DNA of 64,000 bases from Clostridia bacterium. Its GTDB lineage: Bacteria; Bacillota; Clostridia; Oscillospirales; CAG-272. Both the position numbers and the translations under genes were made by a program. This document shows, one piece after another, positions 1 to 64,000 of the stretch. The notes beneath the pieces are model-generated. The model was not told the DNA's origin. It saw only the letters and a list, made by a program, of their open reading frames with translations, and searched no databases. The stretch spans positions 2,102 through 66,101 of the forward strand of contig JAGCXA010000021.1 of NCBI GenBank assembly GCA_017961575.1. The letters run 5' to 3'. Numbering within the stretch: the stretch's first letter is position 1; each line of letters starts with the position of its first letter.

Positions 1-1724
1 ATAAGCGACAGGTGTCCGTAGAGGGTCGCTTCCTTGATGGAGGGGTTGGTCTTGGTATGAAATTCCGAGATCGTCTCGTCGTCCCCGAAAATATCCTCGT
101 CGGTCATAAACCGACGGAGCGAGGAGACGAAGGGCATCCCCATCGTGGGCTGTTCGGCGTTGAAGCGGGTCAGGTAATTGCCCATCGTGCCCCGCCAGTC
201 GGACAGGTCGGTTTCGCGCACGAAGCGGAAGAAGGAACCGAGGAAGAAGGTGCTGTGCGAGGTGCCGCGCGTCGGACTGCAATAGGGATCGCCGCCGTAG
301 GGCGACGAGGGGAGAAAACGGCGGGCGGGATCGAGTTCCGAGAGGATCGGCGCGATCGCCTTCGCGGCGCGGTAGCCGGGGAAATCGGTCTTGTTCTCGT
401 TGCCGTACACGGCGTTTTCGTTGTCGCCGTTCCAGAACGCGAGGCAGGCGTGATTGCGCAGACGGAGCGCCGCGGCCCTCGCCTCGCGCCTCAGTTCGTC
501 GAGGAACTCGGGATCCTCCTCGGGATAGGTGCCGCAAGCCATCAGAAAGTCCTGCGCCACGAGGATCCCGAGTCGGTCGCATTCGTCGTAGAACTCGTCG
601 CGCTCGAAGATCCCGCCGCCCCAGACGCGGATCATATTGACGCCGCCCGCCCGGCTGATTTCAAGCAGGCGCGCGATCTTTTCGGGGGTCTCGGCGGACG
701 GGAAGGGTTCGCAGGGCACCCAGTCGGCGCCGCGGCAGAAGATCGGCGTTCCGTTGACGAGGACCGTAAACGAGGAGGTCGTTTCGTTGTTGTCTTTCCC
801 GACGGCGAAGGGCTGCGCCTTGATCTTCCGGCAGAGCGCGGCGGCGGCGCCGCCCGGTTCGTCGATCAGTTCCCGGACCGTGATCCGGCGGATCCCGAAT
901 CGCACCCGCTTTTCTCCGGCGGGGGTCGACGCGACGAGCGTATAGAGCGGCTGATCGCCGTAGCCGTTCGGGTACCAGAAGCGCGGGGACGGAAGGTCGA
1001 TCCGTTCCTCGCACGACGGTTCGATCAGTTTTCGCGTCTTCGACCAGACGCGCTTGCCGTCGGGATCCTCGACCGAAAGCGACAGAAGATCGCCCGCAGG
1101 GGCGAAATCGGAGAACGAGAGGGCAACCCGGATCTGCGCCGAGCCGGGCAGGATCTCCTCGGTCGTGACGTAGACGTCGGAGATCGTATCGGGGCGGCGG
1201 AAAGTCAGCCGCACGTCGCGGAAAATCCCCATCGTGACGAAACGGTCGACCCAGTCCCAGCCGTAGGTGCATTGGATCCGGCGGGTGTGAAGCCGCTCGG
1301 TCGTGAACGCGCCCTCAAGCGCCGGTTTCCCCGCGACCCGGCGGATCGGGGAGAAGAACCGCACTTCCAGCCGGTTGACTCCGGCTTTGAGTACGCCGTC
1401 GACCGGGAAAATCTGCGGGTGGAACATATTGTGCCCCTCGCCGACGCGCACCCCGTTCAGGTAAACGTCGCAGTAGGTATCGAGCCCGTCGAATTCGAGC
1501 TGCGCGTCGGGGAAAAGTTCCGCGACCTCAAACTCGCGCGAATAGGTCGCGTCGCAGTCCTCGATCCATTGCACCTTTTTCGACTCGTCGCGGAAGTAAA
1601 AGTCCCCGATCTTCCCGCAGGCGAGAAGGTCGGTATGCACGCACCCCGGCACCGTTGCCGGGAAGGCGAAGACCTCCCCCTTCCCGTCCCTGATCTCTCC
1701 TTGCCACGCACCGTTCAGCAGCAT
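1..1724 (-). CDS. Glycoside hydrolase family 2, beta-mannosidase-like (3' end cut by window edge)
   Basis: Absent from the ORF track because it runs off the window. Reverse complement from ATG 1724-1722 reads MLLNGAWQGEIRDGKGEVFAFPATVPGCVHTDLL...RRIQCTYGWDWV...NMIRVWGGGIFERDEFYDECDRLGILVAQDFLMACGTYP. GGAG RBS upstream. The listed + ORF 12..1817 is its antisense shadow. Confidence 0.75.
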   Translation of the reverse strand, partial: MLLNGAWQGEIRDGKGEVFAFPATVPGCVHTDLLACGKIGDFYFRDESKKVQWIEDCDATYSREFEVAELFPDAQLEFDGLDTYCDVYLNGVRVGEGHNMFHPQIFPVDGVLKAGVNRLEVRFFSPIRRVAGKPALEGAFTTERLHTRRIQCTYGWDWVDRFVTMGIFRDVRLTFRRPDTISDVYVTTEEILPGSAQIRVALSFSDFAPAGDLLSLSVEDPDGKRVWSKTRKLIEPSCEERIDLPSPRFWYPNGYGDQPLYTLVASTPAGEKRVRFGIRRITVRELIDEPGGAAAALCRKIKAQPFAVGKDNNETTSSFTVLVNGTPIFCRGADWVPCEPFPSAETPEKIARLLEISRAGGVNMIRVWGGGIFERDEFYDECDRLGILVAQDFLMACGTYPEEDPEFLDELRREARAAALRLRNHACLAFWNGDNENAVYGNENKTDFPGYRAAKAIAPILSELDPARRFLPSSPYGGDPYCSPTRGTSHSTFFLGSFFRFVRETDLSDWRGTMGNYLTRFNAEQPTMGMPFVSSLRRFMTDEDIFGDDETISEFHTKTNPSIKEATLYGHLSL

Positions 1725-1874
1725 CGCGGTACTCCTCTCTCATCCGGACCGGGGGCGCGGTTCCCCGCCCCCCGTTTTCTTTCCAATTCATTATACCGCA
1801 TCCCGCCGGGAATGTAAAGCGGAAAAGCGAATTTTGTGCGGAGCGCGGACGTGCAACGACAAGGCGGACGCAGG

Positions 1875-2034
1875 CGGCACAGACCGAAAAACGAATGATA
1901 AACAAAAGGAGAAACCCGTTCGCGTCCGCGAACGGGTTTCCACTTTAATCAGAGTTGTTCCGGGTGAAGAGTTTTCACACGGCAAAACGCTTTCACGGAT
2001 CATACAGACGCCCATCGTTTTTCGGTCTGTGCCG
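1875..2034. repeat. 160-bp unit bounded by a perfect 20-bp inverted repeat (cggcacagaccgaaaaacga 1875-1894 / tcgtttttcggtctgtgccg 2015-2034)
   Basis: Exact reverse-complement match read directly. It encloses the 1911-1940 hairpin. No credible ORF inside. Confidence 0.7.
1911..1940 (-). terminator. Intrinsic terminator downstream of the degV-yloV operon
   Basis: gaaacccgttcgcg / cgcgaacgggtttc stem of 13-14 bp, followed on the minus strand by tccttttgtttatc. Confidence 0.6.
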
Positions 2035-2048
2035 TATGCGTTCGTCTT

Positions 2049-3752
2049 TTACTCAGCGGAGATTAAGAAGTCATAGAGGGGCTGCCCGCCGTCCACCGCC
2101 GTCGCCTCCGCGTTCTTCCCGCAGACTTGCCCGATCAGTTCGACGACCGCTTCCCCTTCCTCCTCGGTGACGTCGGCGCCGCGGAACACGGTCAAAAACT
2201 CCGCCGTCTTCACGCCGTCAAGGAGCGCGGAAAGGCAATCGGTGCGGTCCGCGGCGTGGCAAACGATCTTGCCGCGGAGCAGTCCGAGGTACTCGCCCTG
2301 CCGGACGGTTTCGCCGTTGACGACCGAGTCGCGGACGGCGCGCGTGACCGAGAGAGACGAGACGCCCTTCATCGCCGCCTCCATCGCGTTCTTGTTGTCG
2401 TCGAGCGAACGTTCGGGATCGAACGCCATCATAACGGCGATCCCCTCCTGGATCGTGTAGGTCGGGATCACGACGACCTTCTTTTTCTTTTCAAGAAGCG
2501 CCGCCTGCGCCGCGACCATACAGATGTTCTTGTTGTTCGGGAGGACGAAAACGACCTTCGACGGGGTGGCGCGCACCTGCGTCAGGACGTCGTTGGTACT
2601 GGGGTTCATCGTCTGCCCGCCCTTGACGATCCGGTCCGCGCCGAGATCGCGGAACGCGGCGACGATCCCCTCGCCCGTACAGACCGAAACAAAGCCGTAT
2701 TCCTTCTCGGCTTTGACCTCTTTCGGGGGAAGCAGGGACTTCGTGATCTTCGCCGCGCGTTCGGCGGCGCCTTCCAGTTTGCCCGCCGCGACGGCGACGG
2801 GAGACGGCTTCTTTTCGGTCGTCAGACTGGTGTGCTGTTCGCGCATATTCTCGACCTTGACGGTCAGGAGCGCGCCGTATTTCACCGCCTCGGAAAGCAC
2901 CTTGCCGGGGTCGGAGGTATGCACGTGGATCTTGACGATCTCCTCGTCGTCGACGAAGACGGCGCTGTCGCCGGCGGAAAGGACGAAGGCGCGGAAGTCG
3001 CCGCAGGTCCCCTCTCCCTTGAACTCGACGCTCTTGCCGACGATGCACTCGGTGCAGTAGGGATAGACGATGTCCTCGGTCGAGAACTTCTCAAAGACCG
3101 TGCCGCTCCCTTCGCTTCTCGCGGCGGCGAGCGCGACCGGTTTCCCGTGCAGGGCGGCGATCATTCCTTCCAGCACGACGACGAATCCCATCCCGCCCGA
3201 ATCGACGACGCCCGCCTGTTTTAAGACGGGGAGCATCTCGGGGGTCTTGTTCAGCGTTTCGCGCGCGACGTCGAGGATCTTGTCGAAGAGTTCCTGCATC
3301 GTGGGGGGATTCAGTTTCCTCCCCGCCGTTTTCTCCGCCGCCTCGGCGGACAGGCGCATCACGGTCAAAATCGTCCCCTCGGTGGGGTTCGAGACCGAAC
3401 GGTACGCCTCCTCGGTCCCGAGTTTGAAAGCGCGGGCAATATCGGGCAGGTCGGCGCGGTCGATCTCCTTGAAAGCACGGGAAACGCCCCGGAAGAAGAG
3501 CGAGAGGATCACCCCCGAGTTGCCGCGCGCCGAACGGAGCGCCGTCGACGCGATCTCACGCGAGACTTCGTCGACCGTCTCGCCCTCGCGTCCCGCGGGG
3601 GAGATGCTGCCGAGGGTCATACTCATATTGATCCCCGTGTCGCCGTCGGGCACCGGGAAAACGTTTAAATCGTTGATTTTCTGCTTCGCGTTTTCAAGGG
3701 CGTTTCCCGCGGAAACGACCATCGAACGGAACAGAGAGCCGTTGATCTTCAT
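2049..3752 (-). CDS. yloV: DAK2 domain fusion protein YloV
   Basis: 567 aa. N-terminus MKINGSLFRSMVVSAGNALENAKQKINDLNVFPVPDGDTGINMSMTLGS is the typical DhaL/YloV signature. Confidence 0.9.
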   Translation of the reverse strand: MKINGSLFRSMVVSAGNALENAKQKINDLNVFPVPDGDTGINMSMTLGSISPAGREGETVDEVSREIASTALRSARGNSGVILSLFFRGVSRAFKEIDRADLPDIARAFKLGTEEAYRSVSNPTEGTILTVMRLSAEAAEKTAGRKLNPPTMQELFDKILDVARETLNKTPEMLPVLKQAGVVDSGGMGFVVVLEGMIAALHGKPVALAAARSEGSGTVFEKFSTEDIVYPYCTECIVGKSVEFKGEGTCGDFRAFVLSAGDSAVFVDDEEIVKIHVHTSDPGKVLSEAVKYGALLTVKVENMREQHTSLTTEKKPSPVAVAAGKLEGAAERAAKITKSLLPPKEVKAEKEYGFVSVCTGEGIVAAFRDLGADRIVKGGQTMNPSTNDVLTQVRATPSKVVFVLPNNKNICMVAAQAALLEKKKKVVVIPTYTIQEGIAVMMAFDPERSLDDNKNAMEAAMKGVSSLSVTRAVRDSVVNGETVRQGEYLGLLRGKIVCHAADRTDCLSALLDGVKTAEFLTVFRGADVTEEEGEAVVELIGQVCGKNAEATAVDGGQPLYDFLISAE

Positions 3753-3780
3753 TTCGTGCTTGCGTTCCTTTCGTCAAGGG

Positions 3781-4647
3781 TCAACGCTTATTTCCGAGGA
3801 AGAAGAGAGCGAGCGTTCCGGGTCCCGAATGGGAGCCGATCACGTGTCCGGTGTAGCCGATCTCGACCCGCTTGATCCCGAAGGTCTCCTTCACCCAGCC
3901 GGCAAGTTCCTCGGCGTCGTCCTGACAGTCGCCCTGACAGATGAAGACCGTCTGATCCTCCGGGAGGATCGCCGAGTTCTTCATATGTTCGAGAAGGGCG
4001 CGCATCGAGTTCTTGCGTCCCTTCGCCTTCTCCATATTGATGAGGTGTCCCTCGTCGTCGACGTGGAGCACCGGGCGGATGTTCAGCATCGTGCCGAGCA
4101 GAGCCGTCGCGCCGGAAATGCGTCCGCCGCGCTTCAGGTGGAAGAGGTCGTCGACGGTGAACCAATGGCAGAGGTTAAAGCGCGTCCGTTCGGCGTAGTC
4201 GAAGGTCTCGTCGATCGAGTGACCGGCGCGCGCGTATTTCACGGTATGGAAGACGAGCAACCCCTCTCCGAGCGAGGCGGCGAGGGTATCGACCACGAGG
4301 AATTTGCGGTCGGGGTACTTCTCTTTCAAGTCCTCCGCCGCGATCTTCGCCGCGTTGCAGGAGGCGCTGAGCCCGGACGAGAAGGCGAGGAAGAGAACGT
4401 CGACGCCCGACGCGAGGACCGGTTCGACTGCCTCGATGACCTCCCCGACGCTGTACGCCGCGGTCACGGCGGTGCATTTGGCGCGGAGAGCGTTGTAGAA
4501 GTCGGGATAATCCATCGTCAGCCCGTCGATCACGGTGCCGTCGGGCTTCGTCAGGGTCGTTTTCAGTTCGAGGACGGAAACGTCAAGTTCCTTGATCAGT
4601 TCGGGGGTCAGATCCGACCCCGAGTCGGTAAAAATACGAAAATCCAT
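3781..4647 (-). CDS. DegV family fatty-acid-binding protein
   Basis: MDFRIFTDSGSDLTPELIKELDV... DegV-like. Start moved to ATG 4647 (AGGAG RBS in taaggagacacaaATG). The track's 90-aa N-terminal extension translates the hairpin repeat array and crosses the promoter. Confidence 0.9.
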   Translation of the reverse strand: MDFRIFTDSGSDLTPELIKELDVSVLELKTTLTKPDGTVIDGLTMDYPDFYNALRAKCTAVTAAYSVGEVIEAVEPVLASGVDVLFLAFSSGLSASCNAAKIAAEDLKEKYPDRKFLVVDTLAASLGEGLLVFHTVKYARAGHSIDETFDYAERTRFNLCHWFTVDDLFHLKRGGRISGATALLGTMLNIRPVLHVDDEGHLINMEKAKGRKNSMRALLEHMKNSAILPEDQTVFICQGDCQDDAEELAGWVKETFGIKRVEIGYTGHVIGSHSGPGTLALFFLGNKR

Positions 4648-4726
4648 TTGTGTCTCCTTATATCGGAACCGGATGAAACCGGATGATTTCTTGCGGTTTT
4701 TCGGGCGTTTTTGCCCGTACTTTTTT

Positions 4727-4755
4727 ATTATACCACGCAATATGGTTTTTGTCAA
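4727..4755 (-). promoter_or_regulatory. SigA-type promoter of the degV-yloV operon
   Basis: Minus strand TTGACA-17 nt-TATAAT with TGg extended -10 (ttgacaaaaaccatattgcgtggtataat). Confidence 0.6.
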
Positions 4756-4791
4756 CAGATGTGCGGTTTTTTGGTGTCCGCATTTTTGAAT

Positions 4792-5143
4792 CCGCACGAA
4801 GTGCGGTATGTCATCCACGCGCAGCGTGGCATGTAATCCGTGCAGAGCACGGTATGTAATCCACCCAAAAGGTGGTATGTAATTCGCCCGCAGGGCGACC
4901 GTAACCAAGTCTTTCACTCAAAAGCGTGGAACTTACCGCTTGCGGGGCAAGCGGATTGGATTACATACTGCGCGCAAGCGCGCAGATTACATACGCGCCT
5001 GCGGCGCAATTACATACCGCCCGCGCGGCGGACGGATTACATCCACCCCTACGGGGTGATTTGGAACGACGGGGACGGATTACATCCACCCCTACGGGGT
5101 GATTGGGAACGACGGATTGCGTTCCACGCCGCGCGCGGCGTGG
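4792..5143. repeat. Hairpin array 1: 12 GC-rich palindromes joined by the constant linker TATGTAAT (left arm) / ATTACATA (right arm)
   Basis: Palindromes start at 4792, 4815, 4838, 4861, 4884, 4936, 4968, 4995, 5017, 5044, 5087 and 5124, with nine linker copies. Read directly from the sequence. Confidence 0.85.
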
Positions 5144-5158
5144 ATTCGGAAGCAATGG

Positions 5159-6067
5159 TTACGACAGGGAGAGGGTGCGCGCGATTTGGCGGGAGATCTC
5201 GCGCGGCAGATCGTCGGGGCGGACGCCGTAGGCGGAATACTGTTCGGTCAGCGCGTCGCCCGCCGCGCCGTGCAGGTAAACGGCGAGGATCGCGGCGTCG
5301 CGGGGGTCAGACCCCTGTGCGAGAAGCGAAACGAGAAGTCCGGCGAGCACGTCGCCGCTCCCGCCCTTGGCAAGCCCCGATCCGCCGGTCGTATTGACGG
5401 CGACTTCCCCGTCGGGGGAGGCGATCACGGTCCCGGCGCCCTTTAAAACGAGGGTGACGCCGTACTCTTCGGCAAAGCGGGCGGCGACGCCGACGCGGTC
5501 GGAGTTGATCTCGTCGACCGGGAGACCCGACAAGCGGGCGAATTCAAGGGGATGCGGGGTCAGGATCACGGGACGCGCGGCGACCTTCAAGCGTTCGAGC
5601 GACGTCTCGCGCGCAAGGGCGAGCGCGTTCAGGGCGTCGGCGTCGAGGACGACGGGACAGCCCGGCGCCGCGAGCAGTTCACAGAGCGAGAGACGAAGCC
5701 GATCGGAGCATCCCGAACCGCAGCCGACGAGGACGGCGGTCGCCCGCGCGGCGAGGTCAAGCGGCAGATACGCGCCGATCTTCGAGGGCGAAAACGCCGT
5801 ACCGATAACCGACGGCGCGCGGGAGAGGACGAGCGAAACGACCGACTCGCACGAGACGATCTCGACAAGCCCCGCGCCGCCCGCAAGCGCCGCCTCGGCG
5901 GAAAGGCACGCCGCGCCGCGGTATTGTTCGCTCCCGCAGTAAAGGAGGGCGCGTCCGAAGGTCCCCTTGTTGCCGTCCTCGGGACGGGCGGGGATCAGCG
6001 ACGCGGCAAACGCGGCGTCGAGTAGGCGCGGCGAGCCGATCTTCTCTTGTTCGGGCTGTTTTTTCAT
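5159..6067 (-). CDS. nnrD: ADP-dependent NAD(P)H-hydrate dehydratase (YjeF C-terminal, carbohydrate-kinase family)
   Basis: 302 aa. NKGTFGRALLYCGS...VLDADALN...GGSGLAKGGSGDVLAGL motifs. Confidence 0.85.
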   Translation of the reverse strand: MKKQPEQEKIGSPRLLDAAFAASLIPARPEDGNKGTFGRALLYCGSEQYRGAACLSAEAALAGGAGLVEIVSCESVVSLVLSRAPSVIGTAFSPSKIGAYLPLDLAARATAVLVGCGSGCSDRLRLSLCELLAAPGCPVVLDADALNALALARETSLERLKVAARPVILTPHPLEFARLSGLPVDEINSDRVGVAARFAEEYGVTLVLKGAGTVIASPDGEVAVNTTGGSGLAKGGSGDVLAGLLVSLLAQGSDPRDAAILAVYLHGAAGDALTEQYSAYGVRPDDLPREISRQIARTLSLS

Positions 6068-6178
6068 ACCGTTTCCTCCCGGCGAAGTTCATCTTTCTTT
6101 TCCGATTTTCCATTATAGCACGAAGCGTCCGTTTCCGCAAGTCATTCCCGATTTTTCGCCCTTTCGGCAAAAAAACAC

Positions 6179-6207
6179 TTTACAGAAACGCGGTTTTGTG
6201 GTATACT
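6179..6207 (+). promoter_or_regulatory. SigA-type promoter of the cytidylate-kinase-like gene
   Basis: TTTACA-17 nt-TATACT with TGg extended -10. The start codon follows an AAGGAGG RBS. Confidence 0.55.
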
Positions 6208-6250
6208 GTATACGGAACCGAGATCGCACAAGCGAAGGAGGATTTTTGAT

Positions 6251-6883
6251 ATGGCGGATAAGATTGTCATCACGATCGCACGGCAGTACGGAAGCGGCGG
6301 GCGCGAGATCGGCGAGAAGGTCGCCGACGCGCTCGGCATCAAGCATTACGACGAAAACCTCATCACCCTGGCGGCGCGGGAGGGGAATCTGGACGAAACG
6401 GTGGCGAGCAAAGCCGACGAGAGCGCGGCGAACAGTCTGCTCTACACGCTGGCGCTCGGATCCAACTTCTTCGGGTCGGCGATGAACTTCGGCTACAAGC
6501 CGCCGCTCAACGACAAACTCTTTCTTCTGCAATCCGACGTGATCCGTCGGGCGGCGGAAGAGGGGAGCTGCGTCATCATCGGGCGCTGCGCCGACTACGT
6601 TCTGCGCGAACATCCGAAGCGGCTCTCGATCTTCGTCTACGGCGATCTTCCCAACCGGAAACAGCGCGTGATGGAACGGCACGAGGGGATCACCGAAGCG
6701 CAGGCGATCGACCTCATCAACAAGACCGACCGGCGGCGCTCGTCCTACTACAACTTCTACACCGGGAACAAGTGGGGCAAATACGACAACTACCACCTCG
6801 CGGTGAACAGCAGTCTGCTCGGGATCGACAAGACGGCGGAGTTGATCGCGGATATGGCAAAACTCCTTATGGAGAAAAAATAA
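6251..6883 (+). CDS. Cytidylate kinase-like family protein (P-loop-like QYGSGG)
   Basis: 210 aa. MADKIVITIARQYGSGGREIGEKVADALGIKHYD... is typical of the Cytidylate_kin2 family. Confidence 0.8.
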   Translation: MADKIVITIARQYGSGGREIGEKVADALGIKHYDENLITLAAREGNLDETVASKADESAANSLLYTLALGSNFFGSAMNFGYKPPLNDKLFLLQSDVIRRAAEEGSCVIIGRCADYVLREHPKRLSIFVYGDLPNRKQRVMERHEGITEAQAIDLINKTDRRRSSYYNFYTGNKWGKYDNYHLAVNSSLLGIDKTAELIADMAKLLMEKK

Positions 6884-6895
6884 TCTGTTTGAATC

Positions 6896-6922
6896 GCCCG
6901 GGCGGAAACGCCCGGGCTTTTT
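6896..6922 (+). terminator. Intrinsic terminator
   Basis: gcccgggcg-gaaa-cgcccgggc, a 9-bp stem plus ttttt. Confidence 0.8.
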
Positions 6923-6933
6923 CGTTTTCGAAT

Positions 6934-7359
6934 CCAAGCCGCCCGCGGCTTGGTACGTGATCCGCCCCCGTCGTTCCAAATCACCCCGGAGGGGTGGATG
7001 TAATCCATCCGCCGCGCGGATGGTATGTAATTGCGCCGCAGGCGCGTATGTAATCCGTTCGCGAAGCGGACGGTATGTAATCCGCTTGCCCCGCAAGCGG
7101 TACGGTATTCGCAAGGGACGAAAAAACCCGGCACCACCTCATCTGTCATTCCGTGACATCTTCCCCTCAAGTGGAAGACTTGGTACGTCCCCTGCGGGAA
7201 ATTCCATACAATGCTTCGCATTGGTTACATACTGCCCTTTGGATGGATTACATACCGTGCTTTGCACGGATTACATGCCACGCTTCGCGTGGATTACATA
7301 CCGCACTTCGTGCGGATTTGGAACGACGGGGGGCAGATTACATACCGCACTTTGTGCGG
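6934..7359. repeat. Hairpin array 2: inverted copy of array 1, same linker-plus-variable-hairpin architecture
   Basis: Palindromes start at 6934, 6982, 7005, 7033, 7055, 7082, 7209, 7232 (degenerate), 7255, 7278, 7301 and 7345. Linkers are TATGTAAT, then ATTACATA. Confidence 0.85.
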
Positions 7360-7455
7360 ATTTGGAACGAAACAGAAAAGTTTACATTTTGGGATGGTAT
7401 TTCAGGGAATAGTATGGTAAAATGGTAGAAGAGAAATTATGCGAAGGAGACCGAT

Positions 7456-10221
<2,766 letters not shown>

Positions 10222-10225
10222 CGCC

Positions 10226-10840
10226 ATGGGATTCGGCGTTCTTCTGTTCGGGTACTTTCTCTACCTGAATACGATCATCCCGGTCTACACCGTCCCCGTC
10301 GCGGGGATCGTGATGGCGTTCGGACTTCACAAACTGAAAGTGTGGAACAGCGGGTTCCGCGGGGCGGCGTACGCCAATCTCGCGACGGTGCTCTACGGGC
10401 TTTTCCCCCTCGGGCTCGCCGTTGCCGACGTCGCCGGTGCGACGGTCTCCGAGACCCTCTCCGCCGCGGCGTCCGCCGGGCTCTATCTTCTCGTCGCGCT
10501 CTTCCACTTCTATCTCGGATCGGGGATCGTCTCGCTCTCGCGGGAGGTCGGACTTCCCCGTTTGCGCTCCCGCGCATTCTTCTTCCGCACCGCCGCCTGC
10601 ATCTATTGGACGCTGTACGCTTTTCTCAACCTGGATCTCGGAGAAAAACTCGAACCCGTCCTCGCGCGGCTGTTCGTTCCGATGGTGGTCGTCGGATTCG
10701 TCGTCTCGCTCGTCGGATTCGCCGTGCTTTTCTCCTGCTACACCGACATCGGGATGCCGGATGAAAAAAACGCCCCGGAAAAACCGGGGTTTCTTGCCCG
10801 TATGAAACAAAAGAACGGAGAGGATCGAAAAGATGGCTGA
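10226..10840 (+). CDS. Hypothetical polytopic membrane protein
   Basis: 204 aa with about 6 hydrophobic segments. Starts 4 nt after the secA stop. No family recognised. Confidence 0.6.
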   Translation: MGFGVLLFGYFLYLNTIIPVYTVPVAGIVMAFGLHKLKVWNSGFRGAAYANLATVLYGLFPLGLAVADVAGATVSETLSAAASAGLYLLVALFHFYLGSGIVSLSREVGLPRLRSRAFFFRTAACIYWTLYAFLNLDLGEKLEPVLARLFVPMVVVGFVVSLVGFAVLFSCYTDIGMPDEKNAPEKPGFLARMKQKNGEDRKDG

Positions 10841-12284
10841 CGTTTCCGCGCGTCATTTCTACCGCAGGCAGAACAAACTGCCCGTCCGGCGGATGCTCGT
10901 CGGGCTCTTTCTCCTGTTCTCCCCGTCGATCAACCTGTTCGATCTGCTCCCCGACTTCATCGGATGCACCCTGATTATCTCGGCGCTGTTCGACGCGTCC
11001 GAGGTGCTTCCCTATTTCGGAGAACTCCGGGACAAATTGAAGACCTATTTCTGGGTCTCGCTCTCGCGCTATCCCGCGCTCTTCGCGATGATGTCGATAT
11101 ACTCGGGCGACTCTTCGCAGCGCTCGATCATCACGGTGTTCGCCGTCGGCTACGCCATCGTCGACCTGATCTGCCTGCTCCCCGCCGTGGGGTACTTCTG
11201 GGAGGCGTTCTTCTATTTCGGCGAGCGTTTCGACTGTCCGGAGGCGATCGCGCCCGTCGGGCGCGTCAAGCCCGAAACGCTACATCGCCTGACGGCGATC
11301 TTCTTCATCGTCCGGGAGGCGGGCTCGTGCCTGCCGGAGTTCGCGCTGATCCCGGTCACGCCGGGCGACCTTTCGTCCTCGACCGTCTCCTTCTGGCTCT
11401 CGCTCTATCCGAAACTCGCCGTCGCGGCGGCAGTCCTCGTCTTCGTCTTCGGGATCTGGCTGTTCACCGTGTTCTGCCGGTATTTCACGCGGCTCTCGCG
11501 CGCCGGGAACGCCGACCGCCTGATCTCGGAACGCTACGAAGAGGACGCCGACCGGATCAATTCCCTGCACACCGTCGAGGGGCTTCGGATCTTCTTCCTG
11601 CTCGTCGCGGTTTCGGTCGCGCTCGGCATCGACGTCGTGTTCGACCGGGTGAACGTCCTGCCCGACGTCTTCTCGGCGGTTTTGACCGTCATTTCCCTGC
11701 TCTTTCTGCGGCGGCGCTTCAACGGAGTGTTCGTCGAGCGGTGCGCGGCGTTTGCCGGCTGCTACGCCGTCGTCTCGACCGTGACGACGGTTCTCTCGAC
11801 GATCTTCTACGACCGCTACGGGATCGACGCCCTCGCGTCGGGCGTTCCGGCGGCGAAACGGCTCTACCTGATCCTCTCGGTTGCGGGCGGGGTGGAAGCG
11901 GCGGCGGCGATCTTCGTCTCGATCCTTCTCTTCGCGGTGCTCGCCCGGCTGATCCCGCTCTCGGTCGGTTCGCTCGGTCACGGGCTCGCGCGTCAGACCG
12001 AGGAGATCGAACGGGCGCTCCGGCGCGAAAACGGCTTCATCCTCGCCGTCTCGCTCCTTTCCGCCGCCGCGACCTTCGCAGAGATCCTGCTTGCCCGCCT
12101 GACAAGTTCGGCGGAGGTGCTTCGCGACCCCGAAAGCGGGCTGACGACCTCGGTCACGATCGCCCGGATCGACTGGTTCTGGATGGTCCCGCTCGTCCTG
12201 TCGATTCTGCGGCTGGTCGTGTTCCTGCATTTTACGGGACGGCTGCGGGACGAAGCGAGAGAAAAGTATATCGGGATCTATTGA
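10833..12284 (+). CDS. Hypothetical polytopic membrane protein with an internal repeat
   Basis: 483 aa. Overlaps the upstream gene by 8 nt (ATGGCTGA). GGAGAGGA RBS. Repeated motif INLFDLLPDFIGCTLIISALF / VNVLPDVFSAVLTVISLLFL. Confidence 0.6.
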   Translation: MADVSARHFYRRQNKLPVRRMLVGLFLLFSPSINLFDLLPDFIGCTLIISALFDASEVLPYFGELRDKLKTYFWVSLSRYPALFAMMSIYSGDSSQRSIITVFAVGYAIVDLICLLPAVGYFWEAFFYFGERFDCPEAIAPVGRVKPETLHRLTAIFFIVREAGSCLPEFALIPVTPGDLSSSTVSFWLSLYPKLAVAAAVLVFVFGIWLFTVFCRYFTRLSRAGNADRLISERYEEDADRINSLHTVEGLRIFFLLVAVSVALGIDVVFDRVNVLPDVFSAVLTVISLLFLRRRFNGVFVERCAAFAGCYAVVSTVTTVLSTIFYDRYGIDALASGVPAAKRLYLILSVAGGVEAAAAIFVSILLFAVLARLIPLSVGSLGHGLARQTEEIERALRRENGFILAVSLLSAAATFAEILLARLTSSAEVLRDPESGLTTSVTIARIDWFWMVPLVLSILRLVVFLHFTGRLRDEAREKYIGIY

Positions 12285-12319
12285 CGCGGCGGACGAGCCG
12301 CGCGGCAAAAAAAAGCGCG

Positions 12320-12346
12320 CCGCCCGTGCAGGTTCTGCACGGGCGG
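12320..12346. terminator. Bidirectional intrinsic terminator between convergent genes
   Basis: ccgcccgtgcag-gtt-ctgcacgggcgg, a 12-bp stem with an A-run upstream and T-rich sequence downstream. Confidence 0.7.
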
Positions 12347-12352
12347 CGTTTA

Positions 12353-13102
12353 TTATTCGGGGTCGGGCGTCTCCGCCCAAGCAGACGCGGACAGGCGCTG
12401 CAAACGGTTGAGCGTCGCCGAGACCTCGCGGTTATCGGGCATATAGCGGTCGAGGGCGGCGTGAAAATCGCGTCCGTGATCGGGATAGCGCAGGTGGAGC
12501 AGTTCGTGGAGCAGCACGTAGGAAAGGCACGCGGGCGGATACTCGGCAAGCGAGAGCGACAGATGGATCGCGCCCTTCCGGTGGTAGCAGGTTCCCCACC
12601 GCCGCGCCATTTTCCGCACCGTGAGAGAAGCGGGGGAAAGCCCGGTCATCCGGGACAGGACGGGGAGCAGTTTTTCCGCCTCGTTCTGTACCTCTTTGCG
12701 GTAGAAGGATTCGAGCGCCGCCGCGCGGCGGGCGGGATCGTCGCTCCGCGCCGAGAGGATCATCCCCTCCTGCGTGAGCGAAACCCCCGGCGCCCCGACG
12801 CGGGAATGAAGGCGCAGGCGTCTTCCCCAGAGAAGGGCGTACTCGCCCTCTCCGTAGCGGCGTTCGCGTCCGGGATCGGCGGGAAAGGTCGCGATCTTCG
12901 CGTCGAGCCACGCGCGTTTGCCCGCGACGATCCGTTCGATCTCGCCCGTCGGGGTCGACGTCGGCGCGGTCACGCGCACCGCCCCGAACGGGGGCAGCAC
13001 GGCGATGGTCACGCGGCGCACGCGGCGCCGGAGCAAAAGAACGGGAAAACCGGCGAGCGTGACGCGCTCTCCGGCGTTGTTTGCTGTCGGTTCGTTCGGC
13101 AT
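12353..13102 (-). CDS. YgjP-like M48/SprT-like metallopeptidase (DUF45)
   Basis: HELLHLRYPDHGRDFHAALDRYMPD zinc motif. Start set to ATG 13102 (GGAGGG RBS). The track ORF is over-extended to 13321. Confidence 0.75.
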   Translation of the reverse strand: MPNEPTANNAGERVTLAGFPVLLLRRRVRRVTIAVLPPFGAVRVTAPTSTPTGEIERIVAGKRAWLDAKIATFPADPGRERRYGEGEYALLWGRRLRLHSRVGAPGVSLTQEGMILSARSDDPARRAAALESFYRKEVQNEAEKLLPVLSRMTGLSPASLTVRKMARRWGTCYHRKGAIHLSLSLAEYPPACLSYVLLHELLHLRYPDHGRDFHAALDRYMPDNREVSATLNRLQRLSASAWAETPDPE

Positions 13103-13170
13103 CCGTTCATCCCTCCCCGGTGAAGAGATCGCCGCCGTACCGAGTACGGCGGCGATCGAAAAAGCGAAAA

Positions 13171-13752
13171 TCAGACGGTCTGCGGATCCGCGCCGGGATC
13201 GGCGATCGGCATCTCCTCCGCGCGCACCTCGCCCTCGTTCACTTCGAGATGCAGGTAGGAAAGCGCCTCGTGCAGAACCGAAAGGAAGGCGTCGTTCACT
13301 TCCAGCGAGACCGAAACGCATTCCCCGTCGTCAAGGATGAAGTAGAGCGTCTGCCAAGTCGCGGGCGACATACTGACGAGAAACTTCATCTGCGTATCGA
13401 CGCGCAGTTCGCGCGGTCCGTCCTCCCCGCGCCGGAACTCGCGGATCTCGGAGAGATCCGAGAAGGAACGCTGGCAGACCGTCGTGGTCTGGTTCCCGCG
13501 GCGCTGATTGACGATCAGGGTCGGGATCCCGCTCATCAGCGTGACGGTGTAGGTGTAATGCAGGAAAAAGAAGCGCGAATAGATCCAGATGTCGGCGACG
13601 GCGAAGAGGAAAAAGGCGATCTGTCCGAAGATCGGTTTCCCCCACTCGAAGACGCAGTAAAGAACCGAGACGACAAGCCCCGCCGTAAGGAACGCGAGCC
13701 ACCAGAGGGGGCGGTTATTCTGCCGTTTCGGCGTATAGGAAAAAGTGCGCAT
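13171..13752 (-). CDS. Hypothetical membrane protein (two N-terminal TM helices plus a soluble domain)
   Basis: 193 aa, hydrophobic WWLAFLTAGLVVSVLYCVF and IAFFLFAVADIWIY. No family recognised. Confidence 0.55.
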   Translation of the reverse strand: MRTFSYTPKRQNNRPLWWLAFLTAGLVVSVLYCVFEWGKPIFGQIAFFLFAVADIWIYSRFFFLHYTYTVTLMSGIPTLIVNQRRGNQTTTVCQRSFSDLSEIREFRRGEDGPRELRVDTQMKFLVSMSPATWQTLYFILDDGECVSVSLEVNDAFLSVLHEALSYLHLEVNEGEVRAEEMPIADPGADPQTV

Positions 13753-13761
13753 AATCCATCC

Positions 13762-14412
13762 TCAATTCAAAGATTCCGTTGCGTCCCCGCCCGAAAAGTC
13801 GAGCACGGGGATACTGGCGTAGGGTTCGGCGGCGTCGGGGGCGGAGGAAAGGTAGACGTCGGCGCGTATCCAGGCGACGCCGTCGAGGTTGACCCCGTCG
13901 AAGCAATACTTCACGGCGCGATACCAAAGGTAACTGCGCCCGATTTCGTCGGTTTTTTCGTAACTGTTCCCGAGATTGTCGAGCAGGCGGACGGTGAAAT
14001 AGGATTCGTCGGGTTTTCCCCCGACGTCTTGTCCCAACGTCTCCGAGAGCCGGGTCATCGTATAGCGGCTGAGACGAAGGGTGAACTGCACCGAGCCGGC
14101 GCCGCGCTCGACGAAGAGGTTGTCGGCGATGAAACTCGCGCGAGCGTTGTCGTCGTAGGGAACGCGGATCTTCGTCTTCTCGGGTTTGACCTTGTGCGTC
14201 TCGGCGTAGGCGGAGAGTTCCGGGGTCATACGGAAACGCCGCAGGTCGCGCGGATAATAGTCCGCGACGATTATCCGGAAGAGCAGGAAACCGACGAACA
14301 GGAACAGCGTAAGTACGACGAACCAGCGCACAAGCCGCAGGACGGGGTGCCGTCCGCGGGGCTCTTCGTCGCCGACGTCGTTATAGTCGCCGTAGCGTTC
14401 GTAATCCTCCAT
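13762..14412 (-). CDS. Hypothetical single-pass membrane protein
   Basis: 216 aa. Acidic N-terminus, TM segment WFVVLTLFLFVGFLLFRIIV, GGGAGGA RBS, consensus promoter upstream. Confidence 0.6.
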   Translation of the reverse strand: MEDYERYGDYNDVGDEEPRGRHPVLRLVRWFVVLTLFLFVGFLLFRIIVADYYPRDLRRFRMTPELSAYAETHKVKPEKTKIRVPYDDNARASFIADNLFVERGAGSVQFTLRLSRYTMTRLSETLGQDVGGKPDESYFTVRLLDNLGNSYEKTDEIGRSYLWYRAVKYCFDGVNLDGVAWIRADVYLSSAPDAAEPYASIPVLDFSGGDATESLN

Positions 14413-14437
14413 AGCATCCTCCCGAACAATCAGATGT

Positions 14438-14466
14438 ATTATACTATATTATTTTAATTTTGTCAA
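14438..14466 (-). promoter_or_regulatory. Consensus SigA promoter
   Basis: Minus strand TTGACA-17 nt-TATAAT (ttgacaaaattaaaataatatagtataat). Confidence 0.6.
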
Positions 14467-14502
14467 CAGACCGAACCGAAAAAGACCGGGAAGCAGAAAA
14501 AG

Positions 14503-14531
14503 GAAACGGGGAGTCGTTCGCTCCCCGTTTC
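14503..14531 (-). terminator. Intrinsic terminator
   Basis: gaaacggggag-7 nt-ctccccgtttc, followed on the minus strand by ctttttctg. Confidence 0.75.
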
Positions 14532-14534
14532 AAA

Positions 14535-14915
14535 TCATTCGTCGACCGTGTTGAAGTCGATCTCCTCTTCTTCGGTTTCCTCGGTCTCTTTCTTTTCCTT
14601 TTGCGGCTCGGTTTCGCCGTCGGCTGAGGGTTCGTCGGTCTTTTCCGCCTGGGCGGCGTCGGTCTCGCCGACGACCGTGAACTCGTCCTCGACCTCCATA
14701 TTCTTGTTCTCGTCTATGCCGAGCATCTTGCTCACTTTCCGTTTCGCGCGGCGCCAGAAGATGACGATGGCGGTGCCGACGACGGCGACAACGCCCGCGA
14801 GCGCCTGGAACAGGAAGGTGGTCGTCGTGGGATCGACGTACGCCGACGACGAAAGGGTAAAGAAGACGGACAGACCGGAAAGCAGGATCAGGGCGGCTGC
14901 CAGTTTGCGTTTCAT
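14535..14915 (-). CDS. Small secreted/membrane protein with a highly acidic C-terminal tail
   Basis: 126 aa. Signal-like N-terminus, AYVDPTTTTFLFQALAGVVAVVGTAIVIFWRR, then an E/D/T-rich tail. Lies 31 nt downstream of the YidC-TagF gene. Confidence 0.6.
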   Translation of the reverse strand: MKRKLAAALILLSGLSVFFTLSSSAYVDPTTTTFLFQALAGVVAVVGTAIVIFWRRAKRKVSKMLGIDENKNMEVEDEFTVVGETDAAQAEKTDEPSADGETEPQKEKKETEETEEEEIDFNTVDE

Positions 14916-14946
14916 TTCGTTTTTCCTCGTTTCGTGTGAAATTGGG

Positions 14947-17034
14947 TCAGGATTTCTTTGCGTTCTTACGGCGTTCCGAGAGGACGCCGATGATATAGTC
15001 GGCGGCGACCTCCCCGCATCTGCCGGGGTTGAAGACGTTTTCGTCGCGGACGGCGGCGATCTGCGCCTTCCAGTCGGCGGAGTGAGCGAGCATTTCCGAA
15101 ACGATACCGCTTGTCTTGTCCTTCACCTCGTCTTTTTCGAGCGAGACGCCGATCCGGTCGCGGAGCGCGACTTCAAGCGGGGTGATCCCGATCTTTTCCC
15201 ATTCGGGATTCTGGCACTTGATCTTGGTATTGACGAAAAGGCAGGGGCGTTCGGTGGTGTAGGAGAACTCGACCGAGATCCCCGACCAGTCGGTGACGAG
15301 CAGATCGGATTCCCAGATCGAGTGGTTCGACGAGAAGTCGGTCTCGAATGTGAGCTCGTCGGGGTCGGCTCCCGCGTAGCGTTCGATCAGTTGATCGAGC
15401 CGGATGCGATAACGCTTGACGTATTCGGGATGGGGGCGGACGGTGATCCGATACCCCTGTCCGAGCAGACCGCCGAGCAGATCGTCGATCACGCTGTCGA
15501 GCAGGTTGTCCTCCTGCCACGACGGGGCGATCAGGATCCGGGGCTTGTCGCCTTTCTTTCCGGGTTTGAAATCGCGGCGCAGATCGTCGAGCAGCACGTA
15601 GCCGCAGGGGATCAGTTTCTTTTCGGGCAGTCCGTAAACCTCCTCGGTCTTCCGGATCTCACGCATCTGCTGGGGTCCGACGCAGAAAACCGTGTCGAAG
15701 TGATCCATCGCGCCTTTGCGGAAGCCCATGTGGACGCTCATCATATCGTGCGGGGTGTAGATATACTCGACGTCGCGTTTGACGTAGGAGCGTTTCAGTT
15801 GGTAGTTGTCGAGGTCGGGGGTCGTCATCAGGACGACTTCGGCGTCCATCTTCATCAGGGTCAGGACGAGTTTGCGCTGCCCTATGTAGTAGGGGACGAG
15901 CCGGGGTTCGCTCTTCGCCCTCTCGAAGATCGCGTCGTCGGGGTCGTTCGTGACGTAGTGGATCTTGACGTTCGTGCGGCGGAGAAGCGACTCGACGACG
16001 TCGGCGTAATACTTCCAGAATCCGCTCTTTTCGGAGTAGACGACGAGATGTTTGTTCGTGACGCGGAAGAAGCGCTTGTAATCGGCTTTCTCGCGTTTCC
16101 GGTTGGGGTCCTTACCTTTCGGTTTGCCCGCCTGCGCGAGCGACCTCAGTTCCGAGAGCGCCGCCTGGCTCTTGCGCAGTTCCTCGTAGTCGACGTGCTT
16201 TTTCGGATTGATCGCGATATTGAGGAGATACATCTGTGCGATCGCGGCGAGATTGGAGAGCGTCCAATAATAGGCGATCCCGGCGGGAACGCCGAATCCG
16301 AGATAGAGCGAGAGGGCGACCGAGAACGCCATCACGCCGTATTTGTTCCAGTTGCTCTGCTCGGCTTGCAGAACCTGGCTCCTGTTCTGCGTGTAGCAGA
16401 GCAGCCAGGACGACGCGGCGGCGATCGCCGGGAAGATCAGCGCGATCCCGAGTTTTTTGATGGGGAGAAGCGCGAGGGACAGACCGAAGAGCGACATTTC
16501 GAGCGACGAGATCGCCGACAGTACCGAGGCGTCGACCGACGCGAAGCGCGCGGCGTATTCCCCGCCCTTGACGAGATCGACCGCCGTCAGCTGAATGGCG
16601 TTGTCGCCCGCCGAAAGACCCGAAATATCCGCCGTGATCGCTCCGATCTCGGAGACGGTCGCGGAATCGAATCCGAGAACGTAGGTCAGGGGGTTGTAGA
16701 TGACCTGCACGATCCCGAGCAGAAGCACGAACTGAATGAGGATCGGGATTAAGCCCACCCACACGTTGTAGCGGTACTTCTTATGGATCTTCGCGTGCTC
16801 CTCGGCGATGGTCTCGGCGTCCCCGAAGTGATGGACGTTCAGCCAGTTGACCTCAGGCTGCATCTTCACGAGTTTGATGCTGTTGTTCTGCACCCAGACC
16901 GAGAGCGGGAGCAGAATGATCTTCGAGATCAAAACGAAGAGCAGGATCGCCAGGGCGTAGTTCCCCGTCAGGCGATAGCAGGGACGGATCACAAGACCGA
17001 GCGCCGTCGCGATCCACGATAAGACTTTCGACAT
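14947..17034 (-). CDS. Fusion protein: YidC/Oxa1-type membrane insertase domain plus CDP-glycerol glycerophosphotransferase (TagB/TagF-like) domain
   Basis: 695 aa. N-terminus GNYALAILLFVLISKIILLPLSVWVQNNSIKLVKMQPE...YYWTLSNLAAIAQ is YidC-like. The C-terminal ~370 aa (VVYSEKSGFWKYY...ILIAPSWQEDN...LLVTDWSGISVEF) is TagF-like. Confidence 0.75.
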   Translation of the reverse strand: MSKVLSWIATALGLVIRPCYRLTGNYALAILLFVLISKIILLPLSVWVQNNSIKLVKMQPEVNWLNVHHFGDAETIAEEHAKIHKKYRYNVWVGLIPILIQFVLLLGIVQVIYNPLTYVLGFDSATVSEIGAITADISGLSAGDNAIQLTAVDLVKGGEYAARFASVDASVLSAISSLEMSLFGLSLALLPIKKLGIALIFPAIAAASSWLLCYTQNRSQVLQAEQSNWNKYGVMAFSVALSLYLGFGVPAGIAYYWTLSNLAAIAQMYLLNIAINPKKHVDYEELRKSQAALSELRSLAQAGKPKGKDPNRKREKADYKRFFRVTNKHLVVYSEKSGFWKYYADVVESLLRRTNVKIHYVTNDPDDAIFERAKSEPRLVPYYIGQRKLVLTLMKMDAEVVLMTTPDLDNYQLKRSYVKRDVEYIYTPHDMMSVHMGFRKGAMDHFDTVFCVGPQQMREIRKTEEVYGLPEKKLIPCGYVLLDDLRRDFKPGKKGDKPRILIAPSWQEDNLLDSVIDDLLGGLLGQGYRITVRPHPEYVKRYRIRLDQLIERYAGADPDELTFETDFSSNHSIWESDLLVTDWSGISVEFSYTTERPCLFVNTKIKCQNPEWEKIGITPLEVALRDRIGVSLEKDEVKDKTSGIVSEMLAHSADWKAQIAAVRDENVFNPGRCGEVAADYIIGVLSERRKNAKKS

Positions 17035-17132
17035 TACACTCCTTCGGCGGAGCGGGGGCTTCCCCCGGACGCCAATTAAAGATAAAAGGCGGCTCGTCCG
17101 CCCGCAAACCGGGGGCGGCGTTCCAATAGTTT

Positions 17133-17161
17133 ATTATACCGCTTCTTGTTACTTCTGTCAA
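17133..17161 (-). promoter_or_regulatory. Consensus SigA promoter of the YidC-TagF operon
   Basis: Minus strand TTGACA-17 nt-TATAAT (ttgacagaagtaacaagaagcggtataat). Confidence 0.6.
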
Positions 17162-17213
17162 TCCCCCGCGCCGAAAAGCGGGGAAAATCGCGCCGTTTTG
17201 CCGCCCGGCGCGC

Positions 17214-17242
17214 TTGACAAAACGGGCGGAAAATGGTATAGT
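17214..17242 (+). promoter_or_regulatory. SigA promoter of the PPIase/sirtuin operon
   Basis: TTGACA-17 nt-TATAGT with TGg extended -10. Confidence 0.6.
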
Positions 17243-17291
17243 AAAAACGGAACGCGCCGCGTTCCGAAACACGAATGCAGGAGGTCGCGCA

Positions 17292-17939
17292 ATGCCCGTT
17301 TCCAAGAACCGTCAGCAGATGAAAACGCAACGAAACCATAAAAACCCCCCGAAAAAGAAAAAAAGAAGTCCGACCCCCTGGATCGTTTTGGCGGCGATCG
17401 TCCTGCTCGTCGGCGGGCTGATCGCCCTGTTTTCGGTCAAGCCGTGGTTGAAGGACTACTACGCCGAGATCGAGATCGAGGACTACGGAACCGTCACGGT
17501 CTTCCTCGACGGACACGCCGCGCCGAAAACCGTCAAGAATTTCGTCAAGTTGGCGGAGTCCGGCTTTTACGACGGAACGACCTTCCACCGGATCATCAAG
17601 GGCTTTATGGCGCAGGGCGGAGCCGGCGACGGAAGCGCCGCGAAGATCAAGGGAGAGTTCAAGGAAAACGGCGTGAACAATCCCTTAAAACACGAGCGCG
17701 GCACGATCTCGATGGCGCGCGCGACCGACTTCAACAGCGGGAACTCCCAGTTCTTCATCTGCCAGACCACCGAGGGGTGCGCCCATCTCGACGGTTCCTA
17801 CGCCGCCTTCGGACACGTAACCGAGGGGATGGAGATCGTGGACGCGATCTGCGATAACGCGCATCCGACCGACAACAACGGCACGATCCCCGCAAGCGAA
17901 CAGCCGGTGATCGTCCGGGTGACGATCCGCGGCAAATAA
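17292..17939 (+). CDS. Membrane-anchored cyclophilin-type peptidyl-prolyl isomerase
   Basis: Start set to ATG 17292 (AGGAGG RBS, downstream of the promoter). Cyclophilin motifs FHRIIKGFMAQGG...GTISMAR...NSQFFI. Confidence 0.85.
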   Translation: MPVSKNRQQMKTQRNHKNPPKKKKRSPTPWIVLAAIVLLVGGLIALFSVKPWLKDYYAEIEIEDYGTVTVFLDGHAAPKTVKNFVKLAESGFYDGTTFHRIIKGFMAQGGAGDGSAAKIKGEFKENGVNNPLKHERGTISMARATDFNSGNSQFFICQTTEGCAHLDGSYAAFGHVTEGMEIVDAICDNAHPTDNNGTIPASEQPVIVRVTIRGK

Positions 17940-17969
17940 ACCTTCATCCGACCGAACAGGAGGACGGTT

Positions 17970-18704
17970 ATGGCAAGCGAAAGCGCAAAGATCCTATCCG
18001 ACCTGATCCGCGAGGCGTCCCGGATCGTCTTTCTCGGCGGGGCGGGCGTCTCGACCGAGAGCGGCATTCCCGATTTCCGCGGGAGCGGCGGACTCTATAC
18101 CGAAAAAGCGAGCATCCCGCCCGAGGTCATTCTTTCGCACACCTTCTTTCTCAACCATACCGAGGAATTCTACCGTTTCTACCGCGAAAAGATGCTCTTC
18201 CCCGACGCGAAACCGAACGAGGCGCACAAGGCGCTGGCGAAACTCGAAAAGATGGGCAAACTGACGGCGGTGCTGACCCAGAACATCGACGGGCTCCATC
18301 AGGCGGCGGGGTCGAAGCGGGTGATCGAACTGCACGGTTCGGTGCTTCGCAACCGCTGCGTCGGGTGCGGGCGCGCCTACGATCTGCCGTTCATCCTGTC
18401 GGGCAAGGGCGTTCCGCTCTGCCCCGTTTGCGGCGGGATCGTAAAGCCGGACGTGGTGCTCTACGAAGAACCGCTGAACGAACGGGATCTTCTCGACGCC
18501 GAACGCGCGGTCGCGGGCGCCGATCTCCTCATCGTCGGGGGGACGTCGCTGACCGTCAATCCGGCGGCGGGACTGGTCCTCTGGTTCTCCGGCGGGAAGT
18601 TCGTCATCATCAACCGCGACCCGACCCCCTACGACGGGATGGCGAACCTGATCCTCCGCGAGCCGATCGGGAAACTGCTCGGCGAGGCGGTCGGGATGCT
18701 CTGA
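17970..18704 (+). CDS. NAD-dependent protein deacylase (Sir2 family)
   Basis: GAGVSTESGIPDFRG, QNIDGLH, zinc ribbon CxxC...CxxC. Confidence 0.9.
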   Translation: MASESAKILSDLIREASRIVFLGGAGVSTESGIPDFRGSGGLYTEKASIPPEVILSHTFFLNHTEEFYRFYREKMLFPDAKPNEAHKALAKLEKMGKLTAVLTQNIDGLHQAAGSKRVIELHGSVLRNRCVGCGRAYDLPFILSGKGVPLCPVCGGIVKPDVVLYEEPLNERDLLDAERAVAGADLLIVGGTSLTVNPAAGLVLWFSGGKFVIINRDPTPYDGMANLILREPIGKLLGEAVGML

Positions 18705-18714
18705 CAAGTAAAAG

Positions 18715-18739
18715 GGACGGCGGCGCGCCGTCCTTTTTT
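18715..18739 (+). terminator. Intrinsic terminator
   Basis: ggacggcg-gcg-cgccgtcc plus tttttt. Confidence 0.7.
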
Positions 18740-18809
18740 CGTTTCGGTTGCGCCGCCTTCATTCTTCCCCTCCCCGTCGCATACAATTTCCCGACTTGTT
18801 TTACCGGGG

Positions 18810-20411
18810 GTGCGTATGGGCGGACGGTTTTTCCGCGATCTTCTGATCCTCTCGCTCTCCTCGCTCTTCACGCGCGGGGTCGGCGTCGTATGGAACGGAT
18901 ACCTTTCGCGCCGGATGGGAGCCGGCGCGATGGGGCTTCATTCGGTCGTTCTGAACCTCTACGGATTTGCCGTGACGATTGCCGTCGCGGGGATCGGGCT
19001 GGCGGTGACGCGGCTGGTTTCGGAGCGCGAAGCCGAGGGAGATTCCGCCGGCGTCGGATCGGTCGTCTCCCGCGCCCTTCTCTGCGTTTCCGTTTCGGGC
19101 GGGGGCGTGGCGTTTCTGCTTCTCGTCTGCGCCCATCCCTTCGGGCGTTTCCTTCTCGGCGACGCGGAAACGGCGCCGCTCGTCCGCGCCCTTGCGCTCC
19201 CTGCCTTCTCGATCGCGGTCTCGGCGGTATTCGCGGGCTATTTCACGGCGCGAAGGCGGGCGTGGATCAACGTCGCGTCGGGCTTGCTCGAACTCTTTCT
19301 GCGGATCGTTCTGACGCTGCGTCTGCTCTCCTCTCCTTCGGGGGCGACCGGGTCCGGCGCGGTGCTCCGCCTTCTTCTCGGCGGCGGGCTTGCCGAGGCG
19401 ATCTCGGCGCTGTTCCTTTTGCTCTGCTATCTCCTCGACCGCCGGGGGAAGCGGGCGGTCGGCGGCGGCGGGCTCTCGCGGCGGATCCTTTCGATCTCGG
19501 TTCCGGTCGCCCTCTCGGGTTGTCTTCGCGCGGGGCTCTCGACCCTCGGACATCTTTTGATCCCCTTCTCGCTCTGCCGGAGCGGGATCGACCGGGCGAC
19601 GGCGCTCGCCTCCTACGGCACGCTCGCGGGAATGGCGCTCCCGGTCGTTCTCTATCCGATGGCGATCCTCTCCTCCGCGGCGTCGCTTCTCGTCCCGGAA
19701 TTTTCGCGTCTTCACGCGAGCGGGGATCGGGCGGGGATAGTCCTTCTCGCGCGCCGCACGCTCTCGGTGACGCTGTGCTTTTCGCTCGGCTGTTTTTCGG
19801 TGCTCGCGGCGTTCTCGGAGCCGCTCGGTCGCCTTCTGTTCGGTTCCGCCGACGCGGGGCGCTTCATCGCGTTCCTTGCCCCCGTCGTGCCGATCATGTT
19901 CCTCGATCACGTCACCGACGCCGCTCTGAAAGGGCTCGGCGAACAGGTGGCGGTGATGTGGATCAACATCGCCGACTCTGCCCTGACCGTCCTTCTGATC
20001 CTGTTCCTTCTTCCCCGAATGGGGATCCTCGGCTATATCCTGATGATCGCGCTGACCGAGTTGTTCAACTATGCCTGCTCGCTGCGCCGCCTGATCCGGG
20101 TAAGCGGTTACTCTCCCGCACCGCTCCGCGCGATCCCGCCGCTCCTCTACGCCGCGCTCGCGTGTCTTTTCGCGCGTTCGTTTCTCGTTCCCGGGGTCCG
20201 CTCGTTCGTCTCGCTCTCGGTCGGGGGGACGGCGACCCTCGCGCTCTTTTCGCTTCCCTTTCTCCTGCTCCGGCGGACGGGGCGAAAAATGCGCCGGGAC
20301 CTTGACAAAAACGAAAAGAAAAGATATAATAAAATATCATACTGTGGGGCGGTATACCCGCGCCCCGTCTGCGAGGAAAACGATGGATCCCCGGAAACTC
20401 ATCAAAGATAA
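18810..20411 (+). CDS. MOP-superfamily flippase (SpoVB / polysaccharide biosynthesis protein-like)
   Basis: 533 aa, polytopic, FFRDLLILSLSSLFTRGVGVVWNGYLSRRMGAGAMG. GTG 18810 or ATG 18816 start. The 3' end overlaps the cysE promoter and start. Confidence 0.7.
   Translation: MRMGGRFFRDLLILSLSSLFTRGVGVVWNGYLSRRMGAGAMGLHSVVLNLYGFAVTIAVAGIGLAVTRLVSEREAEGDSAGVGSVVSRALLCVSVSGGGVAFLLLVCAHPFGRFLLGDAETAPLVRALALPAFSIAVSAVFAGYFTARRRAWINVASGLLELFLRIVLTLRLLSSPSGATGSGAVLRLLLGGGLAEAISALFLLLCYLLDRRGKRAVGGGGLSRRILSISVPVALSGCLRAGLSTLGHLLIPFSLCRSGIDRATALASYGTLAGMALPVVLYPMAILSSAASLLVPEFSRLHASGDRAGIVLLARRTLSVTLCFSLGCFSVLAAFSEPLGRLLFGSADAGRFIAFLAPVVPIMFLDHVTDAALKGLGEQVAVMWINIADSALTVLLILFLLPRMGILGYILMIALTELFNYACSLRRLIRVSGYSPAPLRAIPPLLYAALACLFARSFLVPGVRSFVSLSVGGTATLALFSLPFLLLRRTGRKMRRDLDKNEKKRYNKISYCGAVYPRPVCEENDGSPETHQR
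20302..20330 (+). promoter_or_regulatory. Consensus SigA promoter of cysE-cysS
   Basis: TTGACA-17 nt-TATAAT (ttgacaaaaacgaaaagaaaagatataat). Confidence 0.6.
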
Positions 20412-21096
20412 ACTGAACCGTATCAAGACCGATCTCGGAGCGATCCGCGACTCGGTCCTCTACGACGTGCACGCCTTCCGCGAGCGCGACCCCGCCGCGC
20501 AGTCCGACGCCGAGGTTCTGTTACTCTACCCCGGTATGCACGCCCTGCTCTTCCACCGGGCGGCGCACGCCCTGCACGAGAAGGGGTACACCTTCGCGGC
20601 GCGGGCGATCAGCCAGGGGGCGCGCTTCATCACCGGGATCGAGATCCACCCCGCCGCGAAGATCGGCAAGGGGCTGGTGATCGACCACGGCGCCGCCGTC
20701 GTGATCGGCGAGACCGCCGAGATCGGCAACGACTGCACGATCTATCAGGGCGTGACCCTCGGCGGAACCGGCAAGGACACCGGAAAACGGCATCCCACGA
20801 TCGGCAACAACGTGCTGATCGGCGCGGGCGCGAAGGTGCTCGGTCCCTTCAAGGTCGGGGACGGCGCCAGGATCGCCGCGGGCGCCGTGGTGCTCGAAGA
20901 AGTGCCGGAAAACTCGACCGCCGTCGGGATCCCCGCGCGCGTGGTGCGAGTCCGCACGCGCCGCGACGGTTCGGACGACCTCGACCAGATCCATATTCCC
21001 GACCCCGTCGAGCAGGAGATCTGCCGGATGAACAAACGGATCCGCGAACTCGAAAAGCGGTTGGACGAAGCCGAGAAGGAAAAGGACGGAAAATAA
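20383..21096 (+). CDS. cysE: Serine O-acetyltransferase
   Basis: Hexapeptide repeats GIEIHPAAKIGKGLVIDHG...TIGNNVLIGAGAKVLG. Start set to ATG 20383, downstream of the promoter. Confidence 0.9.
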   Translation: MDPRKLIKDKLNRIKTDLGAIRDSVLYDVHAFRERDPAAQSDAEVLLLYPGMHALLFHRAAHALHEKGYTFAARAISQGARFITGIEIHPAAKIGKGLVIDHGAAVVIGETAEIGNDCTIYQGVTLGGTGKDTGKRHPTIGNNVLIGAGAKVLGPFKVGDGARIAAGAVVLEEVPENSTAVGIPARVVRVRTRRDGSDDLDQIHIPDPVEQEICRMNKRIRELEKRLDEAEKEKDGK

Positions 21097-21099
21097 CCC

Positions 21100-22515
21100 A
21101 TGCTGCTCTACAATACCCTGACCCGCACCCGCGACGAACTGATCCCCCACGAAGACGGGAAGATCAAAATGTATACCTGCGGCCCGACGGTCTACCACTT
21201 CGCGCACATCGGGAACCTGCGCACCTATATGATGGAGGACGCGCTTGAAAAGGCGCTCCGCTATCTCGGCTACGACGTGACCCGCGCCATGAACATCACC
21301 GACGTCGGGCATCTGACGAGCGACGCCGACGAGGGCGAGGACAAGATGGTGAAGGGCGCGAAACGCGAGCACAAGACGGTGCTGGAAATCGCGAAGCAGT
21401 ACACCGACGCTTTCTTCGCCGACTGCGCGAAACTGAATATCAGGATCCCGGACAAGGTCGTTCCCGCGACGAGCGAGGTCTCCGAGTTCATCCGCGTGAT
21501 CGAACGGCTGATCGAGAAGGGCTACGCCTACGAAGCGGGCGGAAACGTCTACTTCGACACCTCGAAGCCGAAGCAGTACAACGTCTTCCACGACTTCGGG
21601 GAGGAAGACCTCGAAGAGGGCGTCCGCGAGGGCGTCGGGGTCGACGGAAACAAACGGAACAAGACCGACTTCGTTCTCTGGTTCACGAAATCGAAGTTTG
21701 AGGATCAGGAACTGAAATGGGACTCCCCCTTCGGCGTCGGATACCCCGGCTGGCACATCGAGTGCTCCTGCATCTCGATGAAGTACCTCGGGGAGTATCT
21801 CGACCTGCATTGCGGCGGGGTGGACAACATTTTCCCCCATCACACGAACGAGATCGCGCAGAGCGAAGCGTACCTCGGACACCCGTGGTGCAAATCGTGG
21901 TTCCACGTCGCGCACCTCAACACCGCGTCGGGCAAGATGTCGAAATCGAAGGGCGAATTCCTGACCCTCTCGCTTCTCGAATCGAAGGGGTACGACCCGC
22001 TCGCCTACCGCTTCTTCTGCCTGCAATCGCATTACCGCAAGTCGCTGGTCTTCACCTACGAAAACCTCGACAACGCGGCGGGCGCCTACGCGAAACTGAT
22101 CGAGCGGATCGCCAGAATCGGGGACGAGGGCGACTACGACGCCGCCGGCGCCGCGCCCTACCTCGACGCCTTCAAGTCGGCGCTCGAAAACGACCTGAAC
22201 ACCTCGCTTGCCGTGACGGCGCTTTACGACGTGCTGAAATCCCCCCTGAACGGGAAGACAAAGCGAGAGCTGATCGCGAAGTTCGATACGGTTCTCTCTC
22301 TTGATCTCCTGAAAGCGGCGGAGAAACTGACCGAGAAGGCAGAAGAGAAAGCCGACGATCCGAGACGCGCCGGGATCGAAGCGATGATCGCCGCGCGCGC
22401 CGAGGCGAAGAAACAGAAGAACTACGCCGAAGCCGACCGCATCCGTTCGGAACTCTCGGCGATGGGCGTGACGCTGACCGATACCAAAGACGGGACAACG
22501 TATACCATCTCTTAA
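21100..22515 (+). CDS. cysS: Cysteine--tRNA ligase
   Basis: 471 aa, MYTCGPTVYHFAHIGNLR (HIGH) and KMSKS present. Confidence 0.95.
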   Translation: MLLYNTLTRTRDELIPHEDGKIKMYTCGPTVYHFAHIGNLRTYMMEDALEKALRYLGYDVTRAMNITDVGHLTSDADEGEDKMVKGAKREHKTVLEIAKQYTDAFFADCAKLNIRIPDKVVPATSEVSEFIRVIERLIEKGYAYEAGGNVYFDTSKPKQYNVFHDFGEEDLEEGVREGVGVDGNKRNKTDFVLWFTKSKFEDQELKWDSPFGVGYPGWHIECSCISMKYLGEYLDLHCGGVDNIFPHHTNEIAQSEAYLGHPWCKSWFHVAHLNTASGKMSKSKGEFLTLSLLESKGYDPLAYRFFCLQSHYRKSLVFTYENLDNAAGAYAKLIERIARIGDEGDYDAAGAAPYLDAFKSALENDLNTSLAVTALYDVLKSPLNGKTKRELIAKFDTVLSLDLLKAAEKLTEKAEEKADDPRRAGIEAMIAARAEAKKQKNYAEADRIRSELSAMGVTLTDTKDGTTYTIS

Positions 22516-22521
22516 ACTGCG

Positions 22522-22555
22522 GCGCGTCCGGGAACACGACCCGGACGCGCTTTTT
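22522..22555 (+). terminator. Intrinsic terminator
   Basis: gcgcgtccggg-7 nt-cccggacgcgc plus ttttt. Confidence 0.8.
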
Positions 22556-22592
22556 ACAAAAACCGAAGGAACGAACGGAAGGAGAGAAACCG

Positions 22593-24071
22593 ATGATCCG
22601 GGTAACGATCCCCGCCGGGGCGGCGGGACTGCCGCTCCCTCTTTGGCTTTCGCGGATGGGATACTCCGCGATCCTTCCCTGCGGCGGCGCGGGGCGGTGC
22701 GGGAACTGCCGCGTTCGTCTCCTGTCCGGGAAACTCTGCGACCGCGACGCTCCCGAAAAGGAACTGATCCCCGACGAAAACGGCGAAGTGCGCGCCTGCC
22801 GCGCGTGTCTTCCGGATGAAGAGACGGTGATCGGTCTGCCCGACGGGTGGGACGCGCCGGGTGCGGGGCAAACCAAAAAACGCTATCCCTGCGGTGCGCT
22901 CGACCTCGGAACGACGACGCTGGCGCTCCGTCTCCGCGACGAGACGGGCGGGGTCTTCGAGACGACGGCGGCAAACCCGCAATGCGTCTTCGGCGCCGAC
23001 GTCGCGAGCCGGATCACGGCGACGGCAAAGCACGGCGTCGAAACCGTCCGGGAATGTCTGCTCGTCCGGCTCCGCGCCCTGCTCGCGGGGTGCGCCGTGG
23101 ATCGGCTTTCGGTCGTCGGGAACCCGACGATGATCCATATTCTCGCCGGCTTTTCGCCCGAACCGATCGGGATCGCCCCGTTTACCCCCGCCTTTTCCGG
23201 CGAAAAAGAGTTCCCGGGAGAACGGCTCGGACTCCCGGTCGGCGCCGTCGTGCTTCTCCCCTCCGTCAAGGGCGCGGGCTATCTCGGCTCCGACCTTGTG
23301 GCGGGGGCGTGTTTCTCCGGGATCGCGTCCTCGCCCGTCCCCGCGATCTACCTCGATCTCGGGACGAACGGCGAACTGCTCCTCACGACGGGAACGCAGA
23401 ACGGCGGGCATCTCTACGCCGCGTCCTGCGCCGTCGGTCCCTGCTTCGAGGGGGCGGGGATCGGATCGGGGGTCGGCGGGATCCCCGGCGCGGTCTCGCG
23501 GGTCGAAAAACGCGACGGATCGTTCGTCTTCTCGACGGTCGACGATCTCTCCCCCGTCGGGATCACGGGCAGCGGGCTGATCGACCTGTTCTCGCTCCTG
23601 CTCGGCGACGGGACAGTCGCCCGCGACGGAAAATTGGAGCAACCCTTCACGCTGACCGGGCGGCAGGCGTTCTCGGACGGGACGCTCGGAGACGTGACCG
23701 AAACCCCGGTCAAAATCGAACAGCGCGACGTGCGCGCCGTCCAGACGGCGAAAGCCGCCGTGCGGGCGGGGATCGCCGCGCTGCTGAACGCCGCGTGGAT
23801 CGACCCCGACGAGGTGGAAACCGTCCTTCTTGCCGGGAGTTTCGGGCGGTATCTCTCCCCCGCGTCCGCCGTCGGGATCGGTCTTTTGCCCCCTGATTGG
23901 GCAAGCGAAACGAACGCCGTCGGAAACGCCGCGCTCGACGGCGCGGACGCGGCGCTGCTGTCGCCCGACGTCCGGGAAACGCTCGCGCAAGTCTCCGAAT
24001 CGACCCACGTCGTCGATCTCAACGCTTCCCTCGCGTTCCGTTCGGCGTTCCTGTCCGAGTTGAATTTCTGA
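22593..24071 (+). CDS. ASKHA-fold protein with N-terminal 2Fe-2S ferredoxin domain (RACo / DUF4445-like)
   Basis: 492 aa, CGGAGRCGNCRV cluster motif, ALDLGTTTLA and YLDLGTNGE actin-fold phosphate motifs. Confidence 0.75.
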   Translation: MIRVTIPAGAAGLPLPLWLSRMGYSAILPCGGAGRCGNCRVRLLSGKLCDRDAPEKELIPDENGEVRACRACLPDEETVIGLPDGWDAPGAGQTKKRYPCGALDLGTTTLALRLRDETGGVFETTAANPQCVFGADVASRITATAKHGVETVRECLLVRLRALLAGCAVDRLSVVGNPTMIHILAGFSPEPIGIAPFTPAFSGEKEFPGERLGLPVGAVVLLPSVKGAGYLGSDLVAGACFSGIASSPVPAIYLDLGTNGELLLTTGTQNGGHLYAASCAVGPCFEGAGIGSGVGGIPGAVSRVEKRDGSFVFSTVDDLSPVGITGSGLIDLFSLLLGDGTVARDGKLEQPFTLTGRQAFSDGTLGDVTETPVKIEQRDVRAVQTAKAAVRAGIAALLNAAWIDPDEVETVLLAGSFGRYLSPASAVGIGLLPPDWASETNAVGNAALDGADAALLSPDVRETLAQVSESTHVVDLNASLAFRSAFLSELNF

Positions 24072-24085
24072 CCCACTCAAACGGA

Positions 24086-24118
24086 AAGCCGGGGTCGTCC
24101 GATGGACGACCCCGGCTT
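24086..24118. terminator. Bidirectional terminator between convergent genes
   Basis: aagccggggtcgtc-5 nt-gacgaccccggctt, a 14-bp stem. Confidence 0.7.
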
Positions 24119-24136
24119 CTTGATGCGAAACGGGCG

Positions 24137-24619
24137 TCAGTTGTTTGCGGCGTTCTCCTCCGCGGGGGTCTCCGCGGCGGGAGCGTCGGCGATCGGCGCC
24201 TTATCGTCTGCCTTCGGCGTTTCGGGCGCGATCTTCCCTTTTCCCTTTTTCTTGGACTTCTCCTCGGTCACGACGGGCGCGGGAGCCGCCTTCTTCAAAG
24301 CGGGATTCTTGTCCTCGGCTCTCACGTCGACGCTGCGGACGGCGGAGCGCAGGAAGCGGATCTTGGTGCGGTCGCGGCTGGTCTCGATGGTGATGGTCTC
24401 TTCCTTGATCGAGACGATCTCCCCGATGATCCCGCCGATGGTGGTGATCTCGTCGCCGACCTGCAGGGCGTTCCGCATCTCGTTCGCCTGCTTCTCCTGC
24501 TTTCTCTGCGGGCGGATCAGGACGAAATAGAAGACGACGGCGATCAGGACGAAGGACCCGATCATGATCCAGGAGGACGCGGCGTTCGAGCCCTCGGCAA
24601 GAAGGAATGAATTGAGCAT
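24137..24619 (-). CDS. yajC: Preprotein translocase subunit YajC with a long Lys/Ala/Pro-rich C-terminal tail
   Basis: FYFVLIRPQRKQEKQANEMRNALQVGDEITTIGGIIGEIVSI. ATG 24619 chosen because the TTG at 24655 lies at or ahead of the predicted transcription start. Confidence 0.75.
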   Translation of the reverse strand: MLNSFLLAEGSNAASSWIMIGSFVLIAVVFYFVLIRPQRKQEKQANEMRNALQVGDEITTIGGIIGEIVSIKEETITIETSRDRTKIRFLRSAVRSVDVRAEDKNPALKKAAPAPVVTEEKSKKKGKGKIAPETPKADDKAPIADAPAAETPAEENAANN

Positions 24620-24660
24620 TGTTAGGACGATCCTTTCGACGTTCGATATAGTCAAGCAGT

Positions 24661-24689
24661 ATTATAACAGATGGAACCGGAGAATGCAA
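24661..24689 (-). promoter_or_regulatory. SigA promoter of yajC
   Basis: Minus strand TTGCAT-17 nt-TATAAT. Confidence 0.55.
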
Positions 24690-24700
24690 GTGTTATTTTG

Positions 24701-24736
24701 AAAAAAGAAAGGAACGCCCGGATGAGCGTTCCTTTC
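24701..24736 (-). terminator. Intrinsic terminator of the permease gene
   Basis: gaaaggaacgc-8 nt-gcgttcctttc, followed on the minus strand by tttttt. Confidence 0.8.
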
Positions 24737-24752
24737 GGACGGTACGTAAGGA

Positions 24753-26171
24753 TTACTCCTTGTCTTCCTTGTCGGCGGAAACCGCGACGGTCTCGTCCGA
24801 GGCGGCGTCCTCTTTGTTGAAGAACTTGCTCGAAACGATGAGCCGTACCACGATGCCGAGGATCAGCGCGCAGGCGACCGAGGTAAGGGTGATCTGACCG
24901 TTATCGAAGGCGAAGGTCAGCGACAGTCCGCCGACGCCCGCGATGAGGATCGAGGAGACGGTGAACAGGTTCTTGTTGTCGCCGAGGTCGACCTTTTGCA
25001 GCATTTTCAGACCGCTGACGGCGATGAAACCGTAGAGCGCGAAGCAGACGCCGCCCATCACGCAGCTCGGAATGGTGGAAAGCAGGGTGACGAAGGGAGT
25101 GATGAAGGAGGCAATGATCGCCATAACGGCGGTGCAGGTGATGGTCCAGACCGACGCGTTGCCCGAGATGGCGACGCAGCCGATGGACTCGCCGTAGGTG
25201 GTGTTCGGGCAGCCGCCGAAGAAGGCGCCCACCATCGAGCCGACGCCGTCGCCGAGCAGGGTCTTGTCAAGCCCCGGATCGGAGATCAGATCACGGTCGA
25301 TGATCGAGGAGAGGTTCTTGTGGTCGGCGATGTGCTCCGCGAAGACCACGAACGCGACCGGGATATACGCGACCGCAATGGTGCCGAAGTAGGCGGCGTT
25401 CATATCCTTGAAGCCCTTGAAGGCGTGCAGGAAGCTGAAATCGGGCTTCCAATCCATATTCTTGAAAGCGTCGAAGTTGATGATTTTCAGCGTGTCGACG
25501 TCCGCGGCGTTGCCGATCACGGTGAGGATCGAAGCGATGACGTAGCCGACGGCGATACCGATCACGAACGGGATCAGTTTGATCATCTTACGGTTGTTGA
25601 CCGAGCAGATGATGACGGTGAAGAGGGTGATCAGGGCGATGACGAGGTAGATCAGACCTTTGTAACCGACCTCTGCGTTCGGGAAGACCCCTCCCGCGCC
25701 GCCGAGCGAATCCGAAACGGCGTTGCCGGCGAGCGAAAGACCGATGATCGCGACCGTCGGGCCGATGATCGCGGCGGGCATCAGTTTATCGACCCAGCCG
25801 GAGCCGACGAACTTGACGACCAGCGCAAGACCGACGTAAACGAGACCGGCGAGGATCGCGCCAATGATCAGCCCGAGGAAGCCCAGCGCGGCCGTGACGG
25901 CGCCGGCGAAAGCCGCGCCCATCGAACTCAGGAACGCGAAGGACGAACCGAGGAACACGGGAGAACGGAACTTGGTGAAGAGTTGGTAGACGAGGGTGCC
26001 GACGCCGGCGCCGAAGAGCGCGGCGGAGACCGTCATCTCGGCGGGGTTGACGATCATCGGAACGAGGATGGTCGCCGCGAGAATCGCGAGGAGCTGTTGG
26101 AGCGCGAAGAGCAGAGTCTGACCGTAGCCCATCTGCTTGGGGGTCGCGTCGGTGTTGTAGATGAGTTTCAT
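24753..26171 (-). CDS. NCS2-family nucleobase (uracil/xanthine-type) permease
   Basis: Start set to ATG 26171 (AGGAGAGG RBS). MKLIYNTDATPKQMGYGQTLLFALQQLLAILAATILVP... is typical of uracil/xanthine permeases. Confidence 0.85.
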   Translation of the reverse strand: MKLIYNTDATPKQMGYGQTLLFALQQLLAILAATILVPMIVNPAEMTVSAALFGAGVGTLVYQLFTKFRSPVFLGSSFAFLSSMGAAFAGAVTAALGFLGLIIGAILAGLVYVGLALVVKFVGSGWVDKLMPAAIIGPTVAIIGLSLAGNAVSDSLGGAGGVFPNAEVGYKGLIYLVIALITLFTVIICSVNNRKMIKLIPFVIGIAVGYVIASILTVIGNAADVDTLKIINFDAFKNMDWKPDFSFLHAFKGFKDMNAAYFGTIAVAYIPVAFVVFAEHIADHKNLSSIIDRDLISDPGLDKTLLGDGVGSMVGAFFGGCPNTTYGESIGCVAISGNASVWTITCTAVMAIIASFITPFVTLLSTIPSCVMGGVCFALYGFIAVSGLKMLQKVDLGDNKNLFTVSSILIAGVGGLSLTFAFDNGQITLTSVACALILGIVVRLIVSSKFFNKEDAASDETVAVSADKEDKE

Positions 26172-26220
26172 ATACCTCTCCTTTTTGTTTTTTGATCTTC
26201 TTTTCGTCCGTTTTGCCAAG

Positions 26221-26247
26221 AAAAAAAGTCCTGCCTTCCGGCAAGAC
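26221..26247 (-). promoter_or_regulatory. Leader terminator (candidate transcription attenuator) in the 5' UTR of the permease gene
   Basis: Minus strand gtcttgcc-ggaa-ggcaggac plus ttttttt, about 50 nt before the start codon and about 80 nt after the promoter. Confidence 0.5.
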
Positions 26248-26328
26248 AGAGACGAACGGAAACGGTCCGTTCTCCTCCGAGCTTTCCGGCATCACGGTAC
26301 CGAACTTAAAGATCTCGGGTCAATAAAA

Positions 26329-26356
26329 ATTATATCACTTTTTAACGATTTGTAAA
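26329..26356 (-). promoter_or_regulatory. SigA promoter of the permease gene
   Basis: Minus strand TTTACA-16 nt-TATAAT with TGa extended -10. Confidence 0.55.
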
Positions 26357-26480
26357 GAGTTTTTTGCTATTTTCCCCTATTTTGTCATCCTGCACAAAGC
26401 CGTGCGACAATTCCTGTGAAGGTTCGACAAATCGCGTCGGACGACGGTTTTTCCCCTTCGGGGAAATCGTCCCCGCCGTC

Positions 26481-26509
26481 TTGCAATCGAGGGGAGAATA
26501 TGGTATACT
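26481..26509 (+). promoter_or_regulatory. SigA promoter of the DUF523 / ABC exporter operon
   Basis: TTGCAA-17 nt-TATACT with TGg extended -10. Confidence 0.55.
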
Positions 26510-26537
26510 GATTAAAATGGAAAGAAAGGGGTGCGGG

Positions 26538-27005
26538 ATGAAAACGATCCTCGTCAGTCGGTGTCTTCTCGGCGACGCCTGCCGATACGACGGCGCGGCG
26601 CGTCCCTGCCCCGCCGTCGTCGCGCTCGGAGAGCGGTTCGTTCTCGTTCCGATCTGTCCCGAATGCGACGGGGGACTCCCGGTCCCGCGTCCCGCGGGTG
26701 AGCGGCGCGGGAACAGGGTGGAAACGAAGGACGGGCGCGACCTGACCCCTTTCTACCGCCGCGGCGCCGAAGCCGCGCTGAATAAAGCGCGGGAGAGCGG
26801 GGCTGTCGCCGCCGTTCTGAAATCGAAAAGCCCCTCCTGCGGGGTCGGGACGATCTACGACGGCACCTTCTCCGGGCGTCTTACCGTCGGGGACGGGGTG
26901 ACGGCGGAACTCCTGAAACAAAACGGGATCGCGGTATTCACCGAAAACGACCTTGACGCGCTCCTCGCGCACGTCGGGGAGACCTCCGGGAAGAAGACTA
27001 TATAA
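26538..27005 (+). CDS. DUF523 protein (TudS-like 4Fe-4S thiouracil desulfidase family)
   Basis: MKTILVSRCLLGDACRYDG...ICPECDGGLPVPRP...KSKSPSCG cysteine pattern. Start set downstream of the promoter. Confidence 0.7.
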   Translation: MKTILVSRCLLGDACRYDGAARPCPAVVALGERFVLVPICPECDGGLPVPRPAGERRGNRVETKDGRDLTPFYRRGAEAALNKARESGAVAAVLKSKSPSCGVGTIYDGTFSGRLTVGDGVTAELLKQNGIAVFTENDLDALLAHVGETSGKKTI

Positions 27006-27033
27006 AAGGAAAAGGAAAGCGGAAGCAAACGGG

Positions 27034-28764
27034 ATGAAACATCTGTTCGGACAACTGAAACGCTTCCGGGCGGCGACGATTCTGGCGCCGCTCCTCAAAC
27101 TTGCGGAAGCGCTGCTTGAACTGATAGTTCCCCTGATCGTCGCGAAGATCGTGGACGACGGGATCGGCGGGGGCGACCGGACGCTGATCGTCCGGGCTTC
27201 CCTGTTTCTCGTACTGATCGGCTTCGTCGGGCTTCTCTTCTCGGTCACGGCGCAATACTTTGCCGCCCGCGCCGCCGTCGGGGCGACCAACGGGCTCCGC
27301 CGCGAACTCTTCCGTCACGCGACGGGTCTCCCCTTCAAGGCGCTCGACGAGATCGGCGCGCCGACGCTGGTGACCCGGCTGACGGGCGACGTCAATCAGG
27401 TGCGGTCCGGGGTCAATCTGGGGCTCCGGCTTCTGCTCCGTTCTCCCTTCATCGTATTCGGCGCCCTGATTATGGCGTTTACCGTAGACGCGCGGTCCGC
27501 CCTGATCTTCTCGGTGATGATCCCGGTCCTCTTTCTCGTGGCGTTTGCCGTGACGCTGACGACCATCCCGCTCTACCGCCGTTCGCAGGCGAAACTCGAT
27601 CGGGTCGTCGGACTGACCCGCGAGAATCTGACCGGCGTGCGCGTGATCCGCGCTTTCGGACGTGAGGACGCCGAGGTCGACCGCTTCCGCCGCGAAAGCG
27701 AGGAACTTTCGTCGCTCAACCGCTTCGTCGGGCGGATCTCGGCGCTTCTGAATCCCCTGACCTACGTCGTCGTCAATCTCGCCGTGATCGTCCTGCTCAG
27801 AACCGGCGCGATCCGCATCGACGCGGGAAATCTTTCGCAGGGCGAGTTGATCGCGCTCTACAACTACCTGTCGCAGATCTTGGTGGAACTGCTCAAACTG
27901 ACGTCGCTCGTCATCACGATCAACCGTTCGCTCGCCTCGGCGAAGCGGATCGGGGAGATCCTCGACCGTCGCGACGCGCTCGATTCCCTGCCCGAAGAGA
28001 CCCCCGACCGGGCGACGCCGGATCACGTGGTTTTCCGCGGCGTGTCGCTCACCTATCCCGGCGCGGCGGGTCCCGCCCTGTCGGGGATCGACCTTTCGGT
28101 CGGACGGGGGGAAAAACTCGGCATCATCGGGGGCACCGGATCGGGGAAATCGACCCTGACCGGGCTGATCCCGCATTTTCTCGACGCGACCGAGGGACAG
28201 GTTCTCGTCGACGGGATCGACGTCCGCGCCTACGATACCGACGCGCTCCGGCGCGGGATCGGGATCGTTTTGCAGGAGCCGCTTCTCTTCTCCGGCTCGG
28301 TGCGCGACAATCTGAAAATGGCGAACCCCGACGCGACCGACGCCGAGATGGAGTCGGCGCTTGCAACGGCGCAGATCCTCGATGCGGTGAACGAGAAAGG
28401 CGGGCTGGACGCGAAGATCGAGCAGGGCGGACGCAATTTTTCCGGCGGACAGCGCCAGCGGCTCGCGGTCGCGCGCGCGCTCGTCCGCCGTCCCGAGATC
28501 CTGATCCTTGACGACAGTTCCTCCGCTCTGGACTATCAGACCGACGCGCGTCTCCGCGCGGCGATCGCCGCGCTGCCCGAAAAAACCACCGTGCTGACGA
28601 TCTCCCAACGCACCTCGTCGCTCCGCGATGCAGACCGGATCGCGGTGCTCGACGAAGGGCGGCTTGTCGGGCTCGGAACGCACGAAGAGTTGCTTGCGAC
28701 CTGCCCCGTCTACGCCGAGATCGACGCCTCGCAGAACGCGGACGGAAAGGAGGGGGCGGTATGA
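27034..28764 (+). CDS. ABC exporter, fused permease/ATPase subunit 1
   Basis: Start at ATG 27034. GGTGSGKST Walker A and FSGGQRQRLAVARAL signature. Confidence 0.9.
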   Translation: MKHLFGQLKRFRAATILAPLLKLAEALLELIVPLIVAKIVDDGIGGGDRTLIVRASLFLVLIGFVGLLFSVTAQYFAARAAVGATNGLRRELFRHATGLPFKALDEIGAPTLVTRLTGDVNQVRSGVNLGLRLLLRSPFIVFGALIMAFTVDARSALIFSVMIPVLFLVAFAVTLTTIPLYRRSQAKLDRVVGLTRENLTGVRVIRAFGREDAEVDRFRRESEELSSLNRFVGRISALLNPLTYVVVNLAVIVLLRTGAIRIDAGNLSQGELIALYNYLSQILVELLKLTSLVITINRSLASAKRIGEILDRRDALDSLPEETPDRATPDHVVFRGVSLTYPGAAGPALSGIDLSVGRGEKLGIIGGTGSGKSTLTGLIPHFLDATEGQVLVDGIDVRAYDTDALRRGIGIVLQEPLLFSGSVRDNLKMANPDATDAEMESALATAQILDAVNEKGGLDAKIEQGGRNFSGGQRQRLAVARALVRRPEILILDDSSSALDYQTDARLRAAIAALPEKTTVLTISQRTSSLRDADRIAVLDEGRLVGLGTHEELLATCPVYAEIDASQNADGKEGAV

Positions 28765-30572
28765 AAAAAGATCGGATCGGATTGAAGGAAACCCGTCGTT
28801 CCTCCCGCGGCGTTCTTCGCCGCCTGCTCCGCGAGATCGGGCGCGACCGCGCGCCGCTCGTCCTCTCGCTTCTCCTCTCGGTCGTCTCCGCCGCCCTGAC
28901 CCTCTACGTCCCGATCCTGATCGGACGGGCGATCAACCTTGCCGTCGGGCAAGGGGCGGTCGACTTTGCCGGGATCGGGCGCGTTCTCGTCGCCCTTCTC
29001 GTTACGGTCGGGGTGACGGGACTCTTCCGTTACGCCGTCGAGGTCTTAAACAACAGGATCTCCTGTGACGTCGTCCGGCGGCTGCGGATCCGCGCCTTCG
29101 GAAAGATCGGGCGGCTTCCGCTCTCCTATATCGATTCGCGCGGATCGGGCGAGACCGTCAGCCGGATCGTCACCGATATCGACACGGTCTCGGACGGGCT
29201 CCTGATCGGTTTCGGGCAGTTGCTCACGGGCGTTCTGACGATCCTCGGAACGCTGGCGTTCCTCTTCTGGCTCTCCTGGATCCTTGCCCTGATCGTTCTT
29301 CTCGTCACGCCGCTCTCGCTCTTCGCCGCGCGCTTCATCGCGAGCCGGAGCCACGGCTATTTTCTGAAACAGGCGACGCTGAACGGCGAGGAGACCGCCT
29401 TCATCGACGAGATGATCGGCGGACAAAAGGTCGTGCAGTCGCTCGGCGCGGAAGAAGCGACGCGCGAACGCTTCGACGCGATCAACGACCGCTTCGGGCG
29501 GGCGGCGCTCTCCGCCGTCTTCTTCTCCTCGCTGACCAATCCCGTTACCCGCTTCGTGAACGCGATCGTCTACGCCGCCGTCGCGCTGGCGGGCGCGCTC
29601 CTCACCCTGTCGGGCGTCGGCGGCGCCGCTCCACTATCTGTCGGGGCGCTCGCAGCCGCGCTCGCCTACGCGACCCAATACACGAAACCCTTTAACGAGA
29701 TCTCGGGCGTCGTCACCGAGTTACAGAACGCGATGGCGTCGCTGTCTCGGGTCTTCTCTCTCCTCGACGAACCCGAAGAGAAACCCTCGAAGCCCGACGC
29801 GCCCTCCCTTACGGAGGTCGCCGGACGGTTTGATTTCGACGACGTTTCCTTCTCTTATTCCCCCGACCGTCCGCTTTTAAAGCACATCTCGCTCCGGGTC
29901 AGACCCGGCGAGACGGTCGCCATCGTCGGTCCGACCGGATGCGGAAAAACGACGCTCATCAATCTGCTGATGCGCTTCTACGACGTGTGCGACGGCGCCA
30001 TCCGGCTCGACGGAGCGGATCTTCGCGAACTCGACCGCCGGGAGCTGCGGCGGCAGATCGGGATGGTATTGCAGGACAGTTGGATCCGGGCGGGTTCGGT
30101 CGCCTTCAACCTCGCGATCGGACGCCCCGAAGCGACGCGCGAGGAGATCGAGGACGCGGCGCGACGGGCGCATTGCGACGGCTTTATCCGGCGGATGCCC
30201 GACGGATACGACACGGTTTTGCCGGAAGGGGGCGGCAATCTGTCCGCCGGGCAGAAGCAGTTGCTTTCGATCGCGCGGGTGATGCTCTGTCTGCCGCCGA
30301 TCCTGATCCTCGACGAGGCGACCTCCTCCATCGACACGCGCACCGAAAAAAAGATCCGGGACGCGCTGGCGACCCTCTCGGAGGGGCGCACCTCGTTCAT
30401 CGTCGCGCATCGGCTCTCGACCGTGGTTTCGTCCGACCTGATTCTCGTGATGCGGGACGGCGATATCGTCGAGACCGGCACGCACGCCGACCTGCTTGCG
30501 GCGGGCGGATTCTACGCCGCGCTCTACGAGAGTCAGTTCGGCGGAAAACCGAAAAGGAGGGAGACGCCGTGA
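28761..30572 (+). CDS. ABC exporter, fused permease/ATPase subunit 2
   Basis: 603 aa. Overlaps subunit 1 by 4 nt. GPTGCGKTT and LSAGQKQLLSIARV. Confidence 0.9.
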   Translation: MKKDRIGLKETRRSSRGVLRRLLREIGRDRAPLVLSLLLSVVSAALTLYVPILIGRAINLAVGQGAVDFAGIGRVLVALLVTVGVTGLFRYAVEVLNNRISCDVVRRLRIRAFGKIGRLPLSYIDSRGSGETVSRIVTDIDTVSDGLLIGFGQLLTGVLTILGTLAFLFWLSWILALIVLLVTPLSLFAARFIASRSHGYFLKQATLNGEETAFIDEMIGGQKVVQSLGAEEATRERFDAINDRFGRAALSAVFFSSLTNPVTRFVNAIVYAAVALAGALLTLSGVGGAAPLSVGALAAALAYATQYTKPFNEISGVVTELQNAMASLSRVFSLLDEPEEKPSKPDAPSLTEVAGRFDFDDVSFSYSPDRPLLKHISLRVRPGETVAIVGPTGCGKTTLINLLMRFYDVCDGAIRLDGADLRELDRRELRRQIGMVLQDSWIRAGSVAFNLAIGRPEATREEIEDAARRAHCDGFIRRMPDGYDTVLPEGGGNLSAGQKQLLSIARVMLCLPPILILDEATSSIDTRTEKKIRDALATLSEGRTSFIVAHRLSTVVSSDLILVMRDGDIVETGTHADLLAAGGFYAALYESQFGGKPKRRETP

Positions 30573-31315
30573 AAGGAACCAACGTCCACGCGGGGCATCG
30601 GGAGAAGATGCGCGAGAAATACGAACGCGCCGGCGCCGACGCCTTTCTCCCGCACGAATTGCTTGAAATGCTCCTGTTCTACGCCGTTCCCTATCGCGAT
30701 ACCAACCCGACCGCTCATCTTCTCATCGAGCGGTTCGGCTCGCTTTCCGGGGTGCTCGCGGCGTCGCCGGAAGATCTCTGCGAGGTGCCGGGGATCGGCG
30801 AGTACGCCGCCTCTCTTATCGCGGCGGTGAAGGAGATCTCCGACGCGGCGATCGCCGAAAACCTGCCCGATCGGCGCGAAAACCGCCGGACGATCGCGCG
30901 CCGCGCGCGTGAGGAACTGCGGGGTTCGGCAAACGATCGGACGGTCGCCTACTTCCTCGACAATTCCTATTCCCTGCTCGGAGCCGAAACGGTCTACGAC
31001 GGCTATCTCGGCGCGGCGGGATTCCGCGACAAACTGATCGTGCGCCCGGCGCTGAAAATCCGCGCGTCGTTCGTCGTGCTCGCCTCCTGCCACGCCTCCC
31101 GGAGTTCGCGCGCAGACGAAAACGAGATCGAAGCGTCGGATCATTTCCGGAAGAGTCTCCGGCTCTCGGGTCTTACCCTGCTCGAACACTTCCTTTTCTC
31201 GGGCGATTACGTGACGTCGCTCTCGGAGTATTTTCCGGAAGAGGAGCGCGCGGCGCGGGAACGCGACGCCTTCTTCGCCTGCGGCGGGAGAGGGGGTATG
31301 AACGATGAAAACTGA
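30569..31315 (+). CDS. RadC-like protein with a degenerate JAB/MPN metal motif
   Basis: GTG 30569 overlaps the ABC stop codon (AGGAGG RBS 8 nt upstream). GHREKMREKY...LLEMLLFYAVPYRDTNPTAHLLIERFGSLSGVLAASPEDLCEVPGIG is a RadC N-domain. The JAB position reads LASCHASRSSRADENE instead of HNHPSGxxxPSxxD. Confidence 0.65.
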   Translation: MKGTNVHAGHREKMREKYERAGADAFLPHELLEMLLFYAVPYRDTNPTAHLLIERFGSLSGVLAASPEDLCEVPGIGEYAASLIAAVKEISDAAIAENLPDRRENRRTIARRAREELRGSANDRTVAYFLDNSYSLLGAETVYDGYLGAAGFRDKLIVRPALKIRASFVVLASCHASRSSRADENEIEASDHFRKSLRLSGLTLLEHFLFSGDYVTSLSEYFPEEERAARERDAFFACGGRGGMNDEN

Positions 31316-31943
31316 CTCTTCGGCATACCTTTCGCGCCTGCTCCGCTTTGCCGGGGTGAAGGACGCCGACGGCGCCGCCGGGACGCTGCTTGCCCGTTTC
31401 GGTTCGCTCTCCTCGGCGCTTGCCTCCGATCGCGCGGAACTCGTCGACGCGGGGCTGTCTCCTCGCGGCGCCCTTCTGCTCTCGCTTGCCGCGGCGATCC
31501 CGGCGAGGGCGGCGGAGGACGTGATCCCGGGCGGAACCGTCTTCGACAAATCCGCAAAACTCGCCGACTTCTTCGTCCGCCGCTTCCTCGGCGCGTCGGT
31601 GGAGCGGGTGTGCCTTCTGCTCCTCGACGCCGACAAGCGTCCCCTCGCCTTCAAAAAGATCGCGGAGGGCGCGGTCAACTCCGCCGCCGTCGAACTCCGG
31701 TCGGTGACCGAAGCCGCCGTCCTGTCCGACGCTTCGTTTGCGGTTCTGGCGCACAATCATCCGCGCGGGACCGCCGCCCCGTCCCGTGACGACGAGGCGA
31801 CGACCTCGCTCGTCTCCGACGCGCTCGCGACCGCGGGCGTCCGGTTGATCGAGCATTACGTCGTCGCGGGGAACGTCGCCTGCCCGATTCTGCGCGCGCT
31901 TCCGGGACTTCCCTCCGCCGTACCCGACGAGTTCTACGAATAA
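31305..31943 (+). CDS. radC: RadC family JAB-domain protein (intact motif)
   Basis: 212 aa, AVLAHNHPRGTAAPSRDDEATT. Overlaps the upstream paralog by 11 nt. Confidence 0.8.
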   Translation: MKTDSSAYLSRLLRFAGVKDADGAAGTLLARFGSLSSALASDRAELVDAGLSPRGALLLSLAAAIPARAAEDVIPGGTVFDKSAKLADFFVRRFLGASVERVCLLLLDADKRPLAFKKIAEGAVNSAAVELRSVTEAAVLSDASFAVLAHNHPRGTAAPSRDDEATTSLVSDALATAGVRLIEHYVVAGNVACPILRALPGLPSAVPDEFYE

Positions 31944-31974
31944 AAAAGTCGGGGAGTCCCCGGCGTAAATACGA

Positions 31975-32017
31975 ATACCGCCCGCCCCGGAATGGGGCGG
32001 GCGGTATTGCTTTTTTT
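31975..32017. terminator. Strong bidirectional terminator (left border of the polysaccharide cluster)
   Basis: ataccgcccgcccc-5 nt-ggggcgggcggtat, a 14-bp stem, plus tgcttttttt. Confidence 0.85.
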
Positions 32018-32022
32018 CGGGA

Positions 32023-33048
32023 TCATCTGTTCCCGTACATTTTGTCGTAGTATTTCAGGTAATCGCCCGACGTGCATTCGTCAAGCCACCAGCCGTTCTC
32101 TTTGTACCACGCGATCGTCAGTTTGATGCCGTCGCAAAACATCGTCGTCGGAGCCCAGCCGAGTTCCGCCGTCGCCTTCGACGGGTCGATCGCGTACCGC
32201 TGATCGTGTCCCTTGCGGTCCGCGACGAAGCGGATCAGCGACTCGGGTTTCCCGAGTTCGGAAAGGATGATCTTCACGATCTCGATATTGGACTTCTCGT
32301 TGTGTCCGCCGAGGTTGTAGACCTCGCCGACCTTCCCTTTTTCGAGAACCGCCAGGATCCCGCGGCAATGATCCTCCACGTAGAGCCAGTCGCGGACGTT
32401 CAGTCCCTTTCCGTAGACCGGCAGTTCCTTGTCGTGCGTGGCGTTGTGGATCATCAGGGGGATGAGTTTTTCGGGAAACTGATACGGTCCGTAGTTGTTG
32501 GAACAGCGCGAGACCGTCACCGGCAAGCCGTAGGTGCGGTGATACGCGAGGGCGAGCAGATCCGCCGCCGCCTTGGACGTCGAATAGGGGCTGGACGTTC
32601 TGATCGGCGTGTCTTCGTGGAAGAACAGATCGGGGCGGTCGAGCGGGAGATCCCCGTAGACCTCGTCGGTCCCGACCTGATGGAAACGCTCGACGCCGAA
32701 CGCCCGGCAGGCGTCCATCACGACCTGCGTCCCGAGGATGTTGGTCTGCAAAAAGAGTCCGGGATCCTCGATCGAGCGGTCGACGTGCGACTCTGCGGCG
32801 AAGTTGACGACGACGTCGGGGCGCTCTTTCTTGAAGATCTCGAAGATCCCCTCCCGACGCCTGATATCCTCACGGTAGAAGACGTACCGGGGATCCTTCA
32901 TTTCCTCCCTGATCGTGGAGGGGTTGGCGGCGTAGGTCAGGCAGTCGACGTTGACGACCTTCCAATCGGGTCTCTCTTTCAGAATGAGTTTGCAGAAGCA
33001 GTTTCCGATGAAACCCGCTCCGCCGGTGACAAGGATCGTTTTTTTCAT
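32023..33048 (-). CDS. rfbB: dTDP-glucose 4,6-dehydratase
   Basis: MKKTILVTGGAGFIGNCF...YSTSKAAADLL. Start set to ATG 33048. Confidence 0.92.
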   Translation of the reverse strand: MKKTILVTGGAGFIGNCFCKLILKERPDWKVVNVDCLTYAANPSTIREEMKDPRYVFYREDIRRREGIFEIFKKERPDVVVNFAAESHVDRSIEDPGLFLQTNILGTQVVMDACRAFGVERFHQVGTDEVYGDLPLDRPDLFFHEDTPIRTSSPYSTSKAAADLLALAYHRTYGLPVTVSRCSNNYGPYQFPEKLIPLMIHNATHDKELPVYGKGLNVRDWLYVEDHCRGILAVLEKGKVGEVYNLGGHNEKSNIEIVKIILSELGKPESLIRFVADRKGHDQRYAIDPSKATAELGWAPTTMFCDGIKLTIAWYKENGWWLDECTSGDYLKYYDKMYGNR

Positions 33049-33061
33049 CGTTTTTCCCCCG

Positions 33062-33943
33062 TTACTTGTTTTCGGCGTCACAGAGACCGAGCAAATACTG
33101 ACCGTACTCGGTCATCTTCAATTCTTCCCCGATCTCTCTCAGCTGCGCGGTGGATATGAAACGCCTTCTCCAAGCGATCTCCTCGATGCAGGAGACGTAA
33201 AAGCCCTGCCTCTCCTGAACGGTCGCGACGAATTCGGCTGCCTGCAACATCCCCTTCGGCGTCCCGGTGTCGAGCCAGGCGAACCCCCGCTGCAACAGTT
33301 TGACTTTCAGCCGGTTCTGTCTCAGATACTCGTTGTTGACCGCCGTGATCTCGATCTCGCCGCGTGCGGACGGTTTTACGTTCTTCGCGATCTCAACGAC
33401 GCTGTTGTCGTAAATATACAGTCCCGGAACGGCGTAGTCGGATTTCGGTTTCTGCGGCTTCTCTTCTATGGACACGACCCTGTTGTTTTTGTCGAACTCG
33501 ACGACGCCGAAAGCCGTCGGATCCTTCACCGGGTATCCGAAGATCGTGGCGCCCTCGTTTTTGTCGATCGCGTCCCGCAGAATGTCCGTCATATCGGGAC
33601 CGTAAAAAACGTTGTCCCCCAGAATCAAGCAGACGGAATCGTCCCCGATGAACTCCTCGCCGACGATAAAGGCGTCCGCCAGTCCCCTCGGAGTCTCCTG
33701 AACCTTATAGGAGAAATTCACGCCGATCCGGGAGCCGTCCCCGAGCAATTTGCGGTAAACCGGCAGATCGTCGGGCGTCGAAATAATCAGAACGTCTTTC
33801 ACCGACGCCAGCAACAGCATCGACAAAGGATAATAAATCAGCGGCTTGTCGTAAATCGGCAACAGTTGTTTCGACACCGCTTTGGTCATCGGATAAAGAC
33901 GCGTGCCTTTCCCGCCCGCTAAAATGATTCCCTTCATTTTCAT
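33062..33943 (-). CDS. rfbA: Glucose-1-phosphate thymidylyltransferase
   Basis: [41 protein letters not shown]. Confidence 0.92.
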
Positions 33944-34326
33944 TCGCCCCCTCTTATGTATTCCGTCGGATCGTAATACTCGTCCGACAAGGTTAAAAGA
34001 ACCGCGTCGCTTGAAAAATCGTACATATCCTTCCAGACCAGTTTCGGAACGTAGAGCCCGACGTTCGGTCGGTCCAGCGTGACGACGTACTCTTCGGTTC
34101 CGTCATACAGCCGGATCTTACAACTCCCGGCAAGATTGATAAAGACGAAGTCGGATTTCTTATTGGCGTGCCGACCCCTGACCGTATCTTCGTTCGCCCC
34201 GTAAATGTAAAAGATCCGCTTGATTTCGAACGGAATATCTTTGAGCGCTTCGACGACGACCAGTTGCCCCCTCTCGTCTCCGCGTTCCGTGAATTCAAAC
34301 AATCTGCATTTTTCCCTCAGATTCAT
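33940..34326 (-). CDS. fdtA: dTDP-4-keto-6-deoxyhexose 3,4-ketoisomerase (FdtA/WxcM-like cupin)
   Basis: 128 aa from ATG 34326 (overlaps the upstream stop). [24 protein letters not shown]...RGRHANKK...[28 protein letters not shown] closely resembles FdtA. Confidence 0.7.
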
Positions 34327-35426
34327 ACTTCCCCCCGAAACCCGTTCAGGATCTCGATGACGTAATCCTGTTCTTCTTTTTTCATTCCGGTATACAAAGG
34401 CAAACTCAAAACCGTCGAGGCGTATTCCTCCGTGATCGGGAAGTCGCCCTTCCGGTATCCCTGCCAAGCGTAACACTCGGCGAGATGCGGCGGAATGGGA
34501 TAGTGGATCTGCGTCTGGATGCCGTTTTCCTCCAAGTAGTCGTGCAGCGCGTCCCTTTCCGCGCAGCGGATCACGAACTGATGATACACGTGGTTCACGC
34601 CCGCAAGCGTTTCGGGTTTTATGATTTTCGGGTTGCGGATCCCGTCGTAATATCTCTTGCCCAAAACGTATCTCTCGTTCGTGATTTCATCCATATGGGA
34701 CAGTTTGACTCTCAGGAGCGCCGCTTGCATCTCGTCAAGCCGTGAATTGACCCCCTCGATCTCGTTGTGATACTTTACGCGGGAACCGTAATTTCTCATC
34801 ATACGGATTTTCCCCGCCAGATCCGCGTCCTCGGTCACGACGCAGCCGGCGTCGCCGAACGCTCCCATGTTCTTCGTCGGGTAAAAACTGAAACATCCGA
34901 TTTTTCCGAACGTCCCGGTTTTTTTGCCCTGAAAGCAGGACTCGTGAGACTGCGCGCAATCCTCGATCACCGGAAGACCGTGCCGATCAGCCACCTCCAT
35001 GATTCTGTCCATCCGGGACGCCTGACCGTAAAGATGGACGACCATAACGGCTTTCGTCTTATCGGTAATCTTTTCTTCGATTTTGTCCGCGTCGATATTG
35101 AAATACTCGTCGGGTTCCACGTAAACGGGGGTCGCGCCGTTCTCCGTGATTCCGAGCACCGTTGCGATGTACGTGTTCGCCTGAACGATCACCTCGTCGC
35201 CTTCCCCGATTCCGAGCGCTCTGACCGAGAGGATCAGCGCGTCCAAACCGGAGTTCAATCCGACGCAGTATTTCGCGTTCATATGCTTGCCGAACTCTTC
35301 TTCGAACTGCTTTACCTCGTTGCCGAGGATATACCACCCGGATTTCAGAACGCGCAGAGCTGCCGCGTCATATTCGCTTTCAAACATCCGGTATTGCCTG
35401 TCCAACACGTTGCAACTGATCTTCAT
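34323..35426 (-). CDS. DegT/DnrJ/EryC1/StrS-family sugar aminotransferase (FdtB/QdtB-like)
   Basis: 367 aa, LDRQYRMFESEYDAAALRVLKSGWYILGNEVKQFEEEF..., PLP-lysine region FSFYPTKNMGAFGDAG. Confidence 0.85.
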   Translation of the reverse strand: MKISCNVLDRQYRMFESEYDAAALRVLKSGWYILGNEVKQFEEEFGKHMNAKYCVGLNSGLDALILSVRALGIGEGDEVIVQANTYIATVLGITENGATPVYVEPDEYFNIDADKIEEKITDKTKAVMVVHLYGQASRMDRIMEVADRHGLPVIEDCAQSHESCFQGKKTGTFGKIGCFSFYPTKNMGAFGDAGCVVTEDADLAGKIRMMRNYGSRVKYHNEIEGVNSRLDEMQAALLRVKLSHMDEITNERYVLGKRYYDGIRNPKIIKPETLAGVNHVYHQFVIRCAERDALHDYLEENGIQTQIHYPIPPHLAECYAWQGYRKGDFPITEEYASTVLSLPLYTGMKKEEQDYVIEILNGFRGEV

Positions 35427-35453
35427 TCGTGTACGTCCTCCCGCGGCGGTCCT

Positions 35454-36596
35454 TTACGGAATATATCTTCTGGATATTTGTCTGTACGAAAAGTGCTTCA
35501 TTCCATTGTCCGCCGCCGACTGCATTTTTTGAAGTTCCGATTCGTTTTCGATCAGCGTGACCAGATTCTCGTAGATCTCGTCTGCCGAATCGCGGTACAG
35601 GAAGCGCACGTTTCCGCCGATATCGATGTGCGTTGTGCCTTCCCAATACTTTACGATCATGGGTTTCCCGAGTCCGACGACCTGCTCCCAATAAACCGAA
35701 TGCCTGCCGGGAAAGACGACCAGATCCGCCATATTGAAATAACGGTAACTCTCCCGCGAATCCAACCATCCGGCATAGAAAACACGATCGTTCAGTCGCT
35801 CTGAAAACGCATCCTTTATCTCTTCCGAAACCGATCCGAAAACGATCAGTTTCACGTTCTTCCGTTCTATCCTTTTCACCGCGTCCATCAACAGGAGCGT
35901 CTGCGTCTTGGCGGCGTCGATCTTTCCGCCCGTAACGATCAGGAAATCGTCGTCTTTGATTCCGAATTTGTCTTTCAGATCGTCGTTCGGCGTTCTCTTC
36001 GTTTCCTCGACGATCTCATCGTCGGCGCCCATTACCAGGAGTTCCGTCTTATCTGCCGGAATCTTATACACGTTCTTCAAAAAGTCTACTCTGGCGGGCA
36101 AAACGCCGAAGAATTTTTGCGCGTAGGGGACGAGTTTTTGCGCGTAGTGCCTCCAAATAATCTTGTGCAGGACGTTCTTTGACAGAAAGCCCCTCGCGCT
36201 GTTTGAAAAATCGGCGTGATTGTCGACGTACAGCACCGTCTCCGGGTGACGGCGCATATACTTCGCGACGACCTTCGTATCGATGAAAGAGCAACTGTGA
36301 CAAAACAGAATGTCGGGCTGCACCTCGCACAGTTTCTCGTAAACGCCGACAAACCGTTTCAGTCTTCTGCCGTAGTCGTTTCTTCCTTTGATCTCGAACC
36401 GATAGTAGGAAACTCCCTCGTAAACGTAGGAATCCCTCTCGTCGTAAAACAAAACGCCCTCGTTGTTATAGATCCATTTGGCGGCGAAAATATAGGTGTC
36501 GTATCCGTCCAGACGATTGAATTTCGACAGATTGTTTTCCTGATAGTTAAAGCCGGGCGTAACCGCGCCGTTCAGAGCGAGATGAACGATCTTCAT
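35454..36596 (-). CDS. Glycosyltransferase (GT-B, family 4/1-like)
   Basis: 380 aa with the C-terminal pattern of the GT1/GT4 fold. Overlaps the next gene by 4 nt. Confidence 0.6.
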   Translation of the reverse strand: MKIVHLALNGAVTPGFNYQENNLSKFNRLDGYDTYIFAAKWIYNNEGVLFYDERDSYVYEGVSYYRFEIKGRNDYGRRLKRFVGVYEKLCEVQPDILFCHSCSFIDTKVVAKYMRRHPETVLYVDNHADFSNSARGFLSKNVLHKIIWRHYAQKLVPYAQKFFGVLPARVDFLKNVYKIPADKTELLVMGADDEIVEETKRTPNDDLKDKFGIKDDDFLIVTGGKIDAAKTQTLLLMDAVKRIERKNVKLIVFGSVSEEIKDAFSERLNDRVFYAGWLDSRESYRYFNMADLVVFPGRHSVYWEQVVGLGKPMIVKYWEGTTHIDIGGNVRFLYRDSADEIYENLVTLIENESELQKMQSAADNGMKHFSYRQISRRYIP

Positions 36597-37603
36597 TTGC
36601 TGGCACTTCCTGTTTGCTTCATAATATTGGACAGTCTGGTGATTTTAAAGGGCATCACGTAATTCTGAATGAATCGGAACACGGGGTTTCTGTACGTGGA
36701 CCGTTTGGCGGAAAACCGAATGGAATACCGTTCTTCCAAGTACTCTCTTTTCCTGTGTATCTCATTCAGGTACTTCCCGTATATTCTCGTCTTCAAAAAG
36801 CGGTTGCGCTTCTTCAAATTGATGTTCACCAACCCGAAGGGGAGATACCGGATATTCTGGAAATGATAGAAACAGAGCGGAAAACGCTCGTGGGATTCAT
36901 TATCGGTCAGATAATAGCGTTGATCCCGACAATCGAAAGAATACCGCTCGGCGTTCCATGGCGCGACCCCGCCGCCCGGATTTTGAAGAATATGAACGCA
37001 GGCATATCGGGAAGGCCACTTTTCCAGATACATCTGATCGCCGTGCGTTTCGCTTCCCTTGTTATAACTGCAAGATCTCATACAGTCGCTGACCCAGCTG
37101 CTTAAAACCTCTCGGGCGGCTTCCGTGTTCAGAAACGTGTTGAACTCCACGCAGAACGTACCGTATTTCTTTTCCAGACTGATTCTTTTTCTTTCCGGGA
37201 AACCGTGTCTGACGATCAGAACTTCTTTTCGATCCTCCGTCATTTCAAGTAACAGGTCGCTCGGATCGGAAAAAAAGTACATATCCGCGTCGATATACGT
37301 GCAAACGGGTTCGTGAAAATAATCCAGCACGTATTGGATCGTCAGGGGCGTCCAGGTCCAGCAATACTCCGCAAAGGATCTGTTCCGTTTGATCTCCCGC
37401 AATTCTTCGTTTTCGAGCGAAGAAACGTCGACGCAGATCACGTTCTCGTCGGTCGTTTCTTCCAGAATGCGGAACGCTTCCGGATCCATTGCGAAAATAT
37501 ACAGTTTGAAATCGGGCGCCGCTCTTTTCAGCGAGTCGACCAAAACGAGACCTTTGTCAAGATAGCCGCGGTTAAACAGCGTGCAAAAAACGTTATAATT
37601 CAT
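36593..37603 (-). CDS. Putative nucleotide-diphospho-sugar transferase (GT8-like)
   Basis: 336 aa, MNYNVFCTLFNRGYLDKGLVLVDSL...YIDADMYF (DxD-like). Confidence 0.5.
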   Translation of the reverse strand: MNYNVFCTLFNRGYLDKGLVLVDSLKRAAPDFKLYIFAMDPEAFRILEETTDENVICVDVSSLENEELREIKRNRSFAEYCWTWTPLTIQYVLDYFHEPVCTYIDADMYFFSDPSDLLLEMTEDRKEVLIVRHGFPERKRISLEKKYGTFCVEFNTFLNTEAAREVLSSWVSDCMRSCSYNKGSETHGDQMYLEKWPSRYACVHILQNPGGGVAPWNAERYSFDCRDQRYYLTDNESHERFPLCFYHFQNIRYLPFGLVNINLKKRNRFLKTRIYGKYLNEIHRKREYLEERYSIRFSAKRSTYRNPVFRFIQNYVMPFKITRLSNIMKQTGSASK

Positions 37604-37607
37604 TATC

Positions 37608-39044
37608 TTACCTCGTTTTTCTTAACCTGAACGACCGAAAACAGTCCTTTTGGAAAAGCATCAAATAGAAAAACGACAGAACCGTCGCGGTACCCCCGCC
37701 GATCAGGATCTTTGCCACGAGTGAAAGAACGCCGAAAGACCACAAGCGGTTGAGGAACAGAATCTCAACGAACATAATCGCACCGATTATGCCGAAAGCG
37801 ACGAACGGCTGAACGAACGCGGAAAAACGGATCGATTTTCTGCACAGAACGATCTGGTAGACCAGTCCGAACAGTTCCGCCGACAGGGTGCCGATGATGG
37901 CTCCGTAGATCCCGATGAACGGGATCAGCGACGCGCTGAGCGCCAGATTGACCGCCGCGCTGAGGCACAGGCAGACGGTGAATTCCTTATCTCTTCCGTA
38001 GGGCAGCAGGAACCCGGTCCGGATCACGTCCCCGATGCAAAGGACGTAGATGACGGGAGACAACGCCCGGATAACCGTCCCGCATTCGACGAACTCTTCT
38101 CCGTAATAGACGACAGCCAATTCTTTGGAAACGGCAAGCAACCCGAAAATGGAAAGCAAAGAAACGAAAGAGGTAATCAGAGCCGCGAGTCTCACGAGCC
38201 GTTCGTGTTCCGCGGTATCTTTTTCTTTCACCAGAAAACAGATCCTCGGATAAAGGATCGTTCCGATTACCAAGGCAACGGATTTCGGAATGTTGATGAT
38301 TTTGTTCGAGTATTCGTAGATGGCGACGTCGTCGGTTCCGACGATGAGACCGATCAGAGTCTTGTCAAACAACGTATAGAGCGTGGCGGCAATAACGCTG
38401 ACGAACAGAACCGACAGGGGTTTCAAGTGAACGGCGCAATCGCGCGGCTTCACTCTTATCGGCTTGCAAAAAAGCAACGCGGTCAAAAAGAGCACGACGT
38501 CGGCGGACAAAAGGCACGTCGCCGTAATCAGGGCGTACTTCCAAAGATCCGCCTCGCTTTTCACGAACGTGAAAATCAAAACCATTTCCGCGATCTTGAA
38601 AAGCGCGTTCACAAGGGCAACCGACCGGAAATCCTCTTTCCCTTGGAAGAACCACGTTACGTCGAACAGAGCGGTCAGGACGTAGAGCGCTTCAATTAAG
38701 TAGATCGTCCGATGATCGGGAATGAAAAAGATAACGATGAAATAGACGCAGAGAGCCACGACCGAAAAAGCCGCGTGAACCAGATACAGACTCCAAAAAG
38801 AAGAACGCTCCCCAAATTTGTCGCCGCCGCTCGACGCGATCGCTCTCGGACCGTATTTGGCGATCCCCAGCATCGAAAAAACGATAAAGTAGAAGGCGAA
38901 CGTATTTACGAACGTAAAAACGCCGATCTCATTCTTTCCGATCGTTCTCGTCAAATAAGGCGCGACGAAAAGAGGAACGACCATTGTTACAGCCAAATAT
39001 ACAGTTTGATAAAAATAATTGGCGGCAACGCTCTTTCTTTTCAT
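37608..39044 (-). CDS. Oligosaccharide flippase (Wzx / polysaccharide biosynthesis protein family)
   Basis: 478 aa with about 12-14 hydrophobic segments. Lies within the glycosyltransferase cluster. Confidence 0.7.
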   Translation of the reverse strand: MKRKSVAANYFYQTVYLAVTMVVPLFVAPYLTRTIGKNEIGVFTFVNTFAFYFIVFSMLGIAKYGPRAIASSGGDKFGERSSFWSLYLVHAAFSVVALCVYFIVIFFIPDHRTIYLIEALYVLTALFDVTWFFQGKEDFRSVALVNALFKIAEMVLIFTFVKSEADLWKYALITATCLLSADVVLFLTALLFCKPIRVKPRDCAVHLKPLSVLFVSVIAATLYTLFDKTLIGLIVGTDDVAIYEYSNKIINIPKSVALVIGTILYPRICFLVKEKDTAEHERLVRLAALITSFVSLLSIFGLLAVSKELAVVYYGEEFVECGTVIRALSPVIYVLCIGDVIRTGFLLPYGRDKEFTVCLCLSAAVNLALSASLIPFIGIYGAIIGTLSAELFGLVYQIVLCRKSIRFSAFVQPFVAFGIIGAIMFVEILFLNRLWSFGVLSLVAKILIGGGTATVLSFFYLMLFQKDCFRSFRLRKTR

Positions 39045-39934
39045 TATTCGTCTTCCCTGATTCTCTTTATTAAATCCAGGCGTCCGTCAAACAGAGAACG
39101 GATCTGCTCGTCGTTTTTCAAGCCGTTCACGTTCTGCGTCATCAGTTTTTGGTTGTTTTTGATCATCAGATCGACGAAAACGAAATGCTCGTATTCCTTC
39201 GTTTTCACGACCTTGACCGAGTTTTCGAGACTATTGTATTTCAGCCATACGTCGTCGGCTGTCGGCGTCTTTTTCATAAACGATTCCCGATCGAGCAAAA
39301 GATCCGTTTTCATACGTCCGGCGGGATAACAAACGCCCCCGCATCCGATCGGCATAATCCGATACATAGGCACGCCGGTCTCCGTCTCTCTTTCCCACGT
39401 CGAATACGCGGCAAAGGAGTCGTTTTCCACGAGCATACGGGAGCCGACGGTGCAGGAAACGAATCTGTTTTCCGAAGCCCCGAGCAGTACCTCAACGAGA
39501 TCTTCCGGATAGATCATATCGTCGTCAACCGTGATGATCGTTTTTTCTCCGTATTCCTGGAAAGCGTAATAATACTTCTTATGAGACCGGAGATCTCCGT
39601 CGACCAACCGGATTTCCGCGAGCTGATTCTGATGCAATTTCAGGAGTTTTTTCGGCAGCACGGAAAGGTCGCCGAACTGATCGCGCGACAGATACAAAAC
39701 GATTTTTTCGGGCGGCACGGTTTGCCGGAGCAGCGACTCGATTACGAGATGGACCTTCCCGATTCTGGCGGGAAAACTGGTCAGTGAAACGACTACGTCC
39801 GGGCGCTTGCCGTCGGTTTTCCTTGAAGAGAACTTCAAACAGATCGGATAAAAGCAATTCAGAAACAGTTTATAAAACCGATATTTTGTAAGTCCGAACC
39901 GGGAATCCACCCGCTTATAAATCTCTTTGATCAT
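39044..39934 (-). CDS. Glycosyltransferase (GT-A like)
   Basis: 296 aa, VVVSLTSFPARIGKVHLVIESLLRQTVPPEKIVLYLS...TVDDDMIYP (DxD). Confidence 0.55.
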   Translation of the reverse strand: MIKEIYKRVDSRFGLTKYRFYKLFLNCFYPICLKFSSRKTDGKRPDVVVSLTSFPARIGKVHLVIESLLRQTVPPEKIVLYLSRDQFGDLSVLPKKLLKLHQNQLAEIRLVDGDLRSHKKYYYAFQEYGEKTIITVDDDMIYPEDLVEVLLGASENRFVSCTVGSRMLVENDSFAAYSTWERETETGVPMYRIMPIGCGGVCYPAGRMKTDLLLDRESFMKKTPTADDVWLKYNSLENSVKVVKTKEYEHFVFVDLMIKNNQKLMTQNVNGLKNDEQIRSLFDGRLDLIKRIREDE

Positions 39935-39956
39935 ATCTCACTCCGTCGCTTCGGTA

Positions 39957-41117
39957 TCAATAGTAGTAAAAGGCGAGCAGATAGTAGGACGTCATCCACA
40001 AATCGCAAAGAGCAAACAGGATGACGGCGGATACCCCTTTGAATCTGAGCGTTTTCGCCCCCCAGTTGGCGCTGAGAATATTCGAGAGCGCGGAATAGAC
40101 GATAAAGCTGGCAAGAAAAACGATCCGAAACGATCCTTGAATCGTATTGTATACCGCCAAAAGCACAATGCTTATCAACGTGCAAAGCGCAAGAAAATGC
40201 TTATCCTTTTGCCGGGCTTCGAGTCGTTCGGATACGCGCGGGTCGTTTTCCGCCCCGCCTTGCCCGGCGTCGCCCGGATCCGGAAGCGAAACCGAAACGA
40301 ACGAATCAAATTTGAAAATGAGCCAGATGCAGCAGAGGATCGGAAAGAGGTTGATTAAAAGGAACGAGATATTCAGCAGAACCGGTTCGTCAAGAGACGA
40401 CGAACGGAAAAGATAGTACTGTACTTTCTCAAGCAGATCGAAACTGGATTTCTTATGCTCGCCCAGATTCAGGAACCTCCAAGGGATCAGCGCCAAAAGT
40501 CCCGCGGCGATCAGCGGTTTATAGATCTTCCGTTTTCTGAAAGCCACGACGATTTCGATCAGCAGCGCCAAGACCGAGGAGTAATGGAATCCGATCGCGA
40601 ACAAATAGAGGACGGCTTTCCCGATTTTGTTTTTCGTATGATACGCCGCGTAGATGAAGGCGATCGCAACGATCGCGCGCGTCAGATCGAAGTGATACAT
40701 CATCAACACAGAGAACGAGAACAGGTGCGCGAGCGGCTTTTCCGCGCGAAGAATATTCGCGCCGAAGATCGTAAACGGAATCATATAAAGCAGAAGACAG
40801 AACTGCGCAAAACTGAGCCCCAGAATCTTTGACAGACTCATCGACAGGAGATAAAACGGTTCAAAATGCGCCGCAAAGAGTTTTTTCAAACTGAACCCGC
40901 TGAAAAAGTCCGACACGGAAAACGTGTGGTAATCCAACGTATAATTGACCCAGTCCAACCCCAGCGTTCGGAAAGAATAAATCAAAAGCAGAACGATCAG
41001 AATGCCGAGCGATATTCTTGCCTGAACTATGTAGGAAGAATTCCGGTACAGATAGGAAATGACAAAAATCAGCGCGAAAAGACAAATAAAAATGATAAAT
41101 TGCGGCTCTTTGTTCAT
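39957..41117 (-). CDS. EpsG/Wzy-like polysaccharide polymerase membrane protein
   Basis: 386 aa, polytopic, aromatic-rich. Position in the cluster supports the call. Confidence 0.55.
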   Translation of the reverse strand: MNKEPQFIIFICLFALIFVISYLYRNSSYIVQARISLGILIVLLLIYSFRTLGLDWVNYTLDYHTFSVSDFFSGFSLKKLFAAHFEPFYLLSMSLSKILGLSFAQFCLLLYMIPFTIFGANILRAEKPLAHLFSFSVLMMYHFDLTRAIVAIAFIYAAYHTKNKIGKAVLYLFAIGFHYSSVLALLIEIVVAFRKRKIYKPLIAAGLLALIPWRFLNLGEHKKSSFDLLEKVQYYLFRSSSLDEPVLLNISFLLINLFPILCCIWLIFKFDSFVSVSLPDPGDAGQGGAENDPRVSERLEARQKDKHFLALCTLISIVLLAVYNTIQGSFRIVFLASFIVYSALSNILSANWGAKTLRFKGVSAVILFALCDLWMTSYYLLAFYYY

Positions 41118-41129
41118 ATCATCACCATT

Positions 41130-42308
41130 TCAAAACAGAATTGAATTCAGCGAATCCAGCAGTTTGTTTTTATCAAAGCAACGCTTCACGTAACGCAGCG
41201 CGTTCGTCCTGAACGTCCCGGCGTCCGAGCGCCTCAAAACGGAAATGGCGGACGCAAGCGCTTCCGGGTTCCCGGTTTCACAGCATACGCCGCATCCGGC
41301 TTCGTTGATTATTCTTTCGGTCTCTCCCGAAGCCGACGCAAGAATCGGCATTCCGCAAGCCATATAACTCTGCAATTTTGCCGGAATCGTTTTGTTGAAC
41401 AACGGATGATCCATAAACGACACGAACGCCGCGTCGCAAGTGCAGAGCAATTCCGGTATTCTTTGCGCGGGCTGACGGTTGATGAACAAAAACTTCTCTT
41501 TTACGTCGGCGGTTTCCTCTACGAGTTGTTCTTTATACCTTCCGTCGCCGACAATGACGAACAGGACGTCGTCGACCAGTTTGGCGACCTTCGGCAGAAT
41601 ATCAAGCCCCTGCGCCGTTCCGACGTTGCCGGTAAAGATGATCTTGAATCTGCCGTCGTTAGGGATCTCCGCGGGCGACGGGTCCTCGACCGGTTTGTAG
41701 ATCTCCTCCGCGTATTGGGGCCAATAAACGACCTTCTCTTTATCCGTCACTCTCTCCCGGATCGCCTCCACGAAAGAGGGGGACGTCGCGAGCACCTTCG
41801 TACAAGCGGCGTACAACTTGTCCGCCATCTTCTGATAATGATTCAGGACGCGCTTGTTATGAACGCCGCCGACGGCTTCCAGATTTTCGGGCCACAAATC
41901 CTGTACGTAGAGATAACTCGGGATCTTTCTTCTTTTGGAAAACCACTTGCCTATCAACGCCTGCGTCAGAGGTGAAACTTCAAAAACGAAAACCGCGTCC
42001 GGTTTCAACCCGGTAAACGTCTTCCACAGCCAGCCGGACCATACGAAAGAATAATAATTCAGAACGAGTCGAAGAGAAGAGCGTCCCCTGGATATGATGG
42101 GGAGACGGATAACGTCTATCCCGTTCCAATTCTCTTTTCTTTTTCTGAACCAGCCGTATCCTTTATAGAATTTTCCCTCGGGATAGTTCGGTATTCCCGT
42201 CAGAACGGTGACCTTGTACCCCCGCGAGACCCACTCTTGGCATATATCGTTGATCCGGAACGGTTCCGGATAAAAATACTGCGATATAACCAGAATGTGT
42301 TTGCTCAT
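41130..42308 (-). CDS. Glycosyltransferase family 4 (WbuB-like)
   Basis: Start set to ATG 42308 (overlaps the upstream stop). MSKHILVISQYFYPEPFRINDICQEW... Confidence 0.7.
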   Translation of the reverse strand: MSKHILVISQYFYPEPFRINDICQEWVSRGYKVTVLTGIPNYPEGKFYKGYGWFRKRKENWNGIDVIRLPIISRGRSSLRLVLNYYSFVWSGWLWKTFTGLKPDAVFVFEVSPLTQALIGKWFSKRRKIPSYLYVQDLWPENLEAVGGVHNKRVLNHYQKMADKLYAACTKVLATSPSFVEAIRERVTDKEKVVYWPQYAEEIYKPVEDPSPAEIPNDGRFKIIFTGNVGTAQGLDILPKVAKLVDDVLFVIVGDGRYKEQLVEETADVKEKFLFINRQPAQRIPELLCTCDAAFVSFMDHPLFNKTIPAKLQSYMACGMPILASASGETERIINEAGCGVCCETGNPEALASAISVLRRSDAGTFRTNALRYVKRCFDKNKLLDSLNSILF

Positions 42309-43183
42309 CGTCTCTCCGTTTCCGCAATGCTTTCTTTGAGATCGTATTTTCGGTACTCGGTTTTGTATTCGCTCATCTCTTTTTCGTAGGCGAGGTTTCC
42401 GAACGCCTTGTTTACCGTACCGGAAAACAGACCGAAGATCTTTAACAGCCAACCGAAGCCCTTGACGATCCGGATCTTTTTTCCGTTCGCCTCCGCAATC
42501 ATTTTCACCAATTCACTCGTGTTTGAGTATTCGGCGTTCTGCGGAAAGAAGATCCCCTCTTCGCCGTTCTCGATCATCAGCCGGACGAATTCGACGAGAT
42601 TGCCGATATAAAGCATGGACCGTTCGTTTTTGACGAAGGGGAAAAAAGGCAGTTTGGTCGCGAATTTCTCCAACTGCGGAAAATTGCCCCGGCTTCCCTT
42701 TCCGTAAATCATCGGGGGACGCAGGACGCAGACCTTAAACCGATCGTCCGACAGCGGAAGGATCCCGCGTTCCGCCTGCAATTTGGAATCGCCGTAGCAA
42801 TTGGCGGGAGAGGTCGGGGTATCGCGGGTAATGATCTTTCTGCGCCCGATCCTGCCGCTTGCCCCGTAGACGATGGCGCTTGACATAAAGATAAACTGTC
42901 CGACGCCGTCGGCTTTCGCTTTCTTCGCGGTCTCGACGGTCAGATCGGTGTTGACGGAGCGGTAGAGTTTCTCTTTCTCCGCGGAAATCTTCCCGTTGTC
43001 GGAGTGGGCGATGCCCGCCACGTGAAAGACGGCGTCGTATCCGGCAAAACTCTTCTCTCTCCACGTTCCGTCGATCATATCGACGACGTCGACCCGATAC
43101 GATTCGGCGTAATTCTCGTTGATATACTTTTCAAACGACGTGCCGATATAGGAACCGGCGCCGGTAATCAGTATCTTTTTCAT
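42305..43183 (-). CDS. NAD-dependent sugar epimerase/dehydratase
   Basis: MKKILITGAGSYIGTSF... Rossmann motif, YGDSKLQAE catalytic YxxxK. Confidence 0.8.
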   Translation of the reverse strand: MKKILITGAGSYIGTSFEKYINENYAESYRVDVVDMIDGTWREKSFAGYDAVFHVAGIAHSDNGKISAEKEKLYRSVNTDLTVETAKKAKADGVGQFIFMSSAIVYGASGRIGRRKIITRDTPTSPANCYGDSKLQAERGILPLSDDRFKVCVLRPPMIYGKGSRGNFPQLEKFATKLPFFPFVKNERSMLYIGNLVEFVRLMIENGEEGIFFPQNAEYSNTSELVKMIAEANGKKIRIVKGFGWLLKIFGLFSGTVNKAFGNLAYEKEMSEYKTEYRKYDLKESIAETERR

Positions 43184-43815
43184 TGCTTCTCCGGCTTCTC
43201 TTCTTTATGCATTTCTCCGGTTCCGCCCTCGACGACCCCCTCGTGCCGAAAGACCGAAAAAACCGTCCGGAACAGGAGTCCGACGTCATAGAAGATTCCC
43301 CGTTTTTCAACGTATTCGCCGTCGAATTTTGCCTTTACGGGTATTTCCAGTTCGTCTCTGCCGCTGATCTGCGCCAAACCCGTAAGTCCGGGCTTGACCT
43401 CGTTTGCGTGATACTTGTCTCTCTCGGCGATCAGGTCGTCCTGATTCCACAAGGCGGGGCGCGGTCCGACGAAACTCATCTGACCGGCGAAGATGTTGAA
43501 CAGTTGCGGCAGTTCGTCGATCGAGGTTTTGCGGATGAATTTCCCCACCTTCGTAATGTGGGCGTCCGCGTGATCCAGTTGATGGGTGGGGGCGTTCGGA
43601 TCGGTGTCCGTATACATTGATCGGAATTTCAGGATCTTAAAGATTTTTTTGTTTTTGCCGATCCTGTCCTGCTTGAAGAAAACGGGACCTTTGCTGTCGC
43701 ACTTCACCATGATCGCCACGATCAGCAACGGAAGCGAAAGCAGTATGATCGCAACGAATGAGAAAACAAGATCAAAACACCTTTTCAAGAAGGAATAAAC
43801 CGGTTTCTTTTTCAT
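43180..43815 (-). CDS. Initiating undecaprenyl-phosphate sugar phosphotransferase (bacterial sugar transferase family)
   Basis: KRCFDLVFSFVAIILLSLPLLIVAIMVKCDSKGPVFFKQDRIGKNKKIFKILKFRSM...DELPQL. ATG 43815 has a GGAG RBS. Confidence 0.85.
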   Translation of the reverse strand: MKKKPVYSFLKRCFDLVFSFVAIILLSLPLLIVAIMVKCDSKGPVFFKQDRIGKNKKIFKILKFRSMYTDTDPNAPTHQLDHADAHITKVGKFIRKTSIDELPQLFNIFAGQMSFVGPRPALWNQDDLIAERDKYHANEVKPGLTGLAQISGRDELEIPVKAKFDGEYVEKRGIFYDVGLLFRTVFSVFRHEGVVEGGTGEMHKEEKPEKQ

Positions 43816-43987
43816 TTGCCGAGACTCCAATTTCGATTACTTGCCTTTCTTTATTATCCGACTGCGCCGTACGGTCGCCGCGAATCAAAAAACCGCAGAC
43901 GCCCCGCGAAAGCGCGCCTTTCGTTTCCGGCAAAAGCCGGACGCTTCTCTTGCGCGCGCGACGCGCCGCGAAAAAAACTCTTTGTAT

Positions 43988-44016
43988 ATTTTAACATAAT
44001 AAAACAAAAAAGTCAA
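43988..44016 (-). promoter_or_regulatory. SigA promoter of the polysaccharide operon (followed by a ~170-nt leader)
   Basis: Minus strand TTGACT-17 nt-TAAAAT with TGt extended -10. Confidence 0.55.
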
Positions 44017-44050
44017 CCTTACTTCGACACAAATCGTACGCGCGGGGAGA

Positions 44051-44734
44051 TCAGGCGAACAGTCCGTATTTTTGTTTGAGCCGATCGGTCTTGCGAAGGA
44101 TCGGGCGGGTGAGCAGAAGAAGGAACAGGACGTTCGAGACGGCGTAGAGCAGGGTGAAGGGGAGTCCCGAAACGAGGAAGGTCAGGTAGGCGGCGGGGAG
44201 TAGCGTCCCCGTCGCGGCGACGGTCGTCCAGAGGTCGGTGAGCGCCGAGAAGAGGGCGCCGCCGATCACCCCGAGCAGAAGGAGCAAAAGCGGGTTGCGG
44301 CGGAGGCGCGAGCGGGCGAAGAGCCCGGAGAGAAAGCCGACCGCGCCCCAGGCGAGCATCTGGAACGCCGTCCAGGGGCCCTGCCCGAAGAAGAAGTTGG
44401 AGAGGAGCGCCGTCGCCGCCCCGGTCATAAACCCTGCGAGCGGTCCGAAGGAGAGCCCGGTCAGGATCACGACGGCGGAAACGGGCTTGAAGCCGGGGAG
44501 CGGAGCGAACAGCACCCGCCCGACGACCGAGATCCCGGTCATCACGGCGATCGCCGCCAATTCGCGCGCGCCGCTTCTGCGCCACTCGAAAACGATCAGC
44601 GCGGGGAGCGTGAGGCAGAAAGCAAGCAGCGGAATGGCGAGCCGATACTGTCCGCGGAGCCACAAAAACACGTCAAAAAGGACGAGAACCCCCCCGAAAG
44701 CGAGAAGAAAGACGCGGGTCTTAACCGAAGTCAT
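44051..44734 (-). CDS. ECF transporter S (substrate-capture) component, substrate unknown
   Basis: 227 aa with 6 hydrophobic helices. Overlaps the ATPase gene by 4 nt (ATGA). Confidence 0.65.
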   Translation of the reverse strand: MTSVKTRVFLLAFGGVLVLFDVFLWLRGQYRLAIPLLAFCLTLPALIVFEWRRSGARELAAIAVMTGISVVGRVLFAPLPGFKPVSAVVILTGLSFGPLAGFMTGAATALLSNFFFGQGPWTAFQMLAWGAVGFLSGLFARSRLRRNPLLLLLLGVIGGALFSALTDLWTTVAATGTLLPAAYLTFLVSGLPFTLLYAVSNVLFLLLLTRPILRKTDRLKQKYGLFA

Positions 44735-46380
44735 TTCGCATCCCCTCCCTCTTTTCGCAGTTCGGCGATCAGTTCGTCCGCCGTCGTCGCGGTCGGCAGG
44801 ATCCCCTGTGACAAGCGCGACGCCTGCGTGGTATAAAACCGGTTTTCGGAGAAGAAGCGCCGGACGTCGGCGCAGGCGTTCAACTTTCCGTTAAAGAACA
44901 GCTCCGCGCGGTCGGAGACCTCCGAAGCGAATGCGAGATCGTGGGTCGCGAGAAGGATCGCGCACCCCGCAGCCGCCGATTCGCGGAGAACGGAGGCGAG
45001 GGCGGCGCGGGCGAAGGGATCGAGCCCCGCCGTCGGCTCGTCGAGGAGCAGAACGCGCGGAGAAAGCAGGGTCAGTTTGGCGAGCGCGAGCCGCGTCTGT
45101 TCCCCGCCGCTGAGATCGTAGGGATGCGCGTCGAGTTTGCCTTCAAGCGAAAAGCGGGCGGCGGCGCGGGAAATCGCGTCCTCCCGATCCGGAAGCCCCT
45201 CGGTCACCTCGTCGAGTTCCTCCCGGACGCGGTCGCGGGCGAAGAGGAGCGCGGGATTCTGCGGCAGGTAGGCGATCCCGCCCCGCCCGGTCTCGGGCAG
45301 TCCCCGTTTCCCGTCGTAGCGGACCGTTCCCGCGACGGGTCGCAGGATGCCCGAAAGCAGTTTGATGAGCGTCGTCTTCCCCGCCCCGTTCGGTCCGAGA
45401 ACCGAAAGGATCTCGCCGGGGAAAAGCGAACAGGTCAGGTTGGCGACGACGTCGGGATCGTTCCGCCCGTAGCGGAACCAGACGTCCTTTGCCGAGAGCA
45501 GGGCGGCGGCTTTCTTTTCGGGGGTCGCCGCGTCGGTCGGCTCGGTTTCGGGAACGGGGTCTTTGCAGACCGTCCGCAGCCACGCGCGCCCCTCGCGCAC
45601 CGTCAGCGGCGCTTCGTCGGTTCCGTTCACGCTCCGCCAGACGCGGGGAACGGTGGGCAAAAACCGAACGTCCGCCCCATCCGCCGACCTTGCGAAATCG
45701 CGCGGCGGAAGGACCGAAACGATCCGTCCCGCGTCCATCCGGGCGACCCGGTCGACGAGCGGAAACAGTTCCTCGGTATCGTGTCCCGCGAGGATCACGG
45801 TTACGCCCGCCTCCTCGTTGATCCGTCGAACGGCGGACAGGAAGCGGAGTTTCGCCGGGGGATCGAGCCGCGTCACCGGCTCGTCGAGAAGGAGCAGGCG
45901 CGGATTGAGCGCGAGCGCAGACGCGAGGTTGACGAGTTGCTTTTCCCCGCCCGACAGTTCGGAGATCTTCCGTGACGCGAGCCGCCCGATCCCGAGAAAG
46001 TCCGCCGCCTCGGCGACCCGTCCGGGGATCAGCGTCCCGTCCAACCCGACCGATTCAAGTCCGAAGGCGATCTCGGCGAACACGGTGTCCGAAACGGTCT
46101 GCCGTTCGGGATCCTGCCCGACGAAACCGATCACGGACGCCGCGTCGCGGGGGGACATACGGTCGAGTTCCGTGCCGTCGAGCGTAACGCTCCCCTTCCT
46201 CTCGCCGTAGGGGGCGAGGGCGGGTTTGAGCGAACGGAGCAGGGTCGTTTTTCCGCATCCGCTCCGCCCGACGACGAGCAGGAACTCCCCCTCCCGAACC
46301 GAAAGCGAACATCCGGCGAGGGCGGGGGTCGTCGATCCGTGATAGGTAAACGTCAGATCCGAGACCGCAAGATATGCCAT
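44731..46380 (-). CDS. ECF transporter duplicated ATPase (EcfA1-EcfA2 fusion)
   Basis: Start at ATG 46380. Two Walker A motifs (GRSGCGKTT, GPNGAGKTT) and two LSGGE signatures. Confidence 0.85.
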   Translation of the reverse strand: MAYLAVSDLTFTYHGSTTPALAGCSLSVREGEFLLVVGRSGCGKTTLLRSLKPALAPYGERKGSVTLDGTELDRMSPRDAASVIGFVGQDPERQTVSDTVFAEIAFGLESVGLDGTLIPGRVAEAADFLGIGRLASRKISELSGGEKQLVNLASALALNPRLLLLDEPVTRLDPPAKLRFLSAVRRINEEAGVTVILAGHDTEELFPLVDRVARMDAGRIVSVLPPRDFARSADGADVRFLPTVPRVWRSVNGTDEAPLTVREGRAWLRTVCKDPVPETEPTDAATPEKKAAALLSAKDVWFRYGRNDPDVVANLTCSLFPGEILSVLGPNGAGKTTLIKLLSGILRPVAGTVRYDGKRGLPETGRGGIAYLPQNPALLFARDRVREELDEVTEGLPDREDAISRAAARFSLEGKLDAHPYDLSGGEQTRLALAKLTLLSPRVLLLDEPTAGLDPFARAALASVLRESAAAGCAILLATHDLAFASEVSDRAELFFNGKLNACADVRRFFSENRFYTTQASRLSQGILPTATTADELIAELRKEGGDAK

Positions 46381-47237
46381 TTCAGCGTTTCCTTTCCTTC
46401 CAGGAGGATCGGCAGGACGGCGATCGCCGTTCCCGCCGCAAACGAGAGCGAGAGAAACAGGTCGGGGACGAGGGCGGATCGGTCGAGCGGATACCAATTC
46501 CACTCGCCGCGCCCGGTAAAGAGCGGCAGGAGCGCCGGGACGAGAAGCAGGACGAGTCCGACCGACAGGATCGCGTCGCGCGCCGAGCGCGGTTCGGTCA
46601 CAGCCCGCGTCGCGCCGGGCAGTCCGTAGCCCCTCGCCCGCATACCGTCCGCCTGATCCATCGATTCTTCAAGCGTCAGTGTCAGAAGGATCGAGAGGTC
46701 GGTCAGGCGCGCGCGAAGGACGTTCAGCATACCCCGTCCCCGCGACAGTCCGAGCGCGCCGCGCGCGTCCGAGATCTCGCGGTAGCGCGTCCGCATCCGG
46801 GGGATAAAGCCGAGCGTCATCCGGAGCAGAAGCGCCAGCCGCGGGAGCCGCCGTTTGAAAAGCGAAAGCATCCGATCGCCGGGAAGCGAGCGCGACATAC
46901 AGGCGCAGAAGAGGATGACCGAAAGGATCATCAAGCCCGAAAAGACCCCCGCCAGCCCCGCTTCGAGCGTGATCGGCTTTCCGTTTAAGAAAAAGAGGAT
47001 CTTCGCGCCGCGGTGGACGAGGAACAGGTTGATCGCGGTCACGCTCAAAAGAAGAAGCAGGGCGATCGGCACGCCCGCGAGCGTCCTTTTCACCCCGATC
47101 TGCACCGCGCGGAGCAGAACGGCGGAAACGAAGAGGGAGAGAAGCGCGACGGGATGGGTCGCCGTCATCGTCAGAACGAGGATCGCGCAATAGAAGGCGA
47201 AGACCGTCAAGGGATGCAGTCGGTCGGCGTAGGTCAC
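46353..47237 (-). CDS. ECF transporter transmembrane component (EcfT/CbiQ family)
   Basis: ADRLHPLTVFAFY..., polytopic. Start uncertain (GTG 47237 with a GGGGGA RBS preferred over ATG 47333, which would overlap the epimerase gene and its terminator). Confidence 0.65.
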   Translation of the reverse strand: MTYADRLHPLTVFAFYCAILVLTMTATHPVALLSLFVSAVLLRAVQIGVKRTLAGVPIALLLLLSVTAINLFLVHRGAKILFFLNGKPITLEAGLAGVFSGLMILSVILFCACMSRSLPGDRMLSLFKRRLPRLALLLRMTLGFIPRMRTRYREISDARGALGLSRGRGMLNVLRARLTDLSILLTLTLEESMDQADGMRARGYGLPGATRAVTEPRSARDAILSVGLVLLLVPALLPLFTGRGEWNWYPLDRSALVPDLFLSLSFAAGTAIAVLPILLEGKETLKWHILRSRI

Positions 47238-47277
47238 GGCGTCTTTTTCCCCCTTTCTTTTGGTTTGAAAAACGGGA

Positions 47278-47302
47278 GATCCCCCAAAACGGGCGGGGGA
47301 TC
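47278..47302 (-). terminator. Terminator-like hairpin between the epimerase and ECF genes
   Basis: gatccccc-9 nt-gggggatc, followed on the minus strand by tcccgttttt. Confidence 0.5.
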
Positions 47303-47308
47303 GGTTTT

Positions 47309-48379
47309 TTACAGATAGTAGGCGCGATACCACGCGGCGAAACGCCGCAGTCCCTCCCGGAGCGGGGTGTCGGGGCGGAATCCGGTGTCGTTTTCAAGCG
47401 CCGACACGTCGGCGTAGGTCGCCGGGACGTCCCCCGGCTGCATCGGGACGAGTTCCTTGTGCGCGTCGAAGTCGTAGTCGGCGGGAAGGATCCCCGCGCG
47501 GATCAGTTCCTCCTGCAAAACCTTTACGAAGTCGAGCAGGTTTTCGGGATGGCTGTTCCCGATATTGTAGAGCCGGACGGGCGGGATCGGAAGTCCGTCC
47601 TCCCCGGTCTTCTTTTCGGGGGCGCGTACCATCACGCGGCGGATCCCCTCTACGACGTCGTCGACGTAGGTAAAGTCGCGCAGGCAGTTCCCGTAGTTGA
47701 AGATCCGGATGACGTCTCCCCGTCTCAGTTTGTCGGTGAAGCCGAAGTACGCCATATCGGGGCGCCCGGCGGGTCCGTAGACCGTGAAGAAGCGCAGCCC
47801 CGTCGACGGGATGCCGTAGAGTTTCGCGTAGGCGTGCGCGAAGAGTTCGTTCGATTTTTTGGTCGCGGCGTAGAGCGAAACTGGGTTGTCGACCTTATCG
47901 TCGGTCGAATACGGCACCTTTTTGTTCGCGCCGTAGACCGAGGACGAGGAGGCGTAGACGAGGTGCGAAACGGGATAGCGGCGGCAACATTCGAGCACGT
48001 TATAGAAGCCGACGACGTTGCTCGAAAGGTAGGCGTCGGGATGGTCGATGGAATACCGAACGCCCGCCTGCGCGGCTAAATTGACAACCACCCCCGGCTT
48101 GTATTCGCGGAAAACCCGCTCGACGGCTTCCCGGTCGGCAAGGTCGCCGCGAACGAAGACCCAGCGGTTGTCGGGGCGGCTCTTCGCCGTCTCTTCGATC
48201 TCGCGGAGGCGATACTCTTTGAGCCCGACGTCGTAGTAATCGTTCAGATTGTCGAAGCCGACGACGGTGATCCCCTCCTCGGAGGAGAGCAGTCCCCTCG
48301 CCAGATTGGCGCCGATGAACCCGGCGGCTCCGGTCAAAAGGACGGTTTGGTTTTTCAATTCGAGGTTTTGTGCGATCAT
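47309..48379 (-). CDS. NAD-dependent nucleotide-sugar epimerase (UDP-glucuronate 4-epimerase/CapI-like)
   Basis: Start at ATG 48379 (ATGA overlap with the upstream stop). VLLTGAAGFIGANL...YAATKKSNE... The track ORF is over-extended by 181 codons. Confidence 0.88.
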   Translation of the reverse strand: MIAQNLELKNQTVLLTGAAGFIGANLARGLLSSEEGITVVGFDNLNDYYDVGLKEYRLREIEETAKSRPDNRWVFVRGDLADREAVERVFREYKPGVVVNLAAQAGVRYSIDHPDAYLSSNVVGFYNVLECCRRYPVSHLVYASSSSVYGANKKVPYSTDDKVDNPVSLYAATKKSNELFAHAYAKLYGIPSTGLRFFTVYGPAGRPDMAYFGFTDKLRRGDVIRIFNYGNCLRDFTYVDDVVEGIRRVMVRAPEKKTGEDGLPIPPVRLYNIGNSHPENLLDFVKVLQEELIRAGILPADYDFDAHKELVPMQPGDVPATYADVSALENDTGFRPDTPLREGLRRFAAWYRAYYL

Positions 48380-49113
48380 ACGCGGACGCCTCCGTAGTTC
48401 TTTTTGACTTCTTCGTAACTTTTCAGGTCGCCGACGTCGTAGCGGTTGCCCGGCATCTCCATCGCGTAAACCGGGGACACCGACGAGAGCCACGCGATGA
48501 AACTGCCCGGCGCGTCGACGCCGCACCCGGCGGCGATCCCCTCCGCCACGCGGCGCGCGTCCTCCCGCGTGAAGCGGTAGAAGGGCGGACAGCACCAATG
48601 GGACCTCGGTTCCGCGGGCTTTTCGACCATCGAGAGGATGCGGTCGTTTTCGTCGACGTCGAGCACGCCGCACTTTTTCAGCCGCTCGACCGACGGCTCG
48701 TAGTAGCGAAGCACGCAGGACGCGCGTTTCCCTTCCGCGTAGTCGAGGAAGCGGGCGAGCGAAAAGTCCAGCAGATTGTCCCCCGCGACGACGAGCAGAT
48801 CCTCGTCGAGCGAAAGTTCTCGGATCGCGAGCGCGACGTCGCGCACCGCGCCGAGACGGTCCTCGTTCCGCTCGGTCCCGTCGTCGAGGACGGCGACGGG
48901 CAGGGTCTTCCCCTTCGCCCAATCGGTGAAACAGCGCGCGAACTTGTGATTGGAGATCACGACGTAGCCGTCGATCTTGCCGGTGGAGTCAAGGTCATCG
49001 AGCAGATGGTCGAGGATGGATTTTCCCCGGACTTCAAGGAGGGGTTTCGGGAAGTTTTCGGTCAGCGGGTAGAGCCGGGTGGCGTACCCCGCCGCGAGGA
49101 TCAGGCATTTCAT
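48376..49113 (-). CDS. Sugar-phosphate nucleotidyltransferase
   Basis: MKCLILAAGYATRLYPLTENFPKPLLEV... Confidence 0.8.
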   Translation of the reverse strand: MKCLILAAGYATRLYPLTENFPKPLLEVRGKSILDHLLDDLDSTGKIDGYVVISNHKFARCFTDWAKGKTLPVAVLDDGTERNEDRLGAVRDVALAIRELSLDEDLLVVAGDNLLDFSLARFLDYAEGKRASCVLRYYEPSVERLKKCGVLDVDENDRILSMVEKPAEPRSHWCCPPFYRFTREDARRVAEGIAAGCGVDAPGSFIAWLSSVSPVYAMEMPGNRYDVGDLKSYEEVKKNYGGVRV

Positions 49114-49209
49114 TTCGGTCGGATTCCTTTCGTTCCCGTCGTAGGGCGGGCGCTTTTTTGTTCGGGGTTACAAAACAGGGGAATGCGGACGGATTCCCGT
49201 CGGTTCGGG

Positions 49210-49893
49210 TCAGTTGGCGGCGTAGAGCCGGTTGTCGGTCGGAAGAGAGGCGAAGTCGATCTTCGCGGCGGCGGCGCGGGTCGTGACCTGACGCTCCGCC
49301 AGCGTGCAGAACGCGGAAAAATCCTCGTCGCTCATCGCCGAGACGTAGGCGTCGGCTTCACTCTGGCAGAGCAGCGCGCGGCGCACGGTCTCGTAGGTAA
49401 ACCCGATCTTTTTCGCCGCGGCGTTATACGCCCCCTCGGTGTTCAGCTCATATTGCAGAAGGCGGCGATGGACCTCCTCCGCCCCCTCGCGCGTTTTCGC
49501 GGAAAGGGTCTCCCCCGCGTCCTCGAAGAGCGCCGAGCCGAAAACGATCCTGCCGATCCATCTGTCGGCGGCGGCGCGCGCCTCCTCGGCGCGGGTGATC
49601 CCCGATTCGGTTTCACTCGCCCAGAACGCCGGGGTATCGGCGGCGGCGGGATCGCTGCGCACAGCCGAAACGAGATAGGAATACTTGTATTCCGAGAGCC
49701 AATAGAGGTAGAGGTCGCGGCGGACGGTGACCGATCCGTACGAGATCATCACCTCGCCCCGCGAACGGAAAACGCCGAGCGGGATAAAGATCGCCGAGAG
49801 GATCAGCGCCGCCGTCACCGCGAGAACGGTGATGAAGAACGCGCGGTTGCCGCGCCGGGAGCGGGTCCGGGCGGTGTTATCCGATCTTGCCAT
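49210..49893 (-). CDS. Hypothetical membrane-anchored protein
   Basis: 227 aa with an N-terminal TM segment (AFFITVLAVTAALILSAIFIPLGVF). Overlaps the mfd stop by 17 nt. Confidence 0.55.
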   Translation of the reverse strand: MARSDNTARTRSRRGNRAFFITVLAVTAALILSAIFIPLGVFRSRGEVMISYGSVTVRRDLYLYWLSEYKYSYLVSAVRSDPAAADTPAFWASETESGITRAEEARAAADRWIGRIVFGSALFEDAGETLSAKTREGAEEVHRRLLQYELNTEGAYNAAAKKIGFTYETVRRALLCQSEADAYVSAMSDEDFSAFCTLAERQVTTRAAAAKIDFASLPTDNRLYAAN

Positions 49894-52800
49894 TGCCTTC
49901 CTCCTTCGTTTGCGGTTCGGGATGCAGTTCTTTCTTTTTTTCTTCGTAGAGGAGCAGGACGCGGGCGGCGGATTCCGCCGCGTCTTCGCCGCGGTTCGGA
50001 CGCAGGAAAACCCCGGCGTCGCGACCGCCGCCGAAGCGGAGTCCCGGTCGTTCTGCGAACACGAGCGCCCAGACCGAGAGGTCGCCGACTCCCTTCGCCG
50101 TGAAGCGGATGTCGCTTGGGCGGAACTCGACCTTGGTCAGCCCGATCCGGGAAGCCGCGGCGCGGAGCAGCGAGAGCCAGAGCAGACGCCGCGTCTCCTT
50201 CGGCGGTTCGCCGAAGCGTTCGCGGAATTCGGTCTCGACGTCGGAAAGGTCGTCTTCGGAGAGGATCAGCGAGATCTTCTTATACATCTCCATCCGATGC
50301 GCCGAGAGCGGGATATAGGACGCGGGAATATTCGCCGAATCGGGATACTCGATCTTCGCCTCGCTGACTTCCCGCGCGACCTTGCCCTGTTCTTCGAGGA
50401 TCGCCTCGTTCAGAAGCCGGATATAGAGGTCGTAGCCGACCGAGTCGATGTGCCCGTGCTGTTCGGCGCCGAGCAGGTTCCCCGCCCCGCGGATCTCAAG
50501 GTCGCGGAGCGCGATCTTAAATCCCGCGCCGAATTCGGCGTATTCGCGGATCGCCGAGAGCCGTTTGACGGCGATCTCGGAGAGCGCCTTGCCGGGGCGG
50601 AAGGTGAAGTAGGCGTAGGCGTGGCGGCTGCTCCGTCCGACCCGTCCCCGGATCTGGTGAAGCTGCGAGAGCCCCATCCGGTCGGCGTTCTCGATGATCA
50701 GCGTATTGGCGTTCGGGAGATCGACGCCCGTCTCGATGATGGTGGTGCAGACAAGAACGTCGATCTCGCCCCGGACGAGCGACTGCCAGATGTCTTCGAG
50801 TTCGTCCTTCTCCATCCGTCCGTGGGCGTAGGCGACCCGCGCCTCGGGGAGCGCGCGTTTGACGCGCCCGGCGACGAGGTCGATGTCGTCAATCTTGTTA
50901 TAGAGGTAGAGCACCTGTCCGCCGCGGGCGAGTTCCCGCCGCATCGCCTCGCCGATCACGACGTCGTCGTGCGCGAGGACGAAGGTCTCGACGGGATGGC
51001 GGTCGCCCGGCGCCTCGTCGAGGATCGACATATCGCGGATGCCGCTCATCGCCATATTCAGCGTGCGCGGGATCGGGGTGGCGGTCAGGGTGAGAACGTC
51101 GACGTCGGCGGCGAGTTTTTTCAGTTTTTCCTTCTGCGCGACGCCGAACCGCTGTTCCTCGTCGACGACGAGCAGTCCGAGATCGCGGAAGGAGACCGAC
51201 GCGCCGAGCAGGGCGTGGGTCCCGACGATGAGGTCGATCTCGCCGCGTTTGAGCCGCCGGAGAATGGCGGCGGACTCCTTCGGGGAACGGAAACGCGAAA
51301 GCATCTCGACCGTCACGGGGAATCCCCGCATCCGTGAGAGCGCGGTCTGATAATGTTGCAGGGCGAGGATGGTGGTCGGGACGAGGATCGCGACCTGTTT
51401 GCCCGACACGATCGCCTTGAAGGCGGCGCGGAGCGCGACCTCGGTCTTCCCGTATCCGACGTCCCCGCAGAGAAGGCGGTCCATCGGCACGGGGCGGAGC
51501 ATATCGGACTTGATCTCGCGGATCGCCTCGGTCTGGGATTCGGTCTCCTCGAACTCGAAGGCGTCGGCGAACTCGCGCTCCATCTCGCCGTCGGGCGAGA
51601 ACGCGAAGCCGGGGCGGCGCTGACGGCGGGCGTAAAGGTCGATCAGTTCCTTCGCCATTTCCTTCGCCGCCGTTTTCGCCTTCGCCTTGGCTTTTCCCCA
51701 TTCGGGTCCGCCGAGGCGGGAGAGCCGGACGGTTCCGTCCTCCGCCTTCGCGCCGATGTAGCGCGAGATCATTTCAAGCCGCTCGGCGGGAAGGAAGAGT
51801 TTGTCGGTCCCGGCGTAGCGGATAGCGATATAGTCGCGGGTCGCCCCGGCGACGGTGATGGTCTCGATCCCCTCGAAGACCCCGATCCCGTAGTTCGCGT
51901 GGACGACGTAGTCGCCCTCGGACAGGTCGGCGTAGGAGAGGATGCGCTTTCCCGCCGACGCCTTGTGACGGGATCTTTGCTGCCGGCGGCGGACCGCGTC
52001 GGCGCGTTCCTCGTCGGTGCGGGTGGTCAACACCGCGACGCGGGCGTTGAGCAGATCATAGCCGGACGAGACGGCGCCGATCCCGACGGTGATCGCCCCG
52101 GGCAAAACGGTCTCGGCGTCGGGGATCGCGTCGGACGGGGCGCGGCGGGCGGGCAGATCGCGTTCGCGGAGCGAGTCGGTCAGCGCCTCCGCCTCCGCGT
52201 CGGATCCGGCGAGAAGCAGGATGCGGTATCCGCCCGCAAGGAAGGAACCGATCTCCTCGGAAAGCATCTCGAAGCGCCCGGCGTAGGAGACGGTACGGCG
52301 GCAACGGAAGCCGAACAGCCCCGCGAGCCGGGTCGCGCCCACCCCGCCCCCGAAGGGATTGACGTGGACGGCGACCGACCCCGAAAGCAGGCGGTCGAGT
52401 CCCGCCGACGTCGGGGGCGTGATCGCGTATTTCCCGACGAGAACCCCCGCGTCAAGCAGGTTCTTGATCGTCTCGACGACCAAAGCGGACTGCCCTTCAA
52501 GTCGCTCCCGCACCTCGTTCGTGCCGAGCAGGAACACGACGGGATGCCCGCTTCCCGGAAGGAAATCCGGGAGAGTCGACGAATCGGGAGATACGAGCGG
52601 AAAGTATTTGTCAAGGAAGGAAAGATCGGTCCCGCGTTCGAGCGCCGCAAGTTCGGCGGCGTAGACCTCGCGGGCGTGCGCCTTCGCGTCGGCGTCGGGG
52701 TCGGGGGGCGCCGTTTTGCTCCGTCCCGCGCGCGGCGCGGGCAGGCGGGCGAGTTCCCCCGAAACGATCTCGCGCACGCGGGCAAGCGCGTCCGCCGTCG

Positions 52801-53515
52801 GAACGATCTCGCGCGCCGGAAGGAGCGTGACGGGGTCGGTAAGCGTTTCGGTGATGCGCTGGGTCAGAGGATCGAAGCGGCAGATCCTGTCGACCTCGTC
52901 CCCGAAGAAATCGAACCGGAACGGCGACGTTTCGCCGCCGGGAAAGACGTCGACGATCCCGCCGCGCCGGGTGAACTGCCCCGCGGATTCGACCGTATCG
53001 ACGCGACGGTACCCGTTCTCGGAAAGGATCTCCGAAAGCACGTCGGGGGAGAGGATCGAGCCGGAGGAAAGGACCGTTCCGGCGTCGGCGAGCCGTTCGG
53101 CGGAGACGGTCGGCTGCAAGGCGGCGAAGGGGGTGGTGACGACGGCGTCGAACTCGCCGGACAGCGCGCGGTACAACACGGAAAGCCGCTCACGTTCAAG
53201 ATCGTGAGAGGCAGTCATATGATGGAGGCAGAATTCGCGTGCGGGGTAGGCGGCGGCGGTGAGCCCCGCGTCGCACAGCATCGCCGCGACGCGCACCGCT
53301 TCGCTCTCGTCCCGGGTGAAAACCATCGCGGGGCGGCGCGAGGGGTCGGCGCGGTGATCCCGGATCGCCTCCGCGAGGAAGGCGTCCGCCGCCCCGCCCG
53401 AGAGTCCGTTGACGACGATGGGAAGCGGCGTTTTCGCCGCCGTCGTCTCGGAGAGCGTCAGCGACGCGCTCCGGAACTCTCTGTCCAGGCGGATCGGATT
53501 GGTGATTCTTTGCAT
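49877..53515 (-). CDS. mfd: Transcription-repair coupling factor
   Basis: 1212 aa. DRLLCGDVGYGKTEVALRAAF, LVVDEEQRFGV, SQLHQIRGRVGRS helicase motifs. Confidence 0.95.
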   Translation of the reverse strand: MQRITNPIRLDREFRSASLTLSETTAAKTPLPIVVNGLSGGAADAFLAEAIRDHRADPSRRPAMVFTRDESEAVRVAAMLCDAGLTAAAYPAREFCLHHMTASHDLERERLSVLYRALSGEFDAVVTTPFAALQPTVSAERLADAGTVLSSGSILSPDVLSEILSENGYRRVDTVESAGQFTRRGGIVDVFPGGETSPFRFDFFGDEVDRICRFDPLTQRITETLTDPVTLLPAREIVPTADALARVREIVSGELARLPAPRAGRSKTAPPDPDADAKAHAREVYAAELAALERGTDLSFLDKYFPLVSPDSSTLPDFLPGSGHPVVFLLGTNEVRERLEGQSALVVETIKNLLDAGVLVGKYAITPPTSAGLDRLLSGSVAVHVNPFGGGVGATRLAGLFGFRCRRTVSYAGRFEMLSEEIGSFLAGGYRILLLAGSDAEAEALTDSLRERDLPARRAPSDAIPDAETVLPGAITVGIGAVSSGYDLLNARVAVLTTRTDEERADAVRRRQQRSRHKASAGKRILSYADLSEGDYVVHANYGIGVFEGIETITVAGATRDYIAIRYAGTDKLFLPAERLEMISRYIGAKAEDGTVRLSRLGGPEWGKAKAKAKTAAKEMAKELIDLYARRQRRPGFAFSPDGEMEREFADAFEFEETESQTEAIREIKSDMLRPVPMDRLLCGDVGYGKTEVALRAAFKAIVSGKQVAILVPTTILALQHYQTALSRMRGFPVTVEMLSRFRSPKESAAILRRLKRGEIDLIVGTHALLGASVSFRDLGLLVVDEEQRFGVAQKEKLKKLAADVDVLTLTATPIPRTLNMAMSGIRDMSILDEAPGDRHPVETFVLAHDDVVIGEAMRRELARGGQVLYLYNKIDDIDLVAGRVKRALPEARVAYAHGRMEKDELEDIWQSLVRGEIDVLVCTTIIETGVDLPNANTLIIENADRMGLSQLHQIRGRVGRSSRHAYAYFTFRPGKALSEIAVKRLSAIREYAEFGAGFKIALRDLEIRGAGNLLGAEQHGHIDSVGYDLYIRLLNEAILEEQGKVAREVSEAKIEYPDSANIPASYIPLSAHRMEMYKKISLILSEDDLSDVETEFRERFGEPPKETRRLLWLSLLRAAASRIGLTKVEFRPSDIRFTAKGVGDLSVWALVFAERPGLRFGGGRDAGVFLRPNRGEDAAESAARVLLLYEEKKKELHPEPQTKEEGNGKIG

Positions 53516-53530
53516 GGAGCGTCCTTTATC

Positions 53531-54163
53531 TCAATGGGAATAGCGGTTCATCGCAGTCTCGACGTCCCCCGAAACGACGAGGGTCGCGGCTTGGAAAAGA
53601 TCGTCGGCTTTGTCGGTGATCTTCTTCAGATCCTCCGGGGAAAGTTTGCCGAGCACCCAGTCGACGAGGTCGTATTCGGGGTGGGGTTTCTGCCCGACGC
53701 CGATCCGGATCCGGGGAAACGCCTCGCTTCCGAGTTGTTCGGTGATATTGCGCAGCCCATTGTGTCCGCCGTGCGAACCGCTCCGGCGGATACGGACGCG
53801 CCCGGGTTCAAACGAAATATCGTCGCAGAAAACGAGGATGCGTTCGGGCGGGATCTTGTAGAACGCCGCCGCCTCGCGTACCGACTCGCCGGACGAGTTC
53901 ATATAGGTCTCGGGTTTCAGGAAAAGCACGCCGTGACCCCCGAGCGCGCCGCGCCCGGTCAGCCCCTTATGGGCGGCGCGGTCGATCTTCACCCCCGCTT
54001 TTTCCGCGACGGCGTCGATCGCGATATACCCGGCGTTATGCCGCGTTCCGCGGTATTTGTCGCCCGGGTTGCCCAGCCCGACGACAAGCCACTCGACGGG
54101 CGGTTTCGGTTCCTCTTTTTTTCCGGCGAAGACGCGCCGGAACAGTTCGTTCAGATCGGTCAT
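53531..54163 (-). CDS. pth: Peptidyl-tRNA hydrolase
   Basis: WLVVGLGNPGDKYRGTRHNAGY...GSHGGHNGLRNI, with a ~25 aa N-terminal extension. Confidence 0.9.
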   Translation of the reverse strand: MTDLNELFRRVFAGKKEEPKPPVEWLVVGLGNPGDKYRGTRHNAGYIAIDAVAEKAGVKIDRAAHKGLTGRGALGGHGVLFLKPETYMNSSGESVREAAAFYKIPPERILVFCDDISFEPGRVRIRRSGSHGGHNGLRNITEQLGSEAFPRIRIGVGQKPHPEYDLVDWVLGKLSPEDLKKITDKADDLFQAATLVVSGDVETAMNRYSH

Positions 54164-54172
54164 ACCTCTCCT

Positions 54173-56086
54173 TTACCGTCCGCCGAGTGCGGCGTAGCGC
54201 GCGTCGAGATCGGCGATCCACGCCTCGCTTCCCGCGTCGCTCGGCATCGAAAAGCCGCCGCGCGGCGAGAGCGAGAGCGAACCGATCTTCGGTCCGTCCG
54301 GCATACACGAGCGTTTGAACTGCTGCGAGAAGAAGCGGCGGAAAAAGGTCTTTTCCCATCCGTAGATCGCGTCGAGCGAGTAGTCGGGGGAGAAAGCGCG
54401 GACGGCGAGCCGCAGGATCTTGCCCGGCGCAAATCCGTGCCGTACCGAGTACCAAAGGAAGAAATCGTGAAGTTCGTAGGGACCGACGATCCCCTCGGTC
54501 TTCTGCGCGATCTCGCCGTTTTCGGGCGGGAGCAGTTCGGGGCTGACCGGGGTGGCGAGAATATCCCGCAGAACGGCGGCGGCCGCCGTCTCTCCCTTTT
54601 CCTCGAATTCCGAGGCGATCGAGGCGACGAGGTGGCGCATCAGCGTCTTCGGCACGCCGGCGTTGACCCCGTACATCGACATCTGGTCGCCGTTGTAGGT
54701 CGCCCAGCCGAGCGCGAGTTCGGAGAGGTCTCCGGTCCCGACGACGAGACCGCCTTCCCCGTTCGCTATATCCATCAGGATCTGCGTGCGTTCGCGCGCC
54801 TGCGCGTTCTCGTAGACGGCGTTCGTGTTCTTCGGGTCGTGCCCGACGTCGGCAAAGTGCTGTTCGACCGCCCGATTGATCGGGATCTCCGAGAAGGACG
54901 CGCCGAGGGCTTCTGCAAGTTTCTCGGCGTTGCCGCGGGTGCGCCCCGTCGTGCCGAAGCCCGGCATCGTGACGGCGTGCACCGCCGTCCGGGGAAGCCC
55001 GATAAGATCGGCGGCGGCGACCGAGACGAGCAGAGCGAGGGTCGAATCGAGTCCGCCCGAAACCCCGACCACTGCGCTCTTCGCGTACGCCCGCTCCATC
55101 CGTCCCGCAAGCGCGCGCGCCTGGATTTTCAGGATCAGGTCGCACCGCCGTTTCAGTTCGGCGGGATCGGAGGGGACGAAGGGGAGACGGGGAACGGCGG
55201 GTGTCGGAACGTCCGCCTCGTGCAGATCGAATTCGGTTTTATCGTAGAGCGGCGCTCCGGATGTTTCCGTCTTTGCGCGGCGCCGCTCGGACAGGACGAG
55301 ATCGAGGTCGACCGTCGCCGACAGGATCGGGCGGTCGGAGAACGGCTCGGATTCGGCGACCGTTTTCCCGAGCGAGGCGACGATCCCCTGCCCCGAGAAA
55401 ACGAGGTCGGTGCCGCTCTCGCCCTTCCCCGCTCCGGCGTAGACGTACACCGCGCGGACGCGCGCGGAATGGAGCGAGACGAGCGTCCGCCGGAACGCCG
55501 CGCGACCGACGGTCTCGGGGTCGGCGGCAAGGTTCACGATCAGGGTCGCCCCCGCCGCGGCGTGACAGACCGAGGGGGGGACGGGGAGCGTCAGATCCTC
55601 CCCGATCTCACAGGCGACCGTGAGACGCGGCGCGCCCGACCGGGTAAAGAGTTGACGCGCGCCGAAAAGACAGGTCTCTCCGGCGTACGAAACGACCCGG
55701 TTCTCCTCCGGCGCCGGGGAAAAGACCCCGCTTGCCGCGGTTTTCGGCACAAGCCCGAGCAGCCGCCCGCGGAAGGCGACGGCGGCGGCGTTATACAGTT
55801 TTCCGTCCAGAGCGACGGGAAGCCCGACAAATGAGAGCAGATCGAGTTCCGCCGTTTCGTCGAGGTATGCGCGAAGCACCGTCTCGACCGTCTCGGTAAG
55901 GCAGGACGAGAGGTACAAGTCTCCCGCCGTCGCCCCCGTCAGGGCGAGTTCCGGCGTGACCGCGACCGAGACCCCCGCCTCCGCCGCCCGTTCGGCAAGC
56001 GAGACGAGTTCCCGGACGTTTTCCCCGGGATTGCAGACGCGCGCGTCCGGATTCAGCGCGCCGACGACAAGAAAGCCGTCTTTCAT
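54173..56086 (-). CDS. nadE: Glutamine-dependent NAD+ synthetase
   Basis: 637 aa. N-terminal CN-hydrolase domain plus VVGVSGGLDSTLALLV PP-loop. Confidence 0.9.
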   Translation of the reverse strand: MKDGFLVVGALNPDARVCNPGENVRELVSLAERAAEAGVSVAVTPELALTGATAGDLYLSSCLTETVETVLRAYLDETAELDLLSFVGLPVALDGKLYNAAAVAFRGRLLGLVPKTAASGVFSPAPEENRVVSYAGETCLFGARQLFTRSGAPRLTVACEIGEDLTLPVPPSVCHAAAGATLIVNLAADPETVGRAAFRRTLVSLHSARVRAVYVYAGAGKGESGTDLVFSGQGIVASLGKTVAESEPFSDRPILSATVDLDLVLSERRRAKTETSGAPLYDKTEFDLHEADVPTPAVPRLPFVPSDPAELKRRCDLILKIQARALAGRMERAYAKSAVVGVSGGLDSTLALLVSVAAADLIGLPRTAVHAVTMPGFGTTGRTRGNAEKLAEALGASFSEIPINRAVEQHFADVGHDPKNTNAVYENAQARERTQILMDIANGEGGLVVGTGDLSELALGWATYNGDQMSMYGVNAGVPKTLMRHLVASIASEFEEKGETAAAAVLRDILATPVSPELLPPENGEIAQKTEGIVGPYELHDFFLWYSVRHGFAPGKILRLAVRAFSPDYSLDAIYGWEKTFFRRFFSQQFKRSCMPDGPKIGSLSLSPRGGFSMPSDAGSEAWIADLDARYAALGGR

Positions 56087-56165
56087 ATCGAATCATCCTT
56101 TCCCGTTCTTCGTTTGGGATCGTATTCGCCCGAACGCCGCCGGGCGGCGAAGGGGCGGTTTTCGG

Positions 56166-56798
56166 TCAGTTAGCGGTTTCCTCGCGCACGAGGATCAACT
56201 CGTTTGCGTAGGGGAGCGCCTTGATCGCGTCGCAGAGCGTATGCCACTCGGTGAGTTTGTGCGCGCGGCGGGCGTAATACATATTGATCAGCACCTCGTA
56301 GTTGAGGGTGACCGTGCGGAGTTGATTGTAACTTTCGGGGAGGAGTTGGATCATATCCAGCCAATCCTGCCGATCCTTGGTCTCGACGAAGCGCAGGCGC
56401 GCCGCTTCGAGATACGAGATGACCGAATCGAGCACGGCGAGTCCCGCCTCGCTCATTCCGTCGCAGGAAAAGTCCTCGCGCCCGAAGGGTTTGGCGTGGA
56501 TCTTGTGCATCGTGCTGGTCGAGTTGGCGACCGTGCCGACCTTGTACGTGTCAAACTCTTTCCACCAGTAGAGGGGTCCGGTAATATCCATCGAAACGAG
56601 GACCTGCCGGAGAAATTTCCGGTGATCCGACCCCGCCTTCGCAAGCCGCCGGGCGAGCGAAAGATCATTCTCGCCGAGGACGAACGTCCCGTCGGGTTCG
56701 GTATGGCTGTCGTACCTGTCCCAACTGTTCAGGGGGTTGCGCGCCCCGCGGATGGCGTTCTCGAAGTTCATGACCGAGATTCTTTCGACTTTCAGCAT
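56166..56798 (-). CDS. ThyX-fold protein lacking the canonical RHR motif (function unknown)
   Basis: 210 aa from ATG 56798 (GGAGGAG RBS). By-eye collinearity with ThyX (SDHRKFLRQVLVSMDITGPLYWWKEFDTYKVGTVANSTSTMH..LPESYNQLRTVTLNYEVLINMYYARRAH). Confidence 0.5.
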   Translation of the reverse strand: MLKVERISVMNFENAIRGARNPLNSWDRYDSHTEPDGTFVLGENDLSLARRLAKAGSDHRKFLRQVLVSMDITGPLYWWKEFDTYKVGTVANSTSTMHKIHAKPFGREDFSCDGMSEAGLAVLDSVISYLEAARLRFVETKDRQDWLDMIQLLPESYNQLRTVTLNYEVLINMYYARRAHKLTEWHTLCDAIKALPYANELILVREETAN

Positions 56799-56907
56799 TT
56801 TCTCCTCCGTTCCCGCGGGCGTTCGTCCCGCGGACAAAACTTATTTATTCAGGACAAATGGAAAAAGGGAGCAGGCAAACGCGGGGGCTTCCCCGCCCGG
56901 GGTCGGT

Positions 56908-59067
56908 TCAGACGCGGCGCAGGTGGAAAACCGCGGCGGTGAAGTCGCCGAGTTTCCTGCAATCGAAGGGGAGCCCGACCTCGGCGAGCGTGTCGCCGTG
57001 GAAGGTCGCGCCGCTCTCCTCGATAAAATACGAGGCGGCGGGGTCGAGCCCCGGAAGACGCGGAAACAGGTGTTCGGCGTTGGTCTCGGCGAGCAATTTG
57101 ACGAGCGTCAGGGTCGCCTTCGACCGATCCTTGGACACGATAAGGAACCCGAAGAGGTTTCCGGAAAACGGATCCGCCACCCGGTAGAGGTCGCCCGACA
57201 GGATCAGATCCTCGTCGCGGCGGAAAAGCTCGTTCTGCTCGCGGATCGCGTTCCTTTCCTCATCGGGAAGTTTCGACAGATCGAGTTCAAAGCCAGTCGC
57301 GCCGAGATGCGCGACGGCGCACCGGGTGAAGAACGGGGTGGTGCGCCCGTTCTGGTGGTTCGGGCAAGCCGCGACGTGACAGGACATCGCCGACGGCGGA
57401 TAGACGTAGGAGGTGCCGTACTGGATGAGGCACCGCATCCCGGCGTCGGTGTCGTCCGACGTCCAGATCTGCGGGAAGTAGTAAAGCATCCCGAAGTCGA
57501 ACCGCGCCCCGCCGCCCGAACATCCCTCGAAGAAGACGCCGGGATTGGCGAACACGATCCGCTCGAAGAGGTCGTAGAGCCCGAGCGCGTAGGCGTGGGC
57601 GAAACACTCGCGGTCGTTTTCCGCCGCCGCGGAAGAAAAGAGTTCCGTGACGTTGCGGTTGCTGTCCCATTTCACGTAGTCGATCGCGTTTTCCGAGAGC
57701 ACGCGGTTGACCGCCGAAACGATATAGTCGCGCACCTCGGGACGGGTAATATCCAGCACGAGCTGCCGCCGCGAGAGCAGCGGTTCGTAGCCGGGGCAGG
57801 AGATCGCCCAGTCGGGGTGGGCGCGGTAGAGGTCGGAGTCGGGGTTGACCATCTCCGGCTCGAACCAGAGCCCGAACTTCAAGCCGCGGGCGTGACAGCG
57901 TTCGATCAGGGGCGTGAGCCCTTCGGGCAGCTTGCTGCGGTTGACGGTCCAGTCGCCGAGCCCGGCGCTGTCGTTGTTGCGCGCGCCGAACCAGCCGTCG
58001 TCGAGGACGAAGGTGTCGATCCCGGTGCCCTCGGCGGCGTCGATGATCGGATAGAGCCGTTCGTAGTCGAAATCGAAGTAGGTCGCCTCCCAGTTGTTGA
58101 CGACGATCGGACGGGGACGCTTGACGAACGCGGGGTTCATCAGGTGTTCGCGGGCGTAATCGTGGAACGCGCGCGACAGTCCGCCGAGCCCGTCGGGAGA
58201 GAAGGCGAAGACCGCCTCCGGGGTGTCGAAAGTCTCGCCGGGAGAGAGCGTTTTCGAGAAGGCGAAGTCCGAGATCCCGCCGAGAAGCCGAGTCGAACCG
58301 TTCTGCGCCCCCTCGACGGAGATCTTCCACGAGGAGGAGTAGACGAGCGCAAGACCGTAGGCGCGTCCGGCGTTCTCGGTCGCCGTCCGTTCGACGACGG
58401 CGGCGAAGGGGTTCTCGGTCGCCGAACTGCTGACGCGCTTGGAATCGACCGAGATCACGCCGTGCCGGACCGGGGTGCGTTCGGGCATCCGTTCGCGCAC
58501 CCACGCGCCGTAGAGCGTGATGAGATCGTAGCCGTTGCCGGGGAGGTCGAGCGCCGCCGAATAGGCGCGCAGGATTTTCAGTTTTCCCTTCCCCGTATTT
58601 TTGATCCGGGCGGAACGCGCGACGGCGGGCGCGTCGTCGAAAACGGTATAGAAGAGTTCGACCGAGACGCCGCGGACGGGGTCGGACAGGGTGACGGCGA
58701 GCGTCTCGCCCCCAAACGACGTCGGGAGCCCCGCGAGTTTGTGATCCCGGACGATCCGGTATCCGACGTAGCGCAGATCGACCGTCGTTTCCCCCTCTTC
58801 GCCCCGGAACACGAGCATCGGTTCGCGGTAGTCGCCGCGCCCGTAAGCCGGCGCCTCGGCGCTGATCTGATTCTGACTGACCGTCCCCGGAATACGGGCT
58901 TCAAACGAGCCCGCCGCCTCGCCCCGGAAGAGCGAAAGATCGTCGCCCGCGTGGATCGGCGCGCCGAAATAACGGTGTTCGAGCACGCCGTCGACGACCC
59001 CCATCGCGTAGGTCGTCCCCTTGCCCGTCAGGGTGAAGATCGCGTTCTTTTCGTCGAATGAGATCAT
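56908..59067 (-). CDS. Alpha-galactosidase (GH36)
   Basis: 719 aa. FVLDDGWFGARNNDSAGLGDW, KFGLWFEPEMV, YVKWDSNRN motifs. Confidence 0.9.
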   Translation of the reverse strand: MISFDEKNAIFTLTGKGTTYAMGVVDGVLEHRYFGAPIHAGDDLSLFRGEAAGSFEARIPGTVSQNQISAEAPAYGRGDYREPMLVFRGEEGETTVDLRYVGYRIVRDHKLAGLPTSFGGETLAVTLSDPVRGVSVELFYTVFDDAPAVARSARIKNTGKGKLKILRAYSAALDLPGNGYDLITLYGAWVRERMPERTPVRHGVISVDSKRVSSSATENPFAAVVERTATENAGRAYGLALVYSSSWKISVEGAQNGSTRLLGGISDFAFSKTLSPGETFDTPEAVFAFSPDGLGGLSRAFHDYAREHLMNPAFVKRPRPIVVNNWEATYFDFDYERLYPIIDAAEGTGIDTFVLDDGWFGARNNDSAGLGDWTVNRSKLPEGLTPLIERCHARGLKFGLWFEPEMVNPDSDLYRAHPDWAISCPGYEPLLSRRQLVLDITRPEVRDYIVSAVNRVLSENAIDYVKWDSNRNVTELFSSAAAENDRECFAHAYALGLYDLFERIVFANPGVFFEGCSGGGARFDFGMLYYFPQIWTSDDTDAGMRCLIQYGTSYVYPPSAMSCHVAACPNHQNGRTTPFFTRCAVAHLGATGFELDLSKLPDEERNAIREQNELFRRDEDLILSGDLYRVADPFSGNLFGFLIVSKDRSKATLTLVKLLAETNAEHLFPRLPGLDPAASYFIEESGATFHGDTLAEVGLPFDCRKLGDFTAAVFHLRRV

Positions 59068-59097
59068 ATTCGGTTCCTTTCCCGTATCGTTCGGTGA

Positions 59098-59634
59098 TTA
59101 CTCGGTGAGTTCGGGGGGAAGCACGTCGCCGTAGGAGACGGTGTATCGCCACTCGACGACGTCGCCCGGAGAGAGCGTCACGGCGGACGCGCTCCGGTCG
59201 ATGAAAATTCCGTTGACCAGGACGATCCACCCCGATTCGTTCCCCGCCGAGAACTCGGCGAGGTCGTTGATCGAAGAAACGTAGTAGTTCCCGGCAAGCC
59301 CGCTGTAAACGATCCTGAGCCGCGCGGGGCGCTCCGCCGCGAGAAGCAGGTCGAACGCCGTCATCCCGTCGCGGAGAAGGAAGCGGGTCGGGGCGAGATA
59401 GACCAGCCCGTCGGGCAGGTTCTTCCGCAAAGCGGGGGACAGTACGTCGGGGTCGTCCGAAAGAGCGAGACAGTCGACCGAAAGCGTGACGGTCTCCGCC
59501 CCCTCGGGGATCTCCTCCTGATTGTACGCGTAGTGTTCGTCGACGCTCTCGACGCGACCGAAGAGCAAAACGCCGCCGACGACAAGAAACAGCAGAAGGA
59601 ATCCCGCCGCGACCGAAAGCCGGATCTTTTTCAT
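59098..59634 (-). CDS. DUF4430-like secreted/membrane-anchored protein
   Basis: 178 aa. N-terminal TM, C-terminal GWIVLVNGIFIDRSASAVTLSPGDVVEWRY is typical of DUF4430. Confidence 0.6.
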   Translation of the reverse strand: MKKIRLSVAAGFLLLFLVVGGVLLFGRVESVDEHYAYNQEEIPEGAETVTLSVDCLALSDDPDVLSPALRKNLPDGLVYLAPTRFLLRDGMTAFDLLLAAERPARLRIVYSGLAGNYYVSSINDLAEFSAGNESGWIVLVNGIFIDRSASAVTLSPGDVVEWRYTVSYGDVLPPELTE

Positions 59635-59649
59635 CTCTTCCCTTCCGGA

Positions 59650-61503
59650 TCAGCGGCTGCTGTCGTAATAGGGATACTTGATCCGCTCCGTGCTGATCCT
59701 CTCCCAGTTGGCGAAATCGTTGGCGTCACCCGTGATCTTGTAGGTAATGAGGTTCCAGTCGCGGGGGGCGGTCGACCGGTTGGCTTTCGCGCCGTTCATG
59801 TAGAAGTAGCGGACGACCTCCTCGTCGTCTCCTACGTCCTTGACCGATCTGCCGACGGCGGTATGGTCAAGTCCGAGCGCCTCGAGGATGGTCGGGCAGA
59901 GGTTCTCGTGGGACAGTTGCTTCTGCGAACGCTGCAGAGGCACGGTCGTATCGGCGCCCCTCGGCTTGATCATCAGGACCGGGACGCGCTCGCCGGTATC
60001 GGGTTCGCCCGTCAGAACGTTCTCGATCTCGCTTGCGTGTTCGAGGTCGGTGACGGTTCCCGTCCTGCCGTGGTCGGCGGTCACGATGATCGTCGTTTTA
60101 TCGTACAGTCCCTTTTCTTTGAGTTGTTCGATATAGAGCAAGAGCGTACCGATATCGCCCCTCGTCTGTTGAAGCAGTCCCTCTCTGTCGGACGCAAACT
60201 CCGCGCGGTTGCCGGCGGCGTCCATATAATAAGGTTCGTGAGAACCGGACAGATGGTAGAACAGGTAGGTCGCGGCGTTGTTCCGGACGGTCAGCCCCTG
60301 ACTGACGAGGTCGGCGCGGAAACGGACGTCGTCGCTCGAATACACGTCGTATTCTGCGTTCGGATCGTCGTAGACGTAGGTGAAATAGTCGTTGGTGTAG
60401 TAGTGGAAGTAGGGTTTCAGCGCCTCGGGCGTCCAACGGTAGGACGAGAGGATCATCATCGCCGAAAGGATCCGTCCCTTCGGGGGAAGTTCCATCGGCG
60501 GCGCGGCGTTTTCGACCGTGCCGATCAACCACTCGGCGTTCCCGATCGTGTAGGGAACGTCGGTGTAGACGCGCGCCTCGACTTCCCCTTCGCGGAGCGC
60601 TTTGAGGAAAGGCGACGTCGTGAAGGCGTTTTCGAGATACTCGCGCGGCTTCTGCGAATAATCGGTTTTGACCCCGGTGAGCAGGTAGGCGACCGAGGGA
60701 TAGGTGCGCGAATAACTCCCGACGAAATTCTCGTAGAACGTGAAGCCGCCGAGAGCGTTTTCAAGCGCCGGTTCCGCCGCGAGGATCGCGTCGGCGTATT
60801 TGTTGTCGAAACGGTCGAGCAGGAAGACGACGACGTTGTTGTTTTCCGAAACGTCGTAGATCCCCTCGCGTTTGAGATAGCCGTTCCGGGAGTTGTCGTA
60901 GAGCGAATCGGAGGTCAGAAGCATTACGATCAGGGCGACCGTCTGCGCCACGACGAGCAGCGCGGCAAGCGCGCGGGCGGCGTACTTCCAGACCTTCGGG
61001 AACAGGTAGTGGATCAAAAACGGCAGAAGGATCAGGAATACCCAGAGCACCAGATTCAACACCGTCTTCACGCGGTAGTCGTGCCACGCGACGCTGGCGC
61101 CGTCGAGCGTTCCGTGGTCGACGTTGAGCAGGTTGCATTGCAGATACCCGCAGATCAAAAACCCGACCGAAAGAGAAACGAACGCGTTGTGGATCTTTCC
61201 GCGCAGGAGCGTGAGACACGCGCCGAGCCCGACGAAAACGCCGAGCGCGAGCAGGATCAGCGGCGGGGTGAGCGCCCCGATCCCGAACGGAAGAAAACTG
61301 TTGTTCTTGATGAAGACCTCGAGCGGCTGAAAGAGACAGAACGTATAAGCGACGGCAAACGAGACCGGAAGCGCGTTCAAAAGCCGCTGCTTCCAATTCC
61401 GCTTGTCGCGCCAGAGAAACGCAAGTTTTTCGCCCGCCGTCGCGGGACGCTTTTTCTTTTCCGCGGCGGGAGGCGTTTTCAGATTCTCGTTACCGGATTC
61501 CAT
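59650..61503 (-). CDS. LTA-synthase / sulfatase-family phosphotransferase (polytopic N-terminus plus extracellular catalytic domain)
   Basis: Start at ATG 61503. VVVFLLDRFDNKY...YHLSGSHEPY...IIVTADHG. The track ORF (to 62640) runs through the promoter region and the opposite-strand gene. Confidence 0.75.
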   Translation of the reverse strand: MESGNENLKTPPAAEKKKRPATAGEKLAFLWRDKRNWKQRLLNALPVSFAVAYTFCLFQPLEVFIKNNSFLPFGIGALTPPLILLALGVFVGLGACLTLLRGKIHNAFVSLSVGFLICGYLQCNLLNVDHGTLDGASVAWHDYRVKTVLNLVLWVFLILLPFLIHYLFPKVWKYAARALAALLVVAQTVALIVMLLTSDSLYDNSRNGYLKREGIYDVSENNNVVVFLLDRFDNKYADAILAAEPALENALGGFTFYENFVGSYSRTYPSVAYLLTGVKTDYSQKPREYLENAFTTSPFLKALREGEVEARVYTDVPYTIGNAEWLIGTVENAAPPMELPPKGRILSAMMILSSYRWTPEALKPYFHYYTNDYFTYVYDDPNAEYDVYSSDDVRFRADLVSQGLTVRNNAATYLFYHLSGSHEPYYMDAAGNRAEFASDREGLLQQTRGDIGTLLLYIEQLKEKGLYDKTTIIVTADHGRTGTVTDLEHASEIENVLTGEPDTGERVPVLMIKPRGADTTVPLQRSQKQLSHENLCPTILEALGLDHTAVGRSVKDVGDDEEVVRYFYMNGAKANRSTAPRDWNLITYKITGDANDFANWERISTERIKYPYYDSSR

Positions 61504-61539
61504 CGTTATACTGACCTCGCTGAAATGTTCGTTCAGCAT

Positions 61540-61568
61540 ATTATAACATTTTAGACTTAAAAAGTAAA
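61540..61568 (-). promoter_or_regulatory. SigA promoter of the LtaS-like operon
   Basis: Minus strand TTTACT-17 nt-TATAAT with TGt extended -10. Confidence 0.5.
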
Positions 61569-61626
61569 GTCCGAAAACGAAAAAAAGCGGCGCCGGCGAA
61601 AAATGGACCGAAAAGAGAAAAAACGG

Positions 61627-61655
61627 TTGACAAGCGTTCAATTCCGTGATACAAT
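61627..61655 (+). promoter_or_regulatory. SigA promoter of the LicC-like gene
   Basis: TTGACA-17 nt-TACAAT with TGa extended -10. Confidence 0.55.
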
Positions 61656-61728
61656 CGGAACAGTTTGAACGCCCGGTGAAACGCCGACGGCATTCGACCC
61701 GGAGCGACCCCGGGAAAAGGAGAAACCT

Positions 61729-62619
61729 ATGCTGACAGAAAAACAGTTTGCGATCCTGACCACGTTGGAAGCGGCGAAGAAACCGCTCTCTCAGCGCGCC
61801 GTGGCGGCGGGAGCAAAGATCTCGCTCGGCATCGCCAACAAGACGATGGCGGAACTGACCGAAAGCGGACTGATCGCGGGCGGCGCGATCACCGAAAAAG
61901 GGCTTGCCGCCCTCGAACCCTACCGGGTAAAGCGCGCGGTGGTCCTTGCCGCCGGGTTCGGTTCGCGGTTGGTACCGATCACGCTGAACACCCCGAAGCC
62001 GCTCGTCCGCGTCAAGGGGAAACGGATCGTCGATTCGCTGCTCGACGCGATCACGGCGGTCGGGATCAAGGAGATCTATATCGTGCGCGGCTACCTCGGC
62101 GAACAGTTCAGCCAACTGCTTCCGAAATATCCGGATCTCGTCTTCATCGACAACCCGCTCTATATGGAGACGAACAATATTTCGTCCGCCTACTGCGCCC
62201 GGCACTTCCTCAAAAACGCCTATATCTGCGAGGCGGATCTCCTGCTCTACAATCCCTCCCTCATCACCAAATATCAGTACCGCTCGAACTACCTCGGGAT
62301 CCCGGTGGAACGCACCGACGACTGGTGCCTCGAAACCAAGCACGGGACCGTCACGAAGATCGGGATCGGCGGGACGAACTGCCACCAGATCGTCGGGATT
62401 TCCTACTGGAACGAGGAGGACGGGAAGCGGCTCGGACGGCATCTTGAAGAGGACTTCAACGCGCCGGGCGGGAAGGAACGCTTCTGGGATCAGGTCGCGC
62501 TTGAAAACCATATCTCGGACTACCGGATCGGGGTGCGCGAATGCCGCTTCGAGGACATCTGCGAGATCGACACCTTCGGCGAACTGCAAAAGCTGGACGA
62601 GACCTACCGGGTGAACTGA
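61729..62619 (+). CDS. LicC-like cytidylyltransferase with an N-terminal winged-helix domain
   Basis: 296 aa. MLTEKQFAILTTLEAAKKPLSQRAVA (wHTH-like), then AVVLAAGFGSRLVPITLNTPKPLV... nucleotidyltransferase. Confidence 0.7.
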   Translation: MLTEKQFAILTTLEAAKKPLSQRAVAAGAKISLGIANKTMAELTESGLIAGGAITEKGLAALEPYRVKRAVVLAAGFGSRLVPITLNTPKPLVRVKGKRIVDSLLDAITAVGIKEIYIVRGYLGEQFSQLLPKYPDLVFIDNPLYMETNNISSAYCARHFLKNAYICEADLLLYNPSLITKYQYRSNYLGIPVERTDDWCLETKHGTVTKIGIGGTNCHQIVGISYWNEEDGKRLGRHLEEDFNAPGGKERFWDQVALENHISDYRIGVRECRFEDICEIDTFGELQKLDETYRVN

Positions 62620-62648
62620 CCTCCCGGGGGGCGGTTTCAAAAAAGCGA

Positions 62649-62689
62649 GCGCAGACCGCGTTTTTGCGGTCTGCGCGTTTTGTTTTTTT
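62649..62689. terminator. Bidirectional intrinsic terminator
   Basis: gcgcagaccgc-6 nt-gcggtctgcgc plus gttttgttttttt, with an A-run upstream. Confidence 0.85.
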
Positions 62690-62697
62690 CTGTGGGA

Positions 62698-63297
62698 TCA
62701 GAGCGCGGCGGTGATCGCGGCGAGGAACTCGGGGAATTCCTCGAAGGCGGGAAGATCGGGGTTGTCCGCCTTGATCTTCTCGGTCGAGCGGAAGAGGAAG
62801 CCCGCCTTGCTCGCGCGGATCATTCCGAGGTCGTTGAAACTGTCGCCGGCGGCGATCGTCTCGAACCCGATGGATTGCAGGGCGCGGACGGTCGAGAGTT
62901 TCGAGTTGGCGATCCGCATTTTGTAGCCGGTGATCGCGCCGTCGGGGGCGACTTCGAGCGAGTTGCAGAAGAGCGTCGGCATCCCGAGTTTTTCCATCAG
63001 GGGAGCGGCGAACTGCTCGAAGGTGTCGGAGAGGATCAGGACCTGCGATCTCTTCCTGAGCGCGTCGAGAAATTCCTTCGCGCCGGGGAACGGATCGATC
63101 CCCGCGATGACCTTCTGAATTTCGGGAAGCCCCAGTTTGTGTTCTTTCAGAATGGCGAGCCGGAACTTCATCAGTTTGTCGTAATCGGGCTCGTCGCGGG
63201 TGGTGCGTTTCAGTTCCTCGATCCCGGTCGCGCGGGAAAAGGCGATCCAGATCTCGGGGACGAGCACCCCTTCCATGTCAAGGCATACGATGTTCAA
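62698..63297 (-). CDS. thrH: HAD-IB phosphoserine phosphatase / homoserine phosphotransferase ThrH-like
   Basis: MNIVCLDMEGVLVPEIWIAFS...AAGDSFNDLGM. Confidence 0.8.
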   Translation of the reverse strand: MNIVCLDMEGVLVPEIWIAFSRATGIEELKRTTRDEPDYDKLMKFRLAILKEHKLGLPEIQKVIAGIDPFPGAKEFLDALRKRSQVLILSDTFEQFAAPLMEKLGMPTLFCNSLEVAPDGAITGYKMRIANSKLSTVRALQSIGFETIAAGDSFNDLGMIRASKAGFLFRSTEKIKADNPDLPAFEEFPEFLAAITAAL

Positions 63298-63360
63298 CGT
63301 GGTTTCTCCTTTGATTTGACTATGATTATACTCTCCCGTTTCCGGGATACAAGAACGAGT

Positions 63361-64000
63361 TTATTCCGGCTTCCCCGCTTTGAGGCGGGCGAGCAGGGCT
63401 TCCCTTTCGTTGTCGACCTTCCCCGAGGCGGCAAGGCGAAGCAGGGCGTCGAGCGCCTCTTTGCGCGCGGGTCCCGCGGGAACGGCAACAAGGTCGTTCC
63501 CCCGCACCGCGAGGTCGGCGAGCGTCGCGGGACGTCCGCTTTCAATAAAGGCGGCGACGGCGCTCTCCCCCGCTTCGGCTCCGGGATCGCGGTACGCCCG
63601 GGCAAGGGCGACGGCGTCGCGGGCGACAGCCGCCCCGAAATCGACGAGGAAGAGTCCGGCGCACGACAGATCTGCGGGCAGCCCGGCGGCGTACGCCGCG
63701 ACGGCAGCCGAGGCGCGGCGTTCGCTCTTCCGGTCGGTTCTCAAAGATCGGAAAAGGGCGGCGGTCGCATCCGCGCCGAGCGGACGGGCGAGGGCGGCGA
63801 GGGCGAGGGGCGGGTCGGACGAAAGGCGCGACGCGGCGCTCGCCGCGTTATCCCAACCGTCGCCGAGAGGCGCCAGCGCGGGAACGGCGGCGAAGAGAAC
63901 GTCGCGGTAGGTTTGCAAGACCGATCCCGACGCCTTCCCCGACAGCAGTTTCAGAAGTTCCTCCCGGATCCGTTCGGGCGAGACGCGCCGGACCGAGGGC
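63361..64000 (-). CDS. cca: CCA-adding tRNA nucleotidyltransferase, C-terminal part (5' end beyond the window)
   Basis: The frame stays open to the window edge (..ERIREELLKLLSGKASGSVLQTYRDV..). The C-terminus LADLAVRGNDL...AGPARKEALDALL is typical. The track's TTG start at 63918 is internal. Confidence 0.7.
   Translation of the reverse strand, partial: PSVRRVSPERIREELLKLLSGKASGSVLQTYRDVLFAAVPALAPLGDGWDNAASAASRLSSDPPLALAALARPLGADATAALFRSLRTDRKSERRASAAVAAYAAGLPADLSCAGLFLVDFGAAVARDAVALARAYRDPGAEAGESAVAAFIESGRPATLADLAVRGNDLVAVPAGPARKEALDALLRLAASGKVDNEREALLARLKAGKPE

Follow-up and report, generated by a model that had tools for sequence, protein, structure and literature searches.

Two-armed arrays of strictly paired mini-hairpins recur in intergenic spacers of uncultured gut Clostridia

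Introduction

The spacer between nnrD and degV in the stretch of clostridial DNA analysed here (64,000 nucleotides, referred to below as the window) is occupied by a chain of short GC-rich palindromes that differ in sequence from one to the next and are joined by one and the same AT-rich 8-mer. An initial annotation, read from the letters of the DNA, drew attention to this chain, compared it to REP/BIME clusters and pointed to a motif reminiscent of IS200/IS605 sites. What is this array, does it stand alone, and would its hairpins matter as RNA, as double-stranded DNA or as single-stranded DNA?

Results

Reading of positions 4500–5400 recovered the 12 hairpins of the initial annotation at their positions (starts 4792, 4815, 4838, 4861, 4884, 4936, 4968, 4994–4995, 5017, 5044, 5087 and 5124), together with the linkers TATGTAAT and ATTACATA between them and the two flanks, which are the nnrD stop at 5159–5161 and a minus-strand promoter at 4755–4727. 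We refer to this chain as array 1 and read it on the minus strand, from nnrD to degV, as its canonical orientation. The arm next to the promoter, arm B (4792–4898, + strand), contains five hairpins (4792–4806, 4815–4829, 4838–4852, 4861–4875 and 4884–4898) with the loops GAA, GCA, AGA, CAAAA and GCA, separated on the + strand by TATGTCAT at 4807, CATGTAAT at 4830 and TATGTAAT at 4853 and 4876; this arm is defined by its sequence and by compensatory changes in the related loci L061, L252 and others. The distal arm A (4936–5143, minus strand) has TATGTAAT linkers on the minus strand, which appear on the + strand as ATTACATA at 4960, 4986 and 5009 and as ATTACATC at 5036 and 5079. Its outermost hairpin, H0, is a 20-nt palindrome at 5124–5143 (CCACGCCGCGCGCGGCGTGG). 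The flip in linker orientation, which had been placed around the middle of the array, was borne out and lies in a central segment at 4899–4935 that includes CCAAGTCTTTCAC. One composite unit of arm A is tandemly duplicated at 5030–5115 (TRF: period 43, 2.0 copies, 97% matches), and a second array described below holds a single copy of this 43-bp unit, which shows slippage as a way of gaining units.

The view that the array cannot be put down to a gene, an ordinary terminator or a promoter also stood up to scrutiny. We considered a chain of ordinary terminators and rejected it, as a terminator scan reported only 6896–6917 and 4702–4717 and passed none of the array hairpins. A promoter scan assigned degV a perfect sigma-70 promoter at 4727–4755 (minus strand; TTGACA-17-TATAAT with an upstream TG, 12/12). 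Folded as single-stranded DNA, the array 1 region was far more stable than its shuffles (z = –8.8).

The linker motif is concentrated in the window well beyond chance. With up to two mismatches, GGTATGTAATCC occurred 19 times compared to 1.5 ± 1.1 in shuffled sequence, a roughly 13-fold enrichment that was reached in 0 of 100 shuffles. Nine of these matches fall in array 1, nine between 6952 and 7346, and a single stray match lies at position 54. Exact copies of TATGTAAT (n = 11) were found only within these two clusters. The second cluster, identified from the motif matches and the sequence, is a further array at 6930–7368 (+ strand), here called array 2, which is inverted relative to array 1 and occupies the spacer that separates the secA promoter from the terminator of a cytidylate-kinase-like gene. 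Its arm A (6934–7100, + strand) begins with H0 at 6934–6953 (CCAAGCCGCCCGCGGCTTGG), followed by hairpins ending at 7023, 7046, 7073 and 7100 and TATGTAAT linkers at 7024, 7047 and 7074. The centre (7101–7200) is longer than that of array 1 and carries an extra hairpin module. Arm B (7201–7368, minus strand), in which the + strand linkers read ATTACATA, contains hairpins at 7209–7223, 7232–7246, 7255–7269, 7278–7292, 7301–7315 and 7345–7359 and terminates in GGATTTGGAAC. Reverse-complemented, array 1 matches array 2 at 76% identity, and the hairpins come in the same order. The intrinsic terminator of the cytidylate-kinase-like gene, reported by the terminator scan, lies just 5' of array 2 at 6896–6917 (+ strand), and in relatives that lack the array a terminator hairpin of another sequence occupies the matching position. 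The two arrays are about 2 kb apart, and array 2 had been overlooked in the initial annotation.

A comparison of arrays from the window and from related loci gave a common plan. Each unit consists of a short perfect hairpin and the invariant 8-mer TATGTAAT, 20–27 bp in all, and each element is built of two convergent arms, a series of TATGTAAT units followed by a series of ATTACATA units. This order was seen in all of the ~40 arrays in which both arms are visible and its reverse in none. Units are direct within each arm, every array flips once, and the number of units varies freely from array to array. One end is marked by the hairpin H0 (CCAAnCC...GGnTTGG), whose sequence is CCAATCCGAAGGATTGG in genomes of low GC and, in the window, CCAAGCCG...CGGCTTGG; we name the arm on the H0 side A and the opposite one B. 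In arrays of low or mid GC, the first ATTACATA is immediately preceded by 10 nt that repeat the 5' half and loop of H0 in inverted form, with 0–2 mismatches in 10 of 10 arrays, and this inverted copy co-varies with H0 (CAATCCGAAG, CAAGCCGACA, CAAGCCGCCG and CAAGCCGACG). No such copy lies 5' of the first ATTACATA in the window arrays. Folding predicts that a whole strand may fold back on itself, with TATGTAAT linkers paired to ATTACATA linkers and the mini-hairpins projecting as side branches.

The initial annotation had described a constant linker joined to variable but always self-complementary cores, and an ungapped alignment of the 15-nt cores of 65 distinct units upheld this description. 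Standard pairs filled 96.7% of the cells compared to 60.5% after shuffling, a figure to be read with a slight circularity in mind, as arrays were defined by at least two hairpin units while individual units were left unfiltered. Sliding the partner column lowered pairing to 31–38%, and 151 cells had changed on both sides. The foot pair was C:G in 62 of the 65 units and the loop-closing pair in 56, while the four interior stem pairs were free, with 4–5 pair types at each. Homologous arm-B units told the same story in the covariation check proposed earlier: comparison of the window with L061 and other MAG (metagenome-assembled genome) contigs shows compensatory changes in their pairs, such as ccgTTc..gAAcgg versus ccgTGc..gCAcgg, or ccgcGc..gCgcgg versus ccgcAc..gTgcgg. 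Taken at the level of sequence, this indicates that the stem sequence is free and that pairing, the C:G foot and the C:G closing pair are likely kept by selection. Templated correction of quasi-palindromes could also hold the stems paired without selection.

Loops and mismatches revealed an asymmetry between the strands that the initial annotation had not reported, and it flips between the two arms. When counts were oriented to each arm's own TATGTAAT strand, GNA triloops outnumbered TNC triloops by 12 to 0 in arm A, 22 to 0 in arm B and 32 to 2 in a first set of 113 distinct units. Mismatches followed the same direction, with G:T or T:G against A:C at 6 to 0 in arm A, 1 to 0 in arm B and 16 to 2 in the first set. 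Among tetraloops cGNNAg was common, with GNRA and GNYA equally frequent in arm A (6 versus 6); gCTTGc loops were present, and TTCG loops were absent from both arms. The loops cGNAg, cGNNAg and gCNNGc are classic extra-stable loops of DNA hairpins, and the hairpin loop repertoire of RNA is dominated by GNRA and UUCG. The array repertoire is a better match to the stable DNA loops than to those of RNA, on modest counts.

Nearest-neighbour folding energies did not differ between the two strands, so the strand preference rests on the loop and mismatch statistics and on the literature about stable DNA loops. As the loop asymmetry flips between arms, a single unidirectional RNA is unable to explain both. 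We conclude from these statistics that it is probably in single-stranded form that the hairpins matter, with the two arms relying on opposite strands of the DNA. The tolerance of G:T pairs and the covariation would equally fit RNA.

The history of the two window sites could be followed in relatives. Loci with an NnrD 78–80% identical to that of the window (L124, L126, L280 and L281–283) keep the gene order secA, cmk-like, nnrD, degV, fakA, and in L124, L126, L280 and L281 both sites are empty, with array-less spacers of 122–123 nt and 158–214 nt. At the empty nnrD–degV sites the stop codon TAA is directly followed by AAAAACCGCACATCTG-TTGACA; the degV promoter is thus unchanged there and lies outside the element. 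The whole of array 1, 4773–5158 (minus strand), is without a counterpart at the empty sites of these four loci, and is therefore an insertion in the window lineage, a polarity assigned by parsimony over five lineages. Comparison to the four empty sites gave no target duplication at the array 1 junctions; a similar pair, AAAAATGCGGACA and AAAAAACCGCACA, occurs on one side only and hence is not a target duplication. L129, a 92% relative, carries an array at the nnrD–degV site with another centre and another set of units. These comparisons show that the arrays change fast, by gain, loss and exchange of units.

The absence of further copies had been named in the initial annotation as a ground for giving up its reading. 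That ground clearly falls away, as searches of Clostridia MAGs and of metagenomes from gut or rumen turned up over 60 other arrays, at loci of 29–63% GC. In a scan of one genome per species at least 119 loci had three spaced TATGTAAT motifs; of those listed, ~38 are hairpin-linker arrays, all of them in gut and rumen Clostridia MAGs, and the remaining genome-scan matches are unrelated tandem repeats. Direct repeats of 22 bp in Bacteroidota that contain TATGTAAT came up in the search and were judged unrelated, as they have no hairpins. A scan of metagenomes added ~25 arrays. The search patterns required perfect linkers, which biases the sample of arrays, and all carriers are MAGs or metagenome contigs. 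They include Acutalibacteraceae, Oscillospiraceae, Ruminococcaceae and Christensenella-like bins; one high-GC bin, MAG CAMJDE01, has at least eight array-bearing contigs, and some loci of 5–8 kb carry two arrays. All arrays found are intergenic, and their stem GC tracks that of the locus or genome. Short contigs terminate inside arrays, where assemblies break.

Among viral contigs of IMG/VR there were 103 pattern matches, 0 of them with the hairpin-linker structure, and PLSDB plasmids and INPHARED phages gave no match to the arrays. The Rfam comparison called for in the initial annotation gave no Rfam 15 match over the window arrays, either at the gathering score or at E up to 10, and nothing over the arrays of 21 related loci. 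Away from the arrays, the Rfam matches were tRNA, rRNA, Gut-1 and TPP only. Full-text literature searches by motif and topic returned no description of such arrays. They apparently constitute an undescribed family of non-coding hairpin-array repeats in uncultured gut Clostridia.

The arrays occupy a consistent position relative to transcription. They fill the spacer, normally untranscribed, from a gene end or terminator to the next promoter, with H0 facing the upstream unit. With H0 drawn on the left, the nearest upstream ORF was co-directional in 11 of 13 arrays and the nearest downstream ORF in 12 of 15, by heuristic gene calls such as were used around all related loci. Thirteen tRNA genes adjoin arrays, and every one of them lies on the H0 side, points into the array and is 51–63 nt from the first linker; in L020, L064, L072 and L117 it is an rRNA operon that ends upstream of the array. 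Among the 24 listed arrays below 50% GC, the T tract of a terminator abuts H0 (TTTTTAT-CCAA) in 22, and in 14 an extended –10 of the TGCTATAnT type (TGCTATAAT, TGCTATACT or a near variant) is located past the last linker at a distance of exactly 32 nt. The low-GC –35 is TTGATT, built from the end of the last hairpin plus ATT. The low-GC element thus has a bidirectional terminator on one side and an outward-facing extended –10 promoter on the other, both at fixed distances, forming a terminator-array-promoter cassette that precedes unrelated genes.

The element of the window lineage carries neither this terminator nor this promoter, and there the terminator and promoters appear, from the sequence comparisons, to predate the arrays. 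Both window copies nevertheless share the polarity, with H0 by the 3' end of the upstream gene and arm B by the downstream promoter. Since the two copies are inverted, 2 kb apart and each track their local transcription, polarity follows transcription and not replication. An orientation set by replication, which we had entertained, was rejected on the same arrangement.

All-against-all clustering of 639 ORFs around 36 arrays yielded one real recurrent neighbour family, a 115–122-aa four-helix-bundle protein of PF05635 ('23S rRNA-intervening sequence'); the other clusters were spurious ORFs reading through the arrays. The closest solved structure is 2RLD, an uncharacterised protein, and we take the family to be related to Avd, the accessory protein of diversity-generating retroelements (DGRs). 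In 11 of ~65 arrays found by DNA pattern alone, the PF05635 gene starts 30–60 nt after arm B. One of these 11 contigs has a GC content of 59%. The subfamily has 1561 members at E ≤ 1e–10, of which the best 120 are 84–100% identical and lie mostly on contigs shorter than 2 kb. In the four of four protein clusters with contigs inspected (44–59% GC), the order was tRNA operon, terminator, H0, array, gene. The spacer from a tRNA operon to this small conserved gene of unknown function is the most regular setting of the arrays. The 64-kb window has no copy of the PF05635 gene. We treat the association between array and PF05635 as a lead that stands outside our main verdict. Neither this link nor the transcription polarity or the location at tRNA and rRNA operon ends had featured in the initial annotation.

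Discussion

What kind of element is array 1? We give an even chance to the reading that it is a copy of a dispersed, non-coding, REP/BIME-like mosaic repeat that acts as DNA and lies outside all named families. REP/BIME would be its closest functional analogue, by analogy rather than by membership. Of the resemblance to REP/BIME clusters suggested at the outset, the general habit survives, in that the arrays are extragenic, multi-copy, hairpin-based, present or absent between close relatives and disruptive to assembly; membership does not, given the free stems, the 8-mer and the single flip. The REP foot is defined as GT[AG]G (PMC6006769), whereas TATGTAAT places GTAA one base from the foot. 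REPs have an imperfect palindrome of 20–40 nt that is conserved from copy to copy within a genome, but here only the linker, the foot pair and the closing pair are constant, and REP units alternate in orientation, in contrast to the direct units and single flip of each array. The arrays are extragenic, present in many copies and clustered, as REPs are. The likeness to the REP/BIME (REPIN) repeats of E. coli and Pseudomonas extends to mosaic clusters with inverted halves, a short conserved motif on the structured strand, 5' to the hairpin foot (GTAG in REP; here TATGTAAT with GTAA), a location at the 3' ends of transcription units and one conserved gene beside the repeat (the RAYT gene there; here possibly PF05635). 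REP stems are constant within a family, however, and array hairpins are much shorter (5–8-bp stem, 3–4-nt loop), with a polarity fixed to transcription.

Other known systems share single features of the arrays. BOX elements of Streptococcus pneumoniae (boxA-boxB(n)-boxC) are modular intergenic repeats of Firmicutes with distinct end modules, variable internal tandem units, a predicted stable fold and a location near gene starts, but their modules are conserved and 45–59 nt long and have neither the constant-linker/variable-stem logic nor the inversion of two arms. Integron attC sites combine variable sequence with conserved structure and short inverse-complementary boxes at both sides, lie between small genes and are recognised strand-selectively as folded single-stranded DNA; an attC site is a single imperfect hairpin of 57–141 nt, whereas the array units are far shorter and no integrase or attI was seen. 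The telomere palindromes of Streptomyces are likewise packed GC-rich hairpins with loops of the C-GCA-G type in two inverted sets, the structured strand being the one whose 3' end faces the break point. They serve end-patching at the ends of linear replicons, unlike the arrays, which are internal, multi-copy and joined by an AT-rich constant linker.

The subterminal hairpins of IS200/IS605 elements and their non-autonomous derivatives are also DNA hairpins with a guide-like foot motif and no target duplication. They come as one hairpin per end, on the same strand and bound to replication, whereas the window copies are inverted relative to each other within 2 kb and bound to transcription, and the structured strand differs between their arms. 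The IS200/IS605 resemblance raised in the initial annotation is therefore not sustained; in particular, a polarity bound to transcription argues against an IS200/IS605-like insertion into the lagging-strand template. No Y1 transposase gene, whether TnpA or RAYT, was found either: a tblastn search of low sensitivity, with IS200 TnpA and YafM as queries, gave no match in the window or ~280 loci, a weak negative. The array had also been called the opposite of CRISPR logic, and rightly so, with a constant part of 8 nt, palindromic variable parts of 12–20 nt and two opposed arms. A CRISPR array, which requires repeats of 23–50 nt, unique non-palindromic spacers of 25–40 nt and a single orientation, was rejected as none of these fits.

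The main rival to a repeat acting as DNA is a bidirectional insulator acting as RNA, in which nascent hairpin-UAUGUAAU repeats would pause or terminate polymerases arriving from either side, or recruit an RNase or an RNA-binding protein. In its favour, the structured strand of each arm is the RNA that the incoming polymerase would make, mismatches of the G:U type are tolerated, unlike those of the A:C type (the 16 versus 2 of the first set), gCUUGc loops are present, and the arrays are placed where transcription units meet, downstream of the terminators of tRNA and rRNA operons, which are strongly transcribed. Yet the low-GC element already has a strong terminator before arm A, arm B would need a polymerase that reads antisense across the downstream promoter, no U tract accompanies the hairpins, and the loops show GNYA as often as GNRA and no UUCG. 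On balance we regard such an insulator as possible but rather unlikely. Much less probable still is a reading of the array as the gene of one structured non-coding RNA, which might serve as a protein sponge through its repeated single-stranded UAUGUAAU sites. It would account for the strong covariation, the conserved single-stranded linker and RNA folding z-scores of –2.9 to –15.3, but in any one transcript one of the arms would show the TNC loops and A:C mismatches that are disfavoured, the element has a terminator on one side and an outward-firing promoter on the other, unit number varies freely, and Rfam has no match.

There are two further readings, and we consider both of them improbable. 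In one, a protein would bind TATGTAAT in double-stranded DNA, in two opposed sets of iterons, in the manner of a centromere such as parC/ParR, an operator or a transposon end with several binding sites, and the GC-rich spacers between them would be incidental. The two opposed sets of 8-mers with a period of ~23 bp and the location directly upstream of promoters agree with this; against it, perfect pairing would not survive 151 double changes in an incidental spacer, which would likewise give no reason for strand-specific loops or for C:G at the foot and closing positions, and unit lengths of 20–27 bp mean that helical phasing is not kept. In the other, the array would be a conventional MITE that a DDE transposase mobilises by way of its terminal inverted repeats. 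It is indeed non-coding, shorter than 600 bp, multi-copy and polymorphic for insertion, and its ends have a weak symmetry of 8–11 bp (TTCCGAATCC/GGATTCAAAAA in array 1; GTTCCAAATCC...GGATTTGGAAC in the high-GC copies among its relatives), with similar outer hairpins in low-GC copies. This reading is opposed by array 1 junctions free of target-site duplication, by a polarity tied to transcription and by the lack of a recurrent transposase among the 639 ORFs around 36 arrays.

If the arrays act as DNA repeats, as we favour, their hairpins would work as single-stranded mini-hairpins or cruciforms rather than as parts of one RNA. They may be exposed on the displaced strand when the element is entered, from whichever side, by a polymerase or helicase; an equivalent exposure, on 3'-ended strands, would arise if the element were opened at its centre. 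The constant linker, single-stranded between two stems, would then be the recognition site for a putative trans-acting factor. Such an element could be a boundary that the cell tolerates or uses, a candidate insulator against read-through or supercoiling at the ends of highly transcribed operons, and whole arrays would be copied to new intergenic sites without target duplication. Results that count against this reading are that no target-site duplication, no clean terminal repeat and, in the low-sensitivity tblastn search, no Y1/RAYT gene was found.

The PF05635 lead suggests a tentative and, in our estimate, rather doubtful extension, a two-part system in which the arrays would be the cis part and the PF05635 protein the trans part that binds hairpin/TATGTAAT units. 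The ancestral home of the array would be the spacer of a tRNA operon-terminator-array-promoter-PF05635 locus, from which copies of the window type may have spread secondarily. The proposed pair would parallel REP and its RAYT gene, but with a non-enzymatic nucleic-acid-binding protein as the partner. If this is true, PF05635 proteins gain a specific, testable partner, and the pairing would be the first functional handle on a very large family of unknown function.

Should the reading as a DNA repeat be right, an entire order of Clostridia, abundant in gut and rumen and for the most part uncultured, has a class of extragenic repeats that is as yet undescribed. Its design is unusual, with a constant single-stranded linker, strictly paired hairpins that are free in sequence and arms structured on opposite strands, and in low-GC lineages it would come as a compact terminator-spacer-promoter cassette. 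The arrays would offer a natural test of the role that short DNA hairpins play where tRNA and rRNA operons end. Screens for non-coding RNA could be misled by them, and they may serve to mark transcription-unit boundaries. They also break short-read assemblies, leaving the adjoining genes on contigs of 0.5–2 kb.

Internal structure of the arrays

Several arrays contain runs of three to eight identical or near-identical units (L020, L037, L087 and L111; L-numbers denote loci from pattern scans of genomes and metagenomes or from protein and DNA searches), which shows recent tandem amplification of single units. In L111, the unit ccgctcaaagagcgg-TATGTAAT is present four times. Immediately before the first ATTACATA linker, 10 nt repeat, in inverted form, the 5′ half and loop of the outer hairpin H0 (L014, L019, L071, L111, L261 and others), and this copy covaries with H0. 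The copy could take part in long-range pairing around arm A, the side of the array carrying H0, or could be a repeated protein site.

High-GC arrays have an additional module of ~100–150 nt at the centre, where linker orientation flips, with its own hairpins cctccccaacgggggagg, gtcacggcttgccgtgac and ccccctcccccgttggggagg. This module, possibly another small element nested within the array, lies in positions 1440–1590 of L129 (the nnrD-degV locus of a 92% NnrD relative) and in window positions 7101–7200 of array 2 (6930–7368, plus strand). It is also found in L239, L245, L249, L252 and L264, and is missing in array 1 (4773–5158, minus strand) and L250.

Array 1 has the inserted end AAAAATGCGGACA at its promoter-side junction (window 4773–4790); in the minus-strand reading, this is similar to the neighbouring native AAAAAACCGCACA (4756–4772). 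We rejected this pair as a target duplication because both are located on one side of the array. The two sequences are able to pair, TGCGG with CCGCA.

Surroundings of the arrays

Low-GC arrays carry a short inverted repeat, CCGCC ... GGCGG, at their right end; it flanks the built-in promoter, enclosing the –10 box and overlapping the ribosome-binding site AAGGCGGTGAT. The same promoter-to-start-codon module was found 5′ of unrelated genes (both features in L234, L242, L053 and L267). On the 5.4-kb contig of L053, terminator-array-promoter cassettes stand between successive small genes, and two Gut-1 RNA matches sit between two arrays: one at 2519–2606 on the plus strand (60.2 bits, exceeding the gathering score) and one at 2627–2699 on the minus strand (38.5 bits).

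A highly conserved PF05635 gene (23S rRNA-intervening-sequence, four-helix-bundle) starts 30–60 nt 3′ of arm B, the promoter-side arm, in 11 of ~65 arrays. The loci listed for this gene are L019, L020, L094, L097, L108, L117, L235, L246, L260, L262 and L265, together with L269–L279 and L284–L290. Starting from the protein side, contigs were inspected for four protein clusters, and all four showed the order tRNA operon, terminator, array, PF05635 gene. Most PF05635 members were found on contigs shorter than 2 kb.

Direct repeats in Bacteroidota

Direct repeats of 22 bp, TATGTAATTTCAAAATAGAAGC, occur three to six in tandem in intergenic DNA closely 5′ of genes in Bacteroidota, Dyadobacter, Pedobacter and Saprospiraceae among them (L008, L033, L036, L079, L083, L089, L101, L105, L110 and L115). 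These repeats are without hairpins and seem not to be related to the Clostridia arrays; their appearance is that of iterons or operator arrays.

Follow-up and report, generated by a model that had tools for sequence, protein, structure and literature searches.

Two hairpin arrays around a divergent gene pair are copies of a dispersed intergenic repeat family of Oscillospirales with a candidate PF05635 partner

Results

Two inverted hairpin arrays in the window

The window, the whole 64,000-nucleotide (64-kb) stretch of Clostridia DNA analyzed here, carries two arrays of short hairpins in opposite orientation around a divergent gene pair. The two are paralogous copies of a dispersed intergenic repeat, not parts of a special two-gene module, and the repeat family is previously undescribed; searching the literature by sequence, concept, and protein family turned up no account of such arrays. 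We consider it rather probable that they are orphan copies of a dispersed element whose hairpins act at the DNA level and whose linker serves as the recognition motif of a PF05635 protein. The features of the region are listed here.

4727..4755, minus strand: degV-fakA promoter, TTGACA-17-TATAAT with TG, 12/12 match
4789..5151, element sense minus: array 1, from repeat search and alignment
4792-4898 (plus-strand coordinates): array 1, five units of hairpin + (T/C)ATGTMAT
4899-4935 (plus-strand coordinates): array 1, centre
4936-5058 (plus-strand coordinates): array 1, units of ATTACATA + hairpin
5030-5072 and 5073-5115: array 1, a 43-nt unit present twice, each copy ending ATTKGGAACGACGG
5124-5143: array 1, outermost hairpin, CCACGCCGCGCGCGGCGTGG
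5159..6067, minus strand: nnrD, NAD(P)H-hydrate dehydratase, PF01256, an ordinary gene outside the repeat
6179-6207, plus strand: promoter of the kinase-like gene, from promoter scan
6251..6883, plus strand: cytidylate-kinase-like gene, PF13189, an ordinary gene outside the repeat
6896..6930 (6896-6917 in the terminator scan), plus strand: intrinsic terminator of the kinase-like gene, 9-bp GC stem and T tract
6934..7369 (aligned span 6926-7373), element sense plus: array 2, from repeat search and alignment
6934-6953: array 2, outermost hairpin h0
Up to 7100: array 2, left arm with ATGTAAT-type linkers
7101-7187: array 2, non-repeat centre
7188-7369: array 2, right arm with ATTACAT-type linkers
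7287-7329 and 7331-7373: array 2, terminal 44-nt duplication, the array ending in GATTTGGAACG
7381..7424, plus strand: putative secA promoter region, TTTACA ... TGGTAAAAT, from sequence; the consensus scan gave no score

Pfam assignments reproduce the gene order proposed in an earlier note on this DNA, namely FakA (-), DegV (-), NnrD/Carb_kinase (-), Cytidylate_kin2 (+), and SecA (+), and scanning recovered the degV promoter, the kinase promoter, and the kinase terminator that it had named. The stop codon of nnrD lies 13 nt from array 1, with no canonical terminator between them. Array 2 begins directly after the terminator of the kinase-like gene, as canonical family copies do. The degV-fakA promoter, 33 nt beyond the outer end of array 1, must be viewed as native, because it is kept in relatives that have no array; the putative secA promoter, 11 nt after array 2, is also kept in array-free relatives (L148, L155, and L158 compared). 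A replication origin or terminus behind the dyad was considered and rejected, as neither a GC-skew switch nor a strand switch occurs at 6 kb.

The earlier note held that the reverse complement of array 1 matches array 2 unit by unit, and the collinear alignment confirms it. A global alignment of the reverse complement of 4780-5160 with 6920-7385 has 292 identities in 323 aligned columns (90%), interrupted by three large indels, namely a 43-nt unit that is duplicated in array 1, some 65 additional nucleotides in the centre of array 2, and the 44-nt terminal duplication in array 2. An independent repeat search of the window found the inverted pairs 4978-5106/6934-7062 (84%) and 4789-4882/7225-7318 (93%), and returned the unit ccgcttgc-ggg/ccc-gcaagcgg, quoted in the note, as a 100% inverted match; the example strings quoted there are all present in the window sequence. 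Each array is also internally dyadic, with the form (hairpin + TATGTAAT)n, centre, (ATTACATA + hairpin)n, and a period of 23 nt. This internal dyad, in which one arm has ATGTAAT-type linkers and the other ATTACAT-type linkers, had been missed earlier.

Allowing at most one mismatch, GGATTACAT occurs 19 times in the 64 kb, 15 of them within the two arrays; the expectation is 5.0 +/- 2.1, and a count of 19 was reached in 0 of 100 shuffles. No hairpin arrays beyond these two were found in the 64-kb window. Taken as single-strand DNA, array 2 has a predicted fold of -127.6 kcal/mol (z = -11.3).

Conservation of pairing in the stems

That hairpin-forming ability, and not stem sequence, is conserved had been claimed for these arrays, and comparison of pairing with shuffled controls bears the claim out. 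In other genomes, 17 homologous copies have 94.1% paired cells, versus 79.2% in shuffles. Changes on both sides are seen in 19 of 34 pairs, a level reached by 0 of 500 shuffles, and one-sided stem changes occupy 5 cells versus 81 for double changes. Stems of at least 5 bp are formed by 180 of 229 distinct spacers, versus 29 of 229 when shuffled. The stems are near-perfect Watson-Crick palindromes in which compensatory change is abundant, and the mismatches among 1160 pairs comprise 26 G.T, 20 A.C, and 26 others. Since G.T and A.C mismatches are similarly rare, the stems show no strand bias. Loops read in the ATGTAAT sense are GAA (41), GCA (20), AAA (13), GTA (10), GTAA (9), and GCAA (8), and the loop-closing pair is C-G in 168 of 216. 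From strict Watson-Crick palindromes on both strands together with C-GNA-G loops, we infer that the hairpins matter at the DNA level.

Eleven hairpins are homologous between the two arrays of the window: three are identical, four differ only in the loop, two show compensated base-pair swaps, and two have stems that were replaced or changed by paired indels. Hairpin 7233-7247 is decaying, with three G.T pairs and one broken pair. The rule that differences fall in a loop or replace a whole stem therefore mostly holds, although not strictly. Array stems evolve via paired changes. Folding also predicts an RNA structure in which left linkers pair with right ones; it stays a prediction, given that TATGKCAT systematically faces ATTACATA as the innermost left linker and that one-armed arrays exist.

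A dispersed repeat family in Oscillospirales

The ATTACAT-type family is present in more than 100 Oscillospirales species. A pattern scan covering one genome per species gave more than 117 loci, mostly from Acutalibacteraceae, Oscillospiraceae, and Clostridia MAGs. A copy has two inward-facing arms built of units in which a GC-rich palindrome of 11-19 nt is joined to a constant, A/T-rich linker of 7-8 nt, which reads TATGTAAT in one arm and, reverse-complemented, ATTACATA in the opposite one. The order ATGTAAT...ATTACAT is found in 85 of 122 motif clusters and the reverse order in 2; the spacing mode is 23 nt, and about a quarter of the clusters are one-armed. Several linker families coexist, including ATATCAT, AATTCAC, AATGACGT, and ATGAAGC.

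Family copies fill the space that separates a finished transcription unit from the promoter of the following one. The upstream unit mostly closes with a bidirectional intrinsic terminator, which in very many cases directly follows a tRNA gene. In 47 of 51 cases the upstream feature has the same orientation as the copy (26 of these are tRNAs, and 24 co-oriented features lie 32-41 nt from the copy), as has the downstream feature in 43 of 49. Because the polarity of a copy follows its flanking genes, two copies flanking a divergent gene pair look inverted. The earlier note was right that transcription leaving the central pair meets the same array sense in both directions, as the alignment confirms, and this behavior is general to the repeat family. 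The window arrays have the inward-facing arms of the family, left linkers that are the reverse complement of the right, and a period of about 23 nt; their spacers form palindromes that are nearly perfect and, read in the ATGTAAT sense, have loops of C-GNA-G type (GAA, GCA, GTA, GGA, and AAA among the window units); and they lie between a gene end (terminator) and the next promoter, with the polarity of both flanking genes. They differ from a master copy of the family in that no PF05635 gene stands immediately downstream.

Array pairs at the same tRNA are only slightly more alike (0.76 versus 0.73), and nearest-neighbor copies are found at non-orthologous sites of other species at up to 93% identity. 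Vertical inheritance at orthologous tRNA sites was rejected as the main cause of likeness, since nearest neighbors are mostly non-orthologous. Pattern matches outside Clostridia (Prevotella, Methanosarcina, Providencia, and others) were plain tandem repeats without hairpins and were dismissed as chance, the exception being a Bacteroidota locus (L065) beside a PF05635-like ORF. Three of four pattern matches inspected on viral contigs were ordinary tandem repeats and one (L127) was a canonical array; a metagenome scan for the high-GC terminal motif gave one true array only. A phage or plasmid origin was rejected, as blastn found no match to a canonical copy in 50,697 phage and 72,556 plasmid records. 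Searches with the window, 16 loci, and single arrays returned no credible Rfam match at gathering and E-value thresholds.

Turnover among relatives and strains

The two arrays vary among lineages that keep the gene pair. Where the kinase is 94-97% identical, L148 and L155 have neither array; L160 has nothing at the array-1 site and an array of a different family at the array-2 site; and in L158 and L159 site 1 holds a mini array and site 2 an array of yet another family. The more distant L152 and L153 have no arrays and a different synteny. nnrD itself is found without the arrays in L148, L155, and L160. The functional dyad that the earlier note saw in nnrD and the kinase-like gene is thus not supported, as sister lineages keep the gene pair without arrays or with other ones; absence of the flanking arrays from related genomes, which the note itself had named as evidence against its reading, is what the synteny comparison found. 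Inversion of the 1.8 kb segment, also suggested there, was not seen: none of the three same-species contigs spanning both arrays has 5152-6933 flipped, though inversion may still occur rarely.

Between strains W and L002, array 2 shows 8% mismatches and 126 gap columns, versus 0.6-2% in the flanks; array 1 differs only by indels of 43 nt and 5 nt. In L002, array 2 has GCCACGCTGCGCGTGGATGACATACCGC, the version seen in array 1. Over the time-scale of strains, arrays appear, disappear, lengthen, and shorten by whole units, and they exchange sequence with each other. Comparison of filled with empty site 1 revealed no target-site duplication; site 2 was too diverged to judge. An autonomous element with its own transposase was rejected, the neighbors of paired and one-armed arrays being housekeeping or small accessory genes.

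A PF05635 gene behind arrays at other loci

The conserved small gene found downstream of ATTACAT arrays encodes a PF05635 protein, an Avd-like four-helix bundle (E = 1.7e-22). In all 23 loci that have the orthologue, including seven retrieved by protein identity alone, the start codon of the gene follows the last ATTACAT by 37-103 nt. Paralogues stand behind arrays with other linkers, namely ATGAAGC/GCTTCAT, ACATCGTT/AACGATGT, and TTCGTAA/TTACGAA, every time with a left linker that reverse-complements the right one. The ATGAAGC/GCTTCAT link was independently confirmed in L189-L195; L195 has two PF05635 paralogues in tandem, each behind its own array type. ATATCAT-family arrays beside a PF05635 paralogue were not found in the loci sampled. 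These genomic sequences suggest that arrays and PF05635 genes are linked, through both co-localisation and co-variation.

No PF05635 gene was found in the 64-kb window or in about 12 other high-GC array loci. The window arrays are therefore orphans, like most family copies, and would be served in trans. PF05635, the Avd-like '23S rRNA intervening sequence protein', is a large family to which, as far as we know, a function has been assigned only in diversity-generating retroelements. Avd itself forms pentamers that bind nucleic acid, and the PDB entries of two relatives, 2RLD and 2GSC, contain five chains each.

Discussion

In the reading we prefer, hairpins would be used as single-stranded DNA or as extruded hairpins, and the linker would be the recognition motif of a cognate, probably pentameric, PF05635 protein. 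The cognate gene would lie immediately behind one such array per genome, and the dispersed arrays would be multi-site binding platforms for its product. Such a platform could be a regulatory or insulating module between terminator and promoter; alternatively, the arrays could be termini or remnants of a small selfish element with the PF05635 gene at its core. A broader reading, which we hold as a serious possibility somewhat short of probable, is that PF05635 oligomers might each read their own 7-nt code word between DNA hairpins, with the coded arrays spreading through terminator-promoter gaps, preferentially behind tRNA genes, as an undescribed repeat-protein system. If so, dozens of promoters would be wired to one small protein, or else the arrays would be selfish elements of a new kind, lacking a transposase and akin to 23S rRNA intervening sequences.

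The hairpins might instead function as RNA, in read-through transcripts, as stacked bidirectional terminators, insulators, or 3'-end stabilisers, with hairpin and A/U-rich tail UAUGUAAU presented to polymerase from either side. This would agree with array polarity tied to flanking transcription, with the same sense met from both directions, with the very stable predicted fold (z = -11.3), with some GNRA-like loops (GCAA, GTAA, GAAA), and with the want of a canonical terminator between nnrD and array 1. We judge it unlikely, however. Canonical copies follow a strong A-tract/hairpin/T-tract terminator and precede the next promoter, so they should be poorly transcribed; G.U is as rare as A.C and one-sided changes are almost absent, unlike in RNA helices; other families have linkers that are not rich in U (AATTCAC, AATGACGT, ATGAAGC); no Rfam family matches; and the terminator scan called no array unit as a GC-rich hairpin with a direct U tract, 6896-6917 being its only call on the relevant strands. 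Equally doubtful, in our estimate, is a plain non-autonomous transposable element, MITE or REP/BIME-like, mobilized by an ordinary transposase elsewhere (e.g. HUH/Y1 acting on single-stranded hairpins), with PF05635 as a frequent passenger or preferred insertion neighbor. Presence and absence of arrays, nested insertions, multiple copies, and likeness across non-orthologous sites all speak for it; hairpins with a conserved flanking motif and no target duplication recall the logic of IS200/IS605 and REP-RAYT, and an IS200-like tnpA gene lies near one array (L051). Directly beside the arrays examined, no Y1 (HUH) transposase gene was found. Against a plain transposable element, no transposase consistently adjoins the arrays; sister lineages have different families at the same sites, and growth of a mini array in place is seen; and a mere passenger would not account for the co-variation of linker type with the PF05635 paralogue. 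MITEs are further defined by terminal inverted repeats, target-site duplication, and a related autonomous IS, whereas the arrays showed neither a duplication nor a transposase-bearing version.

Much less probable is the earlier note's own reading, in which inverted arrays of ~350 bp and the two genes between them form a dyad-symmetric functional or invertible (phase-variable) module. Inverted repeats 90% identical and 1.8 kb apart would suit such a module, as would the signs of sequence exchange (GCCACGCTGCGCGTGGATGACATACCGC in array 2 of L002), but close relatives keep the gene pair with arrays absent or different, all same-species contigs (three spanning both arrays) have one orientation, and the arrays are generic copies of a dispersed family with polarity set by neighboring genes. 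Hardly credible at all is a guide-RNA array of the CRISPR or TIGR-Tas (stem-loop array) type, even though '23S rRNA IVP' proteins were scored as CRISPR-array-associated in a large screen (PMC10910872). CRISPR arrays have repeats of 23-47 nt and unique spacers of similar size; here 7-8 nt are constant, the variable stretch pairs with itself, and the one CRISPR-DR match in Rfam was sub-threshold only. TIGR units have two variable spacers of 8-12 nt flanked by box D (UG) and box C (CCA), next to a Nop-domain Tas gene (PMC12045711). TIGR-Tas systems (Faure et al. 2025, PMC12045711) resemble the arrays in having tandem units delimited by variable, always palindromic sequences, and possibly an adjacent small non-enzymatic protein (TasA). 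The non-palindromic part of the arrays is, however, a constant 7-8-mer, and their protein is PF05635; the 23-nt units consist of an 8-nt constant linker and 15 self-complementary nt, with neither non-palindromic 8-12-nt spacers nor boxes C/D; no Nop-domain, Tas, or Cas gene lies beside the arrays, the window neighbors being nnrD, the kinase-like gene, degV, and secA; and there are many dispersed loci instead of one.

The candidate repeat-protein pairing that we favor has a close parallel in the REP/BIME-RAYT systems of Proteobacteria, which also have short GC-rich palindromic units with a short conserved flanking motif, extragenic clusters at gene 3' ends with strain-variable copy number, and many orphan clusters beside a single-copy cognate gene that is itself flanked by repeats. 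REP units, however, are imperfect palindromes of ~35 nt with a GTAG-type 5' tetranucleotide in alternating orientation, whereas the arrays have ~23-nt units in two inward-facing direct arrays, with stems that vary per unit, a constant linker, and several linker families; and the REP partner is an HUH Y1 transposase (TnpA_REP), in contrast to a PF05635 four-helix bundle without a known catalytic motif. BOX elements of Streptococcus pneumoniae and modular MITEs share the modular intergenic build, variable tandem modules, inverted terminal parts, and strong predicted fold, and they too adjoin promoters and terminators. BOX modules, by contrast, are conserved in sequence, with no rule of variable palindrome and constant linker and no cognate adjacent protein gene, and their hosts fall in another phylum-level group.

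Integron attC sites (Vibrio VCRs) and the CTX-phage attP(+) hairpin likewise conserve structure over sequence, with imperfect dyads and short inverted motifs, and are, like the arrays, probably used as folded single-stranded DNA; attC sites also separate small co-oriented genes of variable content, as do the arrays of L082, L104, L108, and L113. The attC cores RYYYAAC/GTTRRRY and linkage to IntI/Xer appear in neither the arrays nor the neighborhoods examined, and the arrays differ in having many mini-hairpins and in being dispersed behind tRNA genes rather than collected in one cassette array. With 23S rRNA intervening sequences (IVS) and DGR Avd, array loci have the PF05635 family in common; as in IVS, the gene is bracketed by inverted repeats in or beside stable-RNA genes, and in L013 a PF05635 paralogue is bracketed by (TTCGTAA)n / (TTACGAA)n. 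Array loci differ from both in having no rRNA insertion and no reverse transcriptase, and we found no description of dispersed orphan arrays for IVS or DGR systems in the searchable literature.

The paralogue-specific link offers a testable hypothesis for the binding target of PF05635 proteins. Since the arrays lie exactly between terminators and promoters, they may affect expression of their neighbors, here secA and degV-fakA. They are also a natural example of selection, or of a mechanism, that keeps perfect mini-palindromes while the sequence turns over. As a class of intergenic DNA, the arrays are abundant and evolve fast in gut and rumen Clostridia that are dominant but have mostly not been cultured. 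Because they vary between strains, the arrays could serve as typing markers. Many contigs end in arrays, which therefore break short-read assemblies.

Two arrays of one design in the window

Two hairpin arrays lie on either side of a divergent gene pair in the window:

4789..5151, minus sense: array 1, between nnrD and degV (site 1)
5159..6067, minus strand: nnrD
6251..6883, plus strand: cytidylate-kinase-like gene
6934..7369, plus sense: array 2, between the kinase-like gene and secA (site 2)

When the reverse complement of 4780-5160 is globally aligned to 6920-7385, the two run collinearly and agree in 292 of 323 aligned columns (90%), confirming the unit-by-unit match reported in the earlier note. 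A repeat search of the window agrees (inverted pairs I1, 84%, and I2, 93%). Three large indels separate the copies: array 1 has one 43-nt unit duplicated, and array 2 has about 65 extra nt in its centre and a 44-nt duplication at its end. Each array is internally dyadic, with repeated units of a hairpin plus TATGTAAT at a 23-nt period, a non-repeat centre, and then repeated units of ATTACATA plus a hairpin. We term the constant 7-8-nt word between hairpins the linker (ATGTAAT in the left arm, ATTACAT in the right), and the palindromic stretch between linkers the spacer. The window has 19 occurrences of GGATTACAT at up to one mismatch, where 5.0 +/- 2.1 are expected; the arrays account for 15 of the 19. 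A generic search of the 64 kb for runs of short perfect hairpins recovers only arrays 1 and 2 beyond the chance level; three three-hairpin runs elsewhere are of the kind that shuffles yield 0-2 times. Folded as single-stranded DNA, array 2 reaches -127.6 kcal/mol, against -75 +/- 4.6 for shuffles.

Eleven homologous hairpins were compared between the arrays. Three are identical, four differ in the loop only, two stems are replaced or altered through a paired indel, two base pairs are swapped with compensation, and the hairpin at 7233-7247 is decaying. The proposal that changes fall in loops or replace whole stems therefore holds for the most part, though not strictly. The gene order read from the sequence (FakA-DegV-NnrD / kinase-like-SecA) is correct, and the promoters of degV and of the kinase-like gene are confirmed together with the terminator of the latter.

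A dispersed family with polarity set by neighboring genes

Arrays of this kind are not peculiar to this locus. The pattern GATTACAT-N14-20-GATTACAT-N14-20-ATTACAT, scanned against one genome per species, matches at least 117 loci, and among the matches listed nearly all belong to Acutalibacteraceae, Oscillospiraceae or 'Clostridia' gut or rumen MAGs with a GC content of 32-62%. A few matches in other phyla were rejected as ordinary tandem repeats. Across 122 motif clusters the spacing has its mode at 23 nt, and the arm order is ATGTAAT...ATTACAT in 85 and the reverse in only 2. The canonical low-GC copy, 170-210 nt long, begins after an upstream gene and its A-tract/hairpin/T-tract terminator; it continues with TAT-CCAATCCGAAGGATTGG, two to three ATGTAAT units and one TATGKCAT unit, passes through a centre where half of the first hairpin is repeated in inverted orientation, and closes with three to four ATTACAT units and ATTT. 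In many copies the last hairpin provides a -35 box (TTGATT), with TGCTATAAT 17 nt on and a conserved ribosome-binding site, ahead of differing small genes.

The full right-end signal, a conserved outward promoter plus ribosome-binding site in many low-GC arrays, reads TTGATT-N17-TGCTATAAT...AGGCGGTGAT-ATG (loci L089, L091, L104, L108, L082 and L127 among them; L-handles denote contigs or loci from other genomes) and fronts unrelated small genes for lipoproteins, membrane proteins and a HAD hydrolase. Loci with two to three arrays and small genes between them resemble cassette arrays.

Array polarity agrees with that of the upstream feature in 47 of 51 cases, including 26 tRNA genes, and with that of the downstream feature in 43 of 49; 24 of the co-oriented upstream features sit 32-41 nt from the array. 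Both window arrays fit this rule. Because polarity follows the neighboring genes, arrays 1 and 2 look inverted around a divergent pair, and the dyadic or invertible functional module suggested by their inverted match is not supported: they are generic family members, and same-species contigs, three of which span both arrays, all show one gene orientation.

The same genomes hold identically designed arrays with different linkers, known from both arms (TATATCAT/ATGATATA, TATGGAAT/ATTCCATA and AATTCAC/GTGAATT) or as a single word (GTGATGTG, GTGATAT and TGTGAAATA). In every array with two arms, reverse-complementing the left linker gives the right one. Very many of the contigs with the kinase-like gene or PF05635 genes measure just 0.5-2.3 kb, and several stop within arrays; arrays evidently break short-read assemblies, so that MAGs under-estimate their copy number.

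Turnover among strains and sister lineages

In one strain of the same species (contigs L002, L004 and L006) the kinase protein is identical, and array 2 has a different centre and several altered hairpins. Between the window and this strain type, array 2 shows 8% mismatches plus 126 gap columns, against 0.6-2% for most flanks; in array 1 the only differences are indels of 43 nt and 5 nt. Array 2 of L002 bears the array-1 variant of one unit and linker, which is evidence of exchange between the two arrays.

Sister lineages with kinases 94-97% identical were compared at both sites. Two (L148 and L155) lack arrays, and their intergenic gaps measure 136/197 and 123/159 nt. L160 has no array at site 1 and one with AATGACGT linkers at site 2. 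In L158/L159 site 1 has an ATTACAT mini-array of one-plus-two units, sharing its left junction with array 1 of the window, and site 2 has an AATTCAC/GTGAATT array. Kinase homologues at 80% and 71% (L152 and L153) are without arrays, and synteny differs. The arrays are thus not a conserved bracket of nnrD and the kinase-like gene but recent, lineage-specific insertions that grow in situ. Comparing filled with empty versions of site 1 revealed no target-site duplication.

The array 2 centre in L002 (2470-2615; also L004 and L006) contains about 140 nt of inserted GC-rich sequence with strong self-complementarity (...TTGCCTCCCCTACGGGGGAGG...GAAGGGGC...GCCCCTTC...CACGGCAAGCCGTG...CCTCCCCCGTTGGGGAGGCAGG), found as well in an array centre of another high-GC MAG (L081:4480-4580) and partially in L037, L076 and L094. 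It has no credible Rfam match and looks like a nested element or a small structured RNA. The nnrD gene (5159-6067 against L002:505-1413) is 6.3% different, compared with 0.6-2% for neighboring genes, and its last ten or so codons are wholly unlike those of relatives without array 1, which suggests recombination or 3'-end remodelling at the array junction. In a sister strain (L151:1211-2389), a 392-aa ORF with no Pfam hit on record occupies the opposite strand of the kinase-like/secA gap, the position of array 2.

Hairpins conserved, probably at the DNA level

Of the 363 spacers in the family set, 229 are distinct, and 180 of these form stems of 5 bp or more, compared with 29 of 229 after shuffling. 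Across 17 aligned copies, 94.1% of cells are paired (shuffles 79.2%, slid alignments 26-37%), with double changes in 19 of 34 pairs and a one-sided change in only five cells. Read in the ATGTAAT sense, the loop sequences comprise GAA (41), GCA (20), AAA (13), GTA (10), GTAA (9) and GCAA (8), closed by C-G in 168 of 216; the complementary loops are almost never seen. Mismatches among 1160 stem pairs number 26 G.T, 20 A.C and 26 others. GNA triloops form exceptionally stable DNA mini-hairpins. An RNA-level terminator or insulator is a rival reading. Strict Watson-Crick stems without G.U tolerance and C-GNA-G triloops favor the DNA level, as does the position of arrays between terminator and promoter; we infer that the hairpins act as DNA, not RNA.

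Association with PF05635 proteins

A gene of 119 aa recurs directly downstream of ATTACAT arrays. Its product belongs to PF05635, the '23S rRNA intervening sequence protein' / four-helix-bundle family (E = 1.7e-22), with PDB relatives 2RLD and 2GSC (five chains per entry). In 23 of 23 loci with an orthologue (66-100% identity), seven of them found through protein identity only, the last ATTACAT lies 37-103 nt 5' of the start codon. More distant paralogues each lie behind or within an array type of their own.

Array types at PF05635 paralogue loci
L017: linkers ATGAAGC/GCTTCAT
L123: linkers ACATCGTT/AACGATGT, two copies
L013:5280-5790: gene set between gyrB-like and gyrA-like neighbors, with (TTCGTAA)x4-5 on its upstream side and (TTACGAA)x4 on its downstream side

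As an independent test, homologues of the L017 paralogue were retrieved by protein alone (L189-L195); all sit behind tRNA-terminator-ATGAAGC/GCTTCAT arrays. One of these loci, L195, has this paralogue and the ATTACAT-type orthologue in tandem, each with its own array type upstream. A local HMM search found no PF05635 ORF in the 64-kb window, making arrays 1 and 2 orphans.

At L013 the gene sits between both arms, in the manner of a very small element whose inverted ends are tandem heptamers. Three loci (L182-L184:2560-3000) carry a tandem pair of ATTACAT arrays before the PF05635 gene and differ by strain; L184 lacks the second terminator, and its arrays abut. In the right arm of its ATGAAGC array, L192 has one unit where L189 has three. 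In a Bacteroidota MAG (L065:227-830), a PF05635-like ORF directly precedes a plain tandem repeat, (CATGATCA/CATGATTA)n, that has no hairpins, a hint that PF05635 is tied to short repeats beyond Clostridia as well.

Interpretation and comparison with known systems

The comparisons establish the dispersal of the arrays, their polarity, their turnover and the hairpin rule. We think it rather probable that arrays 1 and 2 are orphan paralogues within a dispersed DNA repeat family that evolves fast, and that its linker serves as cognate word for one PF05635 subfamily; the matching of paralogues to array types leads us to predict that the protein binds the arrays. The arrays could serve as a regulatory or insulating platform, or alternatively be the ends, or the remains, of a small selfish element that resembles rRNA intervening sequences. 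This protein partner is promising and testable. An ordinary MITE with an unseen transposase is a rival reading. Its variant with mobilisation by an HUH enzyme bears on L051:4960-5430, where a PF05635 gene that follows an ATTACAT array has, about 100 nt to its 3' side and probably by coincidence, a gene for an IS200-like Y1 transposase (HUH motif HVHLL). A guide-RNA array is a further rival; TIGR-Tas stem-loop arrays share the variable palindromes, but the TIGR-Tas spacers, box C/D motifs and protein are absent here.

In logic the arrays come closest to REP/BIME with RAYT; their modular anatomy is nearest to that of BOX elements, and the principle of structure rather than sequence recalls attC sites most. 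Our literature search found no paper describing these arrays or tying PF05635 to repeats, and the family appears undescribed so far; the sole trace, in PMC10910872, is '23S rRNA IVP' in a one-line listing of CRISPR-array-associated proteins.

Elsewhere in the window, 32001-44000 has a GC content of 0.49-0.54, against about 0.62 in the remainder, and is possibly a horizontally acquired island; 34323-43183 is an unbroken run of minus-strand ORFs.

Follow-up and report, generated by a model that had tools for sequence, protein, structure and literature searches.

Two inverted hairpin arrays between the DegV and SecA genes

The window, i.e., the whole 64,000-nt stretch of DNA analysed here, holds two arrays of short hairpins, with the genes for DegV and FakA to their left, those for an NAD(P)H-hydrate dehydratase and a cytidylate kinase-like (Cmk-like) protein between them, and secA to their right. 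Array 2 (6934-7372) consists of two inverted arms of short GC-rich hairpins, in which an 8-nt linker lies between units (TATGTAAT in the left arm, ATTACATA in the right arm), and it spans most of the 572-nt spacer ahead of secA. The features are as follows (L numbers denote the loci with which the window was compared):

4789 to 5146: array 1, inverted second copy of the element
6896 to 6922, plus strand: intrinsic terminator of the Cmk-like gene (terminator scan), a 9-bp GC stem and T-run; left neighbour of array 2, outside the element
6934 to 6953: outermost left hairpin of array 2, CCAAGCCG-cccg-CGGCTTGG; position-specific, recurs at element ends in L009, L013 and L060
6954 to 6981: outer-type linker region, a degenerate TACGTGAT and then CGTCGTTCCAAAT; inverse of the right-arm GATTTGGAACGACG
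6982 to 7100: left arm, hairpins at 6982-6996, 7005-7023, 7033-7045, 7055-7073 and 7082-7100; period 23 or 27 nt
6997-7004, 7024-7031, 7047-7054 and 7074-7081: left-arm (G/T)ATGTAAT linkers
7101 to 7208: variable centre (~108 nt), short local palindromes without the linker motif
7209 to 7315: right arm, hairpins at 7209-7223, 7232-7246 (degenerate), 7255-7269, 7278-7292 and 7301-7315; period 23 nt
7224-7231, 7247-7254, 7270-7277 and 7293-7300: right-arm (A/G)TTACAT(A/G) linkers
7316 to 7372: outer right module, ATTTGGAACGACGG..., ATTACATA, the hairpin 7345-7359 and the terminal ATTTGGAACGA
7413 to 7423, plus strand: extended -10 TATGGTAAAAT (TRTG-n-TAAAAT), likely secA promoter, read from alignments of filled and empty sites; downstream of the array
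7445 to 7449: secA Shine-Dalgarno sequence GGAGA, with the ATG at 7456

The left arm comprises six GC-rich hairpins, perfect or near-perfect, four of which are followed by (G/T)ATGTAAT, and the right arm has six hairpins with (A/G)TTACAT(A/G) ahead of each. Examples are ccaagccg-cccg-cggcttgg (6934-6953) and cacccc-gga-ggggtg (6982-6996) on the left, and caatgc-ttc-gcattg (7209-7223) and ccgcac-ttt-gtgcgg (7345-7359) on the right. The hairpins of the two arms differ, i.e., the arms are not copies of each other; the right-arm hairpin at 7209-7223 (CAATGC-ttc-GCATTG) is conserved across species, and the outer right module is part of a 44-nt tandem duplication (period 44, 7292-7387). An earlier sequence-only reading had placed the array at 6934-7359, ending ~95 nt before the secA start: all twelve palindromes that it listed, as well as both linkers, lie where it put them, and the end of the last hairpin is 97 nt from the secA ATG. 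The right boundary moves to ~7372, where the element ends with the terminal ATTTGGAACGA motif.

Array 1 is flanked by the stop codon of the NAD(P)H-hydrate dehydratase gene (5159) and by the DegV promoter (4755-4727, minus strand), which matches the sigma-70 consensus at 12 of 12 positions, has a TG extension, and is kept in relatives with and without array 1 (gene calls put the true start of the DegV gene at ~4647). The sequence-only reading ascribed the same architecture to both arrays, and the likeness goes further than that: each arm of array 1 is complementary to the opposite arm of array 2 (right to left 84% over 129 nt, left to right 93% over 94 nt), so that the two arrays are the same element, inverted. 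After reverse-complementing one of them, they align end to end, which implies that the seemingly variable hairpins are inherited in fixed order. The two copies differ in the length of the centre (shorter in array 1) and in the number of outer units. A composite transposon, in which two inverted copies would carry the intervening genes, was considered and rejected, as array-free relatives have the same gene order.

A hairpin-density scan of the window flagged only arrays 1 and 2 and a GC-rich coding stretch (12800-13250). Elsewhere in the window, a minus-strand gene run (34300-43900) has a third-position GC of 0.61-0.71 compared to ~0.8 in other parts and encodes sugar epimerase-, glycosyltransferase- and sugar-transferase-like proteins; it is probably a horizontally acquired polysaccharide cluster. 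A 921-aa open reading frame on the minus strand (7462-10227) is exactly antisense to secA; it is a mirror ORF, as often seen in GC-rich coding sequence, and not a gene.

Anatomy of the unit

The array family is real and statistically solid. The 12-mer GGATTACATACC occurs 19 times in the window with up to two mismatches, where 1.35 occurrences are expected, and 18 of the 19 lie inside the two arrays. A 446-nt stretch folds with -127.5 and -128.8 kcal/mol on the two strands, compared to about -73 to -76 kcal/mol in dinucleotide shuffles, and the z-score of the array 2 fold is about -12.7 on either strand. Among 36 distinct 23-nt units, which were pre-filtered for pairing, 96.8% of stem cells are paired, against 69.7% in column shuffles and 29-48% with slid partners, and double changes affect 54 stem cells (13.4 expected). 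When 85 units were parsed without a pairing filter, 524 of the 543 stem positions were Watson-Crick pairs.

Within the hairpin, the C:G pair at the base and the one that closes the loop hardly vary, and each of the four middle pairs can be any standard pair. Within the linker (ATTACAT-R), T2, C5, A6 and T7 never vary, whereas A1, T3 and A4 are conserved to at least 90%. What is conserved in the unit is thus the linker together with the two end pairs of the stem, while the stem sequence itself is free; in the AT-rich host of L087, the stems are AT-rich and the linker is unchanged.

The imperfect pairs are not distributed evenly between the strands. On the ATTACAT strand, non-redundant stem mismatches comprise 14 A:C and 3 G:T (93 units; binomial p = 0.013), a count in which some events are common by descent and which corresponds to ~10-14 independent ones. 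The bias has the same direction in the window species, in the CAMJDE MAG and in the JAZODF MAG. An A:C mismatch on the ATTACAT strand is a G:T (G:U) wobble on the complementary ATGTAAT strand, and, as both arms were pooled, the bias tracks the polarity of the element and not the direction of replication or of the flanking genes. The commonest loops on the ATGTAAT strand are C-GAA-G and C-GCA-G (window and CAMJDE groups), which form very stable DNA triloop hairpins. The asymmetry is suggestive of one strand mattering as a single strand.

Two further readings of the units were set aside. In the minimum-free-energy fold of array 2, the left linkers pair with the right linkers, but the unit numbers of the two arms differ, their hairpins are unrelated, and one-armed arrays exist, all of which speaks against long-range pairing between the arms. 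The linkers were also considered as sigma-70 promoters: the 23-nt period equals the spacing from the start of a -35 to the start of a -10 hexamer, but the hexamers match poorly and a promoter scan calls none.

Gain, loss and strain variation

About 75 nearly identical Cmk-like alleles were retrieved. Two haplotypes, W and B, exist among contigs whose Cmk-like protein is identical, and their flanks differ by 2.0-3.6%. The right arm of array 2 differs by 12.6% between them, with several changes paired on both sides of a stem (e.g., CCGCAC-TTC-GTGCGG versus CCGCGC-TTTC-GCGCGG), and the left arm by 4.7%; haplotype B (L136/L138/L140) has another centre in array 2, ~80 nt longer, and one added unit. 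In array 1, the comparison of W with B yields zero substitutions, one 43-nt unit fewer (twice versus once) and a 5-nt indel. This patchiness fits better with recombination or conversion together with slippage than with a uniformly high mutation rate. Since the arrays vary between strains that are otherwise 96-98% identical, they lend themselves to use as strain markers.

Over slightly larger distances, entire arrays are present or absent. Neither site carries an array in L142/L143/L147 and L153-156, lineages at 94% and 95% Cmk-like identity, where site 1 measures 124-136 nt and site 2 ~160-197 nt, the latter compared to 572 nt when filled. In a lineage at 97% identity (L157), site 1 is empty; in another at 96% (L152), site 1 holds a mini element consisting of a single left and a single right unit, and site 2 an array of the same architecture with another linker (AATTCAC left, GTGAATT right). 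The arrays are multi-copy, extragenic elements that some close lineages have and others lack, and they change by gaining or losing units and by exchange of entire blocks.

Beyond array 1, the filled alleles of site 1 contain a degenerate relic, GGTGTCCG (cf. ATTGACCG), of the ancestral dehydratase stop region, and the last 5-8 codons of the dehydratase gene differ between alleles with and without the array (window 5159-5180 and 4775-4790; L152, L157, L153, L142). The relic and the altered C-terminus suggest an insertion into the last codons rather than a deletion in the relatives, and the insertion of array 1 seems, from these alleles, to have rewritten the end of the dehydratase. A comparison of filled and empty alleles at both sites yielded no definable target-site duplication or sharp ends, the junctions being too diverged to show or exclude a duplication.

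Some strains of an empty-site lineage (L144:1211-2389, minus strand; also L145 and L146) carry a 392-aa gene with its own terminator between the Cmk-like gene and secA, for which no Pfam match was recorded. The presence of this gene marks the spacer as a recurrent landing place.

Placement between terminator and promoter

As the sequence-only reading held, array 2 is not needed for termination of the Cmk-like gene, for which the scan found a separate terminator at 6896-6917 with its T-run. None of the array hairpins qualifies as a terminator in the same scan, and they are followed by TATGTAAT or ATTACATA, not by a T-run. At the other end, the last ~75 nt before the secA ATG are common to filled and empty lineages and contain the block GTTTACA...T(A/G)TGGTA(A/C)AAT...GGAGACCGA-ATG. 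Its central motif is presumably an extended -10 of the TRTG-n-TATAAT type that is common in Firmicutes; it is a reading from the alignments, at a place where a consensus promoter scan made no call. With this conserved -10 downstream of the array, the secA 5' UTR would be ~25 nt long and would exclude the array. Array 2 thus probably sits between the terminator of the Cmk-like gene and the promoter of secA, judging from the alignments, and the order terminator, array, promoter is found at four places: array 2, array 1, L009 and L006 (terminator 3616-3641, array 3682-3803, promoter 3822-3851).

Such arrays can be misread as leaders that regulate essential genes, secA among them. A secA-specific leader acting in cis would accord with an array that fills most of the 572-nt spacer, and the sequence-only reading implied such a role in the 5' region or UTR of the gene. 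However, copies are dispersed beside unrelated genes, the array is absent at secA in sister lineages that keep the promoter-proximal block, L152 has an array with a different linker at the same place and L144-146 have an unrelated gene, and the conserved extended -10 comes after the array. These observations do not support the implied role, and a secA-specific leader is hardly credible; array 2 is probably incidental to secA and not a control region of it.

Copies in other genomes

A search with a two-unit pattern retrieved 13 loci, which belong to three MAGs of uncultured Clostridia / Eubacteriales / Ruminococcaceae. Array-bearing sources include the MAGs CAMJDE01, JAZODF01 and CADBON01 and the ENA samples ERZ27256983 and ERZ28653829. 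Many of the copies lie at contig ends, as expected of repeats that break assemblies, and the arrays thus appear to be one cause of broken metagenome assemblies. One MAG has copies on at least six contigs and another has at least seven arrays, both being fragmentary assemblies. Among metagenome contigs, two more copies were found in sequence of lower GC content, L060 (46%) and L087 (37%); the pattern used there (ATTACAT-N14-21-ATTACAT-N14-21-ATTACAT) is loose, and among the matches listed, which are mostly AT-rich tandem repeats, only these two are real.

All copies are intergenic, and their neighbours are unrelated housekeeping genes (S20, L17, NAD synthase, a HAD hydrolase, an AraC regulator); outside the arrays, none of the copy-bearing loci resembles the window. 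Pfam searches with ten genes adjoining arrays and a comparison of all small neighbours with one another, covering small parts of the genomes, revealed no recurring neighbour gene. Certain parts of the element are shared in spite of this dispersal: position-specific hairpins recur across species, with CAATGC-GAA-GCATTG adjoining the centre and CCAAGCCGC-N-GCGGCTTGG at an outer end, and so does the outer linker (GTTCCAAATC / GATTTGGAAC), which is inverted between the arms. Array copies inside one MAG are just 70-86% identical, i.e., without sign of a recent burst. L060 and L087, apparently at the same locus, have conserved linkers and almost wholly different stems.

A four-helix-bundle gene, resembling those for 23S rRNA intervening-sequence proteins, lies directly downstream of the array in L060 (2026-2376) and L087 (997-1346); the L060 gene adjoins tRNA-Gln (2643-2718), and the L087 copy is apparently frameshifted. 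It was considered as a partner of the arrays and rejected, being absent near all other arrays and having no array on its far side.

One-armed arrays are common in the JAZODF MAG, where they start at a conserved leader (AATTTGACACGGG) and run in the same direction. A leader-like module, (G/A)ATAATTTGACACGGG-N8-10, followed by the hairpin GCCGCGCGGGGCGCGG, is seen in these arrays, and the hairpin also occurs at L142:4196-4215. The module includes a TTGACA without a matching -10. Its sites are:

L003: 2790-2830
L006: 3655-3680
L011: 2625-2650, 6140-6165, 6275-6300 and 6395-6420

The arrays could in principle be structured RNAs, in which transcribed hairpin-UAUGUAAU units serve as a sponge or scaffold for proteins or, as REPs do, as a stabilising barrier at mRNA 3' ends. 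Stem covariation and the concentration of G:U-compatible mismatches on one strand are compatible with this, and crude gene calls indicate that, for five out of six one-armed arrays of JAZODF, the 3' end of an adjacent gene runs into the array in that orientation. Moreover, two arrays abut a ribosome-binding site and are thus either transcribed or promoter-bearing: the L060 array ends ~25 nt from the start codon of the four-helix-bundle gene, and an array in L005 ends (at 1164-1180) ~15 nt from the RBS and start of a glycerol kinase-like gene, glpK (MPNYLMALDQGTTSSR...), with no room for a promoter between. However, the window copy and several others follow a strong terminator and precede the next promoter, so that they would be poorly transcribed. 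No promoter is evident in centres or leaders, Rfam has no match, and two-armed copies offer opposite strands to a single transcript. A structured RNA is therefore quite improbable.

Sister linker types

A linker-blind detector, which looks for runs of at least three hairpins, revealed arrays with related linkers: GTGATAT in JAZODF, GTGATGT/GTGACGT in CAMJDE, ATGACGT in L157-159, and (G/A)TGAATT in L142, L143, L151 and L152. The linker types fit R-T-K-A-Y-R-T. In L003, L005 and L011, a single array combines sister units with ATTACATA units, head to tail, and in every two-armed copy, the direction from linker to hairpin points outward from the centre. The arrays concerned are:

L011: 6166-6392, sister linker
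L003: 7733-7836, sister linker
L005: 1170-1330, sister linker
L157: 3637-3740, sister linker
L152: 3650-3935, two arms, AATTCAC / GTGAATT
L142: 4100-4180, two arms, AATTCAC / GTGAATT
L151: 2694-2775, two arms, AATTCAC / GTGAATT

The L152 array occupies exactly the site between Cmk terminator and secA promoter where the window has its ATTACATA array, and its outermost right segment, GGTTTCGGTTCGG, is like GGATTTGGAACGA of the window.

A bolder and decidedly tentative extension of these observations is that the arrays are the visible part of an undescribed Clostridia superfamily, in which chains of an RTKAYRT linker and a free hairpin are written, copied or read by a dedicated protein. The polar chains would start from a centre or leader, and the linker dialects would be joinable within one array and interchangeable at one site. 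The protein would recognize the single-stranded linker at the hairpin junction, on one strand, and could be either a new mobilising enzyme or part of a host system that uses arrays as gene spacers.

The last option touches on a more general alternative, namely that the arrays are intergenic DNA elements maintained by host selection, serving as topological or transcriptional insulators or as multivalent docking arrays for a protein of the nucleoid or topoisomerase type, as has been proposed for BIMEs. The recurrent order of terminator, array and promoter would be in keeping with such a role, as would a linker that is kept across hosts of 37 to 62% GC while the stems drift with genome composition, and the architecture shared by sister linker families, even at the same site in L152. 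However, close relatives lack arrays at both sites without any compensating change, the number and content of units differ freely from strain to strain, and the gap between a terminator and a promoter is also where neutral insertions survive. Host maintenance is accordingly considered rather improbable as the primary explanation.

Origin and spread of the arrays

The reading that we consider probable, if by no means secure, is that array 2 is a copy of a dispersed, non-coding, modular REP/BIME-like repeat, previously undescribed, that acts in the form of single-stranded hairpins. Each unit is an AT-rich linker of 7-8 nt (ATTACAT-R) with a short GC-rich hairpin after it, and two chains of such units diverge from a variable centre; array 2 would have reached the secA site by insertion. 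The relevant form may be the single-stranded hairpins on the ATGTAAT strand, most likely as ssDNA. Spread might depend on a protein that acts in trans and recognizes the linker at the base of the hairpin, in the way that HUH/RAYT-type enzymes read REPs; the arrays could then grow and shrink by slippage, and gene conversion between copies might homogenize them. If so, the family would point to a protein with a short and easily read single-strand specificity. Several observations weigh against this reading, among them the absence of a transposase or other recurring partner gene from the small genome parts covered (a weak test), the lack of definable ends or target-site duplications, the copies of 70-86% identity inside one MAG, the missing GT[AG]G tag and alternating layout, and the two arrays that abut a ribosome-binding site; moreover, the linkers kept and the stems replaced between L060 and L087 could reflect host-level selection rather than selfish spread.

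[quoted passage not shown] Two inverted arms around a variable centre, a size of 110-600 nt, the inverted terminal motifs GTTCCAAATCC and GGATTTGGAAC, presence or absence between lineages, and a 23-bp period of about two helical turns all agree with this proposal. However, binding to double-stranded DNA explains neither the palindromes kept through double changes nor the asymmetry of G:T and A:C mismatches between the strands. One-armed arrays are common in JAZODF, the arms carry different hairpins, and neither a target-site duplication nor a parent insertion sequence (IS) was seen in the loci examined. Such an origin is unlikely, and a REP/BIME-like repeat remains the preferred reading.

Comparison with known systems

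The family is apparently undescribed. No annotation of the arrays as a known repeat family was found: Rfam 15 has no array match, either over the whole window at gathering thresholds or over 4700-7460 at permissive settings, where only the terminator came up, with chance-level scores; collections of plasmid, phage and viral contigs contain no match to the array; and a literature text search for the 11/12-mer returned only unrelated primer sequences. CRISPRs resemble the arrays in the regular alternation of constant and variable sequence. In contrast to CRISPRs, where the repeat measures 23-50 nt, the spacers are unique and non-palindromic, and cas genes or a leader are expected, the constant part of the arrays is non-palindromic and 8-12 nt long, the variable part is a palindrome of 11-21 nt, and its order is fixed between copies; there is no CRISPR match over the arrays, cas genes are absent, and the arrays occupy many loci. 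The dRS3 / RS arrays of Neisseria are likewise intergenic mosaics, in which palindromes with conserved ends and a variable middle alternate with other modules. They differ in having fixed 6-bp ends and RS units of 50-150 bp, and they have no constant 8-nt linker or two-arm polarity.

Bacterial MITEs (Correia, Chunjie, Nezha) are small, non-coding, intergenic and variable in size, have inverted arms and are polymorphic for presence or absence, as are the arrays. The last feature is seen at the orthologous sites of arrays 1 and 2. As for terminal inverted repeats, the linkers and the outer motif of the arrays are inverted between the arms, with exact termini undefinable and one-armed copies among them. 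Eukaryotic Foldback elements offer an even closer parallel in layout, having long inverted arms of short tandem subrepeats around a variable centre. Unlike MITE and Foldback elements, the arrays have no target-site duplication or autonomous partner that could be seen (no autonomous IS sharing the array ends among the loci examined, which cover small genome parts), their arms are not mutual copies, one-armed forms occur, and the palindromic spacers covary.

The arrays are most like the REP/BIME elements and REPINs of Proteobacteria, which are mobilised by RAYT (TnpA-REP) enzymes of the HUH Y1 type, but they are not a canonical member of this group. Both are short, extragenic, GC-rich, multi-copy hairpins with compensatory stem changes, which form composite clusters of variable unit number; both have a short conserved single-stranded motif at the foot of the hairpin and a lineage-specific content. 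REPs lack target-site duplications, and none was seen for the arrays, with junctions too diverged to show or exclude them. Thauera has head-to-tail tandem arrays of small REPs whose stems measure 5 bp (PMC3733652), and RAYTs of Group 1 are found in Clostridia (PMC5581495). The tag of a REP is GTAG or GTGG, 0-2 nt 5' of a fully paired stem of 7-20 bp (PMC6006769, PMC3733652), and in a BIME, regularly spaced REPs alternate in orientation (PMC2817692). The GT[AG]G tag is absent from the arrays, where the linker is ATTACAT(A/G) / (T/C)ATGTAAT and the nearest approach to it is a GTAA 1 nt from the stem, on one strand; in sister linkers, a GTGA starts 3 nt from the stem. Stems of the arrays have 5-9 bp (mostly 5-8) compared to 7-20 bp in REPs, and whereas BIME units alternate, those of the arrays are direct tandems within each arm with a single switch of polarity at the centre, or belong to one-armed arrays. 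A RAYT was not found beside the arrays, which is a weak test, and the hosts of the arrays are Clostridia; with an approximate IS200 TnpA query, tblastn gave no match in the window or the loci, a weak test as well at a few kb per genome.

The most fundamental difference lies in what is conserved: in REPs it is the sequence of the stem, in the arrays it is the linker, while the stem is free. To our knowledge, nearly all described repeats of the REP/BIME type, with their RAYT partners, come from Proteobacteria. A family from uncultured gut or rumen Clostridia, in which a fixed linker and a free stem embody the opposite conservation logic, would therefore broaden the picture of how hairpin repeats spread.
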